Positions 1 through 64,000 of a stretch of DNA of 64,000 bases are shown here, one piece after another. Position numbers and translations under genes: made by a program. Under the pieces are notes generated by a model. The model did not search any database and was not told the DNA's origin. It saw only the letters and a list, made by a program, of their open reading frames with translations. This stretch comes from an uncultured Oscillospiraceae bacterium. Lineage in GTDB: Bacteria > Bacillota > Clostridia > Oscillospirales > Oscillospiraceae. The stretch spans positions 11,661-75,660 of the forward strand of contig CANQFV010000007.1 of the NCBI GenBank assembly GCA_947599875.1, given 5' to 3'. Position 1 is the stretch's first letter. Each line of letters begins with the position of its first letter.

Positions 1-1
1 C

Positions 2-229
2 GTGAACGGCAAGATCGTGGACTACTTCCCCACCGGCGACGAGCTGGAGGCGGCCAAGCCCGTGATCGAGTACCTCCCCGGCTGGCACAGGGATATCTCC
101 GCCTGCCGCAGCTTCCACGACCTGCCCCGGGAGGCGCAGGATTATGTAAACTTCATCGCCGAATCCACGGGCACCCACATCAGGTATGTCTCCGTCGGCG
201 CGGGGAGAGACGAGTATTTCGAGATGTGA
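2..229 (+). CDS. purA: adenylosuccinate synthase, C-terminal fragment (5' end outside window)
   Basis: ORF enters from the window edge. PurA-like C-terminus (YLPGW...AQDYVNFIAESTG...VSVGAGRDE). Followed by purC and purF. Confidence 0.8.
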   Translation: MNGKIVDYFPTGDELEAAKPVIEYLPGWHRDISACRSFHDLPREAQDYVNFIAESTGTHIRYVSVGAGRDEYFEM

Positions 230-292
230 GATCTCGGCCCCCGCGGCGGAAATGATACAAGAGAAAATAAAAACCCAGGAGGTTTACTAAAA

Positions 293-1006
293 ATGGAAAA
301 GCGCGAACAGCTCTATGAGGGCAAGGCCAAGAAGGTCTTCGCCACCGACGACCCCGATCTTGTCATCGTCAGCTACAAGGACGACGCCACCGCCTTTGAC
401 GGTCTGAAGAAGGGCACCATCGCCGGCAAGGGCTCCATCAACAACCGGATGACCAACTTCCTTATGAAGAAGTTAGAGGCCGCCGGGGTCCCCACCCACC
501 TGGTGGAGGAGCTTTCTGACCGGGACACCCTGGTGAAGAAGGTCTCCATCGTCCCCCTGGAGGTCATCATCCGCAACGTCTCCGCCGGATCCTTCTCCAA
601 GAAGTACGGTGTCCCCGAGGGGATCGTCTTTGACGCGCCCACCATCGAGTTCTCCTATAAAAACGACGACCTCCACGACCCCCTGCTCAACGCCTACCAC
701 GCCGTGGCGCTGAAGCTGGCCACCTGGGAGGAGATCGAGCTGATCAAGAAGTACGCCTTCGCCGTCAACGACTTCCTGAAGGCGGAGATGCTCTCCTGCG
801 GCGTGACCCTGGTGGACTTCAAGCTGGAGTTCGGCAAGACATCGGACGGCCAGATCGTCCTGGCCGACGAGATCAGCCCCGACACCTGCCGCTTCTGGGA
901 CGTGAAAACCAATGAGAAGCTGGACAAGGACCGCTTCCGCCGGGATCTGGGCAACGTGGAGGGCGCCTACCACGAGATGATGAAGCGCCTGGGGCTGGCC
1001 GAGTAA
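293..1006 (+). CDS. purC: phosphoribosylaminoimidazole-succinocarboxamide (SAICAR) synthase
   Basis: 237 aa, N-terminus LYEGKAKKVF, typical PurC length and motifs. AGGAGG RBS about 8 nt upstream. Confidence 0.93.
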   Translation: MEKREQLYEGKAKKVFATDDPDLVIVSYKDDATAFDGLKKGTIAGKGSINNRMTNFLMKKLEAAGVPTHLVEELSDRDTLVKKVSIVPLEVIIRNVSAGSFSKKYGVPEGIVFDAPTIEFSYKNDDLHDPLLNAYHAVALKLATWEEIELIKKYAFAVNDFLKAEMLSCGVTLVDFKLEFGKTSDGQIVLADEISPDTCRFWDVKTNEKLDKDRFRRDLGNVEGAYHEMMKRLGLAE

Positions 1007-1185
1007 CTGGCTTGAAAGCCCTGCGGGCTTTCAAGGCCAAGGGGATGCGTGCGGATAGACTTTGCGAATTGAGAATTCGCAAAGTCTATCCTGCCGCCGC
1101 CCTGCGCGCACGGCCCAGAGGGCCGTACACTTGGGCGGCAAGAGGGATTTTTTGCGAGGCAAAGCCCCGCAAAAAATATTTAAAT
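1007..1185 (+). repeat. multi-hairpin intergenic repeat, copy a (after purC stop)
   Basis: Shares conserved linkers (GCCAAGGGGATGCGTGCGG, CCTGCCGCC, GGCGGCAAGAGGGATTTTTTGCGAGGCAAAGCCCCGCAAAAAATATT) with copies at 24242, 25575, 26428(-) and 33702. Confidence 0.8.
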
Positions 1186-1268
1186 TGCTTTTTGGAAAAA
1201 ATTCTTTTATCGCGCCACGCAAAACTAAATGATCGTGATTTGCAACGGTGCAGAAGGGATCATATTTT

Positions 1269-2690
1269 ATGGATATTCATGACCATATCCATGAGGAGTG
1301 CGGCGTATTCGGAATATACGCCGCAAATCCTTTTCATGTAGGGGACACGGTGTACTACGGGCTGTACGCCCTCCAGCACCGGGGACAGGAGAGCTGCGGG
1401 ATCACCGTATCCAACAACGGGCATTTCACCACGGTGAAGGATCTGGGCCTTGTGTCCGACGTGTTCACCCCGGAGACCCTCAGGTCCCTGGGGGAGGGGA
1501 CGATGGCCGTGGGCCATGTGCGCTACGGCACGACGGGCAACTCCGGGCGGGAGAACGCCCAGCCCATTGTGGTCAGCCACTTCACCGGGAATCTGGCCAC
1601 CGTCCACAACGGGAACCTGACAAACGCCCTCCAGCTCCGGCGGGAGCTGGAGAGCCGCGGGAGCATTTTCCACACCACCTCGGACACGGAGATCATCTCC
1701 TACGTCCTGACCCAGGAGCGGCTGGAGACGAACACGGCGGAGGACGCCGTCCTGCGGGCCATGCACCGCCTAAAGGGCGCCTACTCCCTGATCCTCATGC
1801 TGGAGGACAAGCTCATCGCCATCCGGGACAAAAACGGCTTCCGGCCCCTGTGCTACGGGCGCAACGGCCACGGCGACTATGTGATCGCCTCGGAGAGCTG
1901 CGCCCTCAGCTCCGTCTCCGCGGAGTTCATCCGGGATATCGAGCCGGGCGAGGTGGTGGTATTTGACCGGGACGGCGTCCACAGCATACGGGATAACTGC
2001 GGCAAGGCCCCGGAGGCCCTGTGCATCTTTGAGTATATCTACTTTGCCCGCCCGGACTCCGTCATTGACGGATGTTCCATCCACCATGCCAGGCTCCGGG
2101 CCGGGGCCTTCCTGGCCCAGGACTACCCGGTGGAGGCGGACATCGTCATCGGCGTGCCGGACTCCGGCACGGACGGGGCCATCGGCTACTCCAAGGAGAG
2201 CGGCATCCCCTACGACATTGGCCTCATCAAAAATAAGTATATCGGCCGAACCTTTATCTCCCCGGGCCAGAAATCCCGGGAGACCGGGGTGCGCATAAAA
2301 TTAAACGCCGTCCGGGAGACGGTGGAGGGCAAGCGGGTGGTTCTGGTGGACGACTCCATCGTCAGAAGCACCACCATCGCCCGGACTGTGGCCATCCTCC
2401 GGGAGGCCGGGGCCACCCAGGTGCATGTGCGCGTCACCGCCCCGCCCTTTCTGAACCCCTGCTACTACGGGGTGGATATCGACTCCAGGGAGAACCTGAT
2501 CGCCTGCAAGTACACGGTGCCAGAGATCTGTCAGCTCATCGGCGCGGACTCCCTGGGCTATTTGAAGATCCAGCACCTGCCGGAGCTTCCCGGCGCGGGC
2601 AAGACCGGCTACTGCACCGCCTGCTTCACCGGCGATTACAAGACACGCCTGCCGGAGGAGACGAAACGGGACATGTTTGAGGGAGAATAA
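1269..2690 (+). CDS. purF: amidophosphoribosyltransferase
   Basis: HEECGVFG N-terminal nucleophile Cys after a short propeptide, plus a PRTase motif (VVLVDDSIVRSTT). ATG 1269 has a GAAGGGA RBS. A GTG at 1248 is also open. Confidence 0.92.
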   Translation: MDIHDHIHEECGVFGIYAANPFHVGDTVYYGLYALQHRGQESCGITVSNNGHFTTVKDLGLVSDVFTPETLRSLGEGTMAVGHVRYGTTGNSGRENAQPIVVSHFTGNLATVHNGNLTNALQLRRELESRGSIFHTTSDTEIISYVLTQERLETNTAEDAVLRAMHRLKGAYSLILMLEDKLIAIRDKNGFRPLCYGRNGHGDYVIASESCALSSVSAEFIRDIEPGEVVVFDRDGVHSIRDNCGKAPEALCIFEYIYFARPDSVIDGCSIHHARLRAGAFLAQDYPVEADIVIGVPDSGTDGAIGYSKESGIPYDIGLIKNKYIGRTFISPGQKSRETGVRIKLNAVRETVEGKRVVLVDDSIVRSTTIARTVAILREAGATQVHVRVTAPPFLNPCYYGVDIDSRENLIACKYTVPEICQLIGADSLGYLKIQHLPELPGAGKTGYCTACFTGDYKTRLPEETKRDMFEGE

Positions 2691-2696
2691 ACGCTA

Positions 2697-2730
2697 CGGC
2701 CCCGGCAAAAATGCCGGGGCCGCGCCTTTT
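2697..2730. terminator. bidirectional stem-loop between convergent purF and RNHCP genes
   Basis: CGGCCCCGGC-AAAAAT-GCCGGGGCCG followed by CGCCTTTT. Confidence 0.55.
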
Positions 2731-3155
2731 CACTTTGGTTCCTTGTTTCCGTTGAGAAGCTCCGTCAGCTCCCGGATCCGCTCTATGGGGAACGGGGGAG
2801 AGGCCACGGGCTTCATGGCCAGGCTCAGAAGCTTGACCGGGTTGTCGTCGGCGGCCACACGGTTGGAGCTGAGGGCGCCGCACACGCGGCACCGGTGGAT
2901 GATTGCCCACTCGCCGCCCCTTCTGACCCAGACGGCAATGGGTTCCATGACCCCTCCGCACTCCGCCGCCCGGTCGCCGGGTTCTTTGTCCAGATGCTTG
3001 CTGGACAGACAGTAGGGACAGTGGTTTCTGTGGGCTGTCCCGGCCCCCTCCGGCGTCACCGAACGCCCGCAGACCTGGCAGGTGAAGGATCCGCCGCAGG
3101 GGTGGTTTTTGTAAAAATCCCTTTCAAACGCTTTATTCTGTTGATCTCTGTTCAC
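2730..3155 (-). CDS. RNHCP domain-containing zinc-ribbon protein
   Basis: Literal RNHCPYCL motif plus several CxxC pairs. GTG 3155 is preceded by AGGAGG at 8 nt. The track ORF extends to a TTG at 3182. Confidence 0.75.
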   Translation of the reverse strand: MNRDQQNKAFERDFYKNHPCGGSFTCQVCGRSVTPEGAGTAHRNHCPYCLSSKHLDKEPGDRAAECGGVMEPIAVWVRRGGEWAIIHRCRVCGALSSNRVAADDNPVKLLSLAMKPVASPPFPIERIRELTELLNGNKEPK

Positions 3156-3364
3156 GGGAATGACCTCCTGAAGTAAAATCAAAGATTCTCATCCTTCGGA
3201 GGCTTGTTGGCGGCAAACCTCCGGGTTATGTCACAGTCACTTTCCTACCGGTAAGCTTCTTCATATAAATCTCCTTATCGTGTGAAAAATTTGGACGTGC
3301 CGGACGTCCGCACTGTCAGGATATCACCTCTGGCCCGCCTTTTCAAGAAATTCTCCCCGGCGGG

Positions 3365-3393
3365 TTGAAAAAACTTCTCCGTTGTGGTAAAAT
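3365..3393 (+). promoter_or_regulatory. candidate sigma-A promoter of the aminotransferase gene
   Basis: TTGAAA (3365-3370), 17-nt spacer, TAAAAT (3388-3393). Confidence 0.45.
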
Positions 3394-3425
3394 ATCCTCC
3401 AATATGTTTGCCTGGGGGTGCTGGG

Positions 3426-4619
3426 ATGATTTCCGCAAAAATGCTGAAGATGACCGAGGGGGGCAGCGCCATACGCGCCATGTTTGAGGAGGGGGCGCGG
3501 CTGGCCGCCAAGTACGGACGGGAGAACGTCTACGATTTCTCCCTGGGGAACCCCAATATCCCGGCGCCGGAGAAGGTCAGGCGCGAGATCGTCCGCATCG
3601 CCAGCGAGACGGATCCGATGGAGCTTCACGGCTACATGTCCAACGCCGGCTACCCGGAGACAAGGGCGCGGGTGGCGCAGTCCCTGAACCGCCGGTTCGG
3701 CACGGATTTCCACACCGACAGCATCCTGATGACCGTGGGCGCCGCGGGGGGACTGAACGTGCTGCTCAAGACGCTCTTAAACCCCGGGGACGAGGTGCTT
3801 GTATTCGCCCCGTACTTTTTGGAGTACGGCAACTATGTGTCCAACTTTGACGGGGTGCTGAAGGCCGTCCCCGCCAACATCGCCGGGCGCTTCCAGCCGG
3901 ACGCCCAGGCCCTCCGGGAGGCCCTGACGGAGAGGACGAAGGCTCTGATCCTGAATAACCCCAACAACCCCACCGGGGTCATCTACACGGAGGAGTCCCT
4001 CCGGGCCGTGGCGGCCGTGCTGGAGGAGGCGGAGCGCCGGTTCGGGCACCCCATCTACCTCCTCTCCGATGAGCCGTACCGGGAGCTTGCCTATGACGGA
4101 CGGGTGACGCCCTGGCCCACCGGCTTTTACCGGGACACGCTTGTGTGCTACTCCTGGTCGAAGTCCCTGTCCCTGCCCGGGGAGCGCATCGGCTATATCG
4201 CCATCCCCCCGGCGTGCGCGGACGCCAAGCTGATCTTTGACGCGGCGGTGATTGCCAACCGCATCCTGGGCTTTGTCAACGCCCCCAGCCTCCAGCAGAA
4301 GCTGGTGGCGGAGTGCCTGGAGGAGGGGACGGATCTGGCGGCCTACGACAAAAACCGCAGGGCGCTGTACGAGGGCCTCACGAGGGTGGGCTTTGACTGC
4401 GTCTATCCCGACGGGGCCTTCTATATGTGGGTCAGGACGCCGGGGGACGACAACGAGTTTGTCAAGCGCGCCAAGGATCACAACATCCTGGTGGTCCCGG
4501 GGTCCAGCTTCGCCTGCCCGGGGTATGTGCGCATCGCCTACTGCGTGAGCTACGACACCATCGTCCGCTCCCTCCCGGCCTTTGAAAAGCTGGCCGCGGA
4601 GTACGGACTTTCAAAATAA
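3426..4619 (+). CDS. pyridoxal-phosphate-dependent aminotransferase, class I/II (aspartate/alanine type)
   Basis: IRAMFEEG...YDFSLGNPN...NNPNNPTG...SWSKSLSLPGERIGY (PLP lysine). The start MISAKM fits the family better than the GTG at 3384. Confidence 0.88.
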   Translation: MISAKMLKMTEGGSAIRAMFEEGARLAAKYGRENVYDFSLGNPNIPAPEKVRREIVRIASETDPMELHGYMSNAGYPETRARVAQSLNRRFGTDFHTDSILMTVGAAGGLNVLLKTLLNPGDEVLVFAPYFLEYGNYVSNFDGVLKAVPANIAGRFQPDAQALREALTERTKALILNNPNNPTGVIYTEESLRAVAAVLEEAERRFGHPIYLLSDEPYRELAYDGRVTPWPTGFYRDTLVCYSWSKSLSLPGERIGYIAIPPACADAKLIFDAAVIANRILGFVNAPSLQQKLVAECLEEGTDLAAYDKNRRALYEGLTRVGFDCVYPDGAFYMWVRTPGDDNEFVKRAKDHNILVVPGSSFACPGYVRIAYCVSYDTIVRSLPAFEKLAAEYGLSK

Positions 4620-4639
4620 GGATCAAACGGGAGAGAACT

Positions 4640-5653
4640 ATGGAAAACACCGAGAATACGCCGAAAAAGGTTATGCTCTCCGGCATACAGCCCAGCGGGG
4701 ATCTGCATCTGGGCAACTACCTGGGGGCCATCCGCAACTGGGCCGGGCGGGCCGACCAGTTTGACTGCTTCTACTTCATGGCGGATATGCACACCATCAC
4801 GGTGCGCCAGAACCCCGCGGATCTGAGGCGGAGGACTCTGGAGCAGCTGGCCCAGTACATCGCCTGCGGCCTGGATCCGGAGAAGAATACCCTTTTTGTC
4901 CAGTCCCATGTGCATCAGCACGCGGAGCTGGGGTGGGTCTTAAACTGCTACACCATGTTTGGGGAGCTTTCCCGCATGACCCAGTTTAAGGACAAGGCGG
5001 ACAGGCACAAGGAGAACGTCAACGGCGGCCTCTTCACCTACCCCTGCCTGATGGCGGCGGATATCCTGCTCTACCAGCCGGACTTCGTGCCCGTGGGGGA
5101 GGATCAGAAGCAGCATGTGGAGCTTACCCGGAACATCGTCCAGCGCTTCAACGGCATCTACGGGGACGTTTTTAAAATGCCGGAGCCTTTTATCCCCAAG
5201 GCGGGGGCCAGGGTCATGGGCCTGTCCGCGCCGGAGAGCAAGATGAGCAAATCCGTGCCGGAGGGGTGCGTCTTCCTCATGGAGCAGCCGGAGGATATCC
5301 GCCGCAAGTTCAAGCGGGCGGTGACGGACTCCGATACGGAGCATTGCGTCCGGTATGACCCGGAGAAGAAGCCCGGCGTCTCCAACCTGATGACCATCTA
5401 CTCCGCCGTCACGGGCAAGAGCTATGAAGAGATCGAGTCGGAATTTGACGGCCAGGGCTACGGAGCCTTCAAGCCCGCCGTGGGGGACGCGGTGATCGAG
5501 ACGCTCCGCCCCATCCGGGAGGAGACCCAGCGCCTGTTGAAGGACAAGGCGTATCTGGAGGACGTGTACCGCACGGGGGCGCAGAGGGCCTCCGCCGTGG
5601 CCGAAAAGACCCTCCGGAAAGTATATAAAAAGGTGGGCTTTCTCCAGAGATAA
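4640..5653 (+). CDS. trpS: tryptophan--tRNA ligase
   Basis: Class I signatures GDLHLGNY (HIGH-like) and KMSKS. 337 aa. Confidence 0.94.
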   Translation: MENTENTPKKVMLSGIQPSGDLHLGNYLGAIRNWAGRADQFDCFYFMADMHTITVRQNPADLRRRTLEQLAQYIACGLDPEKNTLFVQSHVHQHAELGWVLNCYTMFGELSRMTQFKDKADRHKENVNGGLFTYPCLMAADILLYQPDFVPVGEDQKQHVELTRNIVQRFNGIYGDVFKMPEPFIPKAGARVMGLSAPESKMSKSVPEGCVFLMEQPEDIRRKFKRAVTDSDTEHCVRYDPEKKPGVSNLMTIYSAVTGKSYEEIESEFDGQGYGAFKPAVGDAVIETLRPIREETQRLLKDKAYLEDVYRTGAQRASAVAEKTLRKVYKKVGFLQR

Positions 5654-5673
5654 GCCCCGGGGACAGAAAGATT

Positions 5674-6810
5674 ATGAGTATAGAATTACACGATCTCATC
5701 GTTATCGGACTATCGCTTGTCCTGTCCTTCTTGGTGTGCTTCGCCATGACGCCCCTGGTGCGGTCATTTGCCGTGCGGGTGGGGGCGGTGGACGTACCTA
5801 AGGACGGGCGGCGTATGCACGACCACCCCATCCCCCGGCAGGGCGGACTTGCCATCTTCCTGGGGTTTCTTGTGGCGGTGGTTCTGCTGGCGGATCTGGA
5901 CAGGCCCGTGCAGGGCATCCTCCTGGGATCCGTGATCATCGTCACGGTGGGGGCCATTGACGACATTGTGCCCCTGCCGGCCCTTTTGAAATTCGTCATC
6001 CAGATCGCCGCCGCCGGCGTGGCGGTGGCCTTCGGCGTGCGCATTGAGATGATCGCCAACCCCATCTTCTGGAGCGACCAGCCCGTCATCTACTTCGGCG
6101 CCTGGAGCATACCCATCACCATCTTTTGGATCGTGGGGATCACAAACTCCATCAACCTCATTGACGGCCTGGACGGCCTGGCCTGCGGCGTGTCGGCCAT
6201 CTCGTCCCTGTCCATCCTTGTGATCGCCCTTGTGATGAGGCAGGTGAACATCGCCGTCATCCTGGCGGCGGTGCTGGGGGCCTGTCTGGGCTTCATCCCC
6301 TACAACTACAACCCGGCCAAGATCTTTATGGGGGACACCGGGGCGCTGCTCTTGGGGTATGTGCTGTCCACCGTGTCCGTCATAGGGCTGTTCAAATTCT
6401 ACACCATCGTGACCTTCGCGGTGCCGGTGCTGGCCCTGGCTCTGCCTATTTTTGACACATGCTTTGCCATCATCCGCAGGCTTTTAAAGGGGCAGAATCC
6501 CATGAGTCCGGACAGGGGGCACTTCCACCACAGACTTATCGACATGGGCCTCTCCCAGAAGCAGTCCGTGGCGGTGCTGTACGCCATATCCGCCGTGCTG
6601 GGCCTGTCCGCCGTGCTGATCGCCACAAACGGGGCACTGCGGGCGCTGATCGTCGTGTTCGCCTTTTGCCTGGCGATCATCATCGGGATCGCCCTTCTGC
6701 GTAACCACGACGTCCACGCCTACCAGCGGCAGGAGGCCATGCGCGCCGAGACCCAGGACGGGAAGGATCCGCCGGAGAGTCAGGAAGAAAATCAGGACAG
6801 GGAGCCTTAA
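5674..6810 (+). CDS. glycosyltransferase family 4 (MraY/WecA/TagO-type undecaprenyl-phosphate sugar-phosphotransferase)
   Basis: Polytopic membrane protein with NSINLIDGLDGLA, FMGDTGALLLGY and HFHHRLI motifs. Confidence 0.88.
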   Translation: MSIELHDLIVIGLSLVLSFLVCFAMTPLVRSFAVRVGAVDVPKDGRRMHDHPIPRQGGLAIFLGFLVAVVLLADLDRPVQGILLGSVIIVTVGAIDDIVPLPALLKFVIQIAAAGVAVAFGVRIEMIANPIFWSDQPVIYFGAWSIPITIFWIVGITNSINLIDGLDGLACGVSAISSLSILVIALVMRQVNIAVILAAVLGACLGFIPYNYNPAKIFMGDTGALLLGYVLSTVSVIGLFKFYTIVTFAVPVLALALPIFDTCFAIIRRLLKGQNPMSPDRGHFHHRLIDMGLSQKQSVAVLYAISAVLGLSAVLIATNGALRALIVVFAFCLAIIIGIALLRNHDVHAYQRQEAMRAETQDGKDPPESQEENQDREP

Positions 6811-7115
6811 AGGCTATCCCTGTCCTTTTTGAAAAGGGAGGGGGCCACGACGATGAGGATGATGAGAAAATCCTCGTCCCGGCTCTCGGTATAGAGAAAA
6901 AGCAGGATCACAACAAGGAGGAGATCCCCCGTGTCCATCCCCTCCGGCAGGAGGCCGGCGAGTCCGGCAAAGGGGGACTTCCCCGCCCGGTTTTGGCGGG
7001 GAATGTCCCGGGGCGGCGGGGGCGGCGCGGTGTGCGTCTGCTCCGGCGCGGCCTGCGGTCCCGGGGATCCCCCACGCCCCCGGCCCGGGGGAGGGGGAGC
7101 GCGCCGGGCGTCCAT
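6807..7115 (-). CDS. hypothetical protein, Pro-rich N-terminus with hydrophobic/acidic C-terminal tail
   Basis: ORF downstream of 7150..7509 on the same strand. The tail is GDLLLVVILLFLYTESRDEDFLIILIVV. The start was chosen at the Met that avoids overlap. Confidence 0.4.
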   Translation of the reverse strand: MDARRAPPPPGRGRGGSPGPQAAPEQTHTAPPPPPRDIPRQNRAGKSPFAGLAGLLPEGMDTGDLLLVVILLFLYTESRDEDFLIILIVVAPSLFKKDRDSL

Positions 7116-7149
7116 TTGCCGGCGGACCCAGGCGGGCTGCGCGGCACTG

Positions 7150-7509
7150 TTATAGGCCGAAATGGAAGTCACCCCCGAATTCGTTGACGGCGGCCCGGGC
7201 CACACGGACGATCCCGGCCACCTTCACCGCCCGGTCAAGGGTCTCCCGGCGCTCCGGGCGGACATAGGGCTTCATGGAGGCGATGAGCGCGGCCTTGCCG
7301 TCGTCCCGCTCCCGCAGCTTTTTCAAAAGGCCCATCACCCGGGAGAGGGTGGCGGGGTCAAGCTCCGGCATATCGGGCTCCGGCTCCGGCTTTTGCTCCG
7401 CAGGCGCGGCCTTGGCGCCGCCGGTGAGCTTTTGGGCGATGCCCATGATCTTCTCCATATCCTCCGGCGAGGAGAGTACGGAGTTTAGCATGTCCTCAAA
7501 CCCGTCCAT
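7150..7509 (-). CDS. hypothetical protein
   Basis: 119-aa ORF, co-directional with and tightly spaced to its neighbours. No recognisable domain. Confidence 0.5.
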   Translation of the reverse strand: MDGFEDMLNSVLSSPEDMEKIMGIAQKLTGGAKAAPAEQKPEPEPDMPELDPATLSRVMGLLKKLRERDDGKAALIASMKPYVRPERRETLDRAVKVAGIVRVARAAVNEFGGDFHFGL

Positions 7510-7518
7510 GACGCGGCC

Positions 7519-7782
7519 TCACCTGCCCATCAGCTCCTGAAGGTTTTTCAGGAGCCTGGCGCCGGATTCCGTGCGGATGACCCGGGACACGGCGTCCCGG
7601 AGGGCCGCGGTGTCGCCCTGGCGGACGGCCTCCTCAAAGCCGGCCTTCCGGAGCATGGTTTTCACGTCCTCCCCGTCCCGGGAGGCGGCGATGCGCCGGA
7701 TGTCCTCCTGCTTTCCGGCGATCCTTTTGCCGTCCTCGCTCTCCATGAAGCGGCCGGCAAGATCGGATACCTGGTTATCCAT
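7519..7782 (-). CDS. hypothetical protein
   Basis: ORF with a GGGGTGAAAAG RBS before MDNQVSD. The track ORF starts 27 nt further upstream. Confidence 0.5.
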   Translation of the reverse strand: MDNQVSDLAGRFMESEDGKRIAGKQEDIRRIAASRDGEDVKTMLRKAGFEEAVRQGDTAALRDAVSRVIRTESGARLLKNLQELMGR

Positions 7783-7845
7783 CTTTTCACCCCCAATAAT
7801 TCTCATCACGCCATTCTATTCCGGCAATGCCCATGAGGTGAACGT

Positions 7846-8307
7846 ATGAAGATACTTGTTTTTTCCGACTCCCACCGGAACCTTCCGCCGATGGAGACGG
7901 CCGTTTTGGAGGAAAAGCCCGACCAGATCATCCACCTGGGGGATCTGGAGTCGGACGCGGAGGATCTGAGCCGCTTCTTCCCCCGCATCCCGGTGGCCTC
8001 CGTGGCGGGCAACTGCGACTTTGCCTATGCCGCGGAGCGGTATAAGCTGATCACCCTGGGCGGGAAGAAGTTTTTTATCACCCACGGCCACCACTACGGG
8101 GTGAAGATGGGTCTGGACAGGCTCATCAACACGGCCCTGACGGCCGGGGCGGACGCGGCCCTCTTCGGCCACACCCACGTCCCCCACATGAGTACCGTGT
8201 CCCGGATGCTCGTGCTGAACCCCGGCACGGTGGGGATGGGCCGCAGGACATACGCCGTCGTCACCGTGGAGAACGGGGAGCTGACGGCCCAGCTTCGGGA
8301 AGTGTGA
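7846..8307 (+). CDS. YfcE/MJ0936-family metallophosphoesterase
   Basis: MKILVFSDSH...GDL...ITHGHHY...GHTHVP metal-ligand motifs. 153 aa. Confidence 0.85.
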   Translation: MKILVFSDSHRNLPPMETAVLEEKPDQIIHLGDLESDAEDLSRFFPRIPVASVAGNCDFAYAAERYKLITLGGKKFFITHGHHYGVKMGLDRLINTALTAGADAALFGHTHVPHMSTVSRMLVLNPGTVGMGRRTYAVVTVENGELTAQLREV

Positions 8308-8402
8308 AAATGGGAAAAAAGTGGACAAGCTTCCCGGAATATGGTAGACTTGTGACAGGCAGAGCGGATGATCCTTACCTTACCCCATAGGGAGGTGACA
8401 GA

Positions 8403-10301
8403 ATGGATGAGCTGTTAAACGGCGCCAGACTGGTGCTGGACAATATGGGCGCGGCCGCCGCGCTGATGCGCCGGAGGGACGGCGTCTGGGACGCGGACTA
8501 TCTAAACGGCACGGCCCGGAGGATCTTTGACGGCAGGGAGCGCCAGGTCTTCGACGCCATGACGCAGGCCCTGGACGCGGGCCTTGACTCCTGGCGCGGC
8601 CGGCTGTGGGACCGGGCGCTCTCCGCCAGGATCACCTGGTATCCCGGGGGAGAGGCCATTATCCTCCTGCGGGATATCACTGACGATATCCGGGCGCAGC
8701 AGGAGCGGATGGACGCCTCCAAGGCGGCGCTTCAAAGCGCCCTGGACGCGGCCAACGCGGCCAACCGGGCCAAGTCCGACTTCCTTTCCAATATGTCCCA
8801 CGATATCCGCACCCCGTTGAACGCCATTATCGGCATGACCACCATCGCCAAGGCCCACATGGACAAGCCGGAGCGGATCGCCGACTGCCTGGAGAAGATC
8901 GACCTCTCCTCCCGTCACCTGCTGGCGCTGATCAACGACATTCTGGACATGTCCCGGATCGAGAGCGGCAAGATGACCCTGACGCCCGAGGACTTTACGA
9001 TGGCGGACTTTATCCACTCCCTGATGGCCGTGTTCCGGCCCCAGGCGGATAAGAAGAACCAGCGTGTGCTGCTGGATTTTACAGGTATCCGGCACGAGCG
9101 CGTCCGCGGCGATATGCTGCGGATCCAGCAGGTGCTGATCAATATCCTGTCCAACGCCGTGAAATTCACCCCGGAGGAGGGGACCATCTCCCTGACGGTG
9201 CGGGAGACGGGCGCCACCGGCAACGCCGGGAAGAACTACGGCTACTACGAATTCAAGGTCACGGACACCGGCATGGGCATGAGCCGGGAGTTTCTGAAGC
9301 GAATCTTCCAGCCCTTTGAGCGGGCGGGCAACGTCCACCGGATCGAGGGGACGGGCCTTGGCATGACCATCACCCAGAACCTGGTGAAGATGATGAACGG
9401 CGCCATCACCGTGGAGAGCGAGGAGGGGCGCGGTACCTGCTTCACCGTCACCCTGCCCCTGGAGCAGCTGTCCGACAGCGACTGGCAGATGCGGGAGCTT
9501 TCCGGCCTGCGGGTTTTGGCCGCCGAGGTGGACAACTCCAAGGAGAACCTCCGGGAGATCCTCACCGACCTTGGCATGGAGTGCGACATCTGCTCCAGCG
9601 CCTGGGAGGCGATGGATCTGGCGGCCCAGGCCAGGATGGCCGGGAGAGATTACTTCGCCATTATGCTGGGCTGGCGGCTTCCCGCGGTGGACGGCGTGCA
9701 GGCGTGCCGGGAGCTTCGGGCGACCCTGGGCGGCGATATCCCCATCTTCCTCATGTCCGCCTACGAGTGGCCCTACTCCGCCGACGAGATGCGCAAATAC
9801 GGCATCACCGCCTTTATCCCCAAGCCCCTCTTCCGCTCCAGGGTGGGGGAGGCCCTCTACGCCTTCACCGACGCGGGGAAGGCCGGGAGCGGCAAGGACG
9901 CCTCCGCGGGGACGGAGACCTTCAAGGGCACCAGGATCCTTTTGGCGGAGGACAACGAGATAAACCGGGAGATCGGCGTGGAGCTGCTGGAGCTTCTGGG
10001 CGCCGCCACATCCTGCGCCGAGAACGGGAAAGAGGCGCTGGACATGTTCTCCGCCGCCCCGGATCAATATGACCTGATCTTTATGGACATCCAGATGCCG
10101 GTGATGGACGGCCTCACTGCGGCCAGGGCCATACGGGCCTTGAACACGCCGGAGAGCCGCCGGATCCCCATCGTCGCCATGAGCGCCAACGCCTTTGTGG
10201 AGGACATTATGGCCTCCGAGCGGGCGGGCATGAACGCCCACGTCCCCAAGCCCGTGAGCCTGGAGGCCCTCAGCGACGTGATGAGGAAATGCCTGAAATA
10301 G
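8403..10301 (+). CDS. hybrid sensor histidine kinase/response regulator (cytoplasmic, two receiver domains)
   Basis: H-box SNMSHDIRTPLNAIIG, HATPase G-boxes (DTGMGM, GTGLGM), then two REC domains (second: ILLAEDNEINR...IFMDIQMPVMDG). Confidence 0.9.
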   Translation: MDELLNGARLVLDNMGAAAALMRRRDGVWDADYLNGTARRIFDGRERQVFDAMTQALDAGLDSWRGRLWDRALSARITWYPGGEAIILLRDITDDIRAQQERMDASKAALQSALDAANAANRAKSDFLSNMSHDIRTPLNAIIGMTTIAKAHMDKPERIADCLEKIDLSSRHLLALINDILDMSRIESGKMTLTPEDFTMADFIHSLMAVFRPQADKKNQRVLLDFTGIRHERVRGDMLRIQQVLINILSNAVKFTPEEGTISLTVRETGATGNAGKNYGYYEFKVTDTGMGMSREFLKRIFQPFERAGNVHRIEGTGLGMTITQNLVKMMNGAITVESEEGRGTCFTVTLPLEQLSDSDWQMRELSGLRVLAAEVDNSKENLREILTDLGMECDICSSAWEAMDLAAQARMAGRDYFAIMLGWRLPAVDGVQACRELRATLGGDIPIFLMSAYEWPYSADEMRKYGITAFIPKPLFRSRVGEALYAFTDAGKAGSGKDASAGTETFKGTRILLAEDNEINREIGVELLELLGAATSCAENGKEALDMFSAAPDQYDLIFMDIQMPVMDGLTAARAIRALNTPESRRIPIVAMSANAFVEDIMASERAGMNAHVPKPVSLEALSDVMRKCLK

Positions 10302-10337
10302 ACGCCCCTGCGGCGGGAGACGGGAGGAGGCCGGAAG

Positions 10338-12194
10338 ATGAGACAGTACCAGACGGAATATCTTGAGCTGCTGAGCCGGCTCAGCGCCTCCGCGCCCCGG
10401 GCGGAGGACATGGACGCCGAGACCTTCACCCGCCAGGCGGAGAAGGAGAACCGGATGAAGCGGGAGGCCGTGGAGAGGGGCACCGCCCTTCTGCGCCAAT
10501 GGCTCTTCCCCGTGCTGGACGACATCCTCTCCGCCGGCGAAGAGGAGATCGGGGAGCTTTACGAATTCGCCGGGAAGCTGATGAGCGGCACGGAGCAGCG
10601 GGATGTGGGCCTGCACTACAGGATCCACCTGGCGCTGGTGGAATATGCCCGCCACAAGGGACTTCGGGACATGCTGATCCGGGAGCTTTACCTTGTGGGG
10701 ATGTCCCTCTTTAACTTTGAGAACATGCTCAGCCCCAACGAAATCCGGCTTTTCCGGACGAGAATGAGGATGTGTTTTGCCGAGGCGGCCTCCTACTTTG
10801 AAAAGGGATACGACGACATCACCGACCCGGAGACCCGGGGCTATATCCACCGGAGCATGGGCAACATCGCCCTGGCCTACGACGGCAAGAAGAAAGAGAG
10901 CGCCGAGGAGAAGCTCCGGGTCATAAGACGCTCCATCAACATCCTGACCGACCCCGACATCCGGGCCAAGACGCCGGAGCTGCCCTGGGATCTGTATCTC
11001 TATAAGAGCCACCAGGAGTGTACGACCCTTCTGACCTTCCTGCGCTCCGGAAACGCCGGGCCTGAGGCCTTCGCCCAGGTGATGGACTCCGCCCAGACGG
11101 TGCAGGAGCGCCAGCTCAAGGCCGCCAGAGAGCGGGGGGAACCCCTCCAGCCCAGGTGGCAGTACGCCTATATGGCCGCCAGATACCACTGCGGGGCCAT
11201 GCTCCTGCCGGAGCTTTTGGAGGGGATCTACGCCCTGACCCTCTCCGTGCCGGAGGACACCTTCGACGCCCAGGCGATGTTTGCCCGGATCGGCGCCCCG
11301 GCGACTTATATGGCGTACTCCAAGCAGCTGGAGAGCGGCAAATACGACGGGCGGGTGGCTGTGCGCGTCCGCCGGATGACAGACAGAATGCTCACCTGGC
11401 TGTCCCACGCCCCTTACAGCGAGAACGACGAACTGATGATGTTCTATCTGCGCCAGTTTTTATACGCCTACCGGGAGCTTCCCGGGGGCATCTCCTTCTA
11501 TGAGCTGGTGCAGGATATTTTTGCCATGCGGTATGAGTCTGGCTTCCTGCGGATGTTTATCACCGGCCAGATCGCGGCCATGCTCACCCGGTGGGCGGTT
11601 CGGGACTGCCCGGGGAAGCTGGTGGGACTCCCCGGGATCGAGAGGCCGGAGGACGCGGCGGAGCGAAGCGGGGAGATCGCCGAGTTCGCCTGCCGCTCCG
11701 GGCGGCTCTACGACGCGGGGATGGTCCACTTCTTCCGGTTCGAGTCCGCGGCGCCCAGGGGGCTTTTTGAGGAGGAGGAGGCCATTCTCCGGCTCCACGC
11801 CTACTGCGGGGCGGAGCTTTTGCGAACCCACGGCTCCACGGCCATTTACGCGGATATCGCCCTGGGCCACCACCTGAGCTACGACGAGAAGAGCGGCTTC
11901 CCGGTGGATTTCTCCCCCAAGGAGTCCCCCGTTCGGCCCATGCTCTACATCATCTCCGCCGCCGACGCCATAGCCTCCGTGTTTCAGGAGACAGCCAGCC
12001 GCTATAGGCCGGCCAGGAGCCTGGATGAGGCGCTGGAGGAACTCAGACGCGGCTCCGGCACGGTGTACGCCCCCTTTGTGGTGGAGCTTCTGACGCCGGA
12101 GAGCCGCCGGGAGGAGCTGCGCCGGGAGCTGGGGGGTATGCTGGATCAGGCGTTTTTGGACATGTACCGCCGTCGAAAGGGGAGAGAGGAATAA
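10338..12194 (+). CDS. HD-GYP-like domain protein (degenerate motif)
   Basis: The C-terminal GHHLSYDEKSGFP resembles HHE..DG.GYP. Long helical N-terminal region. Adjacent to the hybrid kinase. Confidence 0.65.
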   Translation: MRQYQTEYLELLSRLSASAPRAEDMDAETFTRQAEKENRMKREAVERGTALLRQWLFPVLDDILSAGEEEIGELYEFAGKLMSGTEQRDVGLHYRIHLALVEYARHKGLRDMLIRELYLVGMSLFNFENMLSPNEIRLFRTRMRMCFAEAASYFEKGYDDITDPETRGYIHRSMGNIALAYDGKKKESAEEKLRVIRRSINILTDPDIRAKTPELPWDLYLYKSHQECTTLLTFLRSGNAGPEAFAQVMDSAQTVQERQLKAARERGEPLQPRWQYAYMAARYHCGAMLLPELLEGIYALTLSVPEDTFDAQAMFARIGAPATYMAYSKQLESGKYDGRVAVRVRRMTDRMLTWLSHAPYSENDELMMFYLRQFLYAYRELPGGISFYELVQDIFAMRYESGFLRMFITGQIAAMLTRWAVRDCPGKLVGLPGIERPEDAAERSGEIAEFACRSGRLYDAGMVHFFRFESAAPRGLFEEEEAILRLHAYCGAELLRTHGSTAIYADIALGHHLSYDEKSGFPVDFSPKESPVRPMLYIISAADAIASVFQETASRYRPARSLDEALEELRRGSGTVYAPFVVELLTPESRREELRRELGGMLDQAFLDMYRRRKGREE

Positions 12195-12462
12195 GATCGG
12201 ACGGTCTCTCTAAAGCGGGGGTTCTTCGGGGAAGGAAGCTTACGTCGGGCTTCTTCGTGCAGATGGCGGACACCTTTCCGTTCGTCGAAAATGATGAGTA
12301 TAAGGAATTTTTGGAGGAGCTGAAGGAGTACGTCCGGCGGCGGACGCCTCCCGCCGGCCAGGGCACGCTGTTACGGCCGGAATGAGGATTTTTGGCTGGA
12401 TCCGATAAAACGGGGGAACCTAAGGGAAGGACCCCGATAGACCGATAAAAGGAGGAGACGAT

Positions 12463-13899
12463 TTGTACGACGTTTTGATCATTGGATGCGGCGTGGTGGG
12501 CGCCGCTACGGCGATGGAGCTTTCCCGGTACAAGCTGTCCGTGGCTGTGGCGGAGCGGGAAAACGACGTGGCCGTGGGGACGACAAAGGCCAACTCGGCC
12601 ATTCTTCACGCCGGTTACGACCCCAAGCCCGGGACGGTCATGGCGCGGTTGAACGTGCGCGGCTCTCAGCTGGCGGCGGAGTACTGCCAAAAGCTGGATG
12701 TACCCTACCGGCGCTGCGGATCAATGGTGCTGGCCTTCTCGGAGAGGGACATGGAGACGCTGGGCGTCCTCCTGGATCGGGGGAACCGGAACGGCGTTCC
12801 GGGCCTGCGCATCCTCACCGGGGATGAGGCCCGGCAGATGGAGCCGGAGCTTGCGGACACGGTTCTGGGGGCGCTGTGGGCGCCCACGGCGGCCATCGTC
12901 TCCCCCTGGGAGCTGTGCCTGGCCCTGGCGGAGACGGCCGTCAAAAATGGGGCTGAGCTGAAGCTCTGCACAGCCGTCACGGGCCTGGAGAGGGCGGAGG
13001 ACCACTGGAGAATTCATACAAACCGGGGCATTTTGGAGGCCAGGTATGTGGTGAACGCCGCGGGCGTGGACTCCGACACCGTCCACGATATGGCGGCGCC
13101 GCACGATTTTGACATACGGCCCAGCCGCGGGGAGTATTATCTGCTGGACAAGGCCGAGGGGGGCAGGGTCAACACCGTGGTGTTCCAGTGCCCGTCGGAG
13201 AAGGGAAAGGGCGTCCTTGTTTCCCCCACCGTCCACGGGAATCTCATCGTGGGGCCAAACGCGGAGGCGTCCCCCAAGCACGACGAGTCCACCACCGCCG
13301 GGGGACTGGATTTTGTCCGGGAGACGGCCAAGCTGTCCGTGCCGGGCGTAAATTTCGGCCAATCCATCCGGAATTTCGCGGGGGTCCGGGCCAACGCCGG
13401 GCTGGACGATTTTATCATCCGCATAGCCGCCCCGGGATTTCTGGATCTGGCGGGCATCTGCTCGCCGGGCCTGACCTCCGCCCCCGCCATCGGGGAGTAC
13501 GCGGCGGAGCTTTTGCAGGGGGACGGCCTGCGCCTTGAGAAGAAGGAGCATTTTGAATTCCACCGCCGGAGGATCCGGTTTAAGGAGCTGGACGAGGAGA
13601 GCCGCCGGGAGCTGGTGAGCCGGGACCCCGCCTACGGGCGGGTGATCTGCCGGTGCGAGACGGTGACGGAGGGGGAGATCCTGGCCTGCTTCCACACGCC
13701 CATCCCGCCCGTCTCCGTGGACGGGGTGAAGCGCCGCACAAACGCCGGAATGGGCCGGTGCCAGGGGGGCTTCTGCGCCCCCAGGGTGGTGGAGCTGCTG
13801 TCCAGGGAGCTGAACGTCCCCGCCGGGGAGATCGTCAAAGACCGGGCGGGCATGAAGATTCTTTTTGAGGAGACGAAGGAGGTGCGCGGCGATGTATGA
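12463..13899 (+). CDS. FAD-dependent oxidoreductase (glycerol-3-phosphate/L-2-hydroxyglutarate oxidase-like) with BFD-like 2Fe-2S domain
   Basis: TTG start after AAAGGAGGAG. YDVLIIGCGVVGAA dinucleotide fold. C-terminal CRCE...GMGRCQGGFC. Confidence 0.85.
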   Translation: MYDVLIIGCGVVGAATAMELSRYKLSVAVAERENDVAVGTTKANSAILHAGYDPKPGTVMARLNVRGSQLAAEYCQKLDVPYRRCGSMVLAFSERDMETLGVLLDRGNRNGVPGLRILTGDEARQMEPELADTVLGALWAPTAAIVSPWELCLALAETAVKNGAELKLCTAVTGLERAEDHWRIHTNRGILEARYVVNAAGVDSDTVHDMAAPHDFDIRPSRGEYYLLDKAEGGRVNTVVFQCPSEKGKGVLVSPTVHGNLIVGPNAEASPKHDESTTAGGLDFVRETAKLSVPGVNFGQSIRNFAGVRANAGLDDFIIRIAAPGFLDLAGICSPGLTSAPAIGEYAAELLQGDGLRLEKKEHFEFHRRRIRFKELDEESRRELVSRDPAYGRVICRCETVTEGEILACFHTPIPPVSVDGVKRRTNAGMGRCQGGFCAPRVVELLSRELNVPAGEIVKDRAGMKILFEETKEVRGDV

Positions 13900-15145
13900 G
13901 CTGATCGTCATCGGGGGAGGCCCCGCGGGCCTGGCCGCCGCGTGTGAGGCGTGGGACGCGGGCCTCCGCCGGATCCTCATCGTGGAGCGGGACAAGACCC
14001 TGGGCGGCATCCTGAATCAGTGCATCCACAACGGCTTCGGCCTCACCTACTTCAAGGAGGAGCTGACAGGCCCGGAGTATGCCCACCGGTTCACCCAGCT
14101 TCTGGCAAAGACCGGCGTTGAGGTGCGCACGGACACGATGGTTCTCCGGATCACACCGGACAGGCGCGTCCATATGACCGGGCCGTCCTGCGGCTACCGG
14201 ATCGAGGAGGCATCGTCCGTGATCCTGGCGATGGGCTGCCGGGAGCGGACACGGGGGGCCATCGGCGTCCCTGGGGCGCGGCCGGCAGGCGTTTTCACCG
14301 CCGGGGCCGCCCAGAGATATGTAAATGTGGAGGGCTGGATGCCGGGCAAACGGGTGGTCATCCTGGGCTCCGGCGACATCGGCCTCATTATGGCGCGCCG
14401 CATGACGCTGGAGGGGGCGAAGGTTCTGGCCTGTGTGGAGGTGATGCCCTATTCCGGCGGCCTCACCCGGAATATCGTCCAGTGCCTGGAGGACTACAAG
14501 ATCCCCCTCTACCTCTCCCACACCGTGACGGATGTGCTTGGCCGCGACCGGGTGGAGAAGGTCATTGTCAGCCGGGTGGATGAGAACCGCCGCCCCATAC
14601 CCGGCACGGAGATGGAATTTGCGTGCGACACCCTGCTCCTCTCCGTGGGGCTGATCCCGGAGAACGAGCTGACCGCGGCCGCCGGGATCCGGATGGATCC
14701 CCGGACGAAGGGCGCGGCGGTGTACGAGAATATGGAGACGAGCCTGCCGGGTGTTTTCGCCTGCGGGAATGTGGCCCACGTCCACGACCTGGTGGACTAT
14801 GTGACCCGGGAGAGCCAGCGCGCCGGCGCCGCCGCCGCCAGGTTCGTCCTGAACGGCCCCGCGGCGGGGGAGGAGATCCCCGTTGAAAACGGCCCGGGCG
14901 TCAGCTACACGGTGCCCCAGCGGGTGAGACCGGAAAATGTGGACAAGAGCCTGGGCATTTTCTTCCGCGTCAACCGGATCTTCGGAAGATCCCGGATCTG
15001 CGTGGAGGCGGAGGGCAGGGAGGTGTGCGGTTTCGACCGGGAGCGTATGGCCCCGGGCGAGATGGAGTCCGTCACGGTGCCCAAGAAGCTCCTTGCGGGC
15101 GTCAAGGGCGGCCTGACCGTATCCGTCAGGGAGGTGGAGAAATGA
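13892..15145 (+). CDS. pyridine nucleotide-disulfide (FAD/NAD(P)-binding) oxidoreductase
   Basis: MYELIVIGGGPAGLAAA and VVILGSGDIGL folds. The start overlaps the upstream stop by 8 nt. Confidence 0.85.
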   Translation: MYELIVIGGGPAGLAAACEAWDAGLRRILIVERDKTLGGILNQCIHNGFGLTYFKEELTGPEYAHRFTQLLAKTGVEVRTDTMVLRITPDRRVHMTGPSCGYRIEEASSVILAMGCRERTRGAIGVPGARPAGVFTAGAAQRYVNVEGWMPGKRVVILGSGDIGLIMARRMTLEGAKVLACVEVMPYSGGLTRNIVQCLEDYKIPLYLSHTVTDVLGRDRVEKVIVSRVDENRRPIPGTEMEFACDTLLLSVGLIPENELTAAAGIRMDPRTKGAAVYENMETSLPGVFACGNVAHVHDLVDYVTRESQRAGAAAARFVLNGPAAGEEIPVENGPGVSYTVPQRVRPENVDKSLGIFFRVNRIFGRSRICVEAEGREVCGFDRERMAPGEMESVTVPKKLLAGVKGGLTVSVREVEK

Positions 15146-15498
15146 GAGAGCTTGTCTGTATCGTCTGCCCCCGGGGCTGTCACCTGAAGATCGACGACAG
15201 CCTGAACGTCACGGGGAACGCCTGCCCCCGCGGGGAGGCTTACGCCAGGGCGGAGACCACGCACCCCACCCGGGTCGTCACCAGCACGGTGCGCCTTGTG
15301 GGGGGACAGATCCCCCGCCTGCCGGTGAAAACCGGCGCACCCGTGCCCAAGGAGCTGATCGGCTCCGTCATGGCGGAGCTTTCCCGGGTGACAGTCACCG
15401 CCCCGGTGAAGGTGGGGGACGTGGTGATCTCCGACGTTCTGGGGACCGGCGCGGATGTGGTGGCCACCAGGGAGATCCCGGAGACGGTAAAAATCTGA
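15142..15498 (+). CDS. DUF1667 domain protein (third subunit of the oxidoreductase cluster)
   Basis: MRELVCIVCPRGCHL...GNACPRG. ATGA start/stop overlap with the upstream gene. Confidence 0.8.
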   Translation: MRELVCIVCPRGCHLKIDDSLNVTGNACPRGEAYARAETTHPTRVVTSTVRLVGGQIPRLPVKTGAPVPKELIGSVMAELSRVTVTAPVKVGDVVISDVLGTGADVVATREIPETVKI

Positions 15499-15506
15499 TT
15501 ACGGAT

Positions 15507-16358
15507 GTGAATAGAATGAAAATAAAGATCACGGCGGACAGCACCTGCGATTTGTCGGAGGAGCTGATCCGGAAAAACAACATCACCGTCACCCCCCTGA
15601 CCGTCAGCTGCGCCGGGGAGAGCTACAAAGACGGGGTGGACATCACTCCCGATGAGCTGTATAAGAAGATCGGGGAGACCGGGCAGCTGGGCACCACGGC
15701 GGCGGTCAACGTCCAGGACTATCTGGATGTGTTCGGGGAGCTTTTGAAGGAGTACGACGCCATCGTCCATTTTACCATCAGTGCCCAGATGTCCGCCTGC
15801 TACCAGAACGCCTGCATCGCCGCCCAGGAGCTGGGGCGGGTGTATGTGGTGGACAGCCGCAACCTGTCCACCGGTATCGGGCACCTGGTGCTGGACGCCT
15901 GCGAGATGGCCGCCCAGGGTATCCCGGCCCAGGAGATCAAGAGCCGCCTTGACGAAAAGCGGGAGAAGCTGGACGTGAGCTTCGTGGTGGACACCCTGGA
16001 GTACCTGCGCCGCGGCGGCCGCTGTACCGCCCTGGCCGCCCTGGGGGCCAATCTTCTGAAGCTGCACCCGTGCATCTATGTGAAGGACGGGGCAATGGGC
16101 GTGGGGAAGAAGTACCGGGGCCGGCTGGAGACCTGCATCGAGGGCTACATACGCGACAAGCTCTCCGACCCCTCCACCCTGGAGCTTGGCCGCATCTTCA
16201 TCACCGACTCCGGCGTCAGCGAGGAGTGCCGCGCCGCGGCGGAGAGGGTGGTTCGGGAGATGGCCCCCTTCCGGGAGATCATCCACACCCGCGCCGGCTG
16301 TACCGTCTCCTCCCACTGCGGCCCGGGGACGCTGGGGATCCTCTTTTACAGAAAGTGA
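15507..16358 (+). CDS. DegV family fatty-acid-binding protein
   Basis: KIKITADSTCDL N-terminus, about 280 aa, typical DegV layout. Confidence 0.88.
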   Translation: MNRMKIKITADSTCDLSEELIRKNNITVTPLTVSCAGESYKDGVDITPDELYKKIGETGQLGTTAAVNVQDYLDVFGELLKEYDAIVHFTISAQMSACYQNACIAAQELGRVYVVDSRNLSTGIGHLVLDACEMAAQGIPAQEIKSRLDEKREKLDVSFVVDTLEYLRRGGRCTALAALGANLLKLHPCIYVKDGAMGVGKKYRGRLETCIEGYIRDKLSDPSTLELGRIFITDSGVSEECRAAAERVVREMAPFREIIHTRAGCTVSSHCGPGTLGILFYRK

Positions 16359-16371
16359 CCGAAAACGCCCC

Positions 16372-16410
16372 GATCCCGCCTGAGAGTCTACCTCCGGGCG
16401 GGATCTTTTT
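16372..16410 (+). terminator. rho-independent terminator after degV
   Basis: GATCCCGCC...GGCGGGATC followed by TTTTT. Confidence 0.7.
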
Positions 16411-16486
16411 GACAAAAACCGCTCCGGAAGTCCCCGTTTTTTCCGGGCGGAGACCGGCGCCGCTATCCGATACGCCGGATTCTTGG

Positions 16487-16536
16487 ACAAAAATTTACGA
16501 AATTTTGTTGCTTTTTTACACACATCCATTTATAAT
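16487..16536 (+). promoter_or_regulatory. candidate ara-operon promoter with overlapping palindromic operator
   Basis: Palindrome ACAAAAATTTACGAAATTTTGT (16487-16508). TTGCTT (16508-16513), 17 nt, TATAAT (16531-16536). Confidence 0.35.
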
Positions 16537-16583
16537 GAAGGAAATATAAGAAATCTTCAAAATATTTAAAAGGAGGCTAAACT

Positions 16584-18065
16584 ATGGATATGAAAACAAA
16601 GGAATTTTGGTTCGTTGTGGGCAGCCAGTTCCTCTATGGCCCGGAGGTTCTGGACACCGTGGCGTCCCGCGCCGCCGAGATGGCGGAGTGGATGAACGCC
16701 TCCGGCGTTCTGCCCTGCAAAATCGTGTATAAGGCCACGGTCAAGACCGACGGGGAGATCACAAAGACCATGAAGACCGCCAACGCCGACGACGCCTGCG
16801 CCGGGATCATCACCTGGTGCCACACCTTCTCCCCCAGCAAGATGTGGATCCACGGCTTTGACCTTTTACAGAAGCCCTACTGCCATCTGGCCACCCAGTA
16901 TAACCGGAACATCCCCAATCTGGAGATCGACATGGACTTTATGAACCTGAACCAGGCTGCCCACGGCGACAGGGAGCATGGGTTCATCGGGGCGCGGATG
17001 CGCCTGCCCAGGAAGATCATCGCCGGTTACTGGCAGGATAAGCCGGTTTTGGAGGAGCTGGCCGCCTGGATGCGCTCCGCCATCGGCTACGCCTTCTCCC
17101 ACGAGCTGAAGGTCATCCGCTTCGGGGACAACATGCGGGAGGTGGCCGTCACCGAGGGGGACAAGGTGGAGACCCACATCAAGCTGGGCTGGCAGGTGGA
17201 TTACTGGCCCGTGGGACACCTGACGGAGACGATGGACGCGGTGACTCCGGCCGAGGTGGATGCCAAGATGGCCGAGTACGAGAGCCGCTATATCATGGAT
17301 ACCGACGACACGCAGACTGTCCGCTATCAGGCCAGGGAGGAAGTGGCCATGCGGAAGATCCTGAGCCGGGAGGGGGCCTGCGCCTTCTCCAACAACTTCC
17401 AGGACCTCTACGGTATGAGGCAGCTGCCGGGCCTGGCCACCCAGAACATGATGGCCGACGGGTGCGGCTACGGCGGCGAGGGGGACTGGAAGACCGCCGG
17501 TATGACGGCTATTATGAAGGCGATGGGCCAGGGGCTGCCCGGCGGCACCGCCTTCATGGAGGACTATACATACGATCTGGAGCCGGGGGAGGAGGTATCT
17601 CTGGGCGCCCACATGCTGGAGGTGTGCCCCTCCATCGCCGCGGATAAGCCCCGGATCCAGGTTCACCCCCTGGGTATCGGCGACCGGGAACCGCCCGCCA
17701 GGCTGGTGTTTGAGGGGAAGGAGGGCCCCGGCATCGTCTGCACCCTCATCGACATGGGCGGCAGGCTGCGCCTTCTCATCCAGGATATCCAGGTCATCAA
17801 GCCCATCTGCGAGATGCCCAATCTCCCGGTGGCCAGGGTCATGTGGAAGGCCATGCCCGACCTTCTCACCGGCGTGAAGTGCTGGATCATGGCGGGCGGC
17901 GCCCACCACACCGTCCTCAGTACCGCCGTCACCGCCCAGATGATGATTGACTGGGCGCGGATGATGGAGATCGAGTGCGTCCACATCACCAAGGACACGA
18001 AGCCCGAGGAGTTGGAGAAGGAGCTTTTCTACAACGACATCGCCTGGAAGCTGAAGAATATCTGA
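16584..18065 (+). CDS. araA: L-arabinose isomerase
   Basis: 493 aa. EFWFVVGSQFLYGPE N-terminus typical of AraA. AAAGGAGG RBS. Confidence 0.92.
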   Translation: MDMKTKEFWFVVGSQFLYGPEVLDTVASRAAEMAEWMNASGVLPCKIVYKATVKTDGEITKTMKTANADDACAGIITWCHTFSPSKMWIHGFDLLQKPYCHLATQYNRNIPNLEIDMDFMNLNQAAHGDREHGFIGARMRLPRKIIAGYWQDKPVLEELAAWMRSAIGYAFSHELKVIRFGDNMREVAVTEGDKVETHIKLGWQVDYWPVGHLTETMDAVTPAEVDAKMAEYESRYIMDTDDTQTVRYQAREEVAMRKILSREGACAFSNNFQDLYGMRQLPGLATQNMMADGCGYGGEGDWKTAGMTAIMKAMGQGLPGGTAFMEDYTYDLEPGEEVSLGAHMLEVCPSIAADKPRIQVHPLGIGDREPPARLVFEGKEGPGIVCTLIDMGGRLRLLIQDIQVIKPICEMPNLPVARVMWKAMPDLLTGVKCWIMAGGAHHTVLSTAVTAQMMIDWARMMEIECVHITKDTKPEELEKELFYNDIAWKLKNI

Positions 18066-18186
18066 GGATAACCGAGACACCGGCCGTGGAGGGATCTCCC
18101 TCCGCGGCCTGAGCCGTGGGGCGGACAGGGAGACCTGCGCCCATCGCCCCGTGACCGGGGAAGAAACGAATAAGGGAGGTAAGCCT

Positions 18187-19347
18187 TTGTCAATCCAACT
18201 GCAAAAGGACTTCGCCGGCGTGGTCTACTCGCCCCGCCGGGAGGAGGTATACGGCAACGGCGGGGGTGTGCTGTACCCCCGTCCCATCGAGCTTCACCAC
18301 GCGGGGGAGGATAACGGCCTCGTCCTGGCGGCTTTCGACCACTACACCGTGAAGGAACCGCCGGTGACGCCCATCTACGCCAGCCGCGACGGGGGAAAGA
18401 CCTGGGAGTTTTACAGCCAGGTGGAGGACACCAAAAACGGCTACGGCCTTCGTTTCCAGCCGGTGCTGATGGAGCTTCCCCAAGATGTGGCGGATCTGCC
18501 CGCCGGGACGATCGTGTTTTCCGCAAACTCCATCCCCCTGACCTTTGCGTGTACGGAGCTTTTGTTCTTCATCAGCCGCGACCACGGGAAGACCTGGGAG
18601 TACCGCTCCACCATCTGCGCCGGGGGACCGCCCGTGGAGCAGAACTGGGACGCCCTTGGCCCTGTGTGGGAACCCTTTATCTATCTGAACGCCCAGGGGG
18701 ACATCACCGTCATCTACACCGACGAGCGCCCCCACACCAACAGGCTCCTCAACCAGACCCTGGCCCTTCAGGTAAGCTCCGACGGGGGAAAGACCTGGGG
18801 GGAGGAGAAATTTGTCACCGCCGTGCCCGACGGCTTCCAGCGTCCCGGTATGGCCATTGTGACAAGACTCCCCAACGGCCGGTATTTCGTCTGCTACGAG
18901 GTGGTGAACTTCAAGGAGTCCATGTTCCCGCCCTGCGAGGTGCGCTTTAAGCTCTCCGACGACGGGGTGGACTGGGGCGACCCCGGGGAGCTGGGCACAG
19001 TGGCCCAGACGGCCGACGGGTTCTTCCTGGGGAGTATGCCCTACTGCATCTGGATCCCCCAGGGCGGCCCCAACGGCACTATCATCCTCTCCAGCAAGAA
19101 GGACTCCGGCCCTGTGGGCCTTCGGGACCCCGGCTGGTTTTTGGTGAATTACGACCTGGGCCGCGGGCCGTGGGAGAAGGTGCCCATGCTCGTCACCTAC
19201 GACTCCCGGATGCACCAGGCGGGCTGGAGCATGGGCATGTGTACCGTGGAGAACGGCACGAAGCTTTTGCAGCTGTGTCCCAGTCAGATGGACACCAGGA
19301 TGCTGCAAATCTCCTACGGGATCGGAAATATTGTTGAAAACAAGTGA
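18187..19347 (+). CDS. BNR/Asp-box beta-propeller protein (sialidase fold; possibly GH93-type exo-arabinanase), cytoplasmic
   Basis: Three Asp-boxes (SRDGGKTW, SRDHGKTW, SSDGGKTW). TTG 18187 is preceded by AAGGGAGG. No signal peptide. Confidence 0.7.
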   Translation: MSIQLQKDFAGVVYSPRREEVYGNGGGVLYPRPIELHHAGEDNGLVLAAFDHYTVKEPPVTPIYASRDGGKTWEFYSQVEDTKNGYGLRFQPVLMELPQDVADLPAGTIVFSANSIPLTFACTELLFFISRDHGKTWEYRSTICAGGPPVEQNWDALGPVWEPFIYLNAQGDITVIYTDERPHTNRLLNQTLALQVSSDGGKTWGEEKFVTAVPDGFQRPGMAIVTRLPNGRYFVCYEVVNFKESMFPPCEVRFKLSDDGVDWGDPGELGTVAQTADGFFLGSMPYCIWIPQGGPNGTIILSSKKDSGPVGLRDPGWFLVNYDLGRGPWEKVPMLVTYDSRMHQAGWSMGMCTVENGTKLLQLCPSQMDTRMLQISYGIGNIVENK

Positions 19348-19377
19348 TGACTTTGATAAAATAAGGAGAGACGACGT

Positions 19378-20949
19378 ATGATCGATCTGAAAAACACGGC
19401 GCTGGGTATTGAGCTTGGCTCCACCCGCATCAAGGCGGTTCTCATCGACAGGAACCACGTCCCCATCGCCTCCGGTGACCACGAGTGGGAGAATCAGCTG
19501 GTGGACGGGATCTGGACGTACTCGATGGACGCCATCCGCCAGGGCCTGCGGGACTGCTATGCCAACCTGAAGAGGGACGTGAAGGACAAGTTTGGCGTGG
19601 AGCTGACCACGGTGGGCGCCATCGGCGTGTCCGCCATGATGCACGGCTACCTGCCCTTCGATAAGGACATGAATCAGCTGGCGGAATTCCGCACCTGGCG
19701 CAACACCATCACCGGCCAGGCGGCGGCGGAGCTGACGAAGCTTTTCGACTTCAACATCCCCCAGCGCTGGAGCATCGCCCACCTGTACCAGGCCATTTTG
19801 AACGGGGAGGAGCATCTGCCCAGGCTTGCGCACCTGACCACCCTGGCCGGATACATCCACTATGAGCTGACGGGCCGCCACGTCATGGGCGTGGGGGAGG
19901 CGTCGGGCATGTTCCCCATCGACAGCCAGGCCCTGGATTACAACCAGCGGATGGTGGATCTCTTTGACGCCCTGACGGAGTTTAAGGGCTACGGCTGGAA
20001 GCTCCGGGACGTGCTGCCCAGGGTCCTCTCCGCCGGTGAGGACGCAGGCTCCCTGACAGAGCATGGCGCGGCGTTTTTGGATCCCGACGGGGATCTGAAG
20101 CCCGGCGTCCCTGTGGCCCCCTGCGAGGGCGACGCCGGCACCGGTATGGCCGCCACCAACTCCGTGAAGGTGGGGACGGGCAACGTGTCCGCCGGGACCT
20201 CGGATTTCGCGATGGTGGTGGTGGATAAGCCCCTGGGCGTCCACAGGGAGATCGACATGGTGACGACGCCTGACGGCGCGCCCGTGGCGATGGTACACTG
20301 CAACAACTGCACGTCGGATATCAACGCCTGGGTGGGCCTGTTTGCGGACTTCGCCCAGACCGCCGGGATCCAGATAGACCGGGGACAGCTCTTCACCCTC
20401 CTCTTCAAAAAGGCGATGGAGGGGGATCCGGACTGCGGCGGACTTCTCAGCTACAACTACTTCTCCGGCGAGGGGGTCACGGATCTGGACGAGGGACGGC
20501 CCATGTTCCTGCGCACGCCGGATTCCCATGTGACTCTGGCCAACTTTATGCGCACCCATCTGCTGTCCGCCCTGGCCACGCTGAAGATCGGCCTGGACAT
20601 CCTCACGGTGGACGAGAAGGTGGAGATCCAGAAGCTCTACGGACACGGCGGATTCTTCAAGACCCCGGTGGTGGGGCAGACCATGCTCTCCGCCGCCGCC
20701 GGCGTGCCGGTGAGTACGATGGAGACGGCCGGGGAGGGCGGCCCCTACGGGATGGCCCTGCTGGCGGCCTACATGATCTGGCGCGTGGGCAACGAGAAGC
20801 TGGAGGATTATCTGGAGAACAAGGTCTTCTCCGGCGCCAAGTCCTCCACCCTTATGGCCGGAAAGGCCGACGTGGACGGCTTTAACGCCTTCCTGGACAA
20901 GTATAAAAAGGCCCTCCCGGTGGAGCGGCTTGCTACGGAGGTGCTGTAA
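19378..20949 (+). CDS. FGGY-family carbohydrate kinase, likely L-ribulokinase (AraK-type)
   Basis: [13 protein letters not shown] ATPase N-terminus, 523 aa, located between araA and araD. Confidence 0.78.
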
Positions 20950-21642
20950 ATGCTGGAAGAACTGAAGGAACTCGTCTGTAAGGCGAATCTGGAGCTTCCC
21001 AAACACGGTCTCGTGACCTTTACCTGGGGCAACGTCTCCGGTATCGACAGGGAGAAGGGCCTTGTGGTCATCAAGCCCTCCGGGGTGGATTACGACGGTA
21101 TGAAGCCGGAGGACATGGTGGTGGTAGATCTGAACGGCAACCGGGTGGAGGGGCGGTATAAGCCCTCCTCCGACACACCCACCCATGTGGCGCTGTACAA
21201 GGCGTTTCCCAGCCTTGGCGGCGTGGTACATACCCACTCCCGCTGGGCCACATCCTTCGCCCAGGCGGGGAGAGGGATCCCGCCCTTCGGCACCACCCAG
21301 GGGGACTACTTCTACGGCGAGATCCCCTGCACCAGGCGCATGACGCCGGAGGAGATCGGCGGGGAGTACGAGCTGGAGACGGGCAACGTGATTATCGAGA
21401 CGTTTATCAAGCGGGACATCTCGCCGGCGGACATCCCGGCGGTGCTTGTCTGCTCCCACGGCCCCTTTGCCTGGGGAACCGACCCCATGAACGCCGTCCA
21501 CAACGCCGTCGTTCTGGAGGAGGTGGCCTTTATGGCCTTCCACGCGATGGCCCTGACCCCGGGCCTGCCCCCCATGCAGCAGGAGCTTCTTGACAAGCAC
21601 TATCTGCGCAAGCACGGCGCCAACGCCTACTACGGCCAGTGA
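20950..21642 (+). CDS. araD: L-ribulose-5-phosphate 4-epimerase
   Basis: Class II aldolase/epimerase motifs (GNVSGIDRE..., [14 protein letters not shown]). 230 aa. Confidence 0.92.
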
Positions 21643-21719
21643 CCTGCCGGCGCCCCCTCCCCGGGGGAGACCATGTTTTTCAGTCTATACCTGACGAACC
21701 AAGGAGGATCGTTATCAAG

Positions 21720-22565
21720 ATGACAGAACAAGAAAAGAAAGACCTTGCTATCAAGGCCACAAAGGTACGCATGGGCGTGATCGAGGGCACCCACGCGGCC
21801 AAGGCGGGGCATCCCGGCGGGAGCCTCAGCTCCGCGGACATGTTCACCTACCTCTACTTCAAGGAGATGAACATCGACCCTGACAACCCCCACGACCCCG
21901 ATCGGGACAGATTCGTCCTCTCCAAGGGCCACACCGCCCCCGGCCTTTACGCCGCCCTGGCGCTCCGCGGCTTCTTCCCCTGGGAGGATCTGAAGACTCT
22001 GCGCCAGATCGGCAGCCACCTGCAGGGCCACCCCAATATGAACATGACCCCCGGTGTGGATATGTCCACCGGCTCCCTGGGCCAGGGCGTCTCCTGCGCC
22101 GCCGGTATGGCCAAGGCCGCCAAGTACCTGGGCAAGCAGTGCCGGGTCTACACCCTTCTGGGCGACGGCGAGATCGAGGAGGGCCAGGTCTGGGAGGCCT
22201 TCATGTTCGCCGCCAACTACAAGCTGGATAACTTCGTGGCTATCATCGACAAGAACGGCCTGCAGATCGACGGCCCCACAAAGGACGTTATGGACTCCGG
22301 GGACATCGCCGCCAAGCTCCGGGCCTTCGGGTTTGAGGTGATGGAGATCAACGGCCATGACTTTGACCAGATCGAGGCGGCCTTCAACAAGGCCCGCGAG
22401 ACAAAGGGCAAGCCCTTCGGCATCGTGATGCACACCGTGAAGGGCACAGGCGTCAGCTACATGACCAACAGCGTGGAGTGGCACGGCAAGGCCCCCAACG
22501 ATGAGGAGTACCAGATCGCCATGAACGAGCTGAACGCGAAATTAGCGGAACTGGAGGCGAAATAA
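21720..22565 (+). CDS. transketolase, N-terminal subunit
   Basis: GHPGGSLS, LSKGHTAP and GSLGQG TPP-binding motifs. ATG 21720 follows AAGGAGGA. Confidence 0.92.
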   Translation: MTEQEKKDLAIKATKVRMGVIEGTHAAKAGHPGGSLSSADMFTYLYFKEMNIDPDNPHDPDRDRFVLSKGHTAPGLYAALALRGFFPWEDLKTLRQIGSHLQGHPNMNMTPGVDMSTGSLGQGVSCAAGMAKAAKYLGKQCRVYTLLGDGEIEEGQVWEAFMFAANYKLDNFVAIIDKNGLQIDGPTKDVMDSGDIAAKLRAFGFEVMEINGHDFDQIEAAFNKARETKGKPFGIVMHTVKGTGVSYMTNSVEWHGKAPNDEEYQIAMNELNAKLAELEAK

Positions 22566-22566
22566 G

Positions 22567-23505
22567 ATGGCTGAAGTAAAGAAAATGGCAACCCGTGACG
22601 CCTACGGCGCGGCCCTGGCCGAGCTGGGCGAGGAGAAATCCGACCTTGTGGTGTTCGAGGCCGACCTGGCCGCCGCCACAAAGACAGGCGTCTTCAGAAA
22701 GAAATTCCCTGACCGGCACTTTGAGTGCGGCATCGCGGAGGGGAACATGATGGCCGTGGCCGCCGGAGCCGCCAGCATGGGGCTTGTGCCCTTTGCCAGC
22801 TCCTTTGCCATGTTTGCCGCCGGGCGCGCCTTTGAACAGGTGCGCAACTCCATCGGCTATCCCCACCTGAACGTGAAGATCGGCGCCACCCACGGCGGGA
22901 TCAGCGTGGGCGAGGATGGAGCTTCCCACCAGTGCTGCGAGGACTTCGCTCTGATGCGCTCCATCCCCGGCATGGTGGTTCTCTGCCCCAGTGACGCGGT
23001 GGAGGCCAGAGCCGCCGTCCGCGCCGCCTATGAGTATGTGGGGCCGGTGTACCTCCGGTTCGGAAGGCTGGCTATCCCCGTGTTCCACGACCAGGACACC
23101 TTCCGGTTTGAGATCGGCAAGGGCGAGACCCTGCGGGACGGGGACGACGTGGCTATTATCGCCACGGGCCTTATGGTGTACGAGGCCGTTCAGGCGGCGG
23201 AGCAGCTCCAGGCCCAGGGGATTCACGCCCGCGTCATCAACCTCTGCACCATCAAGCCCCTGGATACGGAGCTTGTGCTGAAGGCCGCCCGGGAGTGCGG
23301 CAAGATCGTCACCGCCGAGGAACATTCCATCATCGGCGGCCTGGGAGAGGCCGTGTGCGCCGTTGTGGCCGAGTCCGGCATCCCCTGCAAGGTGAAGCGC
23401 GTGGGCGTCAATGACGAGTTCGGTCACTCCGGCCCCGCCGTCCCGCTGCTGAAGCAGTTTGGTCTCAGCGCGGAGAACATCGCCAAGGTGGCCGCGGAGC
23501 TGTAA
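22567..23505 (+). CDS. transketolase, C-terminal subunit
   Basis: Pyrimidine-binding and C-terminal domains ([11 protein letters not shown]...). Starts 1 nt after the N-terminal subunit stop. Confidence 0.92.
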
Positions 23506-23587
23506 GGTCAAAACGGTGGGCGGGGCGAGACCCGCCCCCTGCGAACCATATCATTATTACCAATCACATAGTAAGGAGGAATTTCCC

Positions 23588-24241
23588 ATGAAACTGTTTA
23601 TCGACACCGCCAATGTGGACGACATCCGCAAGGCAAACGACCTGGGCGTCATCTGCGGCGTCACCACCAACCCCAGCCTGATCGCCAAGGAGGGCCGGGA
23701 CTTCAAGGAGGTTATCCGTGAGATCACCTCTATCGTGGACGGCCCCATCTCCGGCGAGGTCAAGGCCACCACCACCAAGGCCGAGGACATGATCCGCGAG
23801 GGCCGGGAGATCGCCGCCATCCACCCCAACATGGTGGTGAAGATCCCCATGACCGCCGAGGGCCTGAAGGCCGTCAAGGTTCTCCACGCCGAGGGCATTA
23901 AGACGAACGTCACCCTGGTGTTCACCGCCAACCAGGCCCTTCTGGCCGCCCTGGCCGGCGCCACCTACGTCAGCCCCTTCCTGGGCCGTCTGGACGACAT
24001 CTCCACCATCGGCGTGGATCTCATCCAGGATATCGTTACCATCTTTGACAACTACGGCTTCGATACCGAAATCATCTGCGCCTCCATCCGCAACCCCATC
24101 CATGTGACCCAGTGCGCCCTGGCCGGCGCCCACATCGCCACCATCCCCTACAGCGTTATCGAGCAGATGCTCCATCACCCCCTGACCGACGCCGGGATCG
24201 AGAAGTTCAAGAAGGACTATCTCAAGGTGTTCCCGGAATAA
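23588..24241 (+). CDS. transaldolase / fructose-6-phosphate aldolase family (short type)
   Basis: [13 protein letters not shown]...GVTTNPSL...VKIPMT (Schiff-base Lys). 217 aa. Confidence 0.9.
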
Positions 24242-24450
24242 GGCTGGCGAAAAAGGGTTTCGGGTTCTCTGTAGAGAACCCGAAACCCTTTTTCTGCCAA
24301 GGGGATGCGTGCGGGAACCCCGGCGTGAATTTTGCGGAATTCACACCGGGGTTCCCTGCTGCCGCGCTGCGCGCACGGCCCGGAGGGCCGCACACTTGCG
24401 CGGCATAAGGGATTTTTTGCGAGGCAAAGCCCCGCAAAAATGTTTGAAGT
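24242..24450 (+). repeat. multi-hairpin intergenic repeat, copy b (after transaldolase stop); first hairpin 24255-24293 is a terminator
   Basis: GGGTTTCGGGTTCTC-TGTA-GAGAACCCGAAACCC-TTTTT, then the conserved linkers and three further hairpins of the family. Confidence 0.8.
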
Positions 24451-24542
24451 AATAAAAATGATCATATTCAATATCAAATCGGCCCTTTGGGGCCGCGATT
24501 TTTGCGGGAATTTGGTTCTTTAACGAAAATATGCGGAAGCGC

Positions 24543-24571
24543 TTGACAGCCCCGGCAGGGGATGGTATAAT
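24543..24571 (+). promoter_or_regulatory. consensus sigma-A promoter of cysK
   Basis: TTGACA (24543-24548), 17 nt, TATAAT (24566-24571). Confidence 0.65.
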
Positions 24572-24647
24572 AAAACCAACCTTTCAGATAGGTTATTGCC
24601 GGGCGCTGAAAGGGGAAATGGTTTTTGACAGATCGGAGGCATTTTTT

Positions 24648-25574
24648 ATGAACATCTATCACAGCGCGGCGGAGCTTATCGGCGGGACGCCGCTTTTGGA
24701 GCTGACACGCGTGGAGAAGGAGTTGGGGCTGAAGGCCAGGATCCTGGCCAAGCTTGAGTATTTTAACCCCGCGGGGTCGGTGAAGGACCGCACAGCCAAG
24801 GCGATGATCGACGACGCGGAGGAGTGCGGAGTCCTGAAGCCCGGGAACGTCATTATTGAGCCAACCAGCGGCAACACGGGTATCGGCCTGGCCTCCGTTG
24901 CGGCGGCCAGGGGATACAGGATCATTATTGTCATGCCGGAGACCATGTCGGTGGAGCGCCGCCAGATCATGGCCGCCTACGGGGCGGAGCTTGTGCTGAC
25001 GGAGGGGGCCAAGGGCATGTCCGGGGCCATCGCCAAGGCAAATGAGCTGGCCGCTCAGATCCCCGGCAGCTTCATCCCCGGGCAGTTTGTGAACCCCGCC
25101 AACCCCAGGGTCCACCGGGAGACAACCGGCCCCGAGATCTACCGGGACACGGACGGCCAGGTGGACATCTTCGTGGCCGGCGTGGGCACCGGCGGTACCG
25201 TAACCGGCGTGGGGGAGTACTTAAAGTCCCAAAACCCGTCCGTGAAGGTCGTGGCCGTGGAGCCTCAGAGTTCCCCGGTTCTGTCCGCCGGGAAGTCGGG
25301 TCCCCACAAGATCCAGGGCATCGGCGCCGGCTTTGTGCCGGAGGTGCTGAACACCGGCATCTATGACGAGATCATCCCCGTGGCGGACGAGGCGGCCTTC
25401 TCCACCGGAAAGCTGCTGGGACGCACCGAGGGCGTGCTTGTGGGCATATCCTCCGGAGCGGCCCTCTGGGCGGCCATAGAGCTTGCCCGCCGCCCGGAAA
25501 ACGAGGGAAAGACCATCGTCGCCCTGCTGCCCGATACCGGGGACAGGTATTTGTCCACGGCACTTTTTAAATAA
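24648..25574 (+). CDS. cysK: cysteine synthase A (O-acetylserine sulfhydrylase)
   Basis: LIGGTPLL...NPAGSVKDR (PLP Lys)...[10 protein letters not shown]...GVGTGGT. 308 aa. Confidence 0.93.
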
Positions 25575-25755
25575 GCTGGCTTGAAAGGCCTGCGGCCTTT
25601 CAATGCCAAGGGGGACGTGCGGGAATATGCCCATGAATTCTGCGGAATTCATGGGCATATTCCCTGCTGCCGCGCTGCAGCGCACGCCCAAGGGCGCACG
25701 TTTGCGCGGCAAGAGGGATTTTTTGCGAGGCAAAGCCCCGCAAAAAATATTGAAT
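25575..25755 (+). repeat. multi-hairpin intergenic repeat, copy c (after cysK stop)
   Basis: Same linker/hairpin order as copies a and b. Hairpin 2 is GAATATGCCCATGAATT/AATTCATGGGCATATTC. Confidence 0.8.
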
Positions 25756-26063
25756 GAGGGGAGCGTCGCCGGGAAGCCTGTAGGGGCCGATGACCTCATC
25801 GGCCCGGGTGGGTTGGGTGACAGAGCGGTTGCGTTAAGATGGAAAACTTTAATATTTGCCGTAGGGGCCGCCGCCCACGGCGGCCCGTGTCGCGATGGAT
25901 GATTGAGGGCGGCAATAACGCCGGGTGGAGGCCTGCGACGTCTACGGTACACCGGCGTCCCAAAGGGACGGTTCTTGTGAGTCACATTCGTGCCCCACGA
26001 AGAACCGTCCCTGTTGAACCGCCTCCTCAGGTATCAAAGATGGAGCGCTCCTATTGCCTCACG

Positions 26064-26365
26064 GGGACGGTTCTTTAGTCCCACCTGCGGTGTGACAAAA
26101 AAACCGTCCCCTTTGTCACGCCTCCTCAAAGGGACGAAAAAAGAGCGTTTCCGTCAATTTTATCTGTACGGGCCTCTGCCCACGGAGGCCCGTGTCGCGT
26201 TGACTGAGGGCCTCCACTGCCTCACGGGGACGGTTTTTGGTCACAGAGGCCCCACGCAATCGTGATTGCGTGGGGCCCCGGTATGCCGTCCCCAGGCCCC
26301 CGATAAAGGCGGGACTGAGGGACGGTTTTTTTGTCACACCGCAGGTGGGACTAAAGAACCGTCCC
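26064..26365. repeat. perfect 47-bp inverted repeat pair (26064-26110 / 26319-26365) flanking 208 bp
   Basis: The reverse complement of GGGACGGTTCTTTAGTCCCACCTGCGGTGTGACAAAAAAACCGTCCC equals 26319-26365 exactly (checked base by base). Confidence 0.85.
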
Positions 26366-26427
26366 TCTGTAACGCCGGGTCAAGGTCTCCAATCAACGGA
26401 AGCTGCCTCGTTCTCCGCTCCCTCAAT

Positions 26428-26736
26428 CCAAATATTTTTTCCAAGGACATGTGCCTTGGAAAAAATCCCTTATGCCGCGCAAGTGACCAGTCCGCAGACT
26501 GGTCGCACAGCGCGGCAGCAGGGAATATGCCCATGAATTCCGCAGAATTCATGGGCATATTCCCGCACGCCCCCCTTGGCATTGGAAGGCCGCAGGGGTT
26601 ACGCAAAAGCTTGAAAAGGCGCTAAAAGCCGCCCTCGCCAGAAGACTTCTGCGGCCTTCCAAGCCAGCCTCCGTCCCCCTTGGCAGAAAAAGGAGTACGG
26701 TTTCTCGTCAGAGAAACCGTACTCCTTTTTCGCCAG
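26428..26736 (-). repeat. multi-hairpin intergenic repeat, copy d (reverse orientation, expanded; after stop of the minus-strand MBL gene)
   Basis: The reverse complement carries all family linkers. The terminal hairpin has compensatory changes (TTTTTTCCAAGG/CCTTGGAAAAAA) and there is an extra module. Confidence 0.75.
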
Positions 26737-26738
26737 TT

Positions 26739-27869
26739 TCATTCCCACCAGTGGCTCTGGTACTGTCCCGCCTGGGAGAGGAGCGCATCCTCCCAGTTCA
26801 CCGTCTCCCCGGGCAGGGGTGTGAGGGCCGTGAGGCCCGTCTCCCCGGCGCGGAGGGTGAAGCGGCGGGGCGGGTCGTCCCAGGCGTGGTCGGAGAGGGC
26901 AAAGGCCCCCCAATGGATGGGCACCGCGGCATCGGCCCCCAGAATCTCCGCCGCCTCCACGGCCTCCTCCGGGATCATCTGGATGTCGTGGTTGTCCGCG
27001 CTGTACTGGCCGCACTCCATGAGGGTCAGGTCAAAATCCCCGTACCGGTTGTGGATCTCCTGAAAATGCTGTCCGAAGCCGGTGCTTCCGCTCTCGTACA
27101 CCTGAAAATGCTCCCCCAGCAAGGCCCAGGACGCCCAGAGCGTCCTGTTTTCATCGATGACGTTCCGCCCGGAGCTGTGGCGGGCGGGGGCGCACACCAC
27201 AGTGACGCCGCCCAGATCCAGCTCCTCCCACCAGGCCAGCGCCCGGATCTTCGCTCCGTCCACGCCCCAGCGGCGAAGGTCGTTCTCGATCCCCAGGGGG
27301 ACGATGTACAGCTTCACCTTCCCGTCGATGGCCTTGATGGTCTCCATGTCCAGGTGGTCGTAGTGGTCGTGGGAGATGATAACGGCGTCGATCTCCGGCA
27401 GCTCCTGCGCCGTGACAGGCGGCGCGCCAAAGCGCCGCGGCCCCAGGAAGGACACGGGGGATACCAGGGTGGACAGCACCGGGTCAAACAGGATGTTTAA
27501 CCCCTCCATCTGCACAAGGGTGGTGGAATGGCCAAGCCAAGTGAAGCTCAGTCCATCCTCAGTCGCGGCGGAGAAGTCCGGAGATCCGGCGGGCAGCTCG
27601 CCCTGCGGCGCCGTTCCCCTTCCGGAGGTGAGGGACGCGCCGGGATCGCTCCAGGAGCCTGAGGCGGGGGACTCTGCGTTGAAGAAGTGTTCCCCGTCGT
27701 AATTGATGGCCCGGGCGGTGTAGATCACTCTATCCGGGCGGCTGATCCTGCCGCTGAAGGGCGGCCAGAGGGCGACAAACAGGACAAGCGCCAGCGCCGC
27801 CGCGGCCGCCGCCAGGGCGGCCCACGCCAAGACCCGGATCCATTTGTGGGTGCGGAAAAAGGTTTTCAT
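26739..27869 (-). CDS. MBL-fold metallo-hydrolase with N-terminal membrane anchor
   Basis: HDHYDHLD metal motif and an N-terminal TM helix (WIRVLAWAALAAAAAALALVLFVAL). Confidence 0.8.
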   Translation of the reverse strand: MKTFFRTHKWIRVLAWAALAAAAAALALVLFVALWPPFSGRISRPDRVIYTARAINYDGEHFFNAESPASGSWSDPGASLTSGRGTAPQGELPAGSPDFSAATEDGLSFTWLGHSTTLVQMEGLNILFDPVLSTLVSPVSFLGPRRFGAPPVTAQELPEIDAVIISHDHYDHLDMETIKAIDGKVKLYIVPLGIENDLRRWGVDGAKIRALAWWEELDLGGVTVVCAPARHSSGRNVIDENRTLWASWALLGEHFQVYESGSTGFGQHFQEIHNRYGDFDLTLMECGQYSADNHDIQMIPEEAVEAAEILGADAAVPIHWGAFALSDHAWDDPPRRFTLRAGETGLTALTPLPGETVNWEDALLSQAGQYQSHWWE

Positions 27870-27997
27870 ATCTGCCTCCGGGGCCATAATCTGCATATTC
27901 CGGCCCCTCTCTATAGAATAATCCGTTTTTCCCGATCCGTCAAGCGATCCTTGCCGGGAAGACGGGGGGCCTTGGGGACTTTTGCCCGGCGGCGCAC

Positions 27998-28026
27998 TTG
28001 AAAACGCCGCCGGGATTTTGTATAAT
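27998..28026 (+). promoter_or_regulatory. sigma-A promoter (extended -10) of the GH105-GH43-CE4-GH31 gene string
   Basis: TTGAAA (27998-28003), 17 nt ending in TG, TATAAT (28021-28026). Confidence 0.6.
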
Positions 28027-28060
28027 GGGGAAAAAGCTGACAGCGAGGGAGGAGATACGC

Positions 28061-29251
28061 ATGGATACGGAAGCTGCTCTTGACCGGGCCGGCAGGTATA
28101 TTGACGATCTCACCGTGGATTCCCCGGTAAACGCGCCGGAGGCGGTTCTGGGTGCCGGCGACCGGTTCTTCACCTGGGACAACGAGAAGCGCGCCCCGGA
28201 AAACGCCCCCTATCTCTACCACTGGAGCTACTACAACGGCGTGGTGATGGAGGGCCTCTTCGATATCCACAGGGCGGGGCACGACCCCTCCGGCCGGTAT
28301 CTGAGCTATGTCCGCCGCTACCTTGAGGGCCTTCTCACGCCCACGCCGGCGGGGGAGTGGACGCTGAGTCCGGAGAAGGCGGGGTATGTGGACTGCCACG
28401 GGGCGGACTGCTACAAGACGGCGGCCCTCCTTCTCGCCGCGGCGAGGGAGGACGACGGCTTCCTGCCGGTGTGCCGGAACCTGTACCGGGATCTGACGGA
28501 TGAGAATTACAGGAACTCCACAGGCCACATTGTGCCCGTGGAGTACAGCGAGGAGGCCCTGGGGCACAACTACTGGCACACCTGGGCCAAGGACAGGCCG
28601 CCGAAATACAAGGTCTGGCTGGACGGGATCTATATGCTCCAGCCCTTTATCGCCCGGTATGCCCGCCTCGCCGACGACGGACGGCAGCTGGCCCTGGTCC
28701 GGGAGCGGCTGGACTGGGTGTGGCGCACCCTCCGGGCGGAAAACGGCCTGTATTACCACGCGGGCAGCTCCAAAACCCAGGTGTGCCCCTACCACTGGAC
28801 GCGCTCGATGGGCTGGTACGGGATGGCGATGGCGGATGTGGCGGAGATCCTGCCGGAGAGGGACCGGGCGGGCCGCCGTGAGGCGCTGAGGGACTTTGCC
28901 GACGGACTGCTCCGCTGCCGCCTGCCCTCCGGCCTTTGGGCCAACCTGACCCGGCAGCCGGTGACGGAGACGAACCGGGAGGAGACCAGCGGCACGGCTA
29001 TGATGGCCTACACGCTGTTAAAGGGGGCGCGGCTGGGACTTCTGGATCGAACCTACGCCCAGGCCGGCGCCCAGTCGTTCCTGGCCCTGACGGAGCGGAA
29101 GCTCACGGACGGCCGCCTCAGGGACATCTACCTGAAGGCCTCCGCCAACGGGGCCAACAACTACGAGATGCCGGAGTATTACCTGACGGACGAGGGCAAG
29201 GGCCTGGGGCCGTACATCATGGCCTATTCGGAGATGCTCCGCTACGTTTGA
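28061..29251 (+). CDS. glycoside hydrolase family 88/105 (unsaturated rhamnogalacturonyl/glucuronyl hydrolase, YteR-like)
   Basis: YHWSYYNGVVMEG, DGIYMLQPF and WTRSMGWYGMA motifs. No signal peptide. Confidence 0.82.
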   Translation: MDTEAALDRAGRYIDDLTVDSPVNAPEAVLGAGDRFFTWDNEKRAPENAPYLYHWSYYNGVVMEGLFDIHRAGHDPSGRYLSYVRRYLEGLLTPTPAGEWTLSPEKAGYVDCHGADCYKTAALLLAAAREDDGFLPVCRNLYRDLTDENYRNSTGHIVPVEYSEEALGHNYWHTWAKDRPPKYKVWLDGIYMLQPFIARYARLADDGRQLALVRERLDWVWRTLRAENGLYYHAGSSKTQVCPYHWTRSMGWYGMAMADVAEILPERDRAGRREALRDFADGLLRCRLPSGLWANLTRQPVTETNREETSGTAMMAYTLLKGARLGLLDRTYAQAGAQSFLALTERKLTDGRLRDIYLKASANGANNYEMPEYYLTDEGKGLGPYIMAYSEMLRYV

Positions 29252-29264
29252 GAGGGGGACAGCT

Positions 29265-30164
29265 ATGGCTTATCTCTTTACGCATTTTACGGGGGAACAG
29301 CCTGACGGGGAGCAGGTGTACTTCTCCGTGAGCCGGGACGGGCTGCATTGGACGGATCTGAACAGGGGAGAGCCTGTCCTGCGCAATACCGTGGGGACGC
29401 TGGGTGTGCGGGACCCCTTTCCGGTGCGTCACCCGGTGACGGGGCGGTTTTACCTTATCGCCACGGATCTCCGGGTGGAGGCCGGCGTCACCTGGGCACA
29501 GTCCAAGACCGTGGGGAGCCGGGACATGATCGTGTGGGAGTCCGGCGACCTCCTCCAGTGGGAGGGGCCGCGCCCCGTGACGGTGGGGATCCCGGAGGCC
29601 GGGAACGTGTGGGCTCCAGAGGCCATATTTGACGAAAATCGCGGGGAATTTCTGGTCTATTTTGCCTCCAATGTGCGCTCCCCCGGGGAGACGGAGCGCC
29701 GGCAGAGGATCTACGCCGCCTACACCCGGGATTTTTGTACCTTCTCGCCCACGTTTTTGTATATGGAGAAGCCGGAGAGCGTCATTGACACCACCCTTTT
29801 CCGGGACGGGGAGCGACTTTTCCGGGTGACAAAGAGCGAGGTGACGAAGAAGCTGACGCTGGAGATGTCCCACGACCTGTACACCGGCTTTGTCCGGATC
29901 CCCTGCCCGGCGGTGGACGACTATTTCGGCCTTGAGGGGCCGGAGATCTACCGTCTGCCTGACGGGAGGCTGTGTCTCATCGCCGACCGCTTCGCCGCGG
30001 ACGAGGGGTATCTCCCCCTGGTGACGGGGGATCTGTCCACCGGGGCGCTGCGCCCCCTCCGACCGGAGGAGTACGACCTGGGACAGGCCAAAAAGCGCCA
30101 CGGGGGCATCTTGGAGATCACCGGGGCGGAGGCCCGCGCCCTCATGGACAATTCGTGGAAATAG
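29265..30164 (+). CDS. glycoside hydrolase family 43
   Basis: YFSVSRDGLHW, VRDPF, ATDL, WAPE and LEGPE five-bladed-propeller motifs. Confidence 0.82.
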   Translation: MAYLFTHFTGEQPDGEQVYFSVSRDGLHWTDLNRGEPVLRNTVGTLGVRDPFPVRHPVTGRFYLIATDLRVEAGVTWAQSKTVGSRDMIVWESGDLLQWEGPRPVTVGIPEAGNVWAPEAIFDENRGEFLVYFASNVRSPGETERRQRIYAAYTRDFCTFSPTFLYMEKPESVIDTTLFRDGERLFRVTKSEVTKKLTLEMSHDLYTGFVRIPCPAVDDYFGLEGPEIYRLPDGRLCLIADRFAADEGYLPLVTGDLSTGALRPLRPEEYDLGQAKKRHGGILEITGAEARALMDNSWK

Positions 30165-30255
30165 GACTCGTTTCCAACAAGAAGTTGCTTTTTTCATACC
30201 CGCATTTTAAAGATGATTTGTATAAACCGCCGGAAACGGCAAGGGAGGTTATTCT

Positions 30256-31068
30256 ATGCTCAATCCAGCTCTCCGCAATATCTACGTCTGTTTCCCCGGG
30301 GGAAAACATAAGGTACTCACCATGAGCTACGACGACGGGAAGCTCGAGGACCGCCGCCTTGTGGATATGTTCAACCGGCACGGGATCCGGGGCACGTTCA
30401 ATTTAAACTCCGGCCGGCTGGGGGAACCAAACCGCATCCCGCCCGCCGAGTTCACCACCCTCTATGCCGGCCACGAGATCGCCTGCCACACCTACACCCA
30501 CCCCACCATCGCCCGCAGCCCCATAGAGCAGGTGGCCCGCCAGGTGCTTCAGGACAGAGTGGAGCTGGAGAACATCGTGGGCGCCCCGGTGCGGGGCCTT
30601 GCCTACCCCAACGGCTCCACCTCCAGGGAGATCATGGCCCTGCTGCCGCTTCTGGGCATCCGCTATGCCCGGGTGGTCCCCACCACCGGGGAATTCGGGA
30701 TGCCGGAGAATTACATGGAGTGGAAGGGCACCTGCCACCACAACCAGGGCCTTTTGGAAAAGGGGCGGGCCTTTCTGGATCTCTACAAGACCCAGTACCT
30801 GTACATGATGTATGTGTGGGGCCACAGCTACGAGTTCCCCCTGCATGACAACTGGGGTATGATGGAGGAATTTTGCGCCATGATGGCCAACCGCGAGGAC
30901 ATCTGGTACGCCACCAACATTGAGATCGTGGACTATATGGACGCCGCCGGAAGGCTCCAGTTCACCGCCGCCGGGGACAGGGCCTGCAACCCCAGCGCCA
31001 TGCCGGTCTGGCTGGAGGTGGACGGAAAGAAGGTGGAGATCCCCGGCGGCAAGACCGTGATCTTTTAA
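30256..31068 (+). CDS. polysaccharide deacetylase (carbohydrate esterase family 4)
   Basis: MSYDDG (TFDDG-like) and CHTYTHP metal motifs. Confidence 0.82.
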   Translation: MLNPALRNIYVCFPGGKHKVLTMSYDDGKLEDRRLVDMFNRHGIRGTFNLNSGRLGEPNRIPPAEFTTLYAGHEIACHTYTHPTIARSPIEQVARQVLQDRVELENIVGAPVRGLAYPNGSTSREIMALLPLLGIRYARVVPTTGEFGMPENYMEWKGTCHHNQGLLEKGRAFLDLYKTQYLYMMYVWGHSYEFPLHDNWGMMEEFCAMMANREDIWYATNIEIVDYMDAAGRLQFTAAGDRACNPSAMPVWLEVDGKKVEIPGGKTVIF

Positions 31069-31085
31069 GCGGCGGGGAGGTCAAC

Positions 31086-33065
31086 ATGGAGTTTACGCTG
31101 AGAGAATACGGCGTCTCCGGCCGGGAACGGAACGAGACGCTTTTGGTGGAGGGCTGGGGCCGGGACGCCCTGAGGGTCAGGGCTACCTGCAACGCGGACT
31201 TCACCGGGGACCCGGTGGCCCTGGAGCGGGCCGCCGTCCCTGTGCGCGTCACCCTGGACGACCGGGGCGTGACGGTGGAAAACGGGAAGATCCGCTGCTT
31301 CATCTCCCACAGCGGCTGGATGGAATTTTACGCCGGGAGCCGCCTTATCCTGAAGGAGTATTACCGGGACTTTCGCGGCGCCAACGGCCACAGCCCCAGT
31401 ATGAAGCTGGCCGGCAGGGAGTTCAAGCCCGTCAGCGGCAGTGATTACGCCATCACGGCCCGGTTTGAGGCCTCCCCCGGGGAGAGGATCTTCGGCATGG
31501 GCCAGTACCAGCAGCCGAATCTGGATCTGAAGGGGTGCGTTCTGGAGCTTGCCCAGCGCAATTCCCAGATCAGCATCCCCTTTTACCTGTCCAACAGGGG
31601 CTACGGCTTCTTGTGGAACACCCCCGGGATCGGGGAGGCCGCCTTCGGGGCCAACTTCACCCAGTGGCGCAGCCGCCTGTCCCCGGAGCTGGACTACTGG
31701 ATCACCGCCGGCGACACGCCAAGGGACATCCTGGAAAACTACACCGCCGTGACCGGCCGCGCCCCGGAGTTTCCGGAGAACGCCCTGGGGCTTTGGCAGT
31801 CCAAGCTGCGCTACCGCACCCAGGAGGAGGTGCTTCAGGTGGCGCGGGAGTATCACCGCCGGGGGATCCCCCTGGATGTGATCGTCATTGACTTCTTCCA
31901 CTGGATCCGCCAGGGGGATTGGAGCTTTGACCCGGCGTACTGGCCGGATCCCAAGGGCATGGTGGAGGAGCTTCGCGGCCTCGGCGTCCGGTGCATGGTC
32001 TCCATATGGCCCACGGTGGACAGAAAGAGCGTGAATTTCGGCCCCATGCTGGATCGGGGCCTGTTTGTTCGCACGGAGCGTGGCTCCATCCAGTGCTTCG
32101 ACTTTCAGGGGGACACGGTGATCTACGACGCCCTGAACCCGGAGGCGCGGGCCTACATCTGGGACCGGGTGAGGGAGAACTATTACAAGGCCGGGATAGA
32201 CATGTTCTGGCTGGACGAGGCGGAGCCGGAGTACGCCGCCTATGATCACGAGCATTTCCGCCACTACACCGGCCCCGCGCTGAAGGTGGGCAACGCCTAC
32301 CCCGCGGCCCACGCCAGGGCGTTTTATGAGGGGATGCGCGCCCAGGGACAGACGGACATCGTCAACCTCCTGCGCTGCGCCTGGGTGGGGAGCCAAAAGT
32401 ACGCGGCCCTGGTGTGGTCGGGGGACATCCCCTCCACCTTCACCGCCCTGCGGGATCAGCTCAGCGCGGGGCTGAATATGGGCATCGCCGGGATCCCCTG
32501 GTGGACGTCGGACACAGGCGGCTTCTTCGGGGACGTGCGGGATCCCTACTTTAACGAGCTGCTTGTCCGGTGGTTCCAGTTCTCCACCTTCTGTCCGGTA
32601 CTGCGGATGCACGGCGACCGGGGGCCGCACGACATCCCGCGCCTCTCCCAGCTGGACTACGGCGGGGGCTTCTCCGAGACGGGCCGCCCCAACGAGCTGT
32701 GGAGCTACGGGGAGGACGTGTACCGGATCCTCAGGAAGTACCTGGATCTCCGCCTGGCCATGAAGGGGTACATCAAATCCCTGATGGACGAAGCCAGCCG
32801 CACCGGCTCCCCGGTGATGAGACCCATGTTCTACGAATTCCCGGAGGACGACAGGTGCTGGGAGGTGGACGACCAGTACATGTTCGGCGGCCGCCTCCTG
32901 GTGGCCCCGGTGCTGTGGCAGGGCGTGACGGAGCGGCCGGTTTACCTGCCCCGGGGGAAGTGGCGCTGTATCCACCGGGGCACGGTCTATGACGGAGGCT
33001 CCACTATCCTGGCCCCGGCGCCCCTGGAGTGGATCCCCGTCTTTGAAAAGCTCCCGGAGCCGTGA
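31086..33065 (+). CDS. glycoside hydrolase family 31 (alpha-xylosidase/alpha-glucosidase type)
   Basis: GIPLDVIVIDFFHW, DMFWLDEAEPE, WSGD, FCPVLRMHG. Confidence 0.88.
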   Translation: MEFTLREYGVSGRERNETLLVEGWGRDALRVRATCNADFTGDPVALERAAVPVRVTLDDRGVTVENGKIRCFISHSGWMEFYAGSRLILKEYYRDFRGANGHSPSMKLAGREFKPVSGSDYAITARFEASPGERIFGMGQYQQPNLDLKGCVLELAQRNSQISIPFYLSNRGYGFLWNTPGIGEAAFGANFTQWRSRLSPELDYWITAGDTPRDILENYTAVTGRAPEFPENALGLWQSKLRYRTQEEVLQVAREYHRRGIPLDVIVIDFFHWIRQGDWSFDPAYWPDPKGMVEELRGLGVRCMVSIWPTVDRKSVNFGPMLDRGLFVRTERGSIQCFDFQGDTVIYDALNPEARAYIWDRVRENYYKAGIDMFWLDEAEPEYAAYDHEHFRHYTGPALKVGNAYPAAHARAFYEGMRAQGQTDIVNLLRCAWVGSQKYAALVWSGDIPSTFTALRDQLSAGLNMGIAGIPWWTSDTGGFFGDVRDPYFNELLVRWFQFSTFCPVLRMHGDRGPHDIPRLSQLDYGGGFSETGRPNELWSYGEDVYRILRKYLDLRLAMKGYIKSLMDEASRTGSPVMRPMFYEFPEDDRCWEVDDQYMFGGRLLVAPVLWQGVTERPVYLPRGKWRCIHRGTVYDGGSTILAPAPLEWIPVFEKLPEP

Positions 33066-33095
33066 TTGCCCGGACTATGGAAAGAAGGTGCGCTT

Positions 33096-33701
33096 ATGCT
33101 GGATCTTGCGAAATTTGTATGGACAAGGGAGCCTGAGAGGTTTGCCCTGGGGGAGGATCGCCTCCTTGTGGTCACAAAGCCCCACACCGACCTGTGGCAG
33201 AGAACATATTATCACTTCCGCAACGACAATGCTCCGGTTTTCCAGATGGAGACGGGGGAGAAATACTTCTCCTTCACCGTGAAGACGGTGTTTCACAGCA
33301 AACGCCGGTTCGACCAGTGCGGGATCGTGATGTATCTGGACAGTGAAAATTGGCTGAAGGCCTCGGTGGAATACGAAAACGACCGCTTCGGCCATCTGGG
33401 CAGCGTGGTGACGAGCGGCGGCTACTCCGACTGGGCCACCACCCAGATCGACGCCTCTGTCCGGACGATGTGGTACCGGTTGAGCCGCCGGGAGGACGAT
33501 TTCCGGGTGGAGTGTTCCGCCGATGGGGTGAGCTTCTCCCAAATGCGCGTGTGCCACATGGCCAAAGCCGCGGGGGAGGTGCGCTTCGGCGTCTACGCCT
33601 GCAGTCCGGAGGACTCCTCCTTTGAGGCCGAGTTTTCCCACATGTGCCTGACGGAGTGCCTGTGGCCGCCCCATGACGGCCAGCCGGGGGAAAAGTCCTG
33701 A
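33096..33701 (+). CDS. DUF1349 (concanavalin-A-like lectin/glucanase fold) protein
   Basis: WTREP...DLWQRTYY...DQCGIVMY...WLKASVE pattern typical of DUF1349. Confidence 0.78.
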   Translation: MLDLAKFVWTREPERFALGEDRLLVVTKPHTDLWQRTYYHFRNDNAPVFQMETGEKYFSFTVKTVFHSKRRFDQCGIVMYLDSENWLKASVEYENDRFGHLGSVVTSGGYSDWATTQIDASVRTMWYRLSRREDDFRVECSADGVSFSQMRVCHMAKAAGEVRFGVYACSPEDSSFEAEFSHMCLTECLWPPHDGQPGEKS

Positions 33702-33797
33702 GGCCTGCTGCCGCCCTGCGCCCATGCCCCGCGGGAACACACTTGGGCGACAAGAGGGATTTTTTGCAAGGTAAAGCCCCGCAAAAAATATTAAATA
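33702..33797 (+). repeat. multi-hairpin intergenic repeat, copy e (3' half only; after DUF1349 stop)
   Basis: CCTGCTGCCGCCCTGCGC...CACTTGGGCGACAAGAGGGATTTTTTGCAAGGTAAAGCCCCGCAAAAAATATT. Confidence 0.7.
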
Positions 33798-33812
33798 ATT
33801 AGACAAAATTTG

Positions 33813-33837
33813 AGGCCTCCGGCGAAGCCGGAGGCCT
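33813..33837 (-). terminator. stem-loop terminator downstream of the AraC-family gene
   Basis: AGGCCTCCGGC-GAA-GCCGGAGGCCT, with a T-rich run on the minus-strand side. Confidence 0.55.
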
Positions 33838-33871
33838 TGCTGTCCGTATACTGATTTTGAATACCGGCCTT

Positions 33872-34744
33872 CTACTCCAGAGTCAGCCGGTACTCCGACG
33901 GGCTGATGCCCTTGGACTTCTTAAAGGCCCTGGAGAAGGCCAGGGCGTCCTCATACCCCACGGCCCGGGCGATCTCGCTGATCTTCCTGGAGGGATCCCG
34001 CAGGAGCATACAGGCCCGGTTCACCCGGTAGTGGACAAGGTACTCCTTGGGGGAGAGACTCAGGGCGTTCCGGAAAATGGCGGTGAGGTAGCTCCGGTCG
34101 ATGCCGATGTGGGCGGCGATGTCGTTGATCCGGATGTTCTCGCTCAGATGCTCGTCCATGTACGCCAGCGCCCTGTCTAAGTAGTCCCGGCCGTTCTGCC
34201 CGCCCTCCGGCCCCTCCGGGTGGGAGGAGGCGTAGTCCTCGATCAGCGCCGCCAGGATCTGAAAAAGCGCCGCCGTCCGCTTCAGCTCGTTGCTGACGCC
34301 GGAGGAGCGGGCCAGCATCATCTGCTGTACGCAGCTGAGGATATAGGAGCAGTTGGTATAGCGCCCAATCAGCTCCGTCTCGCTGATTCCCGCGCAGGCC
34401 AGATACGAGGCGGCCTTGATCCCCCGGAAGCCCACCCAGATGTACTCCCACGGCTCCCGCCGGTCGGCCTCATAAAAAACCTCCGTGTCCGGGAAGATCA
34501 CGAAATAGTCCCCCCGCCCCAGGGTGAAGGTCTCCCCGTTGACCCGGTAGATCCCCTTTCCCTCACAGACGAAGTGGATCAGATACTCGTCCCGGACCCC
34601 CGGGCCGAACCAGTGCCCCGGGGCGCAGTTTTGCACGCCGCAGGTGTTGAGGTAGAGATCCACGGTGTCGTTTTGCAGATTGTCCAGCAGCTGAAATCCC
34701 GCCGCGCTGATGTAGATCTCCTTTCCGCTGTCTCCCGCCGTCAT
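33872..34744 (-). CDS. AraC family transcriptional regulator (cupin sensor plus two HTH motifs)
   Basis: The C-terminal DIAAHIGIDRSYLTAIF...ISEIARAVGYEDALAFSRAFKK is classical AraC HTH. Confidence 0.9.
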   Translation of the reverse strand: MTAGDSGKEIYISAAGFQLLDNLQNDTVDLYLNTCGVQNCAPGHWFGPGVRDEYLIHFVCEGKGIYRVNGETFTLGRGDYFVIFPDTEVFYEADRREPWEYIWVGFRGIKAASYLACAGISETELIGRYTNCSYILSCVQQMMLARSSGVSNELKRTAALFQILAALIEDYASSHPEGPEGGQNGRDYLDRALAYMDEHLSENIRINDIAAHIGIDRSYLTAIFRNALSLSPKEYLVHYRVNRACMLLRDPSRKISEIARAVGYEDALAFSRAFKKSKGISPSEYRLTLE

Positions 34745-34875
34745 GGAAAGACCCCCTTTTTTTGCTCTCTCCCCAGAATACCATAAAAATGAAAAAATGC
34801 AAGATTCCCGGAAAAATCATTCCACATTTGTCCGTTACGATCCGACAAAATGCCATATGCCCGGGGGCGGCGCCG

Positions 34876-34884
34876 TGCTATAAT
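34876..34884 (+). promoter_or_regulatory. candidate extended -10 element upstream of the GH97 gene (poor -35, possibly AraC-activated)
   Basis: TGCTATAAT at 34876-34884. No good -35 at 17 nt. Confidence 0.3.
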
Positions 34885-34927
34885 GAGATCAGCGCGTTTC
34901 CGGAAGAAAGATTGGGGGGCTTTACCA

Positions 34928-37900
34928 ATGGGAAAAAACACGTTGAAAATTTGCCTTTGCGCCGTATTGGCGGTATTTCTGGGACTGGGCGTCCTGGCCC
35001 CGGCGGCGCGGGCGGAGTACGGAGGTGCGAGGGAATTGGCAGACGGCACAAAATTGACTCAGACGGGGCTGGAGGAGACATCCCCGGACGGAACCCTGGC
35101 GGTACAGATCTTAGAGGACGCCCAGGGACGCTTTGCTTACACCGTGACAAAGAACGGCCGCACGGCCCTTCGGCCGTCACAGCTGGGCCTGGAGACCCAG
35201 GAGGATCTGACCCAGGGCCTGAAGGTGGTGGAGGGCAGCGAAAAGCACGCCTCCGGCACGGAGACCTACACCCTGACAAGCGGCGCCAACAGAGCCGTGA
35301 GCGACCCCTACCGGGAGCTGTCCTTTGACCTGAAGAGGGGCGGGGGGCGCCTGCGCGTCACCCTGCGGGTGTTCAACGGCGGCGTGGCCTACCGATACAC
35401 CCTGTTCGGCCAGCCGGGCCAGAAGGTCTCCGTCACCGGGGAGGCCAGCGAGTACCTGCTGCCCCATGATGCCGTGATCTGGGCGGGGAACCCGGATGTA
35501 AACTACGAATTTGACTTTACAAAGCGCACAATGGAGGCGATCCGGGACATGTCCGGGAACATCTCCGTGCCAGTCCTGGCCTGCGACGGCCAGACCTGGG
35601 TGCTGATCTGCGAGGCCGCGGTCTACAACGACCCGGATCCCTACTGCGCCTCCCTCCTCACCACCCAGAGGGGATCCGAGAGCCTCCGGGTGCAGTTCGG
35701 AAACGGCCAGACAGGCCCGGTGGAGAAGACCTTTTTGGAGGACGGGACAGTCTCCACCCCCTGGCGGGCGGCCGCTGTGGCGGATAACCTGAACGACATC
35801 GTAAACGCCACCATCTTCACCAGCCTCAACCCCGATCCGGATCCGGAGCTTTACGCGGACACCTCCTACCTCAGGCCCGGCAAGGCCGCCTGGTCCTGGT
35901 GGTCGGAGTCCGGGGACGACCCGGTGGAGTACGACCAGCAAAAGGACTACATCGACTTCGCGGCGGCGAACGGCTGGGAATATGTGTGCATCGACTTCGG
36001 CTGGTGCCTGTGGGAGGACTACCAGACCAAGGTGAAGGAGCTTGCGGACTACGCCAGATCCCGGGGTGTGGGCATCATGCTGTGGTACGGCGTGAACAAC
36101 GACAATCACAGCGCCTTCCGGGACGCCCAGGGCAACGCCGCCTACCCCAAATACTCTCTGAAAACAGCGGAGCAGATGGAGGAGCAGTTCGCCTGGTGCC
36201 GGGAGGTGGGCGTCAGCGCCGTGAAGGTGGACTACTATGAAAACGACAACCAGTTCACCATGCGCCAGATGTATGAGTGCGCCACCATCGCGGCCAAAAA
36301 CCAAATCAACGTGCTGTTCCACGGCTGCACCGTCCCCCGTGGGGAGCAGAGGACGTTCCCCAACGTCCTGGGTTATGAGGCGGTCAGGGGCGCCGAGTCG
36401 TACAAGTGGAACGTCGGCCCCTCCACCGCCACGGAGCTTACCTATCTCTTCACCAGGAACGTCCTGGGGGGCATGGACTACACGCCCCCGGCCATGCAGG
36501 TGGAGCAGTCGGGCGCCACAGCCGGCTTCCGCCTGGCCCAGACCGTGGCCTACGAGTCCGGCCTTCCCAGCTTCGCCTCCTCCGTGTTCAAGCTGGAGGG
36601 CTGCGGCGGCCTGCCCCTGCTCAACGATGTCCCGGTCTCCTGGGATGAGACACGCCTTCTTGACGGCTGCCCCGGGGAGTACCTGGCCGTGGCCAGGCGG
36701 TGCGGCGACAGCTGGTATGTGTCCGCGATGACGGCGGCGGCCCGGGAGGAGCAGCTAAATCTCGGTTTCCTGGGGGAGGGGGAGTACAACGTCCACATTT
36801 TCCGGGACAACGAGGATGGGAGCGGCATAGAGGTGGAGACCTCCACGGCCCGGCGGGGCGACACCCTGTCCCTCCGGCTGAAGGCCGGCGGCGGGGCGGT
36901 TGTCCGGATCGCCAGATCCGATATGGATCTCACCACCCCCTATGACGGCATGGACTATTACGAGGCGGAGGACGAGGCCAATCTCCTCACCGGCGGGGCG
37001 GCCGTGGTGAAGAACCAGTTCGTCTCCGGTATGAAGCGCGTGGGCGGCATCGGCCTCGGGGAGGGGAACACCCTGACCTTTACCGGCGTCACCGTCCCGG
37101 AGGACGGCGTCTACGAACTGCGCCTGTATTACTCCACCGGCGTGGAGCGCAGGATCTGCATCGGCGTCAACGGCGGGGAACCCATCCGCACGGGGAAGCT
37201 GTGCTGCGGCGTCAACGCCCTGTCCGCCAGGAGCTTTTATGTGGAGTTGCGGGCGGGGGAGAACACCATAACCTTCTCCAATCCCCAGGCGAAGGCGCCG
37301 GACGTGGACCGCATCGCCATATCCAGAAATCCCACGGACAAGGCCCCCACGCCCACGGACGACACCGACGACGGCCAGGGGAGCGTGGACGGCCCCCAAT
37401 ATGACTACATCGCCTATGACCCCTACGAGGCTGCCCTCGCCGGCGGCGCCCGCGTGGAAAACGGCGGGATCGGGTGGCTGGGGAACGGCCCGTCCTGCAC
37501 CGCCGTCTTCCCCGTGACGGTGGGGGAGAGCGGCACCTACAAGCTGCGCGTCTGCTACTACACCGGCGAGACGCGGAATCTCCAGGTCAGGGTGGGACAG
37601 GGGGAACCCCAGACCGTCTCCTGCCCCAACACCGGCAGCTACACCACGGAGTCCGCGGATTACATCTATCTGGACGTGACCCTGGAGGCGGGGGAGAACC
37701 GGATCACCCTGTTCAACGCCTCCGGCTGGGCGCCCAACATTCTGGAGATTGCCGTCTCCGTGGCGCCCATAGACAAGTCCGGCGCCCAGGAGACGGAGGA
37801 ACCCGGCGGCACGTCGCCGGACACGCCGCCGGAGTCCCCCTCTGACCGGACGCCGGGGACAAGCTGGCCCATTTTTGCATCCGTCGCCGCGGCCCTCGCC

Positions 37901-37966
37901 GCCCTGATGGCCGGCGCGGCGGTGATAATCGTGAAGCACCGGAAAAACGGAAGAAAAGGATCATAA
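34928..37966 (+). CDS. secreted, membrane-anchored glycoside hydrolase family 97 with two CBM6/35-like modules
   Basis: Signal peptide MGKNTLKICLCAVLAVFLGLGVLAPAARA. VKVDYYEND and FHGCTVPRGEQRTFPNVLGYEAVRGAE (GH97 signature). Two YEAE...RL.YY lectin-like repeats. Pro/Thr linker plus a C-terminal TM helix. Confidence 0.82.
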   Translation: MGKNTLKICLCAVLAVFLGLGVLAPAARAEYGGARELADGTKLTQTGLEETSPDGTLAVQILEDAQGRFAYTVTKNGRTALRPSQLGLETQEDLTQGLKVVEGSEKHASGTETYTLTSGANRAVSDPYRELSFDLKRGGGRLRVTLRVFNGGVAYRYTLFGQPGQKVSVTGEASEYLLPHDAVIWAGNPDVNYEFDFTKRTMEAIRDMSGNISVPVLACDGQTWVLICEAAVYNDPDPYCASLLTTQRGSESLRVQFGNGQTGPVEKTFLEDGTVSTPWRAAAVADNLNDIVNATIFTSLNPDPDPELYADTSYLRPGKAAWSWWSESGDDPVEYDQQKDYIDFAAANGWEYVCIDFGWCLWEDYQTKVKELADYARSRGVGIMLWYGVNNDNHSAFRDAQGNAAYPKYSLKTAEQMEEQFAWCREVGVSAVKVDYYENDNQFTMRQMYECATIAAKNQINVLFHGCTVPRGEQRTFPNVLGYEAVRGAESYKWNVGPSTATELTYLFTRNVLGGMDYTPPAMQVEQSGATAGFRLAQTVAYESGLPSFASSVFKLEGCGGLPLLNDVPVSWDETRLLDGCPGEYLAVARRCGDSWYVSAMTAAAREEQLNLGFLGEGEYNVHIFRDNEDGSGIEVETSTARRGDTLSLRLKAGGGAVVRIARSDMDLTTPYDGMDYYEAEDEANLLTGGAAVVKNQFVSGMKRVGGIGLGEGNTLTFTGVTVPEDGVYELRLYYSTGVERRICIGVNGGEPIRTGKLCCGVNALSARSFYVELRAGENTITFSNPQAKAPDVDRIAISRNPTDKAPTPTDDTDDGQGSVDGPQYDYIAYDPYEAALAGGARVENGGIGWLGNGPSCTAVFPVTVGESGTYKLRVCYYTGETRNLQVRVGQGEPQTVSCPNTGSYTTESADYIYLDVTLEAGENRITLFNASGWAPNILEIAVSVAPIDKSGAQETEEPGGTSPDTPPESPSDRTPGTSWPIFASVAAALAALMAGAAVIIVKHRKNGRKGS

Positions 37967-37981
37967 CAGGAGGTCATCTCT

Positions 37982-38848
37982 ATGCTGAGACAAAACCATC
38001 TGCTGTGCGCCGCGCTGGCGGTGCTGCTCATCCTGTGCCTCTCCGCCTGTGCGGGGGAGAAGCGGGAGAAGGTGGAGCTTCCCGCCGGCGTCAGCGCCAT
38101 TGAGGTGTCCCACCACGAGAGAACCGTCTACGGGGACGCCTACATCCCCGACGCGGAGGAATTTCCCCTGGTGATCTTCAGCCACGGCTACAACGGCTAC
38201 AAGGACGATTTCAAATCCGACGCCGTCTACCTGATGGATGAGGGCGTGGCCTCCATCACCTTCACCTTCTGCGGCAGCGGCGCCCGGGACAAGAGCGGCT
38301 TTGGCACCACCAACATGACGCTGTTCACGGAGCGGGAGGATCTGGAGGCCCTGATGGATTACGCCAAGGACATCAAGGGCTTTAACGGAAAGCTCTACCT
38401 CTTCGGCGGGAGCCAGGGGGGCATGGTCTCCGCGATGGCCGCCCAGGAGCGGCCGCAGGAGCTTACGGGTCTTGTCCTGATCTTCCCCGCCTTCTCCATC
38501 CCCGACGACTGGAGCAGCCGGTATCCCAAAAGCTCCTTCCCCACGGCGGAGGACATCCCCCAGCGGATCCCCTGGTGGGGCGTGGACCTGGGCCGGGACT
38601 TTGCCGCCACCGCCCGAGACTTGGACATCTATGAGCGGATGGGGGAGTTTGAAAAGCCCGTGCTGATCTTCCACGGCACGTCGGACAACATCGTCAACGT
38701 CTCCTACAGCAAGCGCGCCGCGGAGATCTACCCCAACTGCACCCTCAAGATTTACCCCGGGGCCGGCCACGGCTTCGCGCCAAACCTGATGGCGGAGGTT
38801 GACGATTACCTCCTGGACTTCATCAAAACCGGCAAAACCCCGGAGTGA
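37982..38848 (+). CDS. alpha/beta hydrolase lipoprotein (esterase)
   Basis: Lipobox LSAC. GGSQGG nucleophile elbow. C-terminal GAGHGF. Confidence 0.78.
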   Translation: MLRQNHLLCAALAVLLILCLSACAGEKREKVELPAGVSAIEVSHHERTVYGDAYIPDAEEFPLVIFSHGYNGYKDDFKSDAVYLMDEGVASITFTFCGSGARDKSGFGTTNMTLFTEREDLEALMDYAKDIKGFNGKLYLFGGSQGGMVSAMAAQERPQELTGLVLIFPAFSIPDDWSSRYPKSSFPTAEDIPQRIPWWGVDLGRDFAATARDLDIYERMGEFEKPVLIFHGTSDNIVNVSYSKRAAEIYPNCTLKIYPGAGHGFAPNLMAEVDDYLLDFIKTGKTPE

Positions 38849-38864
38849 TCCGCAATAGAAAAAA

Positions 38865-38894
38865 GAGCCGCCCGGCATCCGGCGGCTCTTTTTT
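38865..38894. terminator. bidirectional rho-independent terminator
   Basis: AAAAAA-GAGCCGCC...GGCGGCTC-TTTTTT. Confidence 0.75.
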
Positions 38895-38974
38895 CTTGCC
38901 TGAAACCCCCTTTGCATGATACAGTGGGGTCATCAGAAAATAATCTGTGTCAAAACACAAAGGAGGACTTTACC

Positions 38975-39895
38975 ATGACAACTCGCACCATCACACCGGA
39001 GGCTGTGGCGGGATTCCGGGCGCAGCTCATCGCCAACTCATGCAGCGTTCACACCATCGGACGGTATCTCCACGACGTGATCAGCTACTCCGCCTTTTTA
39101 GGCGGGCAGGAGGTGACTTCGGAAACCACCTACGCCTACAAACAGAGCTTAGTTGACCGGGAGTACAAGCCATCCAGCATCAACACGATTCTGGCTTCCC
39201 TCTTCGCTTTCTTCAGTTTCATGAAGTGGATTGACTGCGGCACCCAGCGGATGATCATTCAACGAACCACTTACCTCCCGGAGGAAAAGGTTCTCACCGA
39301 GAAGGAGTACGGGAAGCTCCTGAAAGCCGCCAAGAACCCCCGGGATCGGCTGCTCCTGGAAACCCTCTGCTCCAGCGGGATACGAGTGTCCGAGCTGCGC
39401 TACTTCACCGTGGAGGCCGTGAAGCGACGGGACGTGGGCGTACTTTGTAAGCGCAAGAATCGAAGCGTCATCATGCCGGAGGCGCTTTGCGTCAAGTTGG
39501 AGAAGTTCGCAAAGGAGCGGGGCATCACCTCCGGGGTCATCTTCCGGGGCCAAAAGGGGCGGCCCTTAGGCCGCAAGCGCATCTGGGCCATCATGAAGGA
39601 GACGGCCGAGCGGGCCGGGGTTTTGGCCTCCAAGGTGCATCCCCACAACCTCCGCAAACTCTTCGCAAGAACCTTCCTCAAGAACGGCGGGGATATGCCC
39701 CAGCTCTCTGACGTTTTAGGCCACAGCAGCATCGAGACAACCAGAATCTATATCAAGTCCACAGGGGATGAGCATCGGAAGCTCATCAACAGCTTAGGAC
39801 TCCTATACCGGGAGGAGGAGACGCCAAAAACAATAACAAAGAACCCCTCCCGGAAGAAGTCCAGGAGGGGGAAGAAGAAAAAGAGACATTATTGA
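38975..39895 (+). CDS. tyrosine site-specific recombinase (XerC/D-integrase family), candidate invertase
   Basis: R...HPHNLRKLFA...LGHSSIETTRIY catalytic motifs. Highly basic C-terminal tail. AGGAGG RBS. The stop codon lies inside the left inverted repeat. Confidence 0.9.
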   Translation: MTTRTITPEAVAGFRAQLIANSCSVHTIGRYLHDVISYSAFLGGQEVTSETTYAYKQSLVDREYKPSSINTILASLFAFFSFMKWIDCGTQRMIIQRTTYLPEEKVLTEKEYGKLLKAAKNPRDRLLLETLCSSGIRVSELRYFTVEAVKRRDVGVLCKRKNRSVIMPEALCVKLEKFAKERGITSGVIFRGQKGRPLGRKRIWAIMKETAERAGVLASKVHPHNLRKLFARTFLKNGGDMPQLSDVLGHSSIETTRIYIKSTGDEHRKLINSLGLLYREEETPKTITKNPSRKKSRRGKKKKRHY

Positions 39896-39908
39896 TATAA
39901 TGTCCATT
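39885..39908. repeat. left inverted repeat / lox-like recombination site
   Basis: GACATTATTGATATAATGTCCATT. Arms GACATTA/TAATGTC around the spacer TTGATA. Confidence 0.85.
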
Positions 39909-39954
39909 AGGTCGCGATGGGGAAGCGCAAGCCTAACGAAATTCTTCGGTACTT

Positions 39955-39982
39955 ATTATAGCCGAAAACCTTAAAATGTCAA
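39955..39982 (-). promoter_or_regulatory. near-consensus sigma-A promoter inside the invertible segment (currently pointing left)
   Basis: Minus strand TTGACA (39982-39977), 16 nt, TATAAT (39960-39955). Confidence 0.6.
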
Positions 39983-40156
39983 GTGCCGTTAGGCAAATTC
40001 CCCGAAAAAAATGAAAAAGACCACGCCGCGACGCACTCTGGAGCTTTCCGGAAAACGGAAAGGGGCCAGGGTGAGCGTCAGCGTACCCTCAGGTGTTCAC
40101 CTCGCTAAAGTACGAGTGGAAGAAGTACCTAAGACAACCCAAGAGAACGACAGAAA

Positions 40157-40180
40157 AATGGACATTATATCAATAATGTC
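40157..40180. repeat. right inverted repeat / lox-like recombination site
   Basis: AATGGACATTATATCAATAATGTC is the exact reverse complement of 39885-39908. The spacer is TATCAA. Embedded in a 34-nt palindrome (40154-40187). Confidence 0.85.
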
Positions 40181-40289
40181 CATTTTTCGCGTGGGGAGGG
40201 GCAGGTCAAAAGGCGATTCTTCCATCTTTTTATGCACCAAGACGAGGCCGGAGGAGGAGCCTCCGGGAAAGAACATCAGGAGGGCAGAC

Positions 40290-41831
40290 ATGAAACAAAA
40301 TTCTTCAACAGAAAAAAGCAAAAACCGTGGCTTCACGTTAGTGGAGCTGATCGTCGTGATCGCGATCCTGGCGATTCTCTCCGCCGTGGGCGCGGTGGCC
40401 TACACGGGGTACATTGAGTACACCAAAAAGGGTCTGGACAAGCAGACCGTGGGGGAGATCATCCACGCAATAGAGCTGGCCAATTACGACGACCCCAGTT
40501 TGTTTGAAACTGGAGCCACCGTGTACATAACCAAGGACGGCGTAAAGAGCGACAGAGCAGAAGTTGACGCAGCCCTTGCGCGTGCCTTGGGCGACCTATC
40601 CACAGTCAAGCTCGCCTATGAAGGCTGGCCGCTGGAGGACTTTTCCGAAAGCATTAAAAACGGATTTCAAGGTCTTATGGACGATACCAATTCAAAGGCA
40701 AATGCGTATTGGGATGCAGTCAACACTAACGGCAAAGCGGCGACCTTTGCGGCGGATGTGGACGACCTCTGGGCGCATTTCACGTCGTTGAAAGATTCTC
40801 CCTTCTGGGATGAGGACAATTTTGGGAAAGCCGTTCAAATGAGCAACGATAAGCAGGAAGCAATCATTTCGGCATGGACAGAAGGCAAGTCATTTCTTGA
40901 TGAATCTATAGACCCGGGAAAAAAGGCTTATCTTGCGCTCTCTATGGCAAGAAACTATTCCTTCGCTGCTTACGCGGAGAAAAACGCTGTCTTGACCGAT
41001 GAAATGAAAGAAGAGCTTGACAAATTTAAGCTCAGCAGCGGCTCTTTCGGTACTGAAATGTTGGAAAAGGGGAAAGAAAAAACCGATATTTTGCAGAGTT
41101 CGGGATGGAAAGATGTTATTGCCGCGTACTATGCTGACGAAGCTCAATTAAAATCTGACGCACTGGGCTATCTGGCAATCATGGAGGCCGCGGATGTCAT
41201 CGCGGAGGGCAAGCCATTGGAGATGACGTCTGACGACTTTGTAAACGCTATGGAGCCGCACCTGGGCACAGTTTCCAACACGCTCACAAAGGGAAAAGCC
41301 GCTCTTAAACAGGCAATTAACATTACTGGAAAACACGCGCAGATTTCAGTTGCCAAGAATGCCGACGGAACCGTCACCTGCAAGCCCCGTCCTTCTGATC
41401 TTGACCCGAGGAAGGATGGCAGCAACGGAAGTACCGGTGGTGAATCGAGTAATGTTCCCACGCAAGAGGCAAAGAATGTTACTGTTAATTGGGATAGCGG
41501 AACTATCACCACTGAATCCGGCACAAATGTGATCGCTGTTAAATCGGGTGGAACAGCCACTATTTCGTTCCCCAAAGATAGCATTGGCAATTCTCCAATT
41601 ACTGAGTTTACCTGCAACGGTAATACATACAAATATGAAGGTACCCTCATAAATGGAAAGACTTTTGACATCGACAACGGAACGGTTAAAGTACAAATGA
41701 ATGCGAGTACCACAAGGCTTACATTTACCGGGACAGGGGAAGCTGGATCATCGTCAACTATTTCGCTCTCGGTAAAATGTGATAATGGCACCAGCAAAAC
41801 ATTTAACTTTACATTCTGGATTATTGAATAA
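40290..41831 (+). CDS. large prepilin-type N-terminal cleavage/methylation domain protein (orphan pilin-like, 513 aa)
   Basis: MKQNSSTEKSKNRG/FTLVELIVVIAILAIL (G-1, F+1, E+5). CAGGAGGG RBS. The ORF stays open upstream to 40011, but that extension crosses the repeat. Confidence 0.8.
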   Translation: MKQNSSTEKSKNRGFTLVELIVVIAILAILSAVGAVAYTGYIEYTKKGLDKQTVGEIIHAIELANYDDPSLFETGATVYITKDGVKSDRAEVDAALARALGDLSTVKLAYEGWPLEDFSESIKNGFQGLMDDTNSKANAYWDAVNTNGKAATFAADVDDLWAHFTSLKDSPFWDEDNFGKAVQMSNDKQEAIISAWTEGKSFLDESIDPGKKAYLALSMARNYSFAAYAEKNAVLTDEMKEELDKFKLSSGSFGTEMLEKGKEKTDILQSSGWKDVIAAYYADEAQLKSDALGYLAIMEAADVIAEGKPLEMTSDDFVNAMEPHLGTVSNTLTKGKAALKQAINITGKHAQISVAKNADGTVTCKPRPSDLDPRKDGSNGSTGGESSNVPTQEAKNVTVNWDSGTITTESGTNVIAVKSGGTATISFPKDSIGNSPITEFTCNGNTYKYEGTLINGKTFDIDNGTVKVQMNASTTRLTFTGTGEAGSSSTISLSVKCDNGTSKTFNFTFWIIE

Positions 41832-41875
41832 AGGTTACACCGTGATACACCGGGACGGTTCTTTCATAATCCCCC

Positions 41876-41905
41876 GAGGGCCAGGTACACCTGTACCTGG
41901 CCCTC
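41876..41905. terminator. stem-loop between convergent pilin-like and amidotransferase genes
   Basis: GAGGGCCAGGTACA-CC-TGTACCTGGCCCTC (14-bp stem). Confidence 0.5.
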
Positions 41906-41919
41906 GCTTTATCCCCACT

Positions 41920-42621
41920 CTATTTTGCCGCGTCAACGAAGACGTTGAAGATCCGCCTGCTGTCCGGGTCGGTCTTATAGGAAAACTCCGGGTGCCACTG
42001 GACGGCCCAGAGAAATCTCCTCCCCGGCATATACAGCGCCTCCACAAGGCCGTCGGGGGACGCGGCCATACACGCAAGGCCCGGCGCCAAAACCCTCACC
42101 GCCTGGTGGTGGCAGCTGTTCACGGCAAGGCGGCGGGTCTTCAGGCAGTCATACAGCGGCGAATCCGCTCTGATCTCCACGTCGTGGACGGGGACGTCAT
42201 AGGGGGCGCTTTGGCGGTGCGTGACGCCGGAGGGGTGCTGCGTTGGCAGATCCTGATACAGGCTGCCCCCAAGGGAGACGTTGATAAACTGGATCCCCCG
42301 GCAGATGCCCAGAACGGCCTTGTCCAGCTCCAGGGCCCTTTGCAGGACGATCCCCTCCAGCGCGTCCCGTTTTTCACAGCAGGAGACAAGCCCGGGCAGG
42401 GGCTGCTCCCGGTAGAGCCGGGGCGACACGTCGTGCCCGCCCGTGAAGAGGATGCCGCCGCAAAGCTCCACAAGCCGCGCCGCCTCTTCGGCGTCCTCGG
42501 TGAAGGGGAAGATGACCGGCGTGGCCCCGGCCTCGATAAGGCCGTCCATATACCCAGGCAGCATCCAAATGCTGTCCTTTTCCTCATCCCACAAGGGCAT
42601 GACACCAATGATCGGTTTCAT
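41920..42621 (-). CDS. gamma-glutamyl-gamma-aminobutyrate hydrolase family / class I glutamine amidotransferase (peptidase C26)
   Basis: IIGVMPLWD..., GICRGIQFINV (nucleophile Cys), HHQAV. Confidence 0.88.
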   Translation of the reverse strand: MKPIIGVMPLWDEEKDSIWMLPGYMDGLIEAGATPVIFPFTEDAEEAARLVELCGGILFTGGHDVSPRLYREQPLPGLVSCCEKRDALEGIVLQRALELDKAVLGICRGIQFINVSLGGSLYQDLPTQHPSGVTHRQSAPYDVPVHDVEIRADSPLYDCLKTRRLAVNSCHHQAVRVLAPGLACMAASPDGLVEALYMPGRRFLWAVQWHPEFSYKTDPDSRRIFNVFVDAAK

Positions 42622-42735
42622 CCAAAGACACCTCCAAAAAGTAAAAACGGGCGCCGTCAGGCGCCCTTGTCTCTCGCCCTATTATACATCCGGATCGCCG
42701 GAATTTCAACACCTTTCCCGCTTTTCCAAAAGCTG

Positions 42736-42764
42736 TTGACAAACGCCGGGCCGGGGAGTAAACT
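42736..42764 (+). promoter_or_regulatory. candidate sigma-A promoter of the three-paralog array
   Basis: TTGACA (42736-42741), 17 nt, TAAACT (42759-42764). Confidence 0.5.
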
Positions 42765-42835
42765 TACCCTATACGGCGGGGGAGGGGCTTGGGTCGATTC
42801 CCCCTTGGACTTTCGCATGGAGCGTAAGGAGGGGC

Positions 42836-43147
42836 ATGATGAGCCTGATTTTGGCGAACGCACGCTGGGCGGGGGATTATCTCCTGTCCGTCCCGGAGTG
42901 TGTGGCGAATGATCTTGATGGGGTCAGGCGCGATTTTTACGCGTGGCTCGACGATGAGGATGACAGCCACGGGTACCGGGAGAAGATTATTGAGGGCCGC
43001 CCCCGGAAGGTTTATTTTATGGACGGCCGGGACGATCTTTGCGGCGCGGAGGTTTTCGTGGCGTGGCTCAACGGTGTGGTCCTGAGGGACTCCGGCGAGA
43101 GGGCGGCCATCCTGCCCAGGGTGGAATTATACGAATCCGAGGAGTAA
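42836..43147 (+). CDS. small acidic protein, paralog 1 of 3 (unknown family)
   Basis: 103 aa with an AAGGAGGGG RBS. Shares DFYAWL...FVAWLN..VLRDSGERAAILPRVE with paralogs 2 and 3. Confidence 0.7.
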   Translation: MMSLILANARWAGDYLLSVPECVANDLDGVRRDFYAWLDDEDDSHGYREKIIEGRPRKVYFMDGRDDLCGAEVFVAWLNGVVLRDSGERAAILPRVELYESEE

Positions 43148-43172
43148 AAGCGCGGGAAAAGGAGGCAGTGTT

Positions 43173-43475
43173 GTGGGCTTGATTTTGACAAATACGCATC
43201 CGCTTCTGGCGGGGGCGTGCTACCTTGTCTACGTTCCGGACAGCATCGAGCGCGACCTGGACAGGGTGAAAAGCGACTTCTTCGCCTGGATCAACGACGG
43301 CGGCGACGGTCACGGATACTGTGGAAGTCCGATCTTTGGGGTGAGGAAGGTCTATTACCGCAGAGGGAATGAGGAACTGATTGGCGCGGCGGCGTTTGTG
43401 GCCTGGCTCAACGACTTCGTCCTGAGGGACTCCGGGGAGAGGGCCGCCGTGCTGCCCAGGGTGGATTTTGATTGA
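43173..43475 (+). CDS. small acidic protein, paralog 2 of 3
   Basis: GTG start after AAAGGAGG. 100 aa with the C-terminal FVAWLNDFVLRDSGERAAVLPRVDFD. Confidence 0.7.
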   Translation: MGLILTNTHPLLAGACYLVYVPDSIERDLDRVKSDFFAWINDGGDGHGYCGSPIFGVRKVYYRRGNEELIGAAAFVAWLNDFVLRDSGERAAVLPRVDFD

Positions 43476-43500
43476 CGCGGCGACAGAGGAGGGAGCGCAC

Positions 43501-43782
43501 ATGAGCCTTGTATGGATCAACGAGGGGCAGAACGGGTACGACATTTTGTCTGTCCCGGCGTTCATCGCGGAGGATCTGAGCAAGTATATCGGGGATTTTT
43601 ACGATTGGCTGAGAGGCAGGGACGGCGATAACGGGCACCGGAAGCATGTGGATGACGAGAGCGGCTCCTTTGACTGCCTTTGCTACGACGGCGCCACCGA
43701 TTTTCCCCGGTGGCTGAATGAGACCGTTCTGAAGGATTCCGCCGAGAAGGCGCACCTTCTGCCGAGGATCGAGTTTGAATAA
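43501..43782 (+). CDS. small acidic protein, paralog 3 of 3 (most divergent)
   Basis: ATG after GAGGAGGGAG. 93 aa with DFYDWL...FPRWLNETVLKDSAEKAHLLPRIEFE. Confidence 0.65.
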   Translation: MSLVWINEGQNGYDILSVPAFIAEDLSKYIGDFYDWLRGRDGDNGHRKHVDDESGSFDCLCYDGATDFPRWLNETVLKDSAEKAHLLPRIEFE

Positions 43783-43892
43783 GTTTTTTCTATATTGTCA
43801 AAAAATTTCCCCCTCTCCCGCAACCGGAGAGGGGGAAAACGGTACTTATAGGGGTGAAGGATCCTGATATACCGAGGAGAGGAGGCGAAGGC

Positions 43893-44447
43893 GTGGAGGA
43901 CGAGGCGATCATTGACCTCTATTTTGCCCGGGACGAGCGGGCGCTCAGGGAGACGGAGGCCAAGTACGGCCCCCTCTGCCGCCAGGTGGCGGGCAACATT
44001 CTGGGGACGCCCCAGGACACGGAGGAGTGTCTCAACGACGTGTACCTGGCGCTCTGGGAGGCCATCCCCCCGGCGAGGCCCCGGAGCCTGAAGGCCTTCG
44101 CCTCCGGCGTCACACGCCGCCAGGCTCTGAAAAGGCTCCGCCACGACACCGCCGGGAAGCGCTCCGCCGGGTGTCTGGTGCCCCTGTCGGAGCTTGCGGA
44201 GGTTCTGCCGGACGAGGGCTTCAGACCGGATGTGGAGGACGGGGAGCTGGCGCGGCTCATCGGGAGCTTCCTCAAAAAGCAGACTCCCGAGGCTCGGTGC
44301 GTCTTCATCCGCCGGTACTGGTACTTCGACTCCGTGCGGGACATCGCCGGACGGTACGGTTTCAGCGAAAACAAGGTGAAATCCCTTCTGTTTCGCGGGC
44401 GGAACCGTCTGAGAGACTATCTGAGAAAGGAAGGCATTACCCTATGA
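43893..44447 (+). CDS. ECF-type RNA polymerase sigma-70 family factor
   Basis: Regions 2 and 4 (AIIDLYFARDE...DVYLALW...; VRDIAGRYGFSENKVKSLLFRGRNRLR). GTG 43893 follows GAGGAGAGGAGG. The track start is 43854. Confidence 0.85.
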   Translation: MEDEAIIDLYFARDERALRETEAKYGPLCRQVAGNILGTPQDTEECLNDVYLALWEAIPPARPRSLKAFASGVTRRQALKRLRHDTAGKRSAGCLVPLSELAEVLPDEGFRPDVEDGELARLIGSFLKKQTPEARCVFIRRYWYFDSVRDIAGRYGFSENKVKSLLFRGRNRLRDYLRKEGITL

Positions 44448-45259
44448 ACATACCGAGGATCGCCGACGCCCTGGGCCTTATCGATAAGGATCTGCTGGAC
44501 GATGAGTTTCCGAAGAGACACCGGGGCAGGGCCGCCGGTATCCTGCTGGCCGCCGTGTGCGGGTGTCTCATTCTGGGGACGATCACCGCCGCCGCCACAG
44601 GGGCGGGAACTGTGCTGTTGGAGAAATTCCGAAAGGGGGACCGGGGGACTGAGTCCGGCTACGACATCAGCGCCTGGCTGACGCCGTTCCCGGAGGAGGA
44701 GCTGACCGGGGAGATCCGGGAGGTTCCGGCCATCCTCCGCCGGCAGCTTGCGGAGACAGCCCCCTGGTCAGACCAGGATCCCCACGTCTATATCCGTGAG
44801 TTCGACACCGCCGCCGAGGCCATAAGGTTCGTGGGCTTGGCTGAGCTGCGGCCCATCCGCTGGGATGTGGAGGAGACGGGGACGACCCTCTCCGTCTTCG
44901 GCGGAGCGCAGGGGGAGATCGCCGGCGTGAGTATCATGACCTACTGCCGGAGGGGGGAGGTGCGTCTCCAGGCCCAGGCCAGCCTCCGCACGGAGAACGA
45001 CGACTCGGACAGCACCTTCGGCGTCCGCACCACGGAGGACTTAGACTACACGGAGGAGAGCTTCACCGCCGCCGGGGGCTTTGCCTGCCGGGTGATCCGC
45101 TCCACAGCCCTGGAGAGCGGCTTTGCCGCCTATGAAGGCTACATCGTCTGTGACGGCATCCTGTACACCCTCCATGCCGCCTACCGGCCCTCCGACGCCG
45201 GCCTGGCCGACGAGCTTCTCCATCTCTGGGCCGATCAGTTTGAGCAGGAAACGAGGTGA
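44444..45259 (+). CDS. single-pass membrane protein, putative anti-sigma factor
   Basis: ATGA overlap with the sigma gene stop. One TM helix (AAGILLAAVCGCLILGTITAAA). The call rests on position only. Confidence 0.55.
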   Translation: MNIPRIADALGLIDKDLLDDEFPKRHRGRAAGILLAAVCGCLILGTITAAATGAGTVLLEKFRKGDRGTESGYDISAWLTPFPEEELTGEIREVPAILRRQLAETAPWSDQDPHVYIREFDTAAEAIRFVGLAELRPIRWDVEETGTTLSVFGGAQGEIAGVSIMTYCRRGEVRLQAQASLRTENDDSDSTFGVRTTEDLDYTEESFTAAGGFACRVIRSTALESGFAAYEGYIVCDGILYTLHAAYRPSDAGLADELLHLWADQFEQETR

Positions 45260-45268
45260 AAGGGCTCC

Positions 45269-45787
45269 ATGAGAAGACGAATGATAACGGCTATTCTTAC
45301 GGCGCTTCTCCTTCTCTCCCTGGCCGCCTGCGGGGAAAAGCCGCAGGAGAAGGACACAGAGCTTGACCTGGACGCCATCGCCCAGGCCCTGTGTGACAGC
45401 GGATATTTTTCCGGGGAGATGGAAATGGTTGACCCCGAATCGGTTCCGGAGCTTTTGCTCCTGGACGAGGACAGAGTCGAGGCGTCCAGGGAGGATCTGA
45501 TAGACGCCAGATATTACGGCGTGACGATGGGCGTTTCGGCCAACCAGTTTATTCTGCTTGAGGGTGCCGATCCTCAGGCGGCGGAGCGCCTGGAGGAGGC
45601 GCTGAGAACCTACGCCCAGGACCAGAGGGTGGGGTTCGAGCTTTACCTCCCGGAGCAGGCGGCGCGGTTTGAGGACTTCACCCTGGAGCGCCGGGGCAGA
45701 TACGTCCTCTTTGCGATCGGGGAGGAGCGCGAGGCGCTGTCCGCCCTCTGCCACCGGCTCATGAGCGGAGGGACAGAGAAAAACTGA
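45269..45787 (+). CDS. DUF4358 domain lipoprotein
   Basis: Lipobox LSLAAC. Pattern typical of DUF4358 (LDLDAIAQAL...FILLEG...LFAIG). Confidence 0.75.
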   Translation: MRRRMITAILTALLLLSLAACGEKPQEKDTELDLDAIAQALCDSGYFSGEMEMVDPESVPELLLLDEDRVEASREDLIDARYYGVTMGVSANQFILLEGADPQAAERLEEALRTYAQDQRVGFELYLPEQAARFEDFTLERRGRYVLFAIGEEREALSALCHRLMSGGTEKN

Positions 45788-45804
45788 TCCCGCAAGCAGC
45801 AAAG

Positions 45805-45834
45805 CCCCCCTGATTTCTCACGAAATCAGGGGGG
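45805..45834. terminator. bidirectional hairpin CCCCCCTGATTTC-TCAC-GAAATCAGGGGGG (same core hairpin as at 55377 and 56801)
   Basis: 13-bp perfect stem between the convergent DUF4358 and AKR genes. Confidence 0.6.
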
Positions 45835-45844
45835 CAAACTGTTC

Positions 45845-46945
45845 TCAGGCCTTGAAAGGGGCAAAATACGCCGCGATCTGACGCATCCGATCCTCCTGCT
45901 TCACATGGAAGGGACAGCGGCTTTCGCAGTGGCCGCAGTGGAGGCAGTCGGAGGCGTGGACAGGGAGCTTCTGGTAATGTCCTTTCGCCAGCTCGTCGCC
46001 GGCGCGGGCCAGGTCGTAGTATTTGTTGATGAGGCCCACGTTCAGGCCGGCGGGGCAGGGCTGACAGTGGTTGCAGTAGACGCACACGCCCTCGGCGTCC
46101 CGGGGTGTGAAGCGGCTGATGTCCGAATAGTCCAGCTCCTCGGGCGCGGCGTCTATGTAGTGGAGTACGGTCTCAAGGTCAGCCATGTCCCGGACACCGG
46201 GGAGAACCGTCAGCACGGCGGGGCGGTCCAGGGCGTACTGGAAGCACTGAACATGGGTGAGAGCGTGACCGAAAAGGGAGCGTTTTTCATCCAGGAGCTG
46301 GCCTCCGGCGAAGGGCTTCATCACGGAGATGCCCACGCCCATCCTCTCGCAGTCCCGGTAAAGGGCGGCGCGCTGGGCGACCTCGCCGATGGCGTATTCG
46401 CCCTTTTGATAGTCGTAGGCCGGGTTGATGCTGAACATGAATAGGTCGATGAGGCCGGTGTCCAGGACTCGCCTGGCGATAGTGGGGTCGTGGGAGGAAA
46501 AGCCCAGGTGCCGGATGACGCCGTCCGCCTTGAGGCCCCTCATGTAGTCCCAGAGGCCGCCGTTCAGCACCTCGTCCAAATCCTCCATATCATCCACGCA
46601 GTGGATGAAGCCGAAGTCCGTATAATCCATCTTGAGGGTGCGGAAATTCCAGGCAATCTGCTCCTTGATCTCGTCAAGGTCGCGGGTCCAGCCATACTCG
46701 CCGGTTTTGTAGATCGCGCCGAAGTGCATCTGGGTGAGGATCTTATCCCGCCTCCCGGCGAAAGCCTCCGCGTAGGCGAAAAAGGGCGCCTGGACGGAGG
46801 GGGCCAGGTCAAAATAGTTGATTCCGCTCTCAATGGCGGCGTTCAGCACGGCGGCCATCTCGTCCTTCGTGCCGGAGAGGCTCCCGGCGCCGAGGCCGAT
46901 GACGCTTATCTTCTCGCCCCCGTGGGGCAGTGTGCGATATTCCAT
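45845..46945 (-). CDS. aldo/keto reductase with C-terminal 4Fe-4S ferredoxin-type cluster motifs (copy A)
   Basis: AKR N-terminus (YRTLPHGGEKISVIGLG) and C-terminal CNHCQPCP...CLHCGHCESRCP. Over 90% identical by eye to 57493..58593. Confidence 0.88.
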   Translation of the reverse strand: MEYRTLPHGGEKISVIGLGAGSLSGTKDEMAAVLNAAIESGINYFDLAPSVQAPFFAYAEAFAGRRDKILTQMHFGAIYKTGEYGWTRDLDEIKEQIAWNFRTLKMDYTDFGFIHCVDDMEDLDEVLNGGLWDYMRGLKADGVIRHLGFSSHDPTIARRVLDTGLIDLFMFSINPAYDYQKGEYAIGEVAQRAALYRDCERMGVGISVMKPFAGGQLLDEKRSLFGHALTHVQCFQYALDRPAVLTVLPGVRDMADLETVLHYIDAAPEELDYSDISRFTPRDAEGVCVYCNHCQPCPAGLNVGLINKYYDLARAGDELAKGHYQKLPVHASDCLHCGHCESRCPFHVKQEDRMRQIAAYFAPFKA

Positions 46946-46955
46946 ATGTACCTCC

Positions 46956-47429
46956 TCACTCCAGGGACAGGGTGATGGTCACGTCGCCGTTTGAGAGAAG
47001 CCCGGCCATCTCCTCATCCGATTTGTCCATGATGTGCCCGAGCCGCGTGTACGCCCAGGAGTTGGAGCCGTAGAATATCACGATCTGGTCGCCGGAGTAC
47101 AGCACGATGTCGCCGGACTGCGTCACGGTCTGCACATCGTTTCGCGGGAGAGCTGACCCCAGATATCCCACCTGCTCGAACCCGCCGTACATGGACATTT
47201 GAACCGTGATGGGTCCGTCCTGAACGAGCTTTCGGAGGGTCGCGACGGATTCGTTGTCCTCCCAGCTAACCGAAACGTCCATATTGCCGATCCGCATTTT
47301 TAATGTATCGTCCATTTGAGTATCCTCCGGTTTCGTTGAATCCTTGCCTCCCGCCGTGTCCCCGCGCCCGCACGCCGCGAGGGCAAAAATCAAGGCGGAG
47401 ACCAGCAGAAAAATGGTGATCTTTTTCAT
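46956..47429 (-). CDS. cyclophilin-like-fold lipoprotein (copy A)
   Basis: Lipobox ALAAC. VSVSWEDNESV...MYGGFEQVG...GDIVLYSGDQIVIFYGSNSW. Paralog of 58971..59444. Confidence 0.72.
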   Translation of the reverse strand: MKKITIFLLVSALIFALAACGRGDTAGGKDSTKPEDTQMDDTLKMRIGNMDVSVSWEDNESVATLRKLVQDGPITVQMSMYGGFEQVGYLGSALPRNDVQTVTQSGDIVLYSGDQIVIFYGSNSWAYTRLGHIMDKSDEEMAGLLSNGDVTITLSLE

Positions 47430-47941
47430 ATCATGCCTTCCAGAAGGTTTATTGAGCAACCTAAATTATACCCGCCCCGCCCCCGGTTGTAAAGGGCGAA
47501 GTGATCAGGCGTATTGATTTGTGGCGTGGAGCCGATGTAGTTATCCGTTGGAAAGCCGAAATCCGGCCCGCACCCGGCCCTATGGAGCGATGCCAGCTCG
47601 CGGCCGAAGGTTTCCCAGTAATCCCGCCGGCGCGGGGCGGGGGAGAGGTATTCCATGATCAAAAACGACTCTGTTTTATCTGCTCCGACTGCCAGCGGCT
47701 CCGGCACGCCGATGACGCCAGGCTCCCTCAGCGCCTCCAGCCCCCGCGCCTCGGCGGTGAACATGTTCCGAAGCCCCGGCCGGTTGCACTTGAGGAACAC
47801 GGCCTCCCCGTTAGAAAGCTCCAGCCGGTACGTCCGGTTGATGTCCCCGCCGGACACCCGCCGCCGGTCAACGACCCTGGCCGCCGGGCCGAAAAGGGCG
47901 AGGATCGCCCCATCTACCGAATTTGCGGACAGCACGTTCAT
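47426..47941 (-). pseudogene. fructosamine/ketosamine kinase family gene, N-terminal fragment only (copy A)
   Basis: Matches aa 1 to about 143 of the intact paralog 59611..60483 up to DNYIGSTPQ, then unrelated sequence. About 0.5 kb deleted relative to copy B. Confidence 0.75.
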
Positions 47942-47965
47942 CCCCCCTTTTTGCGTTATGTCAAC

Positions 47966-50284
47966 TTAATCCGCAAGCCTCAGAAGCCCCTTTTTGACGG
48001 CCCCCTGAAGCTCGAAACGCTTCACCCCGGGGACCGCGTCAAAGACGATGCTCGCCACGATGCTCTTGCCGTAGGTGGCAAGCTCGGTGATCCGCCCCGT
48101 GCCGAAGAGGGTGTGCGTGACGTGTGTGCCGGTTTTGAAGCTCTGAACCGGCGCGGATCTGCCCGCCGCGTCAGGCGGCGTCTTGACGCTCAAAGGCCTT
48201 GGAGGGGCGTACCTCACAGCCGGATCGCGGCGTTGGGCCATTTGCCAGAGGGGCAGAAGCTCCGTCCCTCCGCCGGAATATTTGATCAGGAAGTTATCGC
48301 CGCACTGGGCAAGGATCTCCCCCTGCCCGTTTTCCTTGCCGGAATACGTCTTCCCCAGCAGATTTTCGTAGAGGAAGGAGAAAACGTCGCCCGAGGAAAC
48401 CACCTCCCTTGGCAGGGACGCCAGGGCCTCCCTTGTGAAGCAGGAGGGGGAATCGGCGCAGGAAAAGAGGTACAGCCACGACTTTGCCCGGGTCATCGCC
48501 ACATAGAACAGCCGCCGCTCCTCCTGATAGGAGCGCGTTTCCTCCTCCGTCTTGCACGCGTGGGCCGGCTTTAGGGGGAGGACGCCGTCAAGGACATCCA
48601 GAAGAAACACCCGCTCAAACTCCAGCCCCTTGGCCGAATGGATCGTGGATAGGGTCAGGAGCGTCTCCGGCGTGTTCTTATGGCGGGTGAGCAGCGCCTG
48701 AAGCTCGTCCAGGCGGCGCAGCAGGCCGCCCACGGTCTCCTCCTCCCGCGCCAGCATCTGAAGTATAAAGAATTTGCCGCTGTCGAGGCCGTTTTGCTCC
48801 ATATACACGCTGTATTGCAGCTCGTTTCGGATGGCATCCAATGCGCGGCCTGCGCTGAGCGCCGGGAGCTTGGGGAGGAGGGAGCGGAGCTTCAGAATCC
48901 CCTCCCGGGCGGAGACGGACATGTCGTGAAAGCCGGAAAACGACTCTAAAATGTCCCTCCCGGTTCGGCGCGACCCGTTACAGGCAAACTGCGCCGCGGC
49001 CTTGGACAGGGGAAAACCGAATTTATAATAGATCTGCATGAAGGCCTCCGCATCCGTCGGATCCTCCGCGAAACGGACGATGGCGCGGATGTCATTTAAG
49101 ATGCGGTGACTGAAGAAGGACGCGTCAAAATTCCGGCAGTTGTAGGGGATGCCGTTTCGCTCAAAGAGGTCGATCAGCGGCAGGGCGCTTTCGTTGTTGC
49201 GGTAGAGGATCGCCGTCTCGATCCGCACCTCCCGGGATTCGTGGAAGAGGTAGTCAAACTGCGCCTCCCGGGTGAGGGAGTAGATTTTCCTGACGGCGTC
49301 CCCGCTTTCCTTGGTGGAGCGAATCGTCTTGTCCCGGCGAAATTTGTTCCCGGCGACAAAGGCGTTGGCCAGGGAGACGATCTCCGGCGTGGAGCGAAAG
49401 TTGTCCTCGATCAGCAGAACCTTTGCCCCCGGGTGATCCTCCTCAAAGTGCATCAGCGCGTCCGGGTAGGCCGCCCGGAAGCCGTAGATGGACTGATCCT
49501 CGTCGCCCACCATAAACAGATTTCCGCTTTTCGACGCCAGGAGCTTGATGATCTGGTGCTGGATTTTGGAGGTGTCCTGCGCCTCATCCACGCAGATATA
49601 GGGAAAGGCGCTTTGAAAATGCTCCAGCAGGGACGGCACCCTCTGTAGGAAGAGCAGGGCGTAGGTCATCTGGTCGTCATAGTCCATGAGCCGCCGGCTT
49701 TTCAATACGGCGCAGTAACGGGCGTAGATTTCCGGAAAATGCTCCACGCCGGCGTCCACATGGCCGATGTCGTCGCCTGTGATCATCATGTTCTTGACGT
49801 ATGTAATGGCGGTTCGGATGTCCTTGACGGTACTGGGCGGGGCGTATGTTTCCCCCGCCACCTCGCAGTAGACGGCCGCCGCGATTTTGTTAAGCTCGCC
49901 CTCGCTGTCTAAAAGGCGAAACGCACGTTCCTTGCCGTGATTTCTCTCATAGTACTGGATGATCTTTGCCGAGAGGCCGTTTATGGTGCGAAATTCCATC
50001 CTGTCGGCAAGCTCCTGGCCGAAGAGCGCGGCAAAGCGCTGCTTCATCTCCTGAGTGGCGGCCACCGTGTAGGTCATGGTCAGGATGCACTCGGGCTCGA
50101 TGCCCAGACAGCAGGTCATGTACCCCAGCCGTGCCACAAGCACCGTGGTCTTGCCGCTTCCCGGGACTGCCAGAAGCAGCACCGGCCCCTCCACCGCCCT
50201 CACCGCCTCGAGCTGCGAGGGCGTTAAATTTTTGAGAAATTGTTCCCGGAATTCATCGGGTGTCATTCTGCCCATGTGCGCCAC
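47966..50284 (-). CDS. UvrD/PcrA/Rep-family SF1 DNA helicase
   Basis: Walker A AVPGSGKTTV, DEAQDTS, FMVGDEDQSIYGFR, TIHSAKGLEF, VAMTRAK. The C-terminal FGTGRI tudor-like tail is typical of PcrA/UvrD. Confidence 0.9.
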   Translation of the reverse strand: MAHMGRMTPDEFREQFLKNLTPSQLEAVRAVEGPVLLLAVPGSGKTTVLVARLGYMTCCLGIEPECILTMTYTVAATQEMKQRFAALFGQELADRMEFRTINGLSAKIIQYYERNHGKERAFRLLDSEGELNKIAAAVYCEVAGETYAPPSTVKDIRTAITYVKNMMITGDDIGHVDAGVEHFPEIYARYCAVLKSRRLMDYDDQMTYALLFLQRVPSLLEHFQSAFPYICVDEAQDTSKIQHQIIKLLASKSGNLFMVGDEDQSIYGFRAAYPDALMHFEEDHPGAKVLLIEDNFRSTPEIVSLANAFVAGNKFRRDKTIRSTKESGDAVRKIYSLTREAQFDYLFHESREVRIETAILYRNNESALPLIDLFERNGIPYNCRNFDASFFSHRILNDIRAIVRFAEDPTDAEAFMQIYYKFGFPLSKAAAQFACNGSRRTGRDILESFSGFHDMSVSAREGILKLRSLLPKLPALSAGRALDAIRNELQYSVYMEQNGLDSGKFFILQMLAREEETVGGLLRRLDELQALLTRHKNTPETLLTLSTIHSAKGLEFERVFLLDVLDGVLPLKPAHACKTEEETRSYQEERRLFYVAMTRAKSWLYLFSCADSPSCFTREALASLPREVVSSGDVFSFLYENLLGKTYSGKENGQGEILAQCGDNFLIKYSGGGTELLPLWQMAQRRDPAVRYAPPRPLSVKTPPDAAGRSAPVQSFKTGTHVTHTLFGTGRITELATYGKSIVASIVFDAVPGVKRFELQGAVKKGLLRLAD

Positions 50285-50361
50285 ATCCAGAGAAAAAATA
50301 AACTATTGCTATTGTACCGTAAATTTGATCAAATATCAACCGAAAAGGGATCGGAACGGAG

Positions 50362-50592
50362 ATGTTTATTGAAATCGCGGGAAATATGGGGTATAATCAG
50401 GCTGTCGGGAAGGGCCGCGGGCCTTTCAGGCATAACCTGGAGGAGCTTGCCGACCTTCTGGAGGTCATCCGCGCCGCCGCTGCCGCCCGCGGGTACGCGG
50501 TGGAGGAGCTGGAGCGGGTTCGGACGGAAAAAGCCGCCAGGCGCGGTGGGTTTGAGAGGAAGCTATATTTGCGGGAGGTTTTTGAGAAGTAG
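50362..50592 (+). pseudogene. MazG-like NTP pyrophosphohydrolase remnant (C-terminal half only; copy A)
   Basis: EELADLLEVIRAAAAARGYAVEELERVRTEKAARRGGFERKLYLREVFEK aligns to aa 57-107 of 60631..60960. The N-terminal half is missing. Confidence 0.65.
50369..50397 (+). promoter_or_regulatory. sigma-A promoter, copy A (paralogous to 60571-60599)
   Basis: TTGAAA, 17 nt, TATAAT. The flanking sequence is conserved with copy B. Confidence 0.5.
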
Positions 50593-50677
50593 CACCGCTT
50601 CCCGGCGCGCCCCGGGAGACCCTGACCGGGGCCGGCAGGGAATTCTTCGGCGGGTTTAAAAGAAAGGAGTCTATCGC

Positions 50678-51022
50678 ATGACCATCGACCGCGCAACTGA
50701 GATTCTGAGGACCCTGGCGGAGGGTACAGACCCCCTCACAGGGGAGATCCTCTCCGACGACAATGTCTGCAACAGGGCAGAGGTCGTCAGGGCCTTCTAC
50801 TGTATCCTGAATGAGCTTGAGGGGAAAAAGAAAACCCCCGCCAGGAATTTACCCGATAACGCGGGAAAACCGTGGACGGAGGAGGACGACATGAAGCTGG
50901 TCAAGATGTATGACGAGGGATGCACAAAAAAGGAAATGATGAGCTGCTTTGGCAGGACAAACGGCGCCATCGTGTCCCGGTTGATGAGACTTGGAAAAAT
51001 AGACAACCGGAACGTCTTTTGA
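50678..51022 (+). CDS. hypothetical protein with Myb/SANT-like HTH C-terminal half
   Basis: AAAGGAG RBS. KPWTEEDDMKLVKMYDEGCTKKEMMSCFGRTNGAIVSRLMRLG resembles SANT/sigma-r4-like HTH. Confidence 0.6.
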   Translation: MTIDRATEILRTLAEGTDPLTGEILSDDNVCNRAEVVRAFYCILNELEGKKKTPARNLPDNAGKPWTEEDDMKLVKMYDEGCTKKEMMSCFGRTNGAIVSRLMRLGKIDNRNVF

Positions 51023-51040
51023 CAGGAGGAAGGGAAAGCC

Positions 51041-51559
51041 ATGAATCATATCCAAATTCTTCGCGCTGACATCACCGCCCTCTCCTGTGACGCCATCGTC
51101 AACGCCGCAAATCAGAGCTTACTGGGCGGCGGGGGAGTGGACGGGGCGATCCACAGGGCGGCGGGGCCGGAGCTGCTGCGTGAGTGCCGGACGCTTGGCG
51201 GGTGCCGGACTGGGGAAGCGAAAATCACAAAGGGGTATCGGCTCCCGGCAAAATTCGTCATCCACACCGTGGGGCCGGTTTACAGCGGGGCGCCGGACGA
51301 CGCGCCCCTGCTGGCGGACTGCTACCGGAATTCCCTGAACCTGGCGCGGGAGAACGGCGTCCACACCATAGCCTTCCCGGCCATCTCAACGGGCGTGTAC
51401 GGCTACCCGCTGAGGGAGGCCACGAAAGTCGCGGTAGATACCGTGAGGAAGTGGCTGGAGGACAACCGGGATTACCTGATGGACGTGACCTTCTGCTGCT
51501 TCGATGACCGCACAAGGGGGGCGTATGAGGAGTATGAGAAAAAACTGTCGCGGCAATAG
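51041..51559 (+). CDS. macro domain protein (O-acetyl-ADP-ribose deacetylase, YmdB-like)
   Basis: [32 protein letters not shown]...VIHTVGP...[14 protein letters not shown]. Confidence 0.92.
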
Positions 51560-51569
51560 TGATATAGAA

Positions 51570-51609
51570 AACCGGCCGGCACGTCGATGGGCGTGCCGGC
51601 CGGTTTTTT
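51570..51609. terminator. bidirectional rho-independent terminator
   Basis: AACCGGCCGGCACG...CGTGCCGGCCGGTT followed by TTTT, with an A-run upstream. Confidence 0.75.
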
Positions 51610-52103
51610 CAGGTTTCTTTCCCTCTGACTGCCTCACCGTAGAACGCGGCGAGAATGAGGATGTAGCAGACGGTTTTGGGCAGCATCAGCATACCGAGGA
51701 TGGGGACGATACCCGCCGCCACAGCCACGGGGATGTAGAAAAGAAAGGAGAGGGTGATGAGGAGCCAGATGAAGCGGAAGCGCCGGTTCTTGCCCCGGGT
51801 CTTGAAGTAGAGCGCCACGATGATCGTCCCCAGAACCACAAAGGGCACGTTGCGGATCACCCCCCAGAGTACGCCGCTGTCATTCTCCAGCCACCTGTTC
51901 TGCGGGAAAAGGCAGAGGGCGATGCGGACAGCCGCCAGGGCCCAGACGGCGGCAGTGAGGGGCTTATTTTCCGCCTCCTCATACGTCCCGAGCCAGATAT
52001 AGTACATGAGGACATAGAAAACGGTCATGGTGACGGAGGTGACCAGCTTCCCGGCGCCCAGCGCCGCCGAGCCCAACTTCGGGAAAAAGGTGAAACGGGT
52101 CAA
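51609..52103 (-). CDS. small polytopic membrane protein (4-5 TM), unknown function
   Basis: 164-aa hydrophobic ORF, 40 nt downstream of and co-directional with the helicase-nuclease gene. Confidence 0.55.
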   Translation of the reverse strand: MTRFTFFPKLGSAALGAGKLVTSVTMTVFYVLMYYIWLGTYEEAENKPLTAAVWALAAVRIALCLFPQNRWLENDSGVLWGVIRNVPFVVLGTIIVALYFKTRGKNRRFRFIWLLITLSFLFYIPVAVAAGIVPILGMLMLPKTVCYILILAAFYGEAVRGKET

Positions 52104-52143
52104 GCGAAAAAGAGAGTTGTAAGGCCGGACAAATTCAAAACAT

Positions 52144-55100
52144 CTATTTCATCCTCCCGGCGGTGAAATATCGGATCAGGATGTCCTTGATGTAGTGGTA
52201 ACGTCGGGCATAGGTGTTTTCCACGCGGATAAGCTCAAAGCCGTGGTCGCGGCAGATATCGTTTTTGCGTCTGTCGCGCTCCCGGACTACCAAATCCTCA
52301 AAATGTTCTCTTCCGTCCAACTCGATAGCCAGAACGGGCAGCTCGTTTTTTCCGACGGTGCGCTCATAGACCACAAAGTCAAAGCGGCCGGTGTAAAAGA
52401 GGCTGGAATAGGACGTATTGTTGCGGAACACCTGAGAAACAGGGACTTCCTTCCGTATGGAGTATTTGTTTCCGAAGGGGAGGATATTGTCAATAGCGTG
52501 GTTCAGATTCTCCATAAAAGCCGCTTCGGTCTCGGAGCTGTAGGGCTTGATGCCTAAAGCCCTGGAAATGGCGGTGCGCTGAGTGACTGTCGATGCGCCG
52601 TTGGACTTTATGTACTCTACCAGCTCAAAGAGGTCGTCCTGCTCGTCTGCGTTGTGGAGCCGTCTCAGATTTTTATCGCTGCCCAGGACGATGAGCTGAT
52701 TCTTTGCCCGCGAAGTGGCTACGTTGATCAGTTCTCGATTGTTCTTGAGCCAGTTATATGTCTTTTGCCGCGTCTCATCTGACAGTCCCAGGGAGAAGAG
52801 AATGACATCCTTTTCATCGCCCTGAAAGGCGTGAACGGTGCCGCAGGTGACATTGAATATCCCGGCGTCCCGCAGACGTTCATCGATAAGGGCGCGCTGG
52901 TTGGCAAACGGCGTGATGATGCCGAGATTTTCACCGGGATGTTTTTGAACATACTCTACGATTTGTTCCGCCTCACCGGGGGCGGTGTTTTTTATGGCGG
53001 AGTCACTGTCGGAAACATCCACAAACAGGAGCGGCCGGTCACTCCTGCTGTTGCTCAGGATGGTCAGCTTCCCGTTATAATACTTTCGGTTGTTGAAATC
53101 GATGATCTTTTTATGACAGCGGTAGTGATACCGAAGCAGAACCTCATCGCTGACAGAATCGCAGGCGAGGTACGTCTTGTATACGGAGTTTTGAATATAG
53201 TCGTACTCCTCCGGAACGCCGTACTTTTTCCTAAGCACTTGGTTGTCCGCCGGGTCCAGGAGTATCACCGGATCCAACTGCTGAGGGTCGCCCACCAGCA
53301 TCAGGCTGTAGCCGCGGAGAATGGGCACCAGGGACACGGCGATATTGCACTGGCTCGCCTCGTCCATGATGACCATATCAAAATACTGCCTTGGTTCTCC
53401 AATCTTATGTGCGGAAATGCAGGTAGTGGAGACAATAGGAAAGATACGCAGAAAAGCCTCTACATTCTCGTCCTTGTTGAGGTATTTGTTGAAGCTTGAG
53501 ACCCGGTCTGGATTCTCGCTGTCCATGAGGATAATATCTAAAAGTTCCCTATTTTTGGGTTCGCTGAGGCGCTTGATAATCTTAGCGGAGGTGTAATAAA
53601 GATATTTCCTAAATTCCTCCCCGTCGTCGTCGATAAGCGCCAGTGCGTCGGAGTTTTTGATGTCGCCAATTTCAGATAAACGGGCGTCGATCTCCGTGAG
53701 CTGGCGGCCTTGAAGCTCGGCCTGGAAGCTCAGCTGGTGATTCTCAGAAAGAAGATGCTCCACTGTTTCCCGCCGTTCACGGAGGTCAAGAACCTCCTCA
53801 TAATTTGAGAGAAGCTCTGTGAGCTGCTTAGCCCTCTGAATCTTGCTCTTCCGGTCCTTGTCAAGGGTGGAATCAAAAATCTTTACATTCCGTGTTCGCT
53901 CATAGAGATCGCGGATGTCGTCAAGAGCATGGGCAACCTTGTCATTGTTTCCAAGCCGTATCATGGGGAACGGGATGCTCTGCCCACGGTAGGTGAGCCC
54001 TCTCAGCTTTTTGAATACGCTGTCTATGGGGTGGTTATTGTATGAGGCAAATAGAACCGTCCGGCCGTTGAAAAAGGCGGTCATGATGGTGTTGAGAATC
54101 GTGTTCGTCTTCCCGGTTCCCGGCGGCCCCTGAATATAAGCCAAGGGGAAACGCATGGCGTTGTTGATGGCCAGAAGCTGATCCAAGTTGACCCGGCGGT
54201 CAAGGAGGGCAATCGGGTAACTTTTTCGTCGGACCGGCCGTTTGAGAAGATCCCCGAAAAAAGCCTGGATGGGCGCCGTGACCCTGTCCTCGTTGTACAT
54301 CGTGGTAATGGCCGCGTACTCGTGTTCCAAATCAAGAGGAATATCCGCTGCGATGGCAATGAGATAGGGCATGTCATCCACACCGCTTATTTTTGCGTTG
54401 GTCACGGTGATGACATCTTTGATCGTCTCCAGGTTCTCCTCAAAATCGTCCAGCAGGTCCATGTCGTCGGCGTCCAGGAACCGGTGGATGCTCACCCTTT
54501 CACCGGAGATGGAGAATTCCCGGCAAAGCGTGATTCTGTCGTCCGGGCGCAGAGAGCGGGCTTCGATGTCAAGGAACATCTTTCGATACGCCAGTACATA
54601 GAGGCCCTGCTTTGTGTGGATGCTCATCACATTCAAGCCCAGCTGCTTGATTTTCAGCTTGTTGTCTTCCTCCTGGGCGGCCTTGTATTGAAAATACCGC
54701 ACGATTTCTTGAAACTGTTTTTCACTGAGGGCGTAGGAGCCGCCGGTGAATCCTTCCCCGTCAAAATGGTGGATCAGAGCGTACTCGCAGCTATACGGCG
54801 TGGCGTCCAGACGGTTGCAATCGGAGAGATAATTCAATATCTTAAGATTGGGAATATTGTCAAAAAGTCCGGTATATTTCTCCGGATGAAGGGCAATATC
54901 CCCCACAAGTCGCTGATTTATGGCGCAGTACGTCCCCTCCAGAACGGCGGAGCTGAGAATAGAATCGATGTAGATCACCAGCTCCGCCGTGGCCATTTCC
55001 CCCAGGTGGAGTCCATCAACTCGCAGCATTTTGTGCTTAAGATCAATATCTTGGATGCCGATCCAATATTTAGTGAGCTTGCCGTCCTTGTTCCTGTATT

Positions 55101-55185
55101 CAATACTGAGCCATTTGCCCTCGTGTATGGCCCGAAATATGTCTTTGCATACACTCGTCATAACGGTCTCCTTATCATGTCTCAC
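52144..55185 (-). CDS. WYL-like N-terminal domain / SF1 (Upf1-DNA2-like, AAA_11/AAA_12) helicase / C-terminal DUF2726 endonuclease-like fusion protein
   Basis: KWLSIEYRNKDGKLTKYWIGIQDID (WYL-like). GPPGTGKTN, MDEASQC, VGDPQQLDPV, VHAFQGDEKD, VATSRAK. C-terminal FDFVVYER...LAIELDGREH...RD..K. Visibly AT-richer than its surroundings. Confidence 0.85.
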   Translation of the reverse strand: MRHDKETVMTSVCKDIFRAIHEGKWLSIEYRNKDGKLTKYWIGIQDIDLKHKMLRVDGLHLGEMATAELVIYIDSILSSAVLEGTYCAINQRLVGDIALHPEKYTGLFDNIPNLKILNYLSDCNRLDATPYSCEYALIHHFDGEGFTGGSYALSEKQFQEIVRYFQYKAAQEEDNKLKIKQLGLNVMSIHTKQGLYVLAYRKMFLDIEARSLRPDDRITLCREFSISGERVSIHRFLDADDMDLLDDFEENLETIKDVITVTNAKISGVDDMPYLIAIAADIPLDLEHEYAAITTMYNEDRVTAPIQAFFGDLLKRPVRRKSYPIALLDRRVNLDQLLAINNAMRFPLAYIQGPPGTGKTNTILNTIMTAFFNGRTVLFASYNNHPIDSVFKKLRGLTYRGQSIPFPMIRLGNNDKVAHALDDIRDLYERTRNVKIFDSTLDKDRKSKIQRAKQLTELLSNYEEVLDLRERRETVEHLLSENHQLSFQAELQGRQLTEIDARLSEIGDIKNSDALALIDDDGEEFRKYLYYTSAKIIKRLSEPKNRELLDIILMDSENPDRVSSFNKYLNKDENVEAFLRIFPIVSTTCISAHKIGEPRQYFDMVIMDEASQCNIAVSLVPILRGYSLMLVGDPQQLDPVILLDPADNQVLRKKYGVPEEYDYIQNSVYKTYLACDSVSDEVLLRYHYRCHKKIIDFNNRKYYNGKLTILSNSRSDRPLLFVDVSDSDSAIKNTAPGEAEQIVEYVQKHPGENLGIITPFANQRALIDERLRDAGIFNVTCGTVHAFQGDEKDVILFSLGLSDETRQKTYNWLKNNRELINVATSRAKNQLIVLGSDKNLRRLHNADEQDDLFELVEYIKSNGASTVTQRTAISRALGIKPYSSETEAAFMENLNHAIDNILPFGNKYSIRKEVPVSQVFRNNTSYSSLFYTGRFDFVVYERTVGKNELPVLAIELDGREHFEDLVVRERDRRKNDICRDHGFELIRVENTYARRYHYIKDILIRYFTAGRMK

Positions 55186-55222
55186 TGAGCAAAAAGCTGC
55201 GATCTGCTTTAATTCTAAATTA

Positions 55223-55251
55223 ATCTTACCTCAATCTATAAACTTTTTCAA
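55223..55251 (-). promoter_or_regulatory. candidate promoter of the helicase-nuclease gene
   Basis: Minus strand TTGAAA (55251-55246), 17 nt, TAAGAT (55228-55223), in an AT-rich spacer. Confidence 0.3.
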
Positions 55252-55370
55252 GTGACTTTAAAGCGAAGAGCATATTTCCAAAAGCAACTTTTTTGAGAAT
55301 ATATCGAGTGAACTCTGCGGTCAATAACAAGATCAAGAGTAATAATATAACTTTTTGCTTATAAAAAACG

Positions 55371-55452
55371 AAAACTCCCTGATTTCACACGAAATCGGGA
55401 AATTTTTTGGGTGGAGACAACTGAGTTAAGCCCGCGACCTACTGCATGTGAA
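55371..55452 (-). repeat. terminator-hairpin plus degenerate tRNA-3'-half remnant, copy 1
   Basis: CCCTGATTTCACACGAAATCGGG, then TGGGTGGAGAC...GACCTACTGCATGTGAA. Aligns with copy 2 (56796-56878), but the T-arm is no longer foldable. Confidence 0.6.
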
Positions 55453-56716
55453 AAATGACTGGGCGAATTACAGGATCCTTGTCCACGCGTTGAAGTCCAC
55501 GCCCCTGTCTATTGGCGCGGTGTCCCTCTCGGAAAAGGCCAAGGCGCTGGAGATGGCGGCGAGGGATGGCGATGTCCGGTACATTGAGGCGAATCACGCG
55601 GGCTGTATGGCGGATTATAGGGCGCTGCTCGCCGGTATCGACGCCGGCCTGCACGGAAAGGCCGTCCCGGCGGAGGCCGCGGCTGAGGAACCCGCCGTCA
55701 GAGAACACATCCTCGTGGTTGACGACGACAGGATGAATTTGAAAATTGCGGAGAGGCTCCTGAAAAGCTCCTATGATGTGAGCTGTGTGCCCTCCGGGGA
55801 GGAAGCGCTTGCTTTCCTCCGGTCAAAACACCCGGATATGATCCTGCTGGATCTCCATATGCCCGGTATGGACGGCTTTGACGTCCTGAAACAGATCCGT
55901 CAGGACCTGGGCCTCGGCGATATTCCCGTCATCTTCCTGACCGTCGACGACGATCAGAACACAGAGGTAAAGGGCTTCGAGGAGGGCGCGGTAGACTTTA
56001 TCAAAAAGCCGTTTGTGGCGGAGATCATGTTGAGACGCGTTCAGAGAATGTTGGAACTCTCCCGGCTGAGGCACAATCTTGAGGCCGAGGTCCGCAAGCA
56101 GACAAAAAAGGCTGAGGAACGCCGCGAGAGGATGGAGCGCCTCTCTGAGGAGGCGGTCTTGTGCCTGTCCAAGACCATCGACGCCAAGGACAAGTACACC
56201 AACGGCCACTCGGAGCGCGTGGCCAAGTACTCCCGGGAGATCGCCCGCCGCGCCGGAATGAGCGAGATCGAGCAGAAGGACATCTTTTTCATGGGCCTTC
56301 TCCACGACGTGGGCAAGATCGGCGTGCCGGACACGGTGATCAATAAGCCCGGAAAGCTCACCGATGAAGAATTTGCCCTGATCAAAAAACACCCGGTCAC
56401 CGGGTTTGAGATCCTGAAGGACATCACAGAAATGCCCGGAATAGGGCAGGGGGCGCGCTGGCACCATGAGCGCTACGGCGGCGGAGGTTATCCTGACGGC
56501 ATCAGCGGCGAGGACGTCCCCGTCTATGCCCGCATCATCGGCGTGGCCGACGCCTACGACGCCATGACCTCCAAGCGCAGCTACCGCGATGTACTGCCCC
56601 AGGATGTGGTCAGAAGCGAGATCGAAAAGGGCATAGGCACCCAGTTCGACCCCACCTTTGCAAAGATCATGCTGGATATGATCAAAGCGGATGTCCATTA
56701 CGAGATGCACGAGTGA
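55448..56716 (+). CDS. Hpt(fragment)-receiver-HD-GYP response regulator (c-di-GMP phosphodiesterase type)
   Basis: VHALKSTPLSIGA (Hpt His at residue 13, so the domain is N-terminally short). REC (VVDDDRMN...LLDLHMPGMDG). HD-GYP (HSERVAKY, LHDVGK, HHERYGGGGYPDG). Confidence 0.85.
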   Translation: MKNDWANYRILVHALKSTPLSIGAVSLSEKAKALEMAARDGDVRYIEANHAGCMADYRALLAGIDAGLHGKAVPAEAAAEEPAVREHILVVDDDRMNLKIAERLLKSSYDVSCVPSGEEALAFLRSKHPDMILLDLHMPGMDGFDVLKQIRQDLGLGDIPVIFLTVDDDQNTEVKGFEEGAVDFIKKPFVAEIMLRRVQRMLELSRLRHNLEAEVRKQTKKAEERRERMERLSEEAVLCLSKTIDAKDKYTNGHSERVAKYSREIARRAGMSEIEQKDIFFMGLLHDVGKIGVPDTVINKPGKLTDEEFALIKKHPVTGFEILKDITEMPGIGQGARWHHERYGGGGYPDGISGEDVPVYARIIGVADAYDAMTSKRSYRDVLPQDVVRSEIEKGIGTQFDPTFAKIMLDMIKADVHYEMHE

Positions 56717-56748
56717 GAATAGAAAAATGATAAAGGTATAAGGAAAAA

Positions 56749-56781
56749 GAGCCGCTCCTGTGTCAAGAGGAGCGGCTCTTT
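56749..56781 (+). terminator. rho-independent terminator after the HD-GYP gene
   Basis: GAGCCGCTCCT...AGGAGCGGCTC followed by TTT. Confidence 0.65.
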
Positions 56782-56795
56782 GCCGTATATGTACG

Positions 56796-56831
56796 AAAAA
56801 TCCCTGATTTCTCACGAAATCAGGGATTTTT
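56796..56831 (-). terminator. perfect hairpin AAAAATCCCTGATTTC-TCAC-GAAATCAGGGATTTTT directly 3' of the tRNA remnant
   Basis: Read on the minus strand it follows the ...CCACCA end and is followed by a U-run. Confidence 0.7.
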
Positions 56832-56833
56832 GA

Positions 56834-56878
56834 TGGTGGAGACTGCTGGACTCGAACCAGTGACCTCCTGCGTGTGAA
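56834..56878 (-). pseudogene. tRNA 3'-half remnant (anticodon loop to CCA; anticodon position reads CAC), copy 2
   Basis: Minus strand TTCACAC-GCAGG-AGGTC-ACTGG-TTCGAGT-CCAGC-AGTCTCC-A-CCA fits tRNA positions 32-76. No complementary 5' acceptor, D arm or anticodon 5' stem lies upstream. Confidence 0.65.
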
Positions 56879-57171
56879 CCGATTTTCAAAACTTTTTCCG
56901 CCCATTTCTAATGCTTTTTAATGGCTTTTGCTCCAATTCAAATACTCTCCGCCCCTCTTCCCTCCGCCCCGGTACGATGTCTCCGCCCCTGCCTGTGGCG
57001 AAATATGTGGTCAAAACCACCCACTCCCTCACCCGGCTTGCCGGGTGAGGGAGTGTGCGTATTGTAGCTTGGAGGGCGGGGGATGTCAAGTTATTTTGTA
57101 TCGAAAAATTCTTCTGGACTTTCCTCCGACCTTGTGGTATTTGTTGTTCCCGCAAGGAGGAGAGAAGAAAA

Positions 57172-57453
57172 ATGAAGGTAATCGAAGAACTCTGGTACGG
57201 GAACCTAAAAATGTGCGAAAGGGACGTGCCCAAAGACTCGCCGCTCCGCCAGTCCATGAACCGCGTGTCCAGGTCGGAGGAACAGCTCGCTGAAACACTA
57301 AACGAGGAGCAGCGCAAACTTCTGGAGACCCTCATGGACAACCACATGACCCTCACCGCCGACCTCGAACGCGACGCCTTCACATCCGGCCTCCGCCTCG
57401 GCGCGCGGATGATGATGGAGATACTCGCTGCGGACGACAGTCAAAATTTGTGA
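57172..57453 (+). CDS. small conserved Clostridia protein (resembles DUF6809 family common in mobile elements)
   Basis: AAGGAGGAGAG RBS. MKVIEELWYGNL...EEQLAETLNEEQRKLLETL...FTSGLRLGARMMMEIL. Confidence 0.6.
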   Translation: MKVIEELWYGNLKMCERDVPKDSPLRQSMNRVSRSEEQLAETLNEEQRKLLETLMDNHMTLTADLERDAFTSGLRLGARMMMEILAADDSQNL

Positions 57454-57492
57454 CGGTATAAGCAAAAAGAGGGAAATCAGGAAAAGCACTTT

Positions 57493-58593
57493 TCAGAGAG
57501 TGTAAGAAGCGAAATACTCCGCAATCTCCCTCATCCTGTCCTCCTGCTTCACATGGAACGGACAGCGACTCTCGCAATGTCCGCAGTGGAGGCAGTCGGA
57601 GGCGTGGAGGGGGAGGTTGAGGTAGTGGTTCTTCGCCAGCTCGTCGCCGACGCGGGCGAGGTCGTAATATTTGTTGATGAGGCCAACATTCAGGCCGGCG
57701 GGGCAGGGCTGGCAGTGGTTGCAGTAGACGCACACGCCCTCGGCGTCCTGTGGCGTGAAGTGGCTGATGTCCGAATAGTCCAGCTCCTCCGGCGCAGCGT
57801 CCATGTAGTGGAGCACGGTTTTGAGGTCCGCCATGTCCCGGACGCCGGGAAGCACGGTCAGTACGGCGGGGCGATCCAGAGCGTACTGGAAACACTGGAC
57901 GTGGGTGAGGGCGTGGCCGAAAAGGGAGCGTTTTTCGTCAAGGAGCTGGCCTCCGGCGAAGGGCTTCATCACCGAGATGCCCACGCCCATCCTCTCGCAA
58001 TCCCGGTAAAGGGCGGCGCGCTGGGCGACCTCGCCGATGGCGTACTCGCCCTTTTGGTAGTCGTAGGCGGGATTGATGCTGAACATGAATAAATCGATGA
58101 GCCCGGTGTCCAGAACCCGCCTCGCGATGGTGGGGTCGTGGGAGGAGAAGCCCAGGTGACGGATGACGCCGTCCGCCTTGAGACCCTTCATGTAGTCCCA
58201 GAGCCCGCCGTTCAGGACCTCGTCAAGGTCCTCCACGTCGTCCACGCAGTGGATGAAGCCGAAGTCCGTATAATCCATCTTCAGCGTGCGGAAATTCCAA
58301 GCGATCTGCTCCTTGATTTCGTCAAGGTCGCGAGTCCAGCCGTACTCGCCGGTTTTGTAGATCGCGCCGAAGTGCATCTGGGTGAGGATTTTATCCCGCC
58401 TCCCGGAGAAAGCCTCCGCGTAGGCATACCAGGGCGCTTCGACGGACGGTGCAAGGTCAAAGTAGTTGATTCCGTTCCCGATTGCGGCGTTCAGCACGGC
58501 GACCATCTCGTCCTTCGTGCCCGAAAGACTCCCGGCACCAAGGCCGATGACGCTTATTTTCTCGCCCCCGTGGGGCAGTGTGCGATATTCCAT
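57493..58593 (-). CDS. aldo/keto reductase with C-terminal 4Fe-4S motifs (copy B)
   Basis: Paralog of 45845..46945. Start chosen at MEYRTLPHGG as in copy A. Confidence 0.88.
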   Translation of the reverse strand: MEYRTLPHGGEKISVIGLGAGSLSGTKDEMVAVLNAAIGNGINYFDLAPSVEAPWYAYAEAFSGRRDKILTQMHFGAIYKTGEYGWTRDLDEIKEQIAWNFRTLKMDYTDFGFIHCVDDVEDLDEVLNGGLWDYMKGLKADGVIRHLGFSSHDPTIARRVLDTGLIDLFMFSINPAYDYQKGEYAIGEVAQRAALYRDCERMGVGISVMKPFAGGQLLDEKRSLFGHALTHVQCFQYALDRPAVLTVLPGVRDMADLKTVLHYMDAAPEELDYSDISHFTPQDAEGVCVYCNHCQPCPAGLNVGLINKYYDLARVGDELAKNHYLNLPLHASDCLHCGHCESRCPFHVKQEDRMREIAEYFASYTL

Positions 58594-58629
58594 ATGTACC
58601 TCCGAAAAATCCATGTCAGGTGGGCAAGA

Positions 58630-58956
58630 TCAGTCTTCTTTCCACACATCCTTGGCCAGCCGGAACACCGCCCACGCCTTGGGCCAGCCGACGTAGAAGC
58701 CCACATGGGTCACGATGGCGGCGATCTCCTCCCGTGTCACGCCGTGGCCCTTGGCGTTTTCCAGGTGGTAAATGAGGGACGAGTCGGTGATGCCGGAGCT
58801 CATCAGCGCCACAACGGTGATGATACAGCGGGTCTTCAGGTCGATGTCCTGGTTGTTCCAGTTTTCGCCGAAGAGCACGTCGTCGTTGAAGTGGGCAAAG
58901 TCCGGCGCGAAATTGCCGAGCTGGTCTCTGCCCGCGGTTTGAGTGATTTTTTCCAT
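58630..58956 (-). CDS. carboxymuconolactone decarboxylase (CMD/AhpD-like) family protein
   Basis: LKTRCIITVVALMSSG...HLENAKGHGVTREEIAAIVTHVGFYVGWP. Present only in copy B. Confidence 0.82.
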   Translation of the reverse strand: MEKITQTAGRDQLGNFAPDFAHFNDDVLFGENWNNQDIDLKTRCIITVVALMSSGITDSSLIYHLENAKGHGVTREEIAAIVTHVGFYVGWPKAWAVFRLAKDVWKED

Positions 58957-58970
58957 GTGAAACCTCCTCG

Positions 58971-59444
58971 TTATTCCAGAGACAGGGTGATGACTACGTC
59001 GCCGTTTGAGAGCAGCCGCGCCATCTCCTCATCCGATTTGTCCATGATATGTCCGAGCCGTGTGTACGCCCAGGAGTTGGAGCCGTAGAACACCACGATC
59101 TGGTCGCCGGAGTAGAGCACGATGTCGCCGCTCCGCGTCACGGTCTGCGTGTCGTTTCGAGGCAAATCGGTGCCGAGGTACCCCACCTGCTCGAACCCGC
59201 CGTACATGGACATCCGCACCGTGACCGGCCCATCTTTGGCGAGCTCCCGCAGCGTCTCAACGGACTCGTTTTCCTCCCATTCCACCGAAACGTCCGTGTC
59301 GTTGATCCTCATTTTCAATGTCCCGTCCACTTGTATTTCCTCCTCGTCTGTTGTGGATGTCTCCTCTTGTGCCTCCCCACCGGAGCATGATGCGATAGAG
59401 AGAAGCAAGAAGGGGAGAAACAGTAAAATCGTGAGTTTTTTCAT
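58971..59444 (-). CDS. cyclophilin-like-fold lipoprotein (copy B)
   Basis: Lipobox SIASC. Paralog of 46956..47429. Confidence 0.72.
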   Translation of the reverse strand: MKKLTILLFLPFLLLSIASCSGGEAQEETSTTDEEEIQVDGTLKMRINDTDVSVEWEENESVETLRELAKDGPVTVRMSMYGGFEQVGYLGTDLPRNDTQTVTRSGDIVLYSGDQIVVFYGSNSWAYTRLGHIMDKSDEEMARLLSNGDVVITLSLE

Positions 59445-59610
59445 ACGGTTCCTTTCAAATGCTTTGCTGAACAGTATAAATTATACCCGCATCGACCCCG
59501 AATGTAAAGGGCGGAATGCGGGTTTTAATTGATGGTGTAATGCAATTTGGCAATGCTGAACATGGCGAGAATGCGTCAAAATTTGTGACGGTATAAGCAA
59601 AATAGGCAAA

Positions 59611-60483
59611 TTAGGCGTAATGCTCTGCAATCGCCTTGACTTCGGCAAGGTAAGGGAGACCGAAAAGGTTGAGGTGGTTGAGGAGGTGGTAGAGGTTGTA
59701 GAGGTCGCGGCGGGTTGAGTAGGACGGGTCAATGGGGTTGACTTCGTTGTATGCTCGGTAGAAGCGCTCCGGGAAGCCGCCGAAGAGCTCTGTCATGGCC
59801 AGCTCCGCCTCAAAGTGCCCCACATAGGCCGCCGGGTCTATGATCCACGCCTTGCCGTCGGGGCCGCAGACGGCGTTGCCGGACCAAAGATCGCCGTGGA
59901 TGAGAGAGGGAAAGGCTGGCTCTGGGAGAAGAGCGTCAAGGCGCTCGGTAACGCGGGCGAGGTCGTGCCGTGTGCGCTCGTCCAGAAGCCCCCAGGCGAG
60001 CTTCATCTGAGGGATGAGGCGTCGCTCACGGAAGAACGCCACCCAACTTTCCATTGGCGCGTTTTGCTGGGGCGTGGAGCCGATATAGTTGTCGGTTGGA
60101 AAGCCGAAGTTCGACCCGCACTCCGCCCGGTGGAGCGCCGCCAGCTCGTGCCCGAAAGTCTCCCAGTAGTCGGCACGACGTGAGGCGGGGGAGAGATATT
60201 CCATGATCAAAAACGCATCATTCCCGTCCGCTCCGACTGCCAAAGGCTCCGGCACGCCAATGGTCCCGGTTGCCCTCAACGCCTCCAAACCGCGAGCCTC
60301 GGCAGTGAACATGCCAAGAAGCCCGACCCGGTTGCATTTGAGAAAGACGCGCGCGCCGTTGGATAGCTCCAGCCTGTACGCGCGGTTAATATCCCCACCC
60401 GACACCCTCTGCCGGTCAACGACTTTGACTGAGGGACCGAAAAGGGCGGAGATCGCACTATCTATTGAGTTCGCAGAAAGCAT
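59611..60483 (-). CDS. fructosamine/ketosamine kinase family protein (intact copy B)
   Basis: GGDINRAYRL, FLKCN, LIHGDLWSGN. About 290 aa. Confidence 0.85.
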   Translation of the reverse strand: MLSANSIDSAISALFGPSVKVVDRQRVSGGDINRAYRLELSNGARVFLKCNRVGLLGMFTAEARGLEALRATGTIGVPEPLAVGADGNDAFLIMEYLSPASRRADYWETFGHELAALHRAECGSNFGFPTDNYIGSTPQQNAPMESWVAFFRERRLIPQMKLAWGLLDERTRHDLARVTERLDALLPEPAFPSLIHGDLWSGNAVCGPDGKAWIIDPAAYVGHFEAELAMTELFGGFPERFYRAYNEVNPIDPSYSTRRDLYNLYHLLNHLNLFGLPYLAEVKAIAEHYA

Positions 60484-60570
60484 TGTCATCACCCAAGCCA
60501 ATTTAGTAAATCCATTTTACTCCAAGCTGCGCTTGTTTTCAATATACCGCGTCGTGACGGACATTGTTTG

Positions 60571-60599
60571 TTGAAATCGGCAGAAACATGGGGTATAAT
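60571..60599 (+). promoter_or_regulatory. sigma-A promoter, copy B
   Basis: TTGAAA (60571-60576), 17 nt, TATAAT (60594-60599). Confidence 0.55.
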
Positions 60600-60630
60600 A
60601 TTGGAAAAGCACAGGAAAAGAGGCGGCTCT

Positions 60631-60960
60631 ATGCCCAAAATTACATACAACAAACTCATCCGGGACCGTATTCCGGAGATCATTGAAGCCTCTGGGAAAA
60701 GCTGCGTAGTGGAGACGCTGAGTGACGATGACTACCTCCGGGCAATTGACGTAAAGCTGGACGAGGAGCTGGCGGAGTATCATGAGGAGCAGAACATCGA
60801 GGAGCTGGCCGACCTCATGGAGGTCATCCGCGCCGCCGCTGTTGCCCGCGGGTACACGGTTGAGGAGCTGGAGCGGGTGCGCGCGGAAAAGGCCGCCAAG
60901 CGGGGCGGATTTGAGAAGAAGCTGTTCCTCAGAGAGGTTTTTGAGAAGAACACCAAATAA
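60631..60960 (+). CDS. MazG-like / PRA-PH-like nucleoside triphosphate pyrophosphohydrolase (intact, 109 aa)
   Basis: YNKLIRDRIPEII...EELAEY..E...EELADLMEV (EExxE/D metal motifs). Confidence 0.78.
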   Translation: MPKITYNKLIRDRIPEIIEASGKSCVVETLSDDDYLRAIDVKLDEELAEYHEEQNIEELADLMEVIRAAAVARGYTVEELERVRAEKAAKRGGFEKKLFLREVFEKNTK

Positions 60961-61011
60961 TCGTTTCTGGAAATAATAACCATTTTTGATATCAGGAATC
61001 GAGGTGCCCAT

Positions 61012-64000
61012 ATGCTTCCCAACGGCCTTTACGAACAAGTCATCAATAAATCTCTTGACGCTGAGCTTGCCGGGACGGACAAGGTGGTGGAGACTGCCGC
61101 TATTGATGGGGCGGAGGCGGCGAAGGTGCTGGCCAAGTACGTGGCGGAGGTCGTGGAGCGGGGACTTGAGAACGTCAAGGACAACGGGGGAGACCTGGAG
61201 GCTCAAATTGAGCTTGTGAACAGGCTCGTCCGGGACATTGCTACCGGCACGAGCGAGAACGCGTATGACAATTTCTCCGTGGCAGAGCGCGCGGAGCAGC
61301 TTTTGGCGCTTCTGGAGCGGAAAAACACTGTCCTCGCCGTGGATGACAGGGCGGGGATCGTAAGACCCGAGACCTCCATTGCCCGCAGCTCCCTTTTCAC
61401 CGGTTCCCTCCACGAGCCCCAGATGTACACGGAGCTCAAAAAGGAGATCGTCTCTTGTGACCGCATTGACATGCTTGTGTCCTTCATCAAGTGGAGCGGG
61501 CTCCGGCTTTTGATGGAGGAGCTGGGAGATTACACCCGGCGGGGCGGCAAGCTGCGTGTCATCACCACCTCCTACATGGGCGCCACGGACATCAAGGCCA
61601 TCGAGGAGCTCCGGAAGCTCCCCAACACCCAGATCAAGGTGAGCTATGACACCAAGCGGACAAGGCTCCACGCCAAGACCTATGTCTTTTACCGGGACAC
61701 CGGCTTCACCACGGCCTACGTGGGATCCTCCAATCTCTCCAACGCCGCCATCTCCAGCGGCCTTGAGTGGAACGTCAAGGTCACGAAAAAGGACCTGCCG
61801 GAGACCATCGACAAGATCGAGGCCACATTTGAGAGCTATTGGAACTCCGGCGAATTTGAGTATTACGATGAGGGCCAGCAGGAGCGGCTGTCACGGGCGC
61901 TGAAGGCCGAGAAATACTTTGACAGCAATAACGCCGAGACCTATACGGTAGATGTCCAACCTTATTCCTACCAGCAGGAGATTTTGGATAAATTGGAGGC
62001 CGAACGCGCCGTGCGGGGCTATACCCGGAATTTAGTGGTGGCCGCCACGGGCACGGGAAAAACCGTGGTCTCTGCGCTGGATTACCGGCGCTTTCGCCGG
62101 CAGAACCCCGGTGTGCCCTGCCGCCTTCTTTTTGTGGCCCATCGGGAGGAGATATTGCGGCAGAGCCTCTACACCTTCCGGGCGGTGCTGAAGGACGCCA
62201 ATTTTGGGGAGATGTTCGTTGGGAACACAAGGCCCGAGGGCCTGGATAACCTGTTTATTTCAATTCAAACCTTCAATTCCCGGGATTTCACAGAGAAGAC
62301 AACAGCGGATTTTTACGATTACATTGTTGTGGACGAGTTTCACCACGCCGCCGCGCCCACATATCAAAAGCTGTTGACGTATTATCAACCGAAAATTTTG
62401 CTGGGCCTGACGGCAACGCCGGAGCGCATGGACGGAAAGGATATTTTGCCCTGCTTCTCCAACCGCATCGCGGCGGAAATAAGGCTCCCGGAGGCCATTG
62501 ACCGCAAGCTCCTGTGCCCGTTCCAGTACTTTGGCGTCACGGATGTGGTGGACCTTGATTCCCTTCGGTGGACGGCTGGAGGCTACGACAAAACGGAGCT
62601 TTCTAATATCTACACCATCAGCGGGCTAGTTGCAAAGCGCCGGGCGGATCTGGTGATCGAATCCCTGTTTAAGTACGTCACCGACATCGACGAGGTGAAG
62701 GGACTGGGTTTTTGCGTCTCCGTGGAGCACGCCAAATTCATGGCCCATATTTTCAATGAGCGGGGCATCCCCTCCATGTTCCTCACCGGTGATTCCCCGG
62801 ACGAGGAGAGGTGGAGCGCCAAGAATAAGCTGGTCTCCGGTCAGGTCCGTTTTATCTTTGTGGTGGACATCTACAACGAGGGCGTGGACATCCCGGAGGT
62901 CAACACGGTCCTCTTTTTGCGCCCCACCGAGTCTTTGACGGTGTTTTTGCAGCAGCTGGGCCGCGGCCTGCGGCTTTCCGAGGGCAAGGAGTGCCTGACG
63001 GTGCTGGATTTCATCGGTCAGGCCAATAAAAAATATAACTTCGAGGACAAATTTTCCGCGCTCCTCACCAACACCACCCGCGGCGTCACCAGGGAGATCA
63101 GGGACGGTTTCATCTCCCTGCCCAAAGGGTGCTACATACAGCTGGAGCGCAAGGCGGCAAAGTATATCCTGGACAATATCCGCGCCTCCTACGGCAACAG
63201 CGCTGGACTGATAGCCCGGATCGCCACCTTCCGGGAGGACACAGGAAAGGAATTGACGCTTGCCAATTTTCTTGACCATTACCGCCTTGACCCCAGGAGC
63301 CTGTACAAATTTGCGTCCTTCTCGCGGCTTTGCGTCCGGGCAGATGTGAGGGACAACTTCACAGAACCGCTGGAGGAGACTATGACGAAGGCGTTTGCGC
63401 GTCTTGCGGTCATCGACTCCCGGCGGTGGATTTGCTTTCTCCTTGACCTGCTGCCAAAGCTGGACAATACGGATTTTTCGCGCTTGTCACCCATGGAAAA
63501 ACGTATGCTCCAGATGTTCTACGTGACTGTCTGGGGCAAGGCGACGGAGGATTGGAACAGCGATGAGGTCCTGGACAATTTGTACGCCCTATCGGACAGC
63601 CCCGTGATGTTATCAGAGCTCCTGGAGCTCCTGGAATACCAATTTCAGCGCATCGACTTTATTGATGAGCCGGTGGACGTGGGCTTTGACTGCCCTCTGG
63701 ATTTGCATTGCACCTACACCAGGGACCAAATCCTGGTGGCTATGGACTTTTTGAAGCCCGCCACCGTCCGCGAGGGTGTCAAATGGCTGCCGGAGAAGAA
63801 GCTGGACCTCTTTTTCGTGACGCTGAATAAGTCCGACAAGGATTATTCGCCCACCACCATGTATAAGGATTACTCCATAAACAGCCAGCTCTTCCATTGG
63901 CAAAGTCAGAGCACCACGGCGGAAAATTCCCCCACTGGCCAGCGCTACATTCACCATCAGGAGCAGGGGAGCCATGTACTTCTCTTCGTCCGTGAATTCA
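61012..64000 (+). CDS. PLD (HKD) nuclease / SF2 DEAD-DEAH helicase / DUF3427 fusion protein, 3' end outside window
   Basis: Not in the supplied ORF track (no stop in the window). I translated it by eye and saw no stops over 996 codons. HAK..GSSNLS at 61669 onward. AATGTGKT 62041-62064, DEFHH 62332-62346, TATPER, QQLGRGLR. Confidence 0.85.
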   Translation, partial: MLPNGLYEQVINKSLDAELAGTDKVVETAAIDGAEAAKVLAKYVAEVVERGLENVKDNGGDLEAQIELVNRLVRDIATGTSENAYDNFSVAERAEQLLALLERKNTVLAVDDRAGIVRPETSIARSSLFTGSLHEPQMYTELKKEIVSCDRIDMLVSFIKWSGLRLLMEELGDYTRRGGKLRVITTSYMGATDIKAIEELRKLPNTQIKVSYDTKRTRLHAKTYVFYRDTGFTTAYVGSSNLSNAAISSGLEWNVKVTKKDLPETIDKIEATFESYWNSGEFEYYDEGQQERLSRALKAEKYFDSNNAETYTVDVQPYSYQQEILDKLEAERAVRGYTRNLVVAATGTGKTVVSALDYRRFRRQNPGVPCRLLFVAHREEILRQSLYTFRAVLKDANFGEMFVGNTRPEGLDNLFISIQTFNSRDFTEKTTADFYDYIVVDEFHHAAAPTYQKLLTYYQPKILLGLTATPERMDGKDILPCFSNRIAAEIRLPEAIDRKLLCPFQYFGVTDVVDLDSLRWTAGGYDKTELSNIYTISGLVAKRRADLVIESLFKYVTDIDEVKGLGFCVSVEHAKFMAHIFNERGIPSMFLTGDSPDEERWSAKNKLVSGQVRFIFVVDIYNEGVDIPEVNTVLFLRPTESLTVFLQQLGRGLRLSEGKECLTVLDFIGQANKKYNFEDKFSALLTNTTRGVTREIRDGFISLPKGCYIQLERKAAKYILDNIRASYGNSAGLIARIATFREDTGKELTLANFLDHYRLDPRSLYKFASFSRLCVRADVRDNFTEPLEETMTKAFARLAVIDSRRWICFLLDLLPKLDNTDFSRLSPMEKRMLQMFYVTVWGKATEDWNSDEVLDNLYALSDSPVMLSELLELLEYQFQRIDFIDEPVDVGFDCPLDLHCTYTRDQILVAMDFLKPATVREGVKWLPEKKLDLFFVTLNKSDKDYSPTTMYKDYSINSQLFHWQSQSTTAENSPTGQRYIHHQEQGSHVLLFVREF

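Follow-up and report, generated by a model that had tools for sequence, protein, structure and literature searches.

Anatomy of the locus

In the window, by which we mean the whole 64-kb stretch of DNA that was analysed, a low-GC island at 38900..41900 (~41-57% GC vs 59-70% in the flanks) holds a recombinase gene, a short non-coding segment bracketed by inverted repeats and a gene for a prepilin-type protein, with a hydrolase gene and its terminator (38857-38896) on one side and a convergent peptidase C26 gene on the other. The recombinase gene lies on the plus strand at 38975..39895 (306 aa; stop codon 39893-39895) behind the ribosome binding site AAGGAGG (38960-38966); it had been recognized in the initial annotation, and we amend only its start, to the ATG at 38975, which an identical NCBI protein (P0248) supports and which leaves the finding unaffected. 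Its product carries a Pfam Phage_integrase domain (PF00589, 3e-27) and a SAM-like N domain, and its best NCBIfam matches are XerA, XerD and XerC, each under the curated cut-off (154/220, 126/330 and 119/335 bits, respectively), so that on score it is not an XerC/XerD/XerA equivalog of the kind that resolves chromosome dimers. Alignment with Pyrococcus XerA (4a8e) places the catalytic residues of a tyrosine recombinase of the Xer/integrase type (Arg, His-x-x-Arg, His and Tyr) in the conserved motifs GIRVSEL, HPHNLR, LGHS and RIY, at positions that are invariant in the family alignment A4. Judging from its sequence, this Xer-like protein is presumed to be the invertase of the segment in whose left site its gene ends, an adjacency kept in all homologous loci.

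The two sites are built around GACATTATTGATATAATGTCCATT, which occurs at 39885-39908 on the plus strand and again, with 0 mismatches, at 40157-40180 on the minus strand; there are no further copies with up to 3 mismatches within the 64-kb window and no matches in 100 shuffles of the sequence, and the 24/24 inverted repeat around 248 bp that had been claimed from a first reading thus stands as exact and not expected by chance. At 94% identity the repeat extends to 32 nt (39877-39908 / 40157-40188). Its arms lie 248 nt apart, and the putative invertible segment that they bracket (39909..40156, 248 bp) has homologous counterparts at nine other loci. Each site is itself palindromic, (G)GACATTAT-NNNN-ATAATGTC(C), its asymmetry being limited to the central 4 nt. 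The left site, IRL (39877..39908), has its core palindrome at 39884-39905 and the asymmetric centre TGAT at 39893-39896, and read on the minus strand it gives the core hairpin followed by TCTTTTTC. The right site, IRR (40157..40188), has the centre ATCA (40169-40172) and forms, in the assembled state, a perfect 16-bp palindrome GAAAAATGGACATTAT/ATAATGTCCATTTTTC (40153-40188). Since the 4-nt centres are inverted between the sites, the geometry is that of inversion and not of excision, as had been read earlier from the opposed spacers. The repeats form an inverted pair around a short non-coding segment, as in invertons; they are neither att sites in direct orientation at the borders of an element nor shufflon-type repeats within coding sequence, both lying 5' of the start codon of the prepilin-type gene. 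The recombinase stop (TGA, 39893-39895) does sit inside the left site, as first noted, and is the only thing that this site overlaps, and inversion leaves it unchanged.

Within the segment, and on the minus strand, lies a putative sigma-70/SigA-type promoter (39955..39982) with the elements TTGACA-16-TATAAT, a 12/12 match to the consensus, with the -35 at 39982-39977 and the -10 at 39960-39955; TTGACA-N16-TATAAT has its sole perfect match in 38.7-42.2 kb here and is one of two within the whole window. As assembled, this predicted promoter aims at the recombinase gene (the OFF state) and away from the pilin-like gene, which bears out both its presence and its direction as given in the initial annotation, and it would face the gene to be regulated in one orientation only. 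An Rfam search of the segment matched no family. Just past the left site, where the coding sequence of the recombinase nears its 3' end, the minus strand carries a terminator-like hairpin that is rich in GC and has a T-rich run behind it (39844..39870; 11 pairs, 8 of them G-C). This structure shows in the predicted folding of the OFF transcript, has analogues in five of the homologous loci (L002, L004, L008, L017 and L018) and is presumed to be the terminator for OFF-state transcripts. It had been proposed that the promoter runs antisense into the 3' end of the recombinase gene; the direction is right, and transcription far into the gene is improbable because of the terminator-like hairpins with T-runs that follow the left site. 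The sequence TTTTTC directly after IRR could in turn attenuate ON-state transcription, a point against a simple switch.

The putative cargo gene (40290..41831, plus strand, 513 aa) follows the ribosome binding site AGGAGG (40278-40283), and ENA contigs carry an identical protein whose call likewise begins at 40290. The protein has a class III signal peptide (MKQNSSTEKSKNRG|FTLVE, the N-terminus reading MKQNSSTEKSKNRG|FTLVELIVVIAILAIL), with a short basic leader, Gly-1, Phe+1 and Glu+5 ahead of a hydrophobic stretch, and then a long N-terminal helix, and it matches Pfam N_methyl (PF07963, 4e-9) and, over its cut-off, TIGR02532. An AlphaFold2 model (pLDDT 85) predicts a large domain of helices, novel as modelled, and at the C-terminus an Ig-like beta-sandwich. 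Against solved pilins only the N-terminal helix matches, with no pilin match by sequence past residue ~48 and none by fold, and the fold search returned Ig-like structural matches that were weak only. The earlier description of a 513-aa prepilin-type protein is therefore right for the N-terminus and does not extend to a recognizable pilin head domain, no globular alpha-beta head being found. Type IV pilus machinery (prepilin peptidase, assembly ATPase/platform) was not found among the Pfam-annotated genes ~8 kb to either side, nor a second prepilin-motif ORF within the window.

Homologous loci and the orientation of the segment

Ten homologous loci in rabbit-gut Oscillospiraceae/Clostridia assemblies show the order recombinase, inverted repeat, 213-289-bp segment, inverted repeat and N-methyl prepilin-type gene; the full order is present in L002, L004, L008, L009, L011, L017, L018, L020 and L119, and L040 is probably another such locus whose contig ends within the segment. 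Their sites share an 18-nt core, ACATTAT(T/A)GATATAATGT, beside recombinases that are just 56-64% identical. The cargo proteins are strikingly diverse, with ~40% identity beside recombinases that are 98% identical. When the segments are oriented by their promoter (alignment A1) they are homologous at a mean identity of 61%, with TTGAC of the -35 and TAnnAT of the -10 invariant. The predicted promoter faces the recombinase (OFF) at eight of the ten loci and the pilin-like gene (ON) at two, L002 and L119/L120, and the geometry of the two orientations is mirrored, the -10 sitting 45-51 nt from whichever site it faces. The first reading of this locus as an inverton thus gains support from a gene order conserved in ten loci and from the presence of both promoter orientations among them.

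Across 185,579 species genomes, paired site copies occur solely beside recombinase and N_methyl genes; related genomes carry two or three cassettes each, with the same site core repeated in one MAG, and the cassettes often adjoin mobile-element genes. In relatives at 40-49% recombinase identity the same module precedes different cargo, and its promoter-like sites face either way. A distant pilin homologue (P0201) is without the switch, and the contigs of P0124 end ~46 nt before the expected site position. Scans with the 18-nt core gave single, apparently chance matches only in JGI metagenomes and chance singles only in IMG/VR, and no exact-protein matches were found for the window recombinase and its NCBI-only relatives (P0001, P0003 and P0134). 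Nine contigs bear recombinases of cluster P0001 (P0243-P0250). In two assemblies of one locus the site centres are unequal (TGAT vs AGAT), so recombination should be hindered there.

The strain itself was met again at 99.7-100% identity in the assemblies ERZ27249462 and ERZ27249467 and in the runs ERR10663698, ERR10663699 and ERR10663701. Short-read contigs that match the window at this identity end at 39827 and start at 40262, and no contig in the collection searched has a complete recombinase gene encoding the exact window product. These breaks and the absent complete gene are compatible with heterogeneity at the switch; since the breaks lie 50-74 nt outside the inverted repeats and not at their inner edges, they are not a clean inversion-bubble signature, and we rejected them as proof of one.

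A further feature of the family concerns the stretch between the promoter and the left site. This conserved leader (39909..39948, minus strand) runs from a putative transcription start near 39948 to IRL, includes the block GAAGAATTTCGTG.GGCTTGCG.TTTCCC that is conserved in alignment A1, and contains GGCTTGCGCTTCCCCATCGCG, a complement to the flank on the outer side of the right site. Once the segment had inverted, this pilin-side flank, TTTCGCGTGGGGAGGGGCAGGTC (40185..40211, plus strand), would base-pair with the RNA of the leader. The two arms are similar with z=6.2, and their duplex has an energy of -50 kcal/mol (z=-8.2). RNAalifold on virtual ON transcripts gave a partial consensus only, because the divergent flanks are poorly aligned by MAFFT, and per-locus duplex energies with shuffles were used instead. 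In every locus the assembled state holds the leader and its best complement apart, a regularity that a simple model does not predict. The leader/flank similarity was tested as a general trait of the wider recombinase family and proved not to be one.

The proposed switch and competing readings

Taking these lines together, we think it very likely that the locus works as a phase-variation switch of the promoter-inverton type and was assembled here in its OFF state. The anatomy of the sequence, its conservation and the two orientations among homologous loci are matters of observation. No single locus was found in both orientations (the P0008 locus is OFF in 5/5 assemblies and the P0007 locus ON in 2/2), and for this reason we infer, but have not seen, inversion in the source organism by the adjacent recombinase; that the promoter is active and the cargo protein displayed on the surface is likewise suggested by the sequence and not observed. 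In the mechanism that we propose, the adjacent Xer-like tyrosine recombinase would bind the palindromic sites GGACATTAT-NNNN-ATAATGTCC and exchange strands in a 6-8-bp overlap region, in which the one asymmetric element (TGAT / ATCA) runs in opposite senses at the two sites, and the exchange would flip the 248-bp segment. In the OFF state the promoter would aim at the recombinase, and a short transcript, expected at 75-110 nt, would meet the IRL hairpin with its T-run and then the GC-rich hairpin with its T-run. Once flipped, the -35 would lie at ~40083 and the transcription start at ~40117, and transcription would read through IRR to the pilin-like gene ~170 nt downstream; the expected junctions of the flipped form would be ATAATGTCCATT|TTTCTGTCGTTCTCTTG and CCCCATCGCGACCT|AATGGACATTATATC, also written as ATAATGTCCATT|TTTCTGTCGTTCTCTTGGG and GCTTCCCCATCGCGACCT|AATGGACATTATATCAATAATGTCCATTTTTCGCG. 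The cargo would be a hypervariable prepilin-type surface protein that needs prepilin peptidase and assembly machinery from elsewhere in the genome, and recombinase, switch and cargo together make up a self-contained low-GC cassette.

The reading that competes most directly is a fixed or locked module which no longer inverts or never did, in which the internal promoter makes a short, terminated RNA that is antisense to read-through coming out of the recombinase gene and in part complementary to the 5' UTR of the pilin-like gene. Regulation would then be RNA-based, and the palindromic sites would do no more than bind the recombinase or a regulator or terminate transcription. This reading would account for the single orientation across all consensus assemblies of a given locus, for the complementarity of the leader to the pilin-side flank, for an OFF transcript that is predicted to be short and terminated, and for an IRR that in the window is a perfect terminator-like palindrome. 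We nevertheless regard it as unlikely, because it leaves unexplained the opposite segment orientations with mirrored geometry in L002 and L119, the constant adjacency of an intact tyrosine recombinase with its catalytic residues and the inverted upkeep of the 4-nt centre alone, and because relatives with the same module are without the leader/flank complementarity.

Two further readings turn on mobility. The sites could be attachment or resolution sites (dif/IMEX-like or integron-like) of a mobile 3-kb cassette, the recombinase acting to integrate, excise or resolve the low-GC island and not to invert the 248-bp segment, which would suit the confinement of recombinase, switch and cargo to one low-GC island, the multiple copies often found beside mobile-element genes, the likeness of the recombinase to Xer proteins and integron integrases, and three Logan contigs that stop at the left border of the island (38924). 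Both sites, however, lie inside the island and 272 bp apart, not at its borders, there is no third site within the window, the inverted centres would lead to inversion and not to excision, and what lies between the sites is a conserved promoter and no gene, all of which makes this reading very improbable. That the repeats are the termini of a miniature non-autonomous transposable element, inserted by chance between two genes, would explain why a short non-coding segment ends in inverted repeats on both sides. Against it, the element is present once in 64 kb, its paired copies in the species genomes keep the restricted company described above, a target-site duplication is not visible and the repeat is an internally palindromic site of the recombinase type, so that we give this origin hardly any credence. 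The miniature-element, att-site and dif-site readings were accordingly rejected.

Returning to the promoter inverton, a more far-reaching version can be put forward tentatively, and we would sooner doubt it than rely on it: self-contained multi-copy cassettes, one copy of which lies in the window, might endow uncultured gut Oscillospiraceae with a combinatorial, phase-variable set of hypervariable prepilin-type adhesins, each controlled by a two-layer switch of promoter and RNA hairpin, or with a bias arising in the site arms. In the two-layer version inversion would both shift the promoter and bring the leader beside its own complement, and a long RNA hairpin would form in one state only, acting on the pilin side as a stabilizer of the mRNA 5' end and on the recombinase side as a terminator; alternatively, the same asymmetry of the site arms may bias the direction of recombination.

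Known inversion systems

Phase variation in the gut is well mapped in Bacteroides and C. difficile and, to our knowledge, hardly at all in the abundant, mostly uncultured Oscillospiraceae. The classical comparison is fimS of E. coli, a 314-bp invertible promoter segment with inverted repeats and the adjacent tyrosine recombinases FimB and FimE that turns type 1 fimbriae on and off. The present locus resembles it in the short promoter-bearing segment, the adjacent tyrosine recombinase and the control of a surface-fibre gene, whereas fimS has 9-bp repeats, needs IHF and Lrp, and relies on two recombinases of ~200 aa each, one of them directional; its cargo is chaperone-usher fimbriae and not a prepilin-type protein, and the NCBIfam 'tyrosine-type DNA invertase' models match the window recombinase weakly (33 bits vs a cut-off of 221). 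In Bacteroides many promoter invertons per genome sit at capsular polysaccharide loci under the recombinases Mpi and Tsr, and the two or three same-core cassettes in one MAG recall that combinatorial surface variation, although the phylum is another, inversion depends on Mpi, a master serine recombinase, or on tyrosine recombinases that are shared, the promoters are of the Bacteroidetes type and the cargo is polysaccharide. The sites themselves bring to mind Cre/loxP, FLP/FRT and Xer/dif, with inverted arms around a short asymmetric overlap that sets directionality and, for the last, an Xer-type recombinase; here, by contrast with loxP, FRT and dif, perfect symmetry extends over 9 nt of the arms and leaves just 4 nt at the centre asymmetric, and unlike the Xer system there is a single recombinase in place of XerC and XerD, with inversion and not resolution as its function.

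Closer in host are the RecV switches of C. difficile (cwpV, flgB, cmrRST and pdcB), in which a tyrosine recombinase flips controls of surface and signalling genes and, at cwpV, orientation decides whether an RNA terminator forms (PMC5903667, PMC9286219). Firmicute hosts, similar size and a tyrosine recombinase are held in common; RecV, however, serves several switches in trans from a gene located away from them, while each cassette here has its own recombinase, and the promoters of cwpV and flgB are external to the invertible segment, not within it as here. Also comparable is inverton group 139 of the PhaseFinderDC survey, which is read-validated in Clostridia and linked to tyrosine invertase group 35 (PMC11892184): its examples have inverted repeats of 14-26 nt with 206-228 nt between them and almost always a tyrosine recombinase nearby, and one, in the Oscillospiraceae member Intestinimonas, differs in state between mucin-attached and planktonic cells (PMC11892184). 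An inverton for comparison with this group lies in Intestinimonas butyriciproducens DSM 26588 at 1750639-1750893. Geometry and taxonomy agree with our locus (PMC11892184). Control of type IV pilins by inversion is also on record, as Moraxella Piv (tfpQ/I) and the R64 shufflon (Rci/PilV) alter pilin expression or type according to the articles that cite them (PMC5903667, PMC9881135); pilin coding segments are swapped there, and here the coding sequence is untouched and the promoter is flipped.

The initial annotation knew of no description of this cargo as phase-variable, and for the cargo of such a switch this remains so: a promoter inverton 5' of a prepilin-type gene is not described in the inverton literature searched, nor is pilin-type cargo mentioned in the Clostridia inverton survey (PMC11892184). 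The breadth of the claim does not survive, since inversion-controlled pilins are known and invertons adjoining a tyrosine recombinase have already been catalogued in Clostridia (PMC11892184), and what remains is narrower, namely a well-supported switch of a familiar type with a cargo that is new for it. The locus points to a family of pilin-like proteins, of ~500 aa and no known fold, as variable factors of the surface or of adhesion. Should the complementarity of leader and flank prove functional, it would provide a case in which DNA inversion and RNA structure are coupled. The hallmarks of the cassette (its own recombinase, the core ACATTAT-NNNN-ATAATGT, a promoter segment of ~250 bp and prepilin-type cargo) make it possible to look for it, and to score it, in metagenomes.

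Sites, recombinase and promoter of the putative switch

The recombinase gene, the switch and the pilin-like cargo gene, together referred to here as a cassette, make up a low-GC island of ~3 kb. The tyrosine recombinase gene (38975-39895, +; RBS 38960-38966) encodes 306 aa, in which a SAM-like N-domain precedes the Phage_integrase catalytic domain; the protein is nearest to XerA/XerD/XerC, yet far under their curated cut-offs, and alignment with Pyrococcus XerA shows the catalytic Arg, His-x-x-Arg, His and Tyr all to be retained. No second recombinase of its family was found in the window. As proposed in the initial annotation, GACATTATTGATATAATGTCCATT at 39885-39908 recurs as its exact reverse complement at 40157-40180, and there is no third copy: a search allowing ≤3 mismatches returned no other in the 64-kb window and none in 100 dinucleotide-preserving shuffles. 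Once extended, the inverted repeat reaches 32 nt at 94% (39877-39908 / 40157-40188) around 248 bp. Both the left and the right site (IRL and IRR) are palindromic, (G)GACATTAT-NNNN-ATAATGTC(C), with asymmetry confined to the four central bases (left, TGAT; right, ATCA); for an overlap region of 4, 6 or 8 bp alike, the sites agree in inverted alignment only, which bears out the opposed centres claimed earlier. In Cre, FLP and Xer systems, this inverted site geometry together with a tyrosine recombinase gives inversion. The TGA that forms the centre of the left site is also the recombinase stop codon; since the two repeats are identical at this point, the protein would be the same after inversion. 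A 240-aa variant of the recombinase P0002, P0253 (ENA, 2,073-bp contig), lacks the region from the catalytic His-x-x-Arg to Tyr and joins onto another reading frame of the tail, and may represent a naturally locked switch.

The minus-strand promoter previously noticed inside the segment (TTGACA-16-TATAAT, 39982..39955) was recovered as the sole 12/12 match in 38.7-42.2 kb and one of two within the window, the second perfect TTGACA-N16-18-TATAAT lying at 24543 (+). In the OFF state, in which the window is assembled and the promoter faces the recombinase gene, a transcript would begin at ~39948 on the minus strand, pass the IRL hairpin and then UCUUUUUC, and next reach a GC-rich hairpin with a U-rich tail (39870-39844) in the lysine-rich 3' end of the recombinase gene. 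Other OFF loci carry an equivalent IR hairpin and GCGTTATTTTTTT on the recombinase side, often plus a second GC-rich hairpin. From these hairpins with T-runs, the OFF promoter probably yields a short RNA only, rather than a long antisense transcript; the initial annotation had it run antisense into the 3' end of the recombinase gene. In the ON state, with the promoter facing the pilin-like gene, the -35 would lie at ~40083 and the TSS at ~40117, roughly 170 nt upstream of the ATG; no further promoter-like site was found on the plus strand from IRR to this ATG. IRR in the window, followed by TTTTTC, could attenuate the ON transcript; this T-run is absent from most other loci.

Homologous cassettes and the case for inversion

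Relatives of the recombinase were found at 53-64% identity, and one of their loci, L002, has the gene order of the window, a 29-nt IR with the common core around 258 bp, and a perfect TTGACA-16-TATAAT on the strand reading toward the prepilin-type (N_methyl) gene. When one genome per species (185,579 species) was scanned with the 18-nt core, paired inverted cores 213-289 bp apart were found in rabbit-gut Oscillospiraceae/Clostridia MAGs only (loci L004, L008, L009, L011, L017, L018 and L020), every pair being flanked by a recombinase homologue on one side and an N_methyl gene (359-574 aa) on the other, with three cassettes in one MAG and two in another; an additional cassette (L119/L120) was reached via the recombinase P0007. 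Oriented by promoter, the segments can be aligned end to end at a mean column identity of 61%, with invariant -35 TTGAC and -10 TAnnAT positions and a conserved leader of ~45 nt. The promoter points toward the recombinase at eight loci, including the window, and toward the pilin-like gene at two (L002, L119), in mirrored geometry, the -10 being 45-51 nt from the site that it faces. Segments that are homologous yet lie in opposite orientations, flanked each time by members of these two gene families, match what would be expected of a family of invertons.

One locus in both orientations was not seen among the assemblies, the locus of recombinase P0008 being OFF in 5/5 and that of P0007 ON in 2/2. 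This fits strongly biased switching, because consensus assemblies display the majority state only, and a locked element would give the same result. Other samples yielded contigs matching the window at 99.7-100% identity: one stops at 39827, one begins at 40262, and three Logan contigs, drawn from different runs, share an end at 38924, just within the island; no contig in the collection holds a complete recombinase gene with the exact window product. The breaks and the missing gene suggest heterogeneity around the switch; they are no proof of inversion, because the breaks fall 50-74 nt beyond the repeats, and hypervariability of the cargo (a ~40% identical pilin-like protein beside a 98%-identical recombinase) is an alternative cause.

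We weighed three other readings of the locus: a locked, RNA-based module, which would account for the single orientation of each locus and which we consider improbable; sites of att or dif type serving cassette mobility, which is less probable again; and a miniature transposon, which we hardly credit at all. Against all three stand the inverted site centres, the position of both sites internal to the island, the constant adjacency of an intact recombinase, the lack of paired sites elsewhere and the occurrence of both orientations among homologues, and a functional invertible promoter switch is, in our judgement, the very probable reading.

By mechanism, this switch falls in a classical class, that of promoter invertons whose tyrosine recombinase is encoded in cis; fimS, the C. 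difficile switches and Bacteroides invertons are examples of it, and Clostridia invertons beside tyrosine recombinases are already catalogued. A published survey describes read-validated invertons of matching size in Clostridia ('group 139'), with a tyrosine recombinase as neighbour in almost every case; one of them, in Intestinimonas, differs in state between mucin-attached and planktonic cells (PMC11892184). What appears new within the literature searched is the cargo, a hypervariable ~500-aa prepilin-type family of unknown fold, together with the self-contained multi-copy cassette, the site design and the complementarity of leader and flank.

Among more distant relatives, IMG/VR recombinases at 40-49% identity (~279 aa) have 21-27-nt inverted repeats directly downstream, 224-338 bp apart, most of a like core design (ACATAAT-NNNN-ATTATGT), with promoter-like sites in either direction and unrelated cargo. 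One of the more distant switches, L139 (3834-4151), has three site-core copies, ACGGAATGGTAATTCCGT at 3834-3860 and 3879-3896 and an inverted copy at 4125-4151, which could permit two alternative inversions. In many IMG/VR records (L135, L137, L138, L141, L146, L147) the related recombinase gene is terminal on its contig or in the predicted viral region, suggesting either assembly breaks at the adjoining switch or 'integrases' taken as prophage borders by the prediction pipeline. Site centres are unequal in two P0008-locus assemblies (L114 3477/3784, L117 1297/1604; TGAT left, AGAT-type right), which should impair recombination in those strains; the other three have TGAT in both sites and the P0007 locus AGAT in both.

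Leader and flank complementarity

Outside the core, the segment's leader end is similar, in direct orientation, to the flank beyond the opposite site: arm alignment scored z=6.2 for the window and z=2.1-3.7 for six further OFF loci, and the mirror pair of L119 reached 5.5. An RNA made after inversion would accordingly carry the leader and, behind it, a sequence complementary to the leader, and the two would pair into a long hairpin tipped by the IR. Folding of virtual ON RNAs gave energies of -45 to -60 kcal/mol, and the leader-flank duplex scores z=-3.9 to -8.2 in 8/10 loci. In the two ON-assembled loci the stronger complement is on the recombinase side, where the hairpin would precede a U-run; thus, at every locus, leader and best complement are apart in the assembled state. 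The feature is missing from the more distant relatives, so it is no artefact of the measure. It is possibly an orientation-specific RNA element (5' stabiliser or terminator), an arm asymmetry biasing the direction of recombination, or a means of avoiding a long DNA palindrome.

The prepilin-type cargo and its surroundings

The pilin-like gene (40290-41831, +; AGGAGG six bases upstream of the ATG) encodes 513 aa in which the N-terminal cleavage/methylation motif of prepilins, MKQNSSTEKSKNRG|FTLVE, is the sole family signal. An AlphaFold2 model (57 homologues, pLDDT 85) predicts a long helix at the N-terminus, a large domain composed entirely of helices and, after a flexible linker, a beta-sandwich at the C-terminus; sequence matches to solved pilins are limited to the N-terminal helix, and Foldseek gave no more than weak Ig-like matches, for the last ~105 residues. 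The predicted protein is thus prepilin-type and, beyond its N-terminus, no recognisable pilin. The NCBI gene call P0242 (606 aa; 40011-41831, +) opens at 40011, within the invertible segment, so that its translation crosses the right IR and its extended N-terminus would differ after inversion; in the ENA call, as in all homologues, the start is the one at 40290, which follows the strong RBS, and the long call almost certainly has the wrong start.

Recombinases 98% identical to that of the window share contigs with pilin-like proteins ~40% identical to its cargo; across these predicted products the cargo is hypervariable and the recombinase conserved. P0134 and P0001 lie on one such 86,417-bp NCBI contig, P0122-P0127 are also involved, and further alleles, 56-71% identical, come from the same series of samples. 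A distant homologue at 28% identity, P0201 (L121-L124), which turned up in 46 of the collection's blocks, has no recombinase next to it and has as operon partners an N_methyl+CHAP protein, DUF5658 and an ADP-ribosyltransferase-toxin-like gene. Some cassettes (L113 1-2604, L125 3506-6029, L011 5791-6126, L017 4591-4932) carry one or both of two extra genes after the pilin-like gene, for DUF5658 and for a 455-aa protein of unknown family; the window's cassette has neither. These cassettes adjoin mobile-element genes, in one case a Mu-type transposase and S24/HTH repressor, in another a large serine recombinase.

For ~8 kb to the left and right of the locus, annotation shows no pilus machinery, and a second prepilin-motif ORF is likewise missing from the window. 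A perfect 16-bp hairpin between A and T runs (38857-38896), a bidirectional terminator of the hydrolase gene, bounds the island on the left. To the right, three tandem paralogous ORFs of ~100 aa (42836-43147, 43173-43475 and 43468-43782, +), the first without a Pfam match, precede the gene of an ECF-type sigma factor (43854-44447). A segmental duplication of 82-90% identity (45845-47459 and 57493-59444), revealed by contig L001 matching the window twice, spans an aldo/keto reductase gene and a cyclophilin-like gene.

Follow-up and report, generated by a model that had tools for sequence, protein, structure and literature searches.

The window, the whole 64,000-nucleotide stretch of DNA analysed here, carries a helicase-nuclease gene at 52144..55161 on the reverse strand, which encodes a protein of 1005 amino acids. 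Its open reading frame is intact and, read mechanically, extends to a GTG at 55185 (52144..55185, reverse strand), from which 1013 aa are counted. Translation almost certainly begins further in, at the ATG at 55161, because an AAGGAG sequence lies 6 nt upstream of it (55173-55168) and homologs measure 999-1005 aa. The N-terminal string and the helicase and nuclease motifs quoted in an earlier note on this DNA were all found in the sequence, and they are invariant among 30 homologs of 60-89 % identity. The AT-rich upstream region ascribed to the gene was likewise recovered as the intergenic segment 55162..55366 (reverse strand), with a measured GC content of 0.317; besides the RBS (55168-55173), it contains a promoter-like TTGAAA-17-TAAGAT at 55251-55223, which is a consensus match only (4 found versus 3.2 expected). 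Relatives are named just “AAA domain-containing protein” or “hypothetical” in databases.

With a GC content of 0.513 and a GC3 of 0.66, the gene constitutes the lowest-GC 3-kb stretch within the window and is, as had been remarked, poorer in GC than its flanks, where adjoining genes range from 0.59 to 0.62 in GC and from 0.74 to 0.83 in GC3. Homology to a relative of 89 % identity, situated at a different locus, extends from 55198 to 52113 only, i.e., over the gene and about 35 nt on each side; this shared block displays 84.6 % nucleotide identity versus 77-78 % for other genes shared by both genomes. On the upstream side, a response-regulator/HD-GYP gene (55367..56716, forward strand) is truncated at its 5′ end, lacking the first REC domain and beginning inside Hpt. 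Its intact ortholog P0272 comprises 626 aa with a REC-Hpt-REC-HD-GYP organization, and homology starts at P0272 residue 197, equivalent to nucleotide 55367 of the window; the acquired patch is bounded on its upstream side by this truncated gene. The lowest GC content, the truncated neighbor and the restriction of shared sequence to the gene and ~35 nt per side therefore identify the gene, as judged from sequence comparison, as a horizontally acquired single-gene cassette. A search for terminal inverted or direct repeats around 51900-55600 yielded short, chance-level matches only. The adjoining tRNA-remnant scars postulated earlier did not materialize: ARAGORN, run on the entire window, detected no tRNA, and nothing tRNA-like was returned by Rfam (E<=1, 49500-58000).

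Behind the helicase gene and co-directional with it, the earlier note had placed a membrane protein. The reading frame exists (51609..52103, reverse strand; 164 aa, TTG start), but it is the truncated 3′ part only, a remnant of a 216-aa polytopic membrane-protein gene that is intact in contigs 98 % identical to the window. About 250 bp are missing here, a loss that takes in the RBS, the ATG and some 65 codons; positions 6085-6343 of L006 have no counterpart in the window, where the junction falls at 52067-52078, and part of the loss falls between 9-bp repeats (gcggcgctg). The two genes are co-oriented and closely spaced, in the window as well as in contigs 98-99 % identical to it, which would fit a two-gene system of helicase-nuclease and membrane protein. 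However, besides having lost its start in the window, the membrane gene is missing behind the 89 % homolog and from all other inspected or clustered loci, and its GC3 of 0.83 is host-like, compared with 0.66 for the helicase gene. With a vanishingly small probability left to it, the two-gene reading is refuted in practice, and the suggested link between both genes falls away: the membrane ORF is an unrelated broken gene outside the module.

Domain architecture of the helicase-nuclease

Of the three parts formerly proposed for the protein, the helicase and the DUF2726 nuclease stand by profile comparison, whereas the WYL-like N-terminus appears at the level of predicted fold only. The helicase core is a complete one of Upf1/DNA2 type, with both profile halves above the Pfam gathering score (GA 27). 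Domain 1A, which contains an insertion (AAA_11; 53260..54192, reverse strand; 3.7e-30, 106 bits), holds Walker A (GPPGTGKT), Walker B (DEASQ) and motif III (VGDPQQL), and domain 2A (AAA_12; 52675..53181, reverse strand; 4.8e-25, 88.7 bits) holds the motifs FQGDE and ATSRAK. Walker A, Walker B and motifs III, V and VI are intact and invariant in the 30 homologs. Nearest solved cores in a PDB profile search are Sen1, DNA2, Upf1 and IGHMBP2 (E 1e-21 to 6e-29). These profile matches assign the protein to the Upf1-like SF1 helicases (AAA_11 plus AAA_12).

The C-terminal DUF2726 module (52195..52536, reverse strand; GRFDFVVYE ... AIELDGREH ... R..K), also claimed before, holds up equally well: PF10881 scores 33.4 bits for the whole protein and 38.1 bits for the isolated domain (gathering score 24.7), followed by secondary Pfam matches to MTES_1575 (2.6e-5) and DUF559 (8e-3). 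Residues D928, D949, H953, R962 and K966 (1005-aa numbering) are invariant in the 30 homologs, and E947 is nearly so. The profiles thus place the domain among the PD-(D/E)XK nucleases of the DUF2726 / Vsr-DUF559 clade; a solved relative was not detectable by sequence.

Domain 1 of the N-terminal region (aa ~15-75; 54937..55119, reverse strand) is predicted to form a WYL-like (Sm/SH3-type) beta-barrel of five strands, with a helix at residues 3-14 in front of it. The AF2 model has a pLDDT of 68 overall, with block values of 81-90 across the barrel (aa 11-80). In a Foldseek comparison of this model with the PDB, ranks 1-12 are all occupied by WYL proteins with probability 1.0 and E-values of 1.6e-3 to 7e-3, the top matches being BrxR (7qfz), PafBC (6sj9/9fnd), BrxR (7t8k), CapW and DriD, and generic Sm proteins rank close behind. 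The predicted barrel superposes on solved WYL domains with an rmsd of about 3.2 A over 75-81 columns. At the sequence level, PF13280 is the sole Pfam match in this part and stays below its gathering score (13.1 bits versus 21.8; E 0.098, 25 residues covered); across the family, 4 of 21 members match Pfam WYL with a best E of 0.021, no better than a noise family, and no sequence-level link of the N-terminal module to any solved structure was found. The predicted fold thus points to a divergent barrel with WYL-like fold within the first ~75 residues.

The barrel is followed by domain 2 (aa 136-335; 54157..54756, reverse strand), a conserved beta-meander with helices that runs into the helicase and has many invariant positions among homologs. 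Its AF2 model (pLDDT 67) found no Foldseek match in the PDB (best E 0.33) or in BFVD (best E 0.08), and the domain has no Pfam match. When searched alone, this model did not return the WYL fold matches, so domain 2 is not their source. A tandem duplication within the N-terminal half was rejected, since aligning aa 1-118 with 136-262 in hhalign yielded a probability of 0.9 %.

Comparison with known helicase-nucleases

The earlier impression that no described system is recognizable agrees with the model searches, where none of the PADLOC and NCBIfam defence models fits the protein beyond its helicase core. Hhe is reportedly a fusion of a DUF4011 helicase to a Vsr-like endonuclease, a system of Gao et al. 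2020. Like the protein studied here, it combines in one polypeptide an Upf1-like AAA_11/AAA_12 SF1 core and, behind it, a C-terminal REase of the Vsr/DUF559/MTES_1575 clade. Hhe models (NCBIfam NF042953, cutoff 2000 bits; PADLOC PDLC02194) span about 1800-1900 positions and start with DUF4011, whereas our protein has 1005 aa with a WYL-like barrel and a domain of unassigned fold instead. Identity with Hhe was rejected: the protein scores 85.5 bits against the cutoff of 2000, aligns over residues 600-773 (NCBIfam) or 575-811 (PADLOC), and lacks a Pfam DUF4011 match. Hna combines a helicase of SF2 type with a nuclease domain; the PADLOC matches of our protein included no Hna model. The best PADLOC similarity to the helicase core is found in Mokosh (MkoA 2.4e-53, MkoC 1.3e-47), which has a PLD nuclease and large extra domains. 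Assignment to Mokosh was discarded too, since MkoA covers residues 337-863 and MkoC 435-862 only, and no PLDc match was obtained in Pfam.

The best mechanistic analog is Nhi (SERP2475) of Staphylococcus, a proven anti-phage single-protein SF1 helicase-nuclease that serves as sensor and effector against phage replication intermediates (10.1101/776245). Both are stand-alone fusions of an SF1 helicase to a PD-(D/E)XK nuclease; Nhi, however, comprises 606 aa with an N-terminal HsdR-like nuclease, a DUF2075-type helicase and no WYL-like domain, whereas our protein ends in a DUF2726-type nuclease. The protein is not an Nhi itself, as PF09848 matches residues 350-397 alone, at 19.9 bits and thus under its GA of 24, and the nuclease lies at the C-terminus and belongs to a different clade. 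Binding or sensing of ssDNA is known for WYL domains (10.1101/163188, PMC11662680, PMC11804915), one of them being joined to an SF1B helicase in TePif1 (10.1101/163188). The predicted barrel of our protein (aa ~15-75) resembles the WYL domains of BrxR, CapW, PafBC and DriD in its modelled fold, yet unlike these proteins ours has no wHTH or WCX domain, and its barrel is N-terminal to a motor.

The same order of helicase and C-terminal nuclease occurs in E. coli O157 (WP_001304205.1, 722 aa) and Parabacteroides (WP_154395897.1, 902 aa). These proteins, both annotated as “AAA domain-containing protein”, are 27-29 % identical over query residues 240/324-980 and lack the 330-aa N-terminal module; a 171-aa ORF upstream of the E. 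coli gene was rejected as a split version of this module for want of similarity. Among the best 150 of 566 matches in a search of 1.8 billion representatives, all were ~1000-aa proteins or shorter, mostly partial, sequences. Within the literature searched, no paper assigns a tested function to DUF2726-helicase fusions.

Family distribution and genomic context

Full-length relatives occur in at least 564 species genomes, many of the carriers being gut Lachnospiraceae and Oscillospiraceae, and relatives of 58-61 % identity are present in MAGs labelled Bacteroides, Thermoguttaceae and Lentisphaera. By these sequence matches, the domain order is not unique to the window but characterizes a large family of gut Clostridia, whose members had been sequenced before without receiving a family name. 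None of the full-length relatives resides in INPHARED or PLSDB, and a single one is found in 2.9 M IMG/VR contigs.

Consistent with the proposed stand-alone gene, no neighbor is conserved across 79 loci. Pfam diversity is high, with 179 families among 150 neighbors at ±1 and 162 among 135 at ±2, and most neighbors serve ordinary metabolism, regulation or transport. Six contexts were inspected. A clear island of defence and toxin-antitoxin genes was seen in one of them, the P0067 locus, while mobile-element genes or a toxin-antitoxin pair occur in three; the remaining two, the P0099 locus and the window itself, have housekeeping surroundings. At the P0067 locus, the gene is flanked on one side by Lhr, MNT-HepT, a PLD-SNF2 helicase, a methyltransferase and an HNH protein, and across from these by Phd-Uma2 and RHH-PIN. 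Strong PADLOC matches were obtained for roughly 8-10 of 150 adjacent proteins, a raw count without background control, and include mREase_IV, Cas3, DpdF and PDC-S01/S06/S23 among the ±1 neighbors. IS200 Y1 transposase, integrase and DUF4143 genes adjoin at some other loci, and the distant Parabacteroides helicase-DUF2726 relative lies next to an N6-methylase and a TIR protein.

Discussion

We favor, at a probability of about 0.5, a reading in which the gene encodes a horizontally mobile, self-sufficient helicase-nuclease, most likely directed against invading DNA such as phages and plasmids. A defence role is a plausible hypothesis. It is favored by motif conservation, the WYL-like predicted fold, the mobile or accessory character of the gene, its partial defence-type company and the Nhi precedent. 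Counting against it are mostly ordinary neighbors, a WYL match below the Pfam threshold, and a fold match of E ~1e-3 from a model with pLDDT 68. PADLOC and NCBIfam models that stop at the helicase core and a nuclease whose solved relatives escape sequence detection weigh on the same side.

Mechanistically, the solved WYL domains of CapW, PafBC, DriD and TePif1 bind single-stranded nucleic acid; the WYL-like barrel may do likewise, and this binding would act as a trigger or loading aid. The motor would then move 5′->3′ along ssDNA laid bare in the invader's replication or recombination intermediates, with the tethered nuclease nicking or cutting the DNA being tracked, and domain 2 may hold the enzyme autoinhibited until substrate or ligand binds. 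A more specific version of this scheme is tentative: the family might constitute an unnamed single-protein immune system, widespread in gut Clostridia, in which a divergent WYL-type barrel, on sensing ssDNA or a nucleotide signal, permits the tethered Upf1-like motor and Vsr-type nuclease to destroy replicating foreign DNA. If true, it would represent the first WYL sensor that is itself part of a helicase-nuclease effector instead of a transcription factor.

The protein could instead be an accessory enzyme of DNA repair, recombination or replication restart, similar to DNA2 or Pif1, whose barrel is an extra ssDNA-binding module without immune role. DNA2 is among the closest solved helicase cores, the WYL domain of TePif1 plays an accessory part by binding ssDNA (10.1101/163188), responses to DNA damage employ WYL regulators (PMC11804915, PMC13004042), Vsr, a member of this nuclease clade, works in repair (PMC3424549), and housekeeping neighbors are found at many loci. 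We nevertheless judge this rather unlikely in view of the patchy, non-syntenic distribution and foreign composition, the company of defence and toxin-antitoxin genes at some loci, and a gene that is better conserved than its flanking genes between two related genomes, yet located at different loci. Similarity to Mokosh helicases, the best PADLOC matches, and to Sen1, Upf1 and IGHMBP2, which work on RNA, raises the question of an RNA-directed helicase of Upf1/Mokosh type that surveys or degrades foreign transcripts. However, the Mokosh matches are limited to the helicase core, the PLD domain is absent, and the effector is a REase-fold domain of the Vsr/DUF559/DUF2726 group, whose characterized members in surveys are DNases (PMC3424549, PMC3710099), leaving RNA an improbable target.

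Spread of the bare gene as a selfish element, by its own nuclease in a homing-like manner or in the service of an unrecognized mobile element, would suit the cassette-like homology unit, the truncated or deleted genes at both flanks in the window and the transposase, integrase and DUF4143 genes adjoining at other loci; moreover, the DUF559 clade counts a homing endonuclease among its members, and in Fusobacteria mobile elements surround the DUF2726 genes (PMC3424549). Yet terminal repeats were not found, no integrase is consistently linked, full-length matches number 0, 0 and 1 in phage, plasmid and viral-contig collections, and homing has no need of a 1005-aa helicase; we give this explanation little credence.

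Few anti-phage weapons are simpler than stand-alone helicase-nucleases like Nhi and Hhe, and their means of distinguishing foreign from self DNA is an open question. For this question, the family provides a compact and highly conserved test case of 1005 aa, present in at least 564 species, with a candidate sensor of ssDNA-binding type. If the protein serves defence, a common system would be added to a phylum with a poorly charted immune repertoire, and WYL-like sensing would be tied directly to an effector; if it does not, the family would represent an unrecognized accessory DNA-processing enzyme.

A complete SF1 motor with a conserved nuclease site

The ORF of the helicase-nuclease gene is intact at 52144..55185 (-), where 1013 aa are counted from a GTG. 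The DNA upstream of this ORF reads ...gataAGGAGaccgttATG. An ATG at 55161 is spaced six nt from a preceding AAGGAG and homologs measure 999-1005 aa, which puts the real product at 1005 aa (52144-55161); residues are numbered here from this ATG. Thus, the 1013-aa protein of the earlier note corresponds to an existing ORF but exceeds the true product in length, and every sequence string quoted there was found in the ORF.

Pfam assigns an Upf1-like SF1 core (AAA_11, 3.7e-30; AAA_12, 4.8e-25). Across 30 aligned full-length homologs (60-89% identity), Walker A (G345-T352), DExxQ (D600/E601/S603/Q604), VGDPQQL (623-629), FQGDE (779-783) and the helicase motif residues S817/R818 are invariant, in agreement with the complete Upf1/DNA2-type core recognized earlier. 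The closest solved proteins in a family profile search, Sen1, DNA2, Upf1/NAM7 and IGHMBP2, match the core only. The C-terminus scores 33.4 bits against DUF2726 within the whole protein and 38.1 bits as a domain alone (Pfam gathering score 24.7), with secondary matches to MTES_1575 and DUF559. Residues D928 (RFDF), D949 and H953 (IELDGxEH), R962 and K966 are invariant in the same alignment and E947 is almost invariant; with its score above the gathering level and its acidic and His residues conserved, the DUF2726 module proposed earlier appears sound at the sequence level. Within the PD-(D/E)XK superfamily, DUF2726 is placed alongside Vsr and DUF559 (PMC3424549), and in conflict systems it is described as a DNase of the REase fold (PMC3710099).

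An N-terminal module with a predicted WYL-like fold

For aa 1-330, AlphaFold2 (pLDDT 68, pTM 0.65) predicts a helix (3-14) and a five-stranded barrel (18-73, pLDDT 81-90), followed by helices (80-114), a disordered linker and a second beta-rich unit with helices (171-224). When this model was compared with the PDB via Foldseek, the first 12 ranks were all WYL proteins (BrxR 7qfz/7t8k and PafBC 6sj9/9fnd), CapW and DriD followed shortly below, and generic Sm-fold proteins ranked below the WYL proteins. The first 12 matches have E-values of 1.6e-3 to 7e-3 at probability 1.0, with an rmsd of ~3.2 Å over 75-81 columns. Domain 2 (aa 136-335), modeled separately, yielded no significant Foldseek match in the PDB (best E 0.33) or BFVD (best E 0.08); therefore, the WYL-like signal stems from the first barrel (domain 1). 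A profile comparison of the two halves ruled out that domain 2 is a repeat of domain 1. The sole Pfam match of aa 1-110 is WYL (PF13280; 13.1 bits, E 0.098, under the 21.8-bit threshold), found at E<=1 in only 4 of 21 family members, so that the sequence-level link of domain 1 to WYL is weak. The WYL-like N-terminus suggested by the earlier note is hence borne out by the predicted fold but stays below threshold in Pfam: domain 1 would be WYL-like in fold, with homology to WYL unproven.

A widespread family in Clostridia

The homolog search returned >3000 matches, the best 120 of which are all ~1000 aa long with identical Pfam architecture, and a scan in which each species was represented by a single genome identified carriers in at least 564 species. 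The best 80 of these loci belong mostly to Lachnospiraceae, Oscillospiraceae and other Clostridia, together with a few MAGs labeled Bacteroides, Thermoguttaceae or Lentisphaera (58-61% identity). An exhaustive HMM search of 1.8 billion representatives with the N-terminal 330 aa found 566 proteins; the best 150 are ~1000 aa, or shorter and mostly partial, and among these matches the module is thus confined to this architecture. Phage and plasmid collections essentially lack the family, with one relative among 2.9 million viral contigs. This IMG/VR relative (L099:8001-11006, 68% identity) is placed right at one end of a 16-kb contig, so that it could belong to host DNA flanking a called prophage. 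Helicase-DUF2726 proteins that are only distantly related and lack the N-terminal module occur in E. coli O157 (NZ_CP124741.1; L089:5471-8151), preceded by an overlapping 171-aa ORF with no function assigned, and on a Parabacteroides plasmid (L092:5698-8406), adjoining an N6 DNA methylase and a TIR-domain protein.

The gene was acquired as a single-gene cassette

Non-conserved neighbors, a change of locus and a broken upstream gene identify the helicase-nuclease gene as an acquired single-gene cassette. Clustering of all neighboring ORFs at 79 species loci with flanks revealed no conserved partner gene; the most frequent neighbor family occurs at 10 of the 79 loci in scattered positions, confirming the stand-alone character noted earlier. 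An 89% relative in a rabbit-gut Oscillospiraceae MAG (P0002) resides at another locus, between an AAA_14/DUF4143 gene and a GATase gene, with integrase fragments near. DNA homology between this locus and the window is limited to 55198-52113, the gene plus ~35 nt on each side, and this block is 84.6% identical, compared with 77-78% for other shared genes (GH31, GATase), which sit elsewhere in the window. The upstream neighbor is a broken gene whose intact 626-aa ortholog (REC-Hpt-REC-HD-GYP) is homologous to the window only from residue 197, nt 55367, the precise end of the AT-rich stretch. Compared with this ortholog (P0272, 81%), the window gene (55367-56716, +) lacks the first REC and part of Hpt, and an internal GTG at 55448 could still serve as its translation start.

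With a GC content of 0.513 (GC3 0.66) against 0.59-0.62 (GC3 0.74-0.83) in the adjoining genes, the gene is the 3-kb stretch of lowest GC in the 64 kb window, and the 205-nt intergenic region upstream reaches 0.317, in line with the low GC and AT-rich upstream region seen by the earlier note. The tRNA-remnant scars it placed beside the gene were not recovered: ARAGORN found no tRNA in the window, and Rfam (E<=1) no tRNA-like sequence in 49500-58000. No terminal repeats flank the low-GC patch.

Three ENA assemblies (ERZ27249106, ERZ27249596 and ERZ27249325; contigs L002-L004 and L006-L008) hold both a 99% copy at a window-like locus and an 89% copy at the other locus, therefore pointing to two related organisms of one habitat with the gene at different sites. 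A second low-GC patch (~0.51-0.52) at 38912-42621 comprises a tyrosine integrase (38912-39895), a 606-aa protein whose N-terminus carries a methylation (pilin-like) motif (40011-41831) and an adjoining Peptidase_C26/GATase gene (41920-42621). In a sister MAG (L001), the 89% helicase homolog directly adjoins the orthologous GATase and integrase fragments, an arrangement that suggests a shared integration hotspot.

A block of aldo-keto reductase, cyclophilin-like lipoprotein and fructosamine kinase genes occurs twice in direct orientation (45853-47946 and 57501-60494; 89.8, 76.6 and 77.3% identity, respectively). The kinase of the first block (47426-47941) is missing its C-terminal portion, and the second block carries an additional 108-aa ORF (58630-58956). 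The copies enclose ~9.5 kb with the UvrD-like, Macro, membrane-remnant, helicase and truncated regulator genes. The UvrD/PcrA-like helicase (772 aa, 47966-50284, -) has a C-terminal extension of ~160 aa and strong yet generic PADLOC matches to GajB and RTasHel models; no GajA-like partner of the Gabija type was seen.

The downstream membrane ORF is a gene remnant

The co-directional 164-aa membrane ORF (51609-52103, -) had been raised as an optional partner. In three metagenome contigs 98-99% identical to the window, the downstream gene encodes 216 aa and has its own GGAGG-ATG. The window is short of ~250 bp there (L006 6085-6343; junction 52067-52078), part of the loss lying between 9-bp repeats (gcggcgctg), and this deletion takes out the RBS, the ATG and ~65 codons, leaving an incidental TTG as start. 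The ORF has a host-like GC3 of 0.83 and sub-threshold Pfam matches only, and no counterpart follows other homologs (79 clustered loci and inspected loci). Truncated in the window and absent behind every other homolog examined, it is ruled out as part of the module, and a two-gene system of helicase-nuclease and membrane protein is scarcely credible. A perfect 20-bp-stem hairpin with A/T runs on each side (51566-51609) separates the remnant from the convergent Macro gene and looks like a bidirectional terminator.

Defense models and genomic neighborhoods

No curated defense model in NCBIfam or PADLOC fits the protein: matches to NCBIfam (IGHMBP2, ProA, PLuB, Hhe) and PADLOC (MkoA, MkoC, PDC-S37, Hhe) models are confined to the helicase core and far under cutoffs, consistent with the earlier view that it belongs to no described system. 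Neighborhood support for a defense role is mixed. Among the 150 immediate neighbor proteins, 179 Pfam families are represented, most often ResIII/Helicase_C (4), hydrolases, response regulators and chemoreceptors, and the ±2 neighbors are as diverse. Strong PADLOC matches (mREase_IV, Cas3, DpdF, PDC-S01, PDC-S06, PDC-S23, PsyrT, HKD-Snf2) were obtained for ~8-10 of 150 adjacent proteins as a raw count. Among six contexts examined gene by gene, one is a clear defense/toxin-antitoxin island (P0067; Lhr, MNT-HepT, PLD-SNF2, methyltransferase, HNH, Phd-Uma2, RHH-PIN); the others feature a nearby Phd/ParE toxin-antitoxin pair (P0041), a DUF4143 gene and integrase (P0002), an IS200 transposase (P0059) or housekeeping surroundings (P0099 and the window, P0001). 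Enrichment of the family beside defense genes is unproven.

Discussion

The helicase-nuclease unites a complete motor, a conserved nuclease site and a WYL-like barrel in an autonomous, mobile gene. In CapW, PafBC and DriD, the WYL domain binds ssDNA that signals damage or infection (PMC11662680, PMC11804915, PMC13004042), and the SF1B helicase TePif1 has a WYL domain as an accessory module for binding ssDNA (10.1101/163188). Phage replication intermediates are degraded by Nhi, a stand-alone SF1 helicase-nuclease that seems to be autoinhibited (10.1101/776245). By analogy, the barrel may recognize ssDNA, whereupon the Upf1-like motor would translocate 5'->3' and cleavage would fall to the Vsr-type nuclease. 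We give this defense reading a probability of about 0.5. An accessory repair or recombination enzyme is a rather unlikely alternative; an RNA-directed Mokosh-like helicase and a selfish or homing function both appear improbable, to a similar degree.

Nearest in logic is Hhe, which likewise joins an Upf1-like core to a C-terminal Vsr-clade nuclease, but is twice the size and defined by DUF4011, and whose model does not fit the helicase-nuclease. Nhi is the best mechanistic analog, although its domain order is opposite and its domain families differ. A literature search found no paper on a tested function for a DUF2726-helicase protein, and databases name family members only "AAA domain-containing protein" or "hypothetical". 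The family is already abundant in databases, yet unnamed and unstudied; its members are single-protein helicase-nucleases, set apart by a 330-aa N-terminal module.
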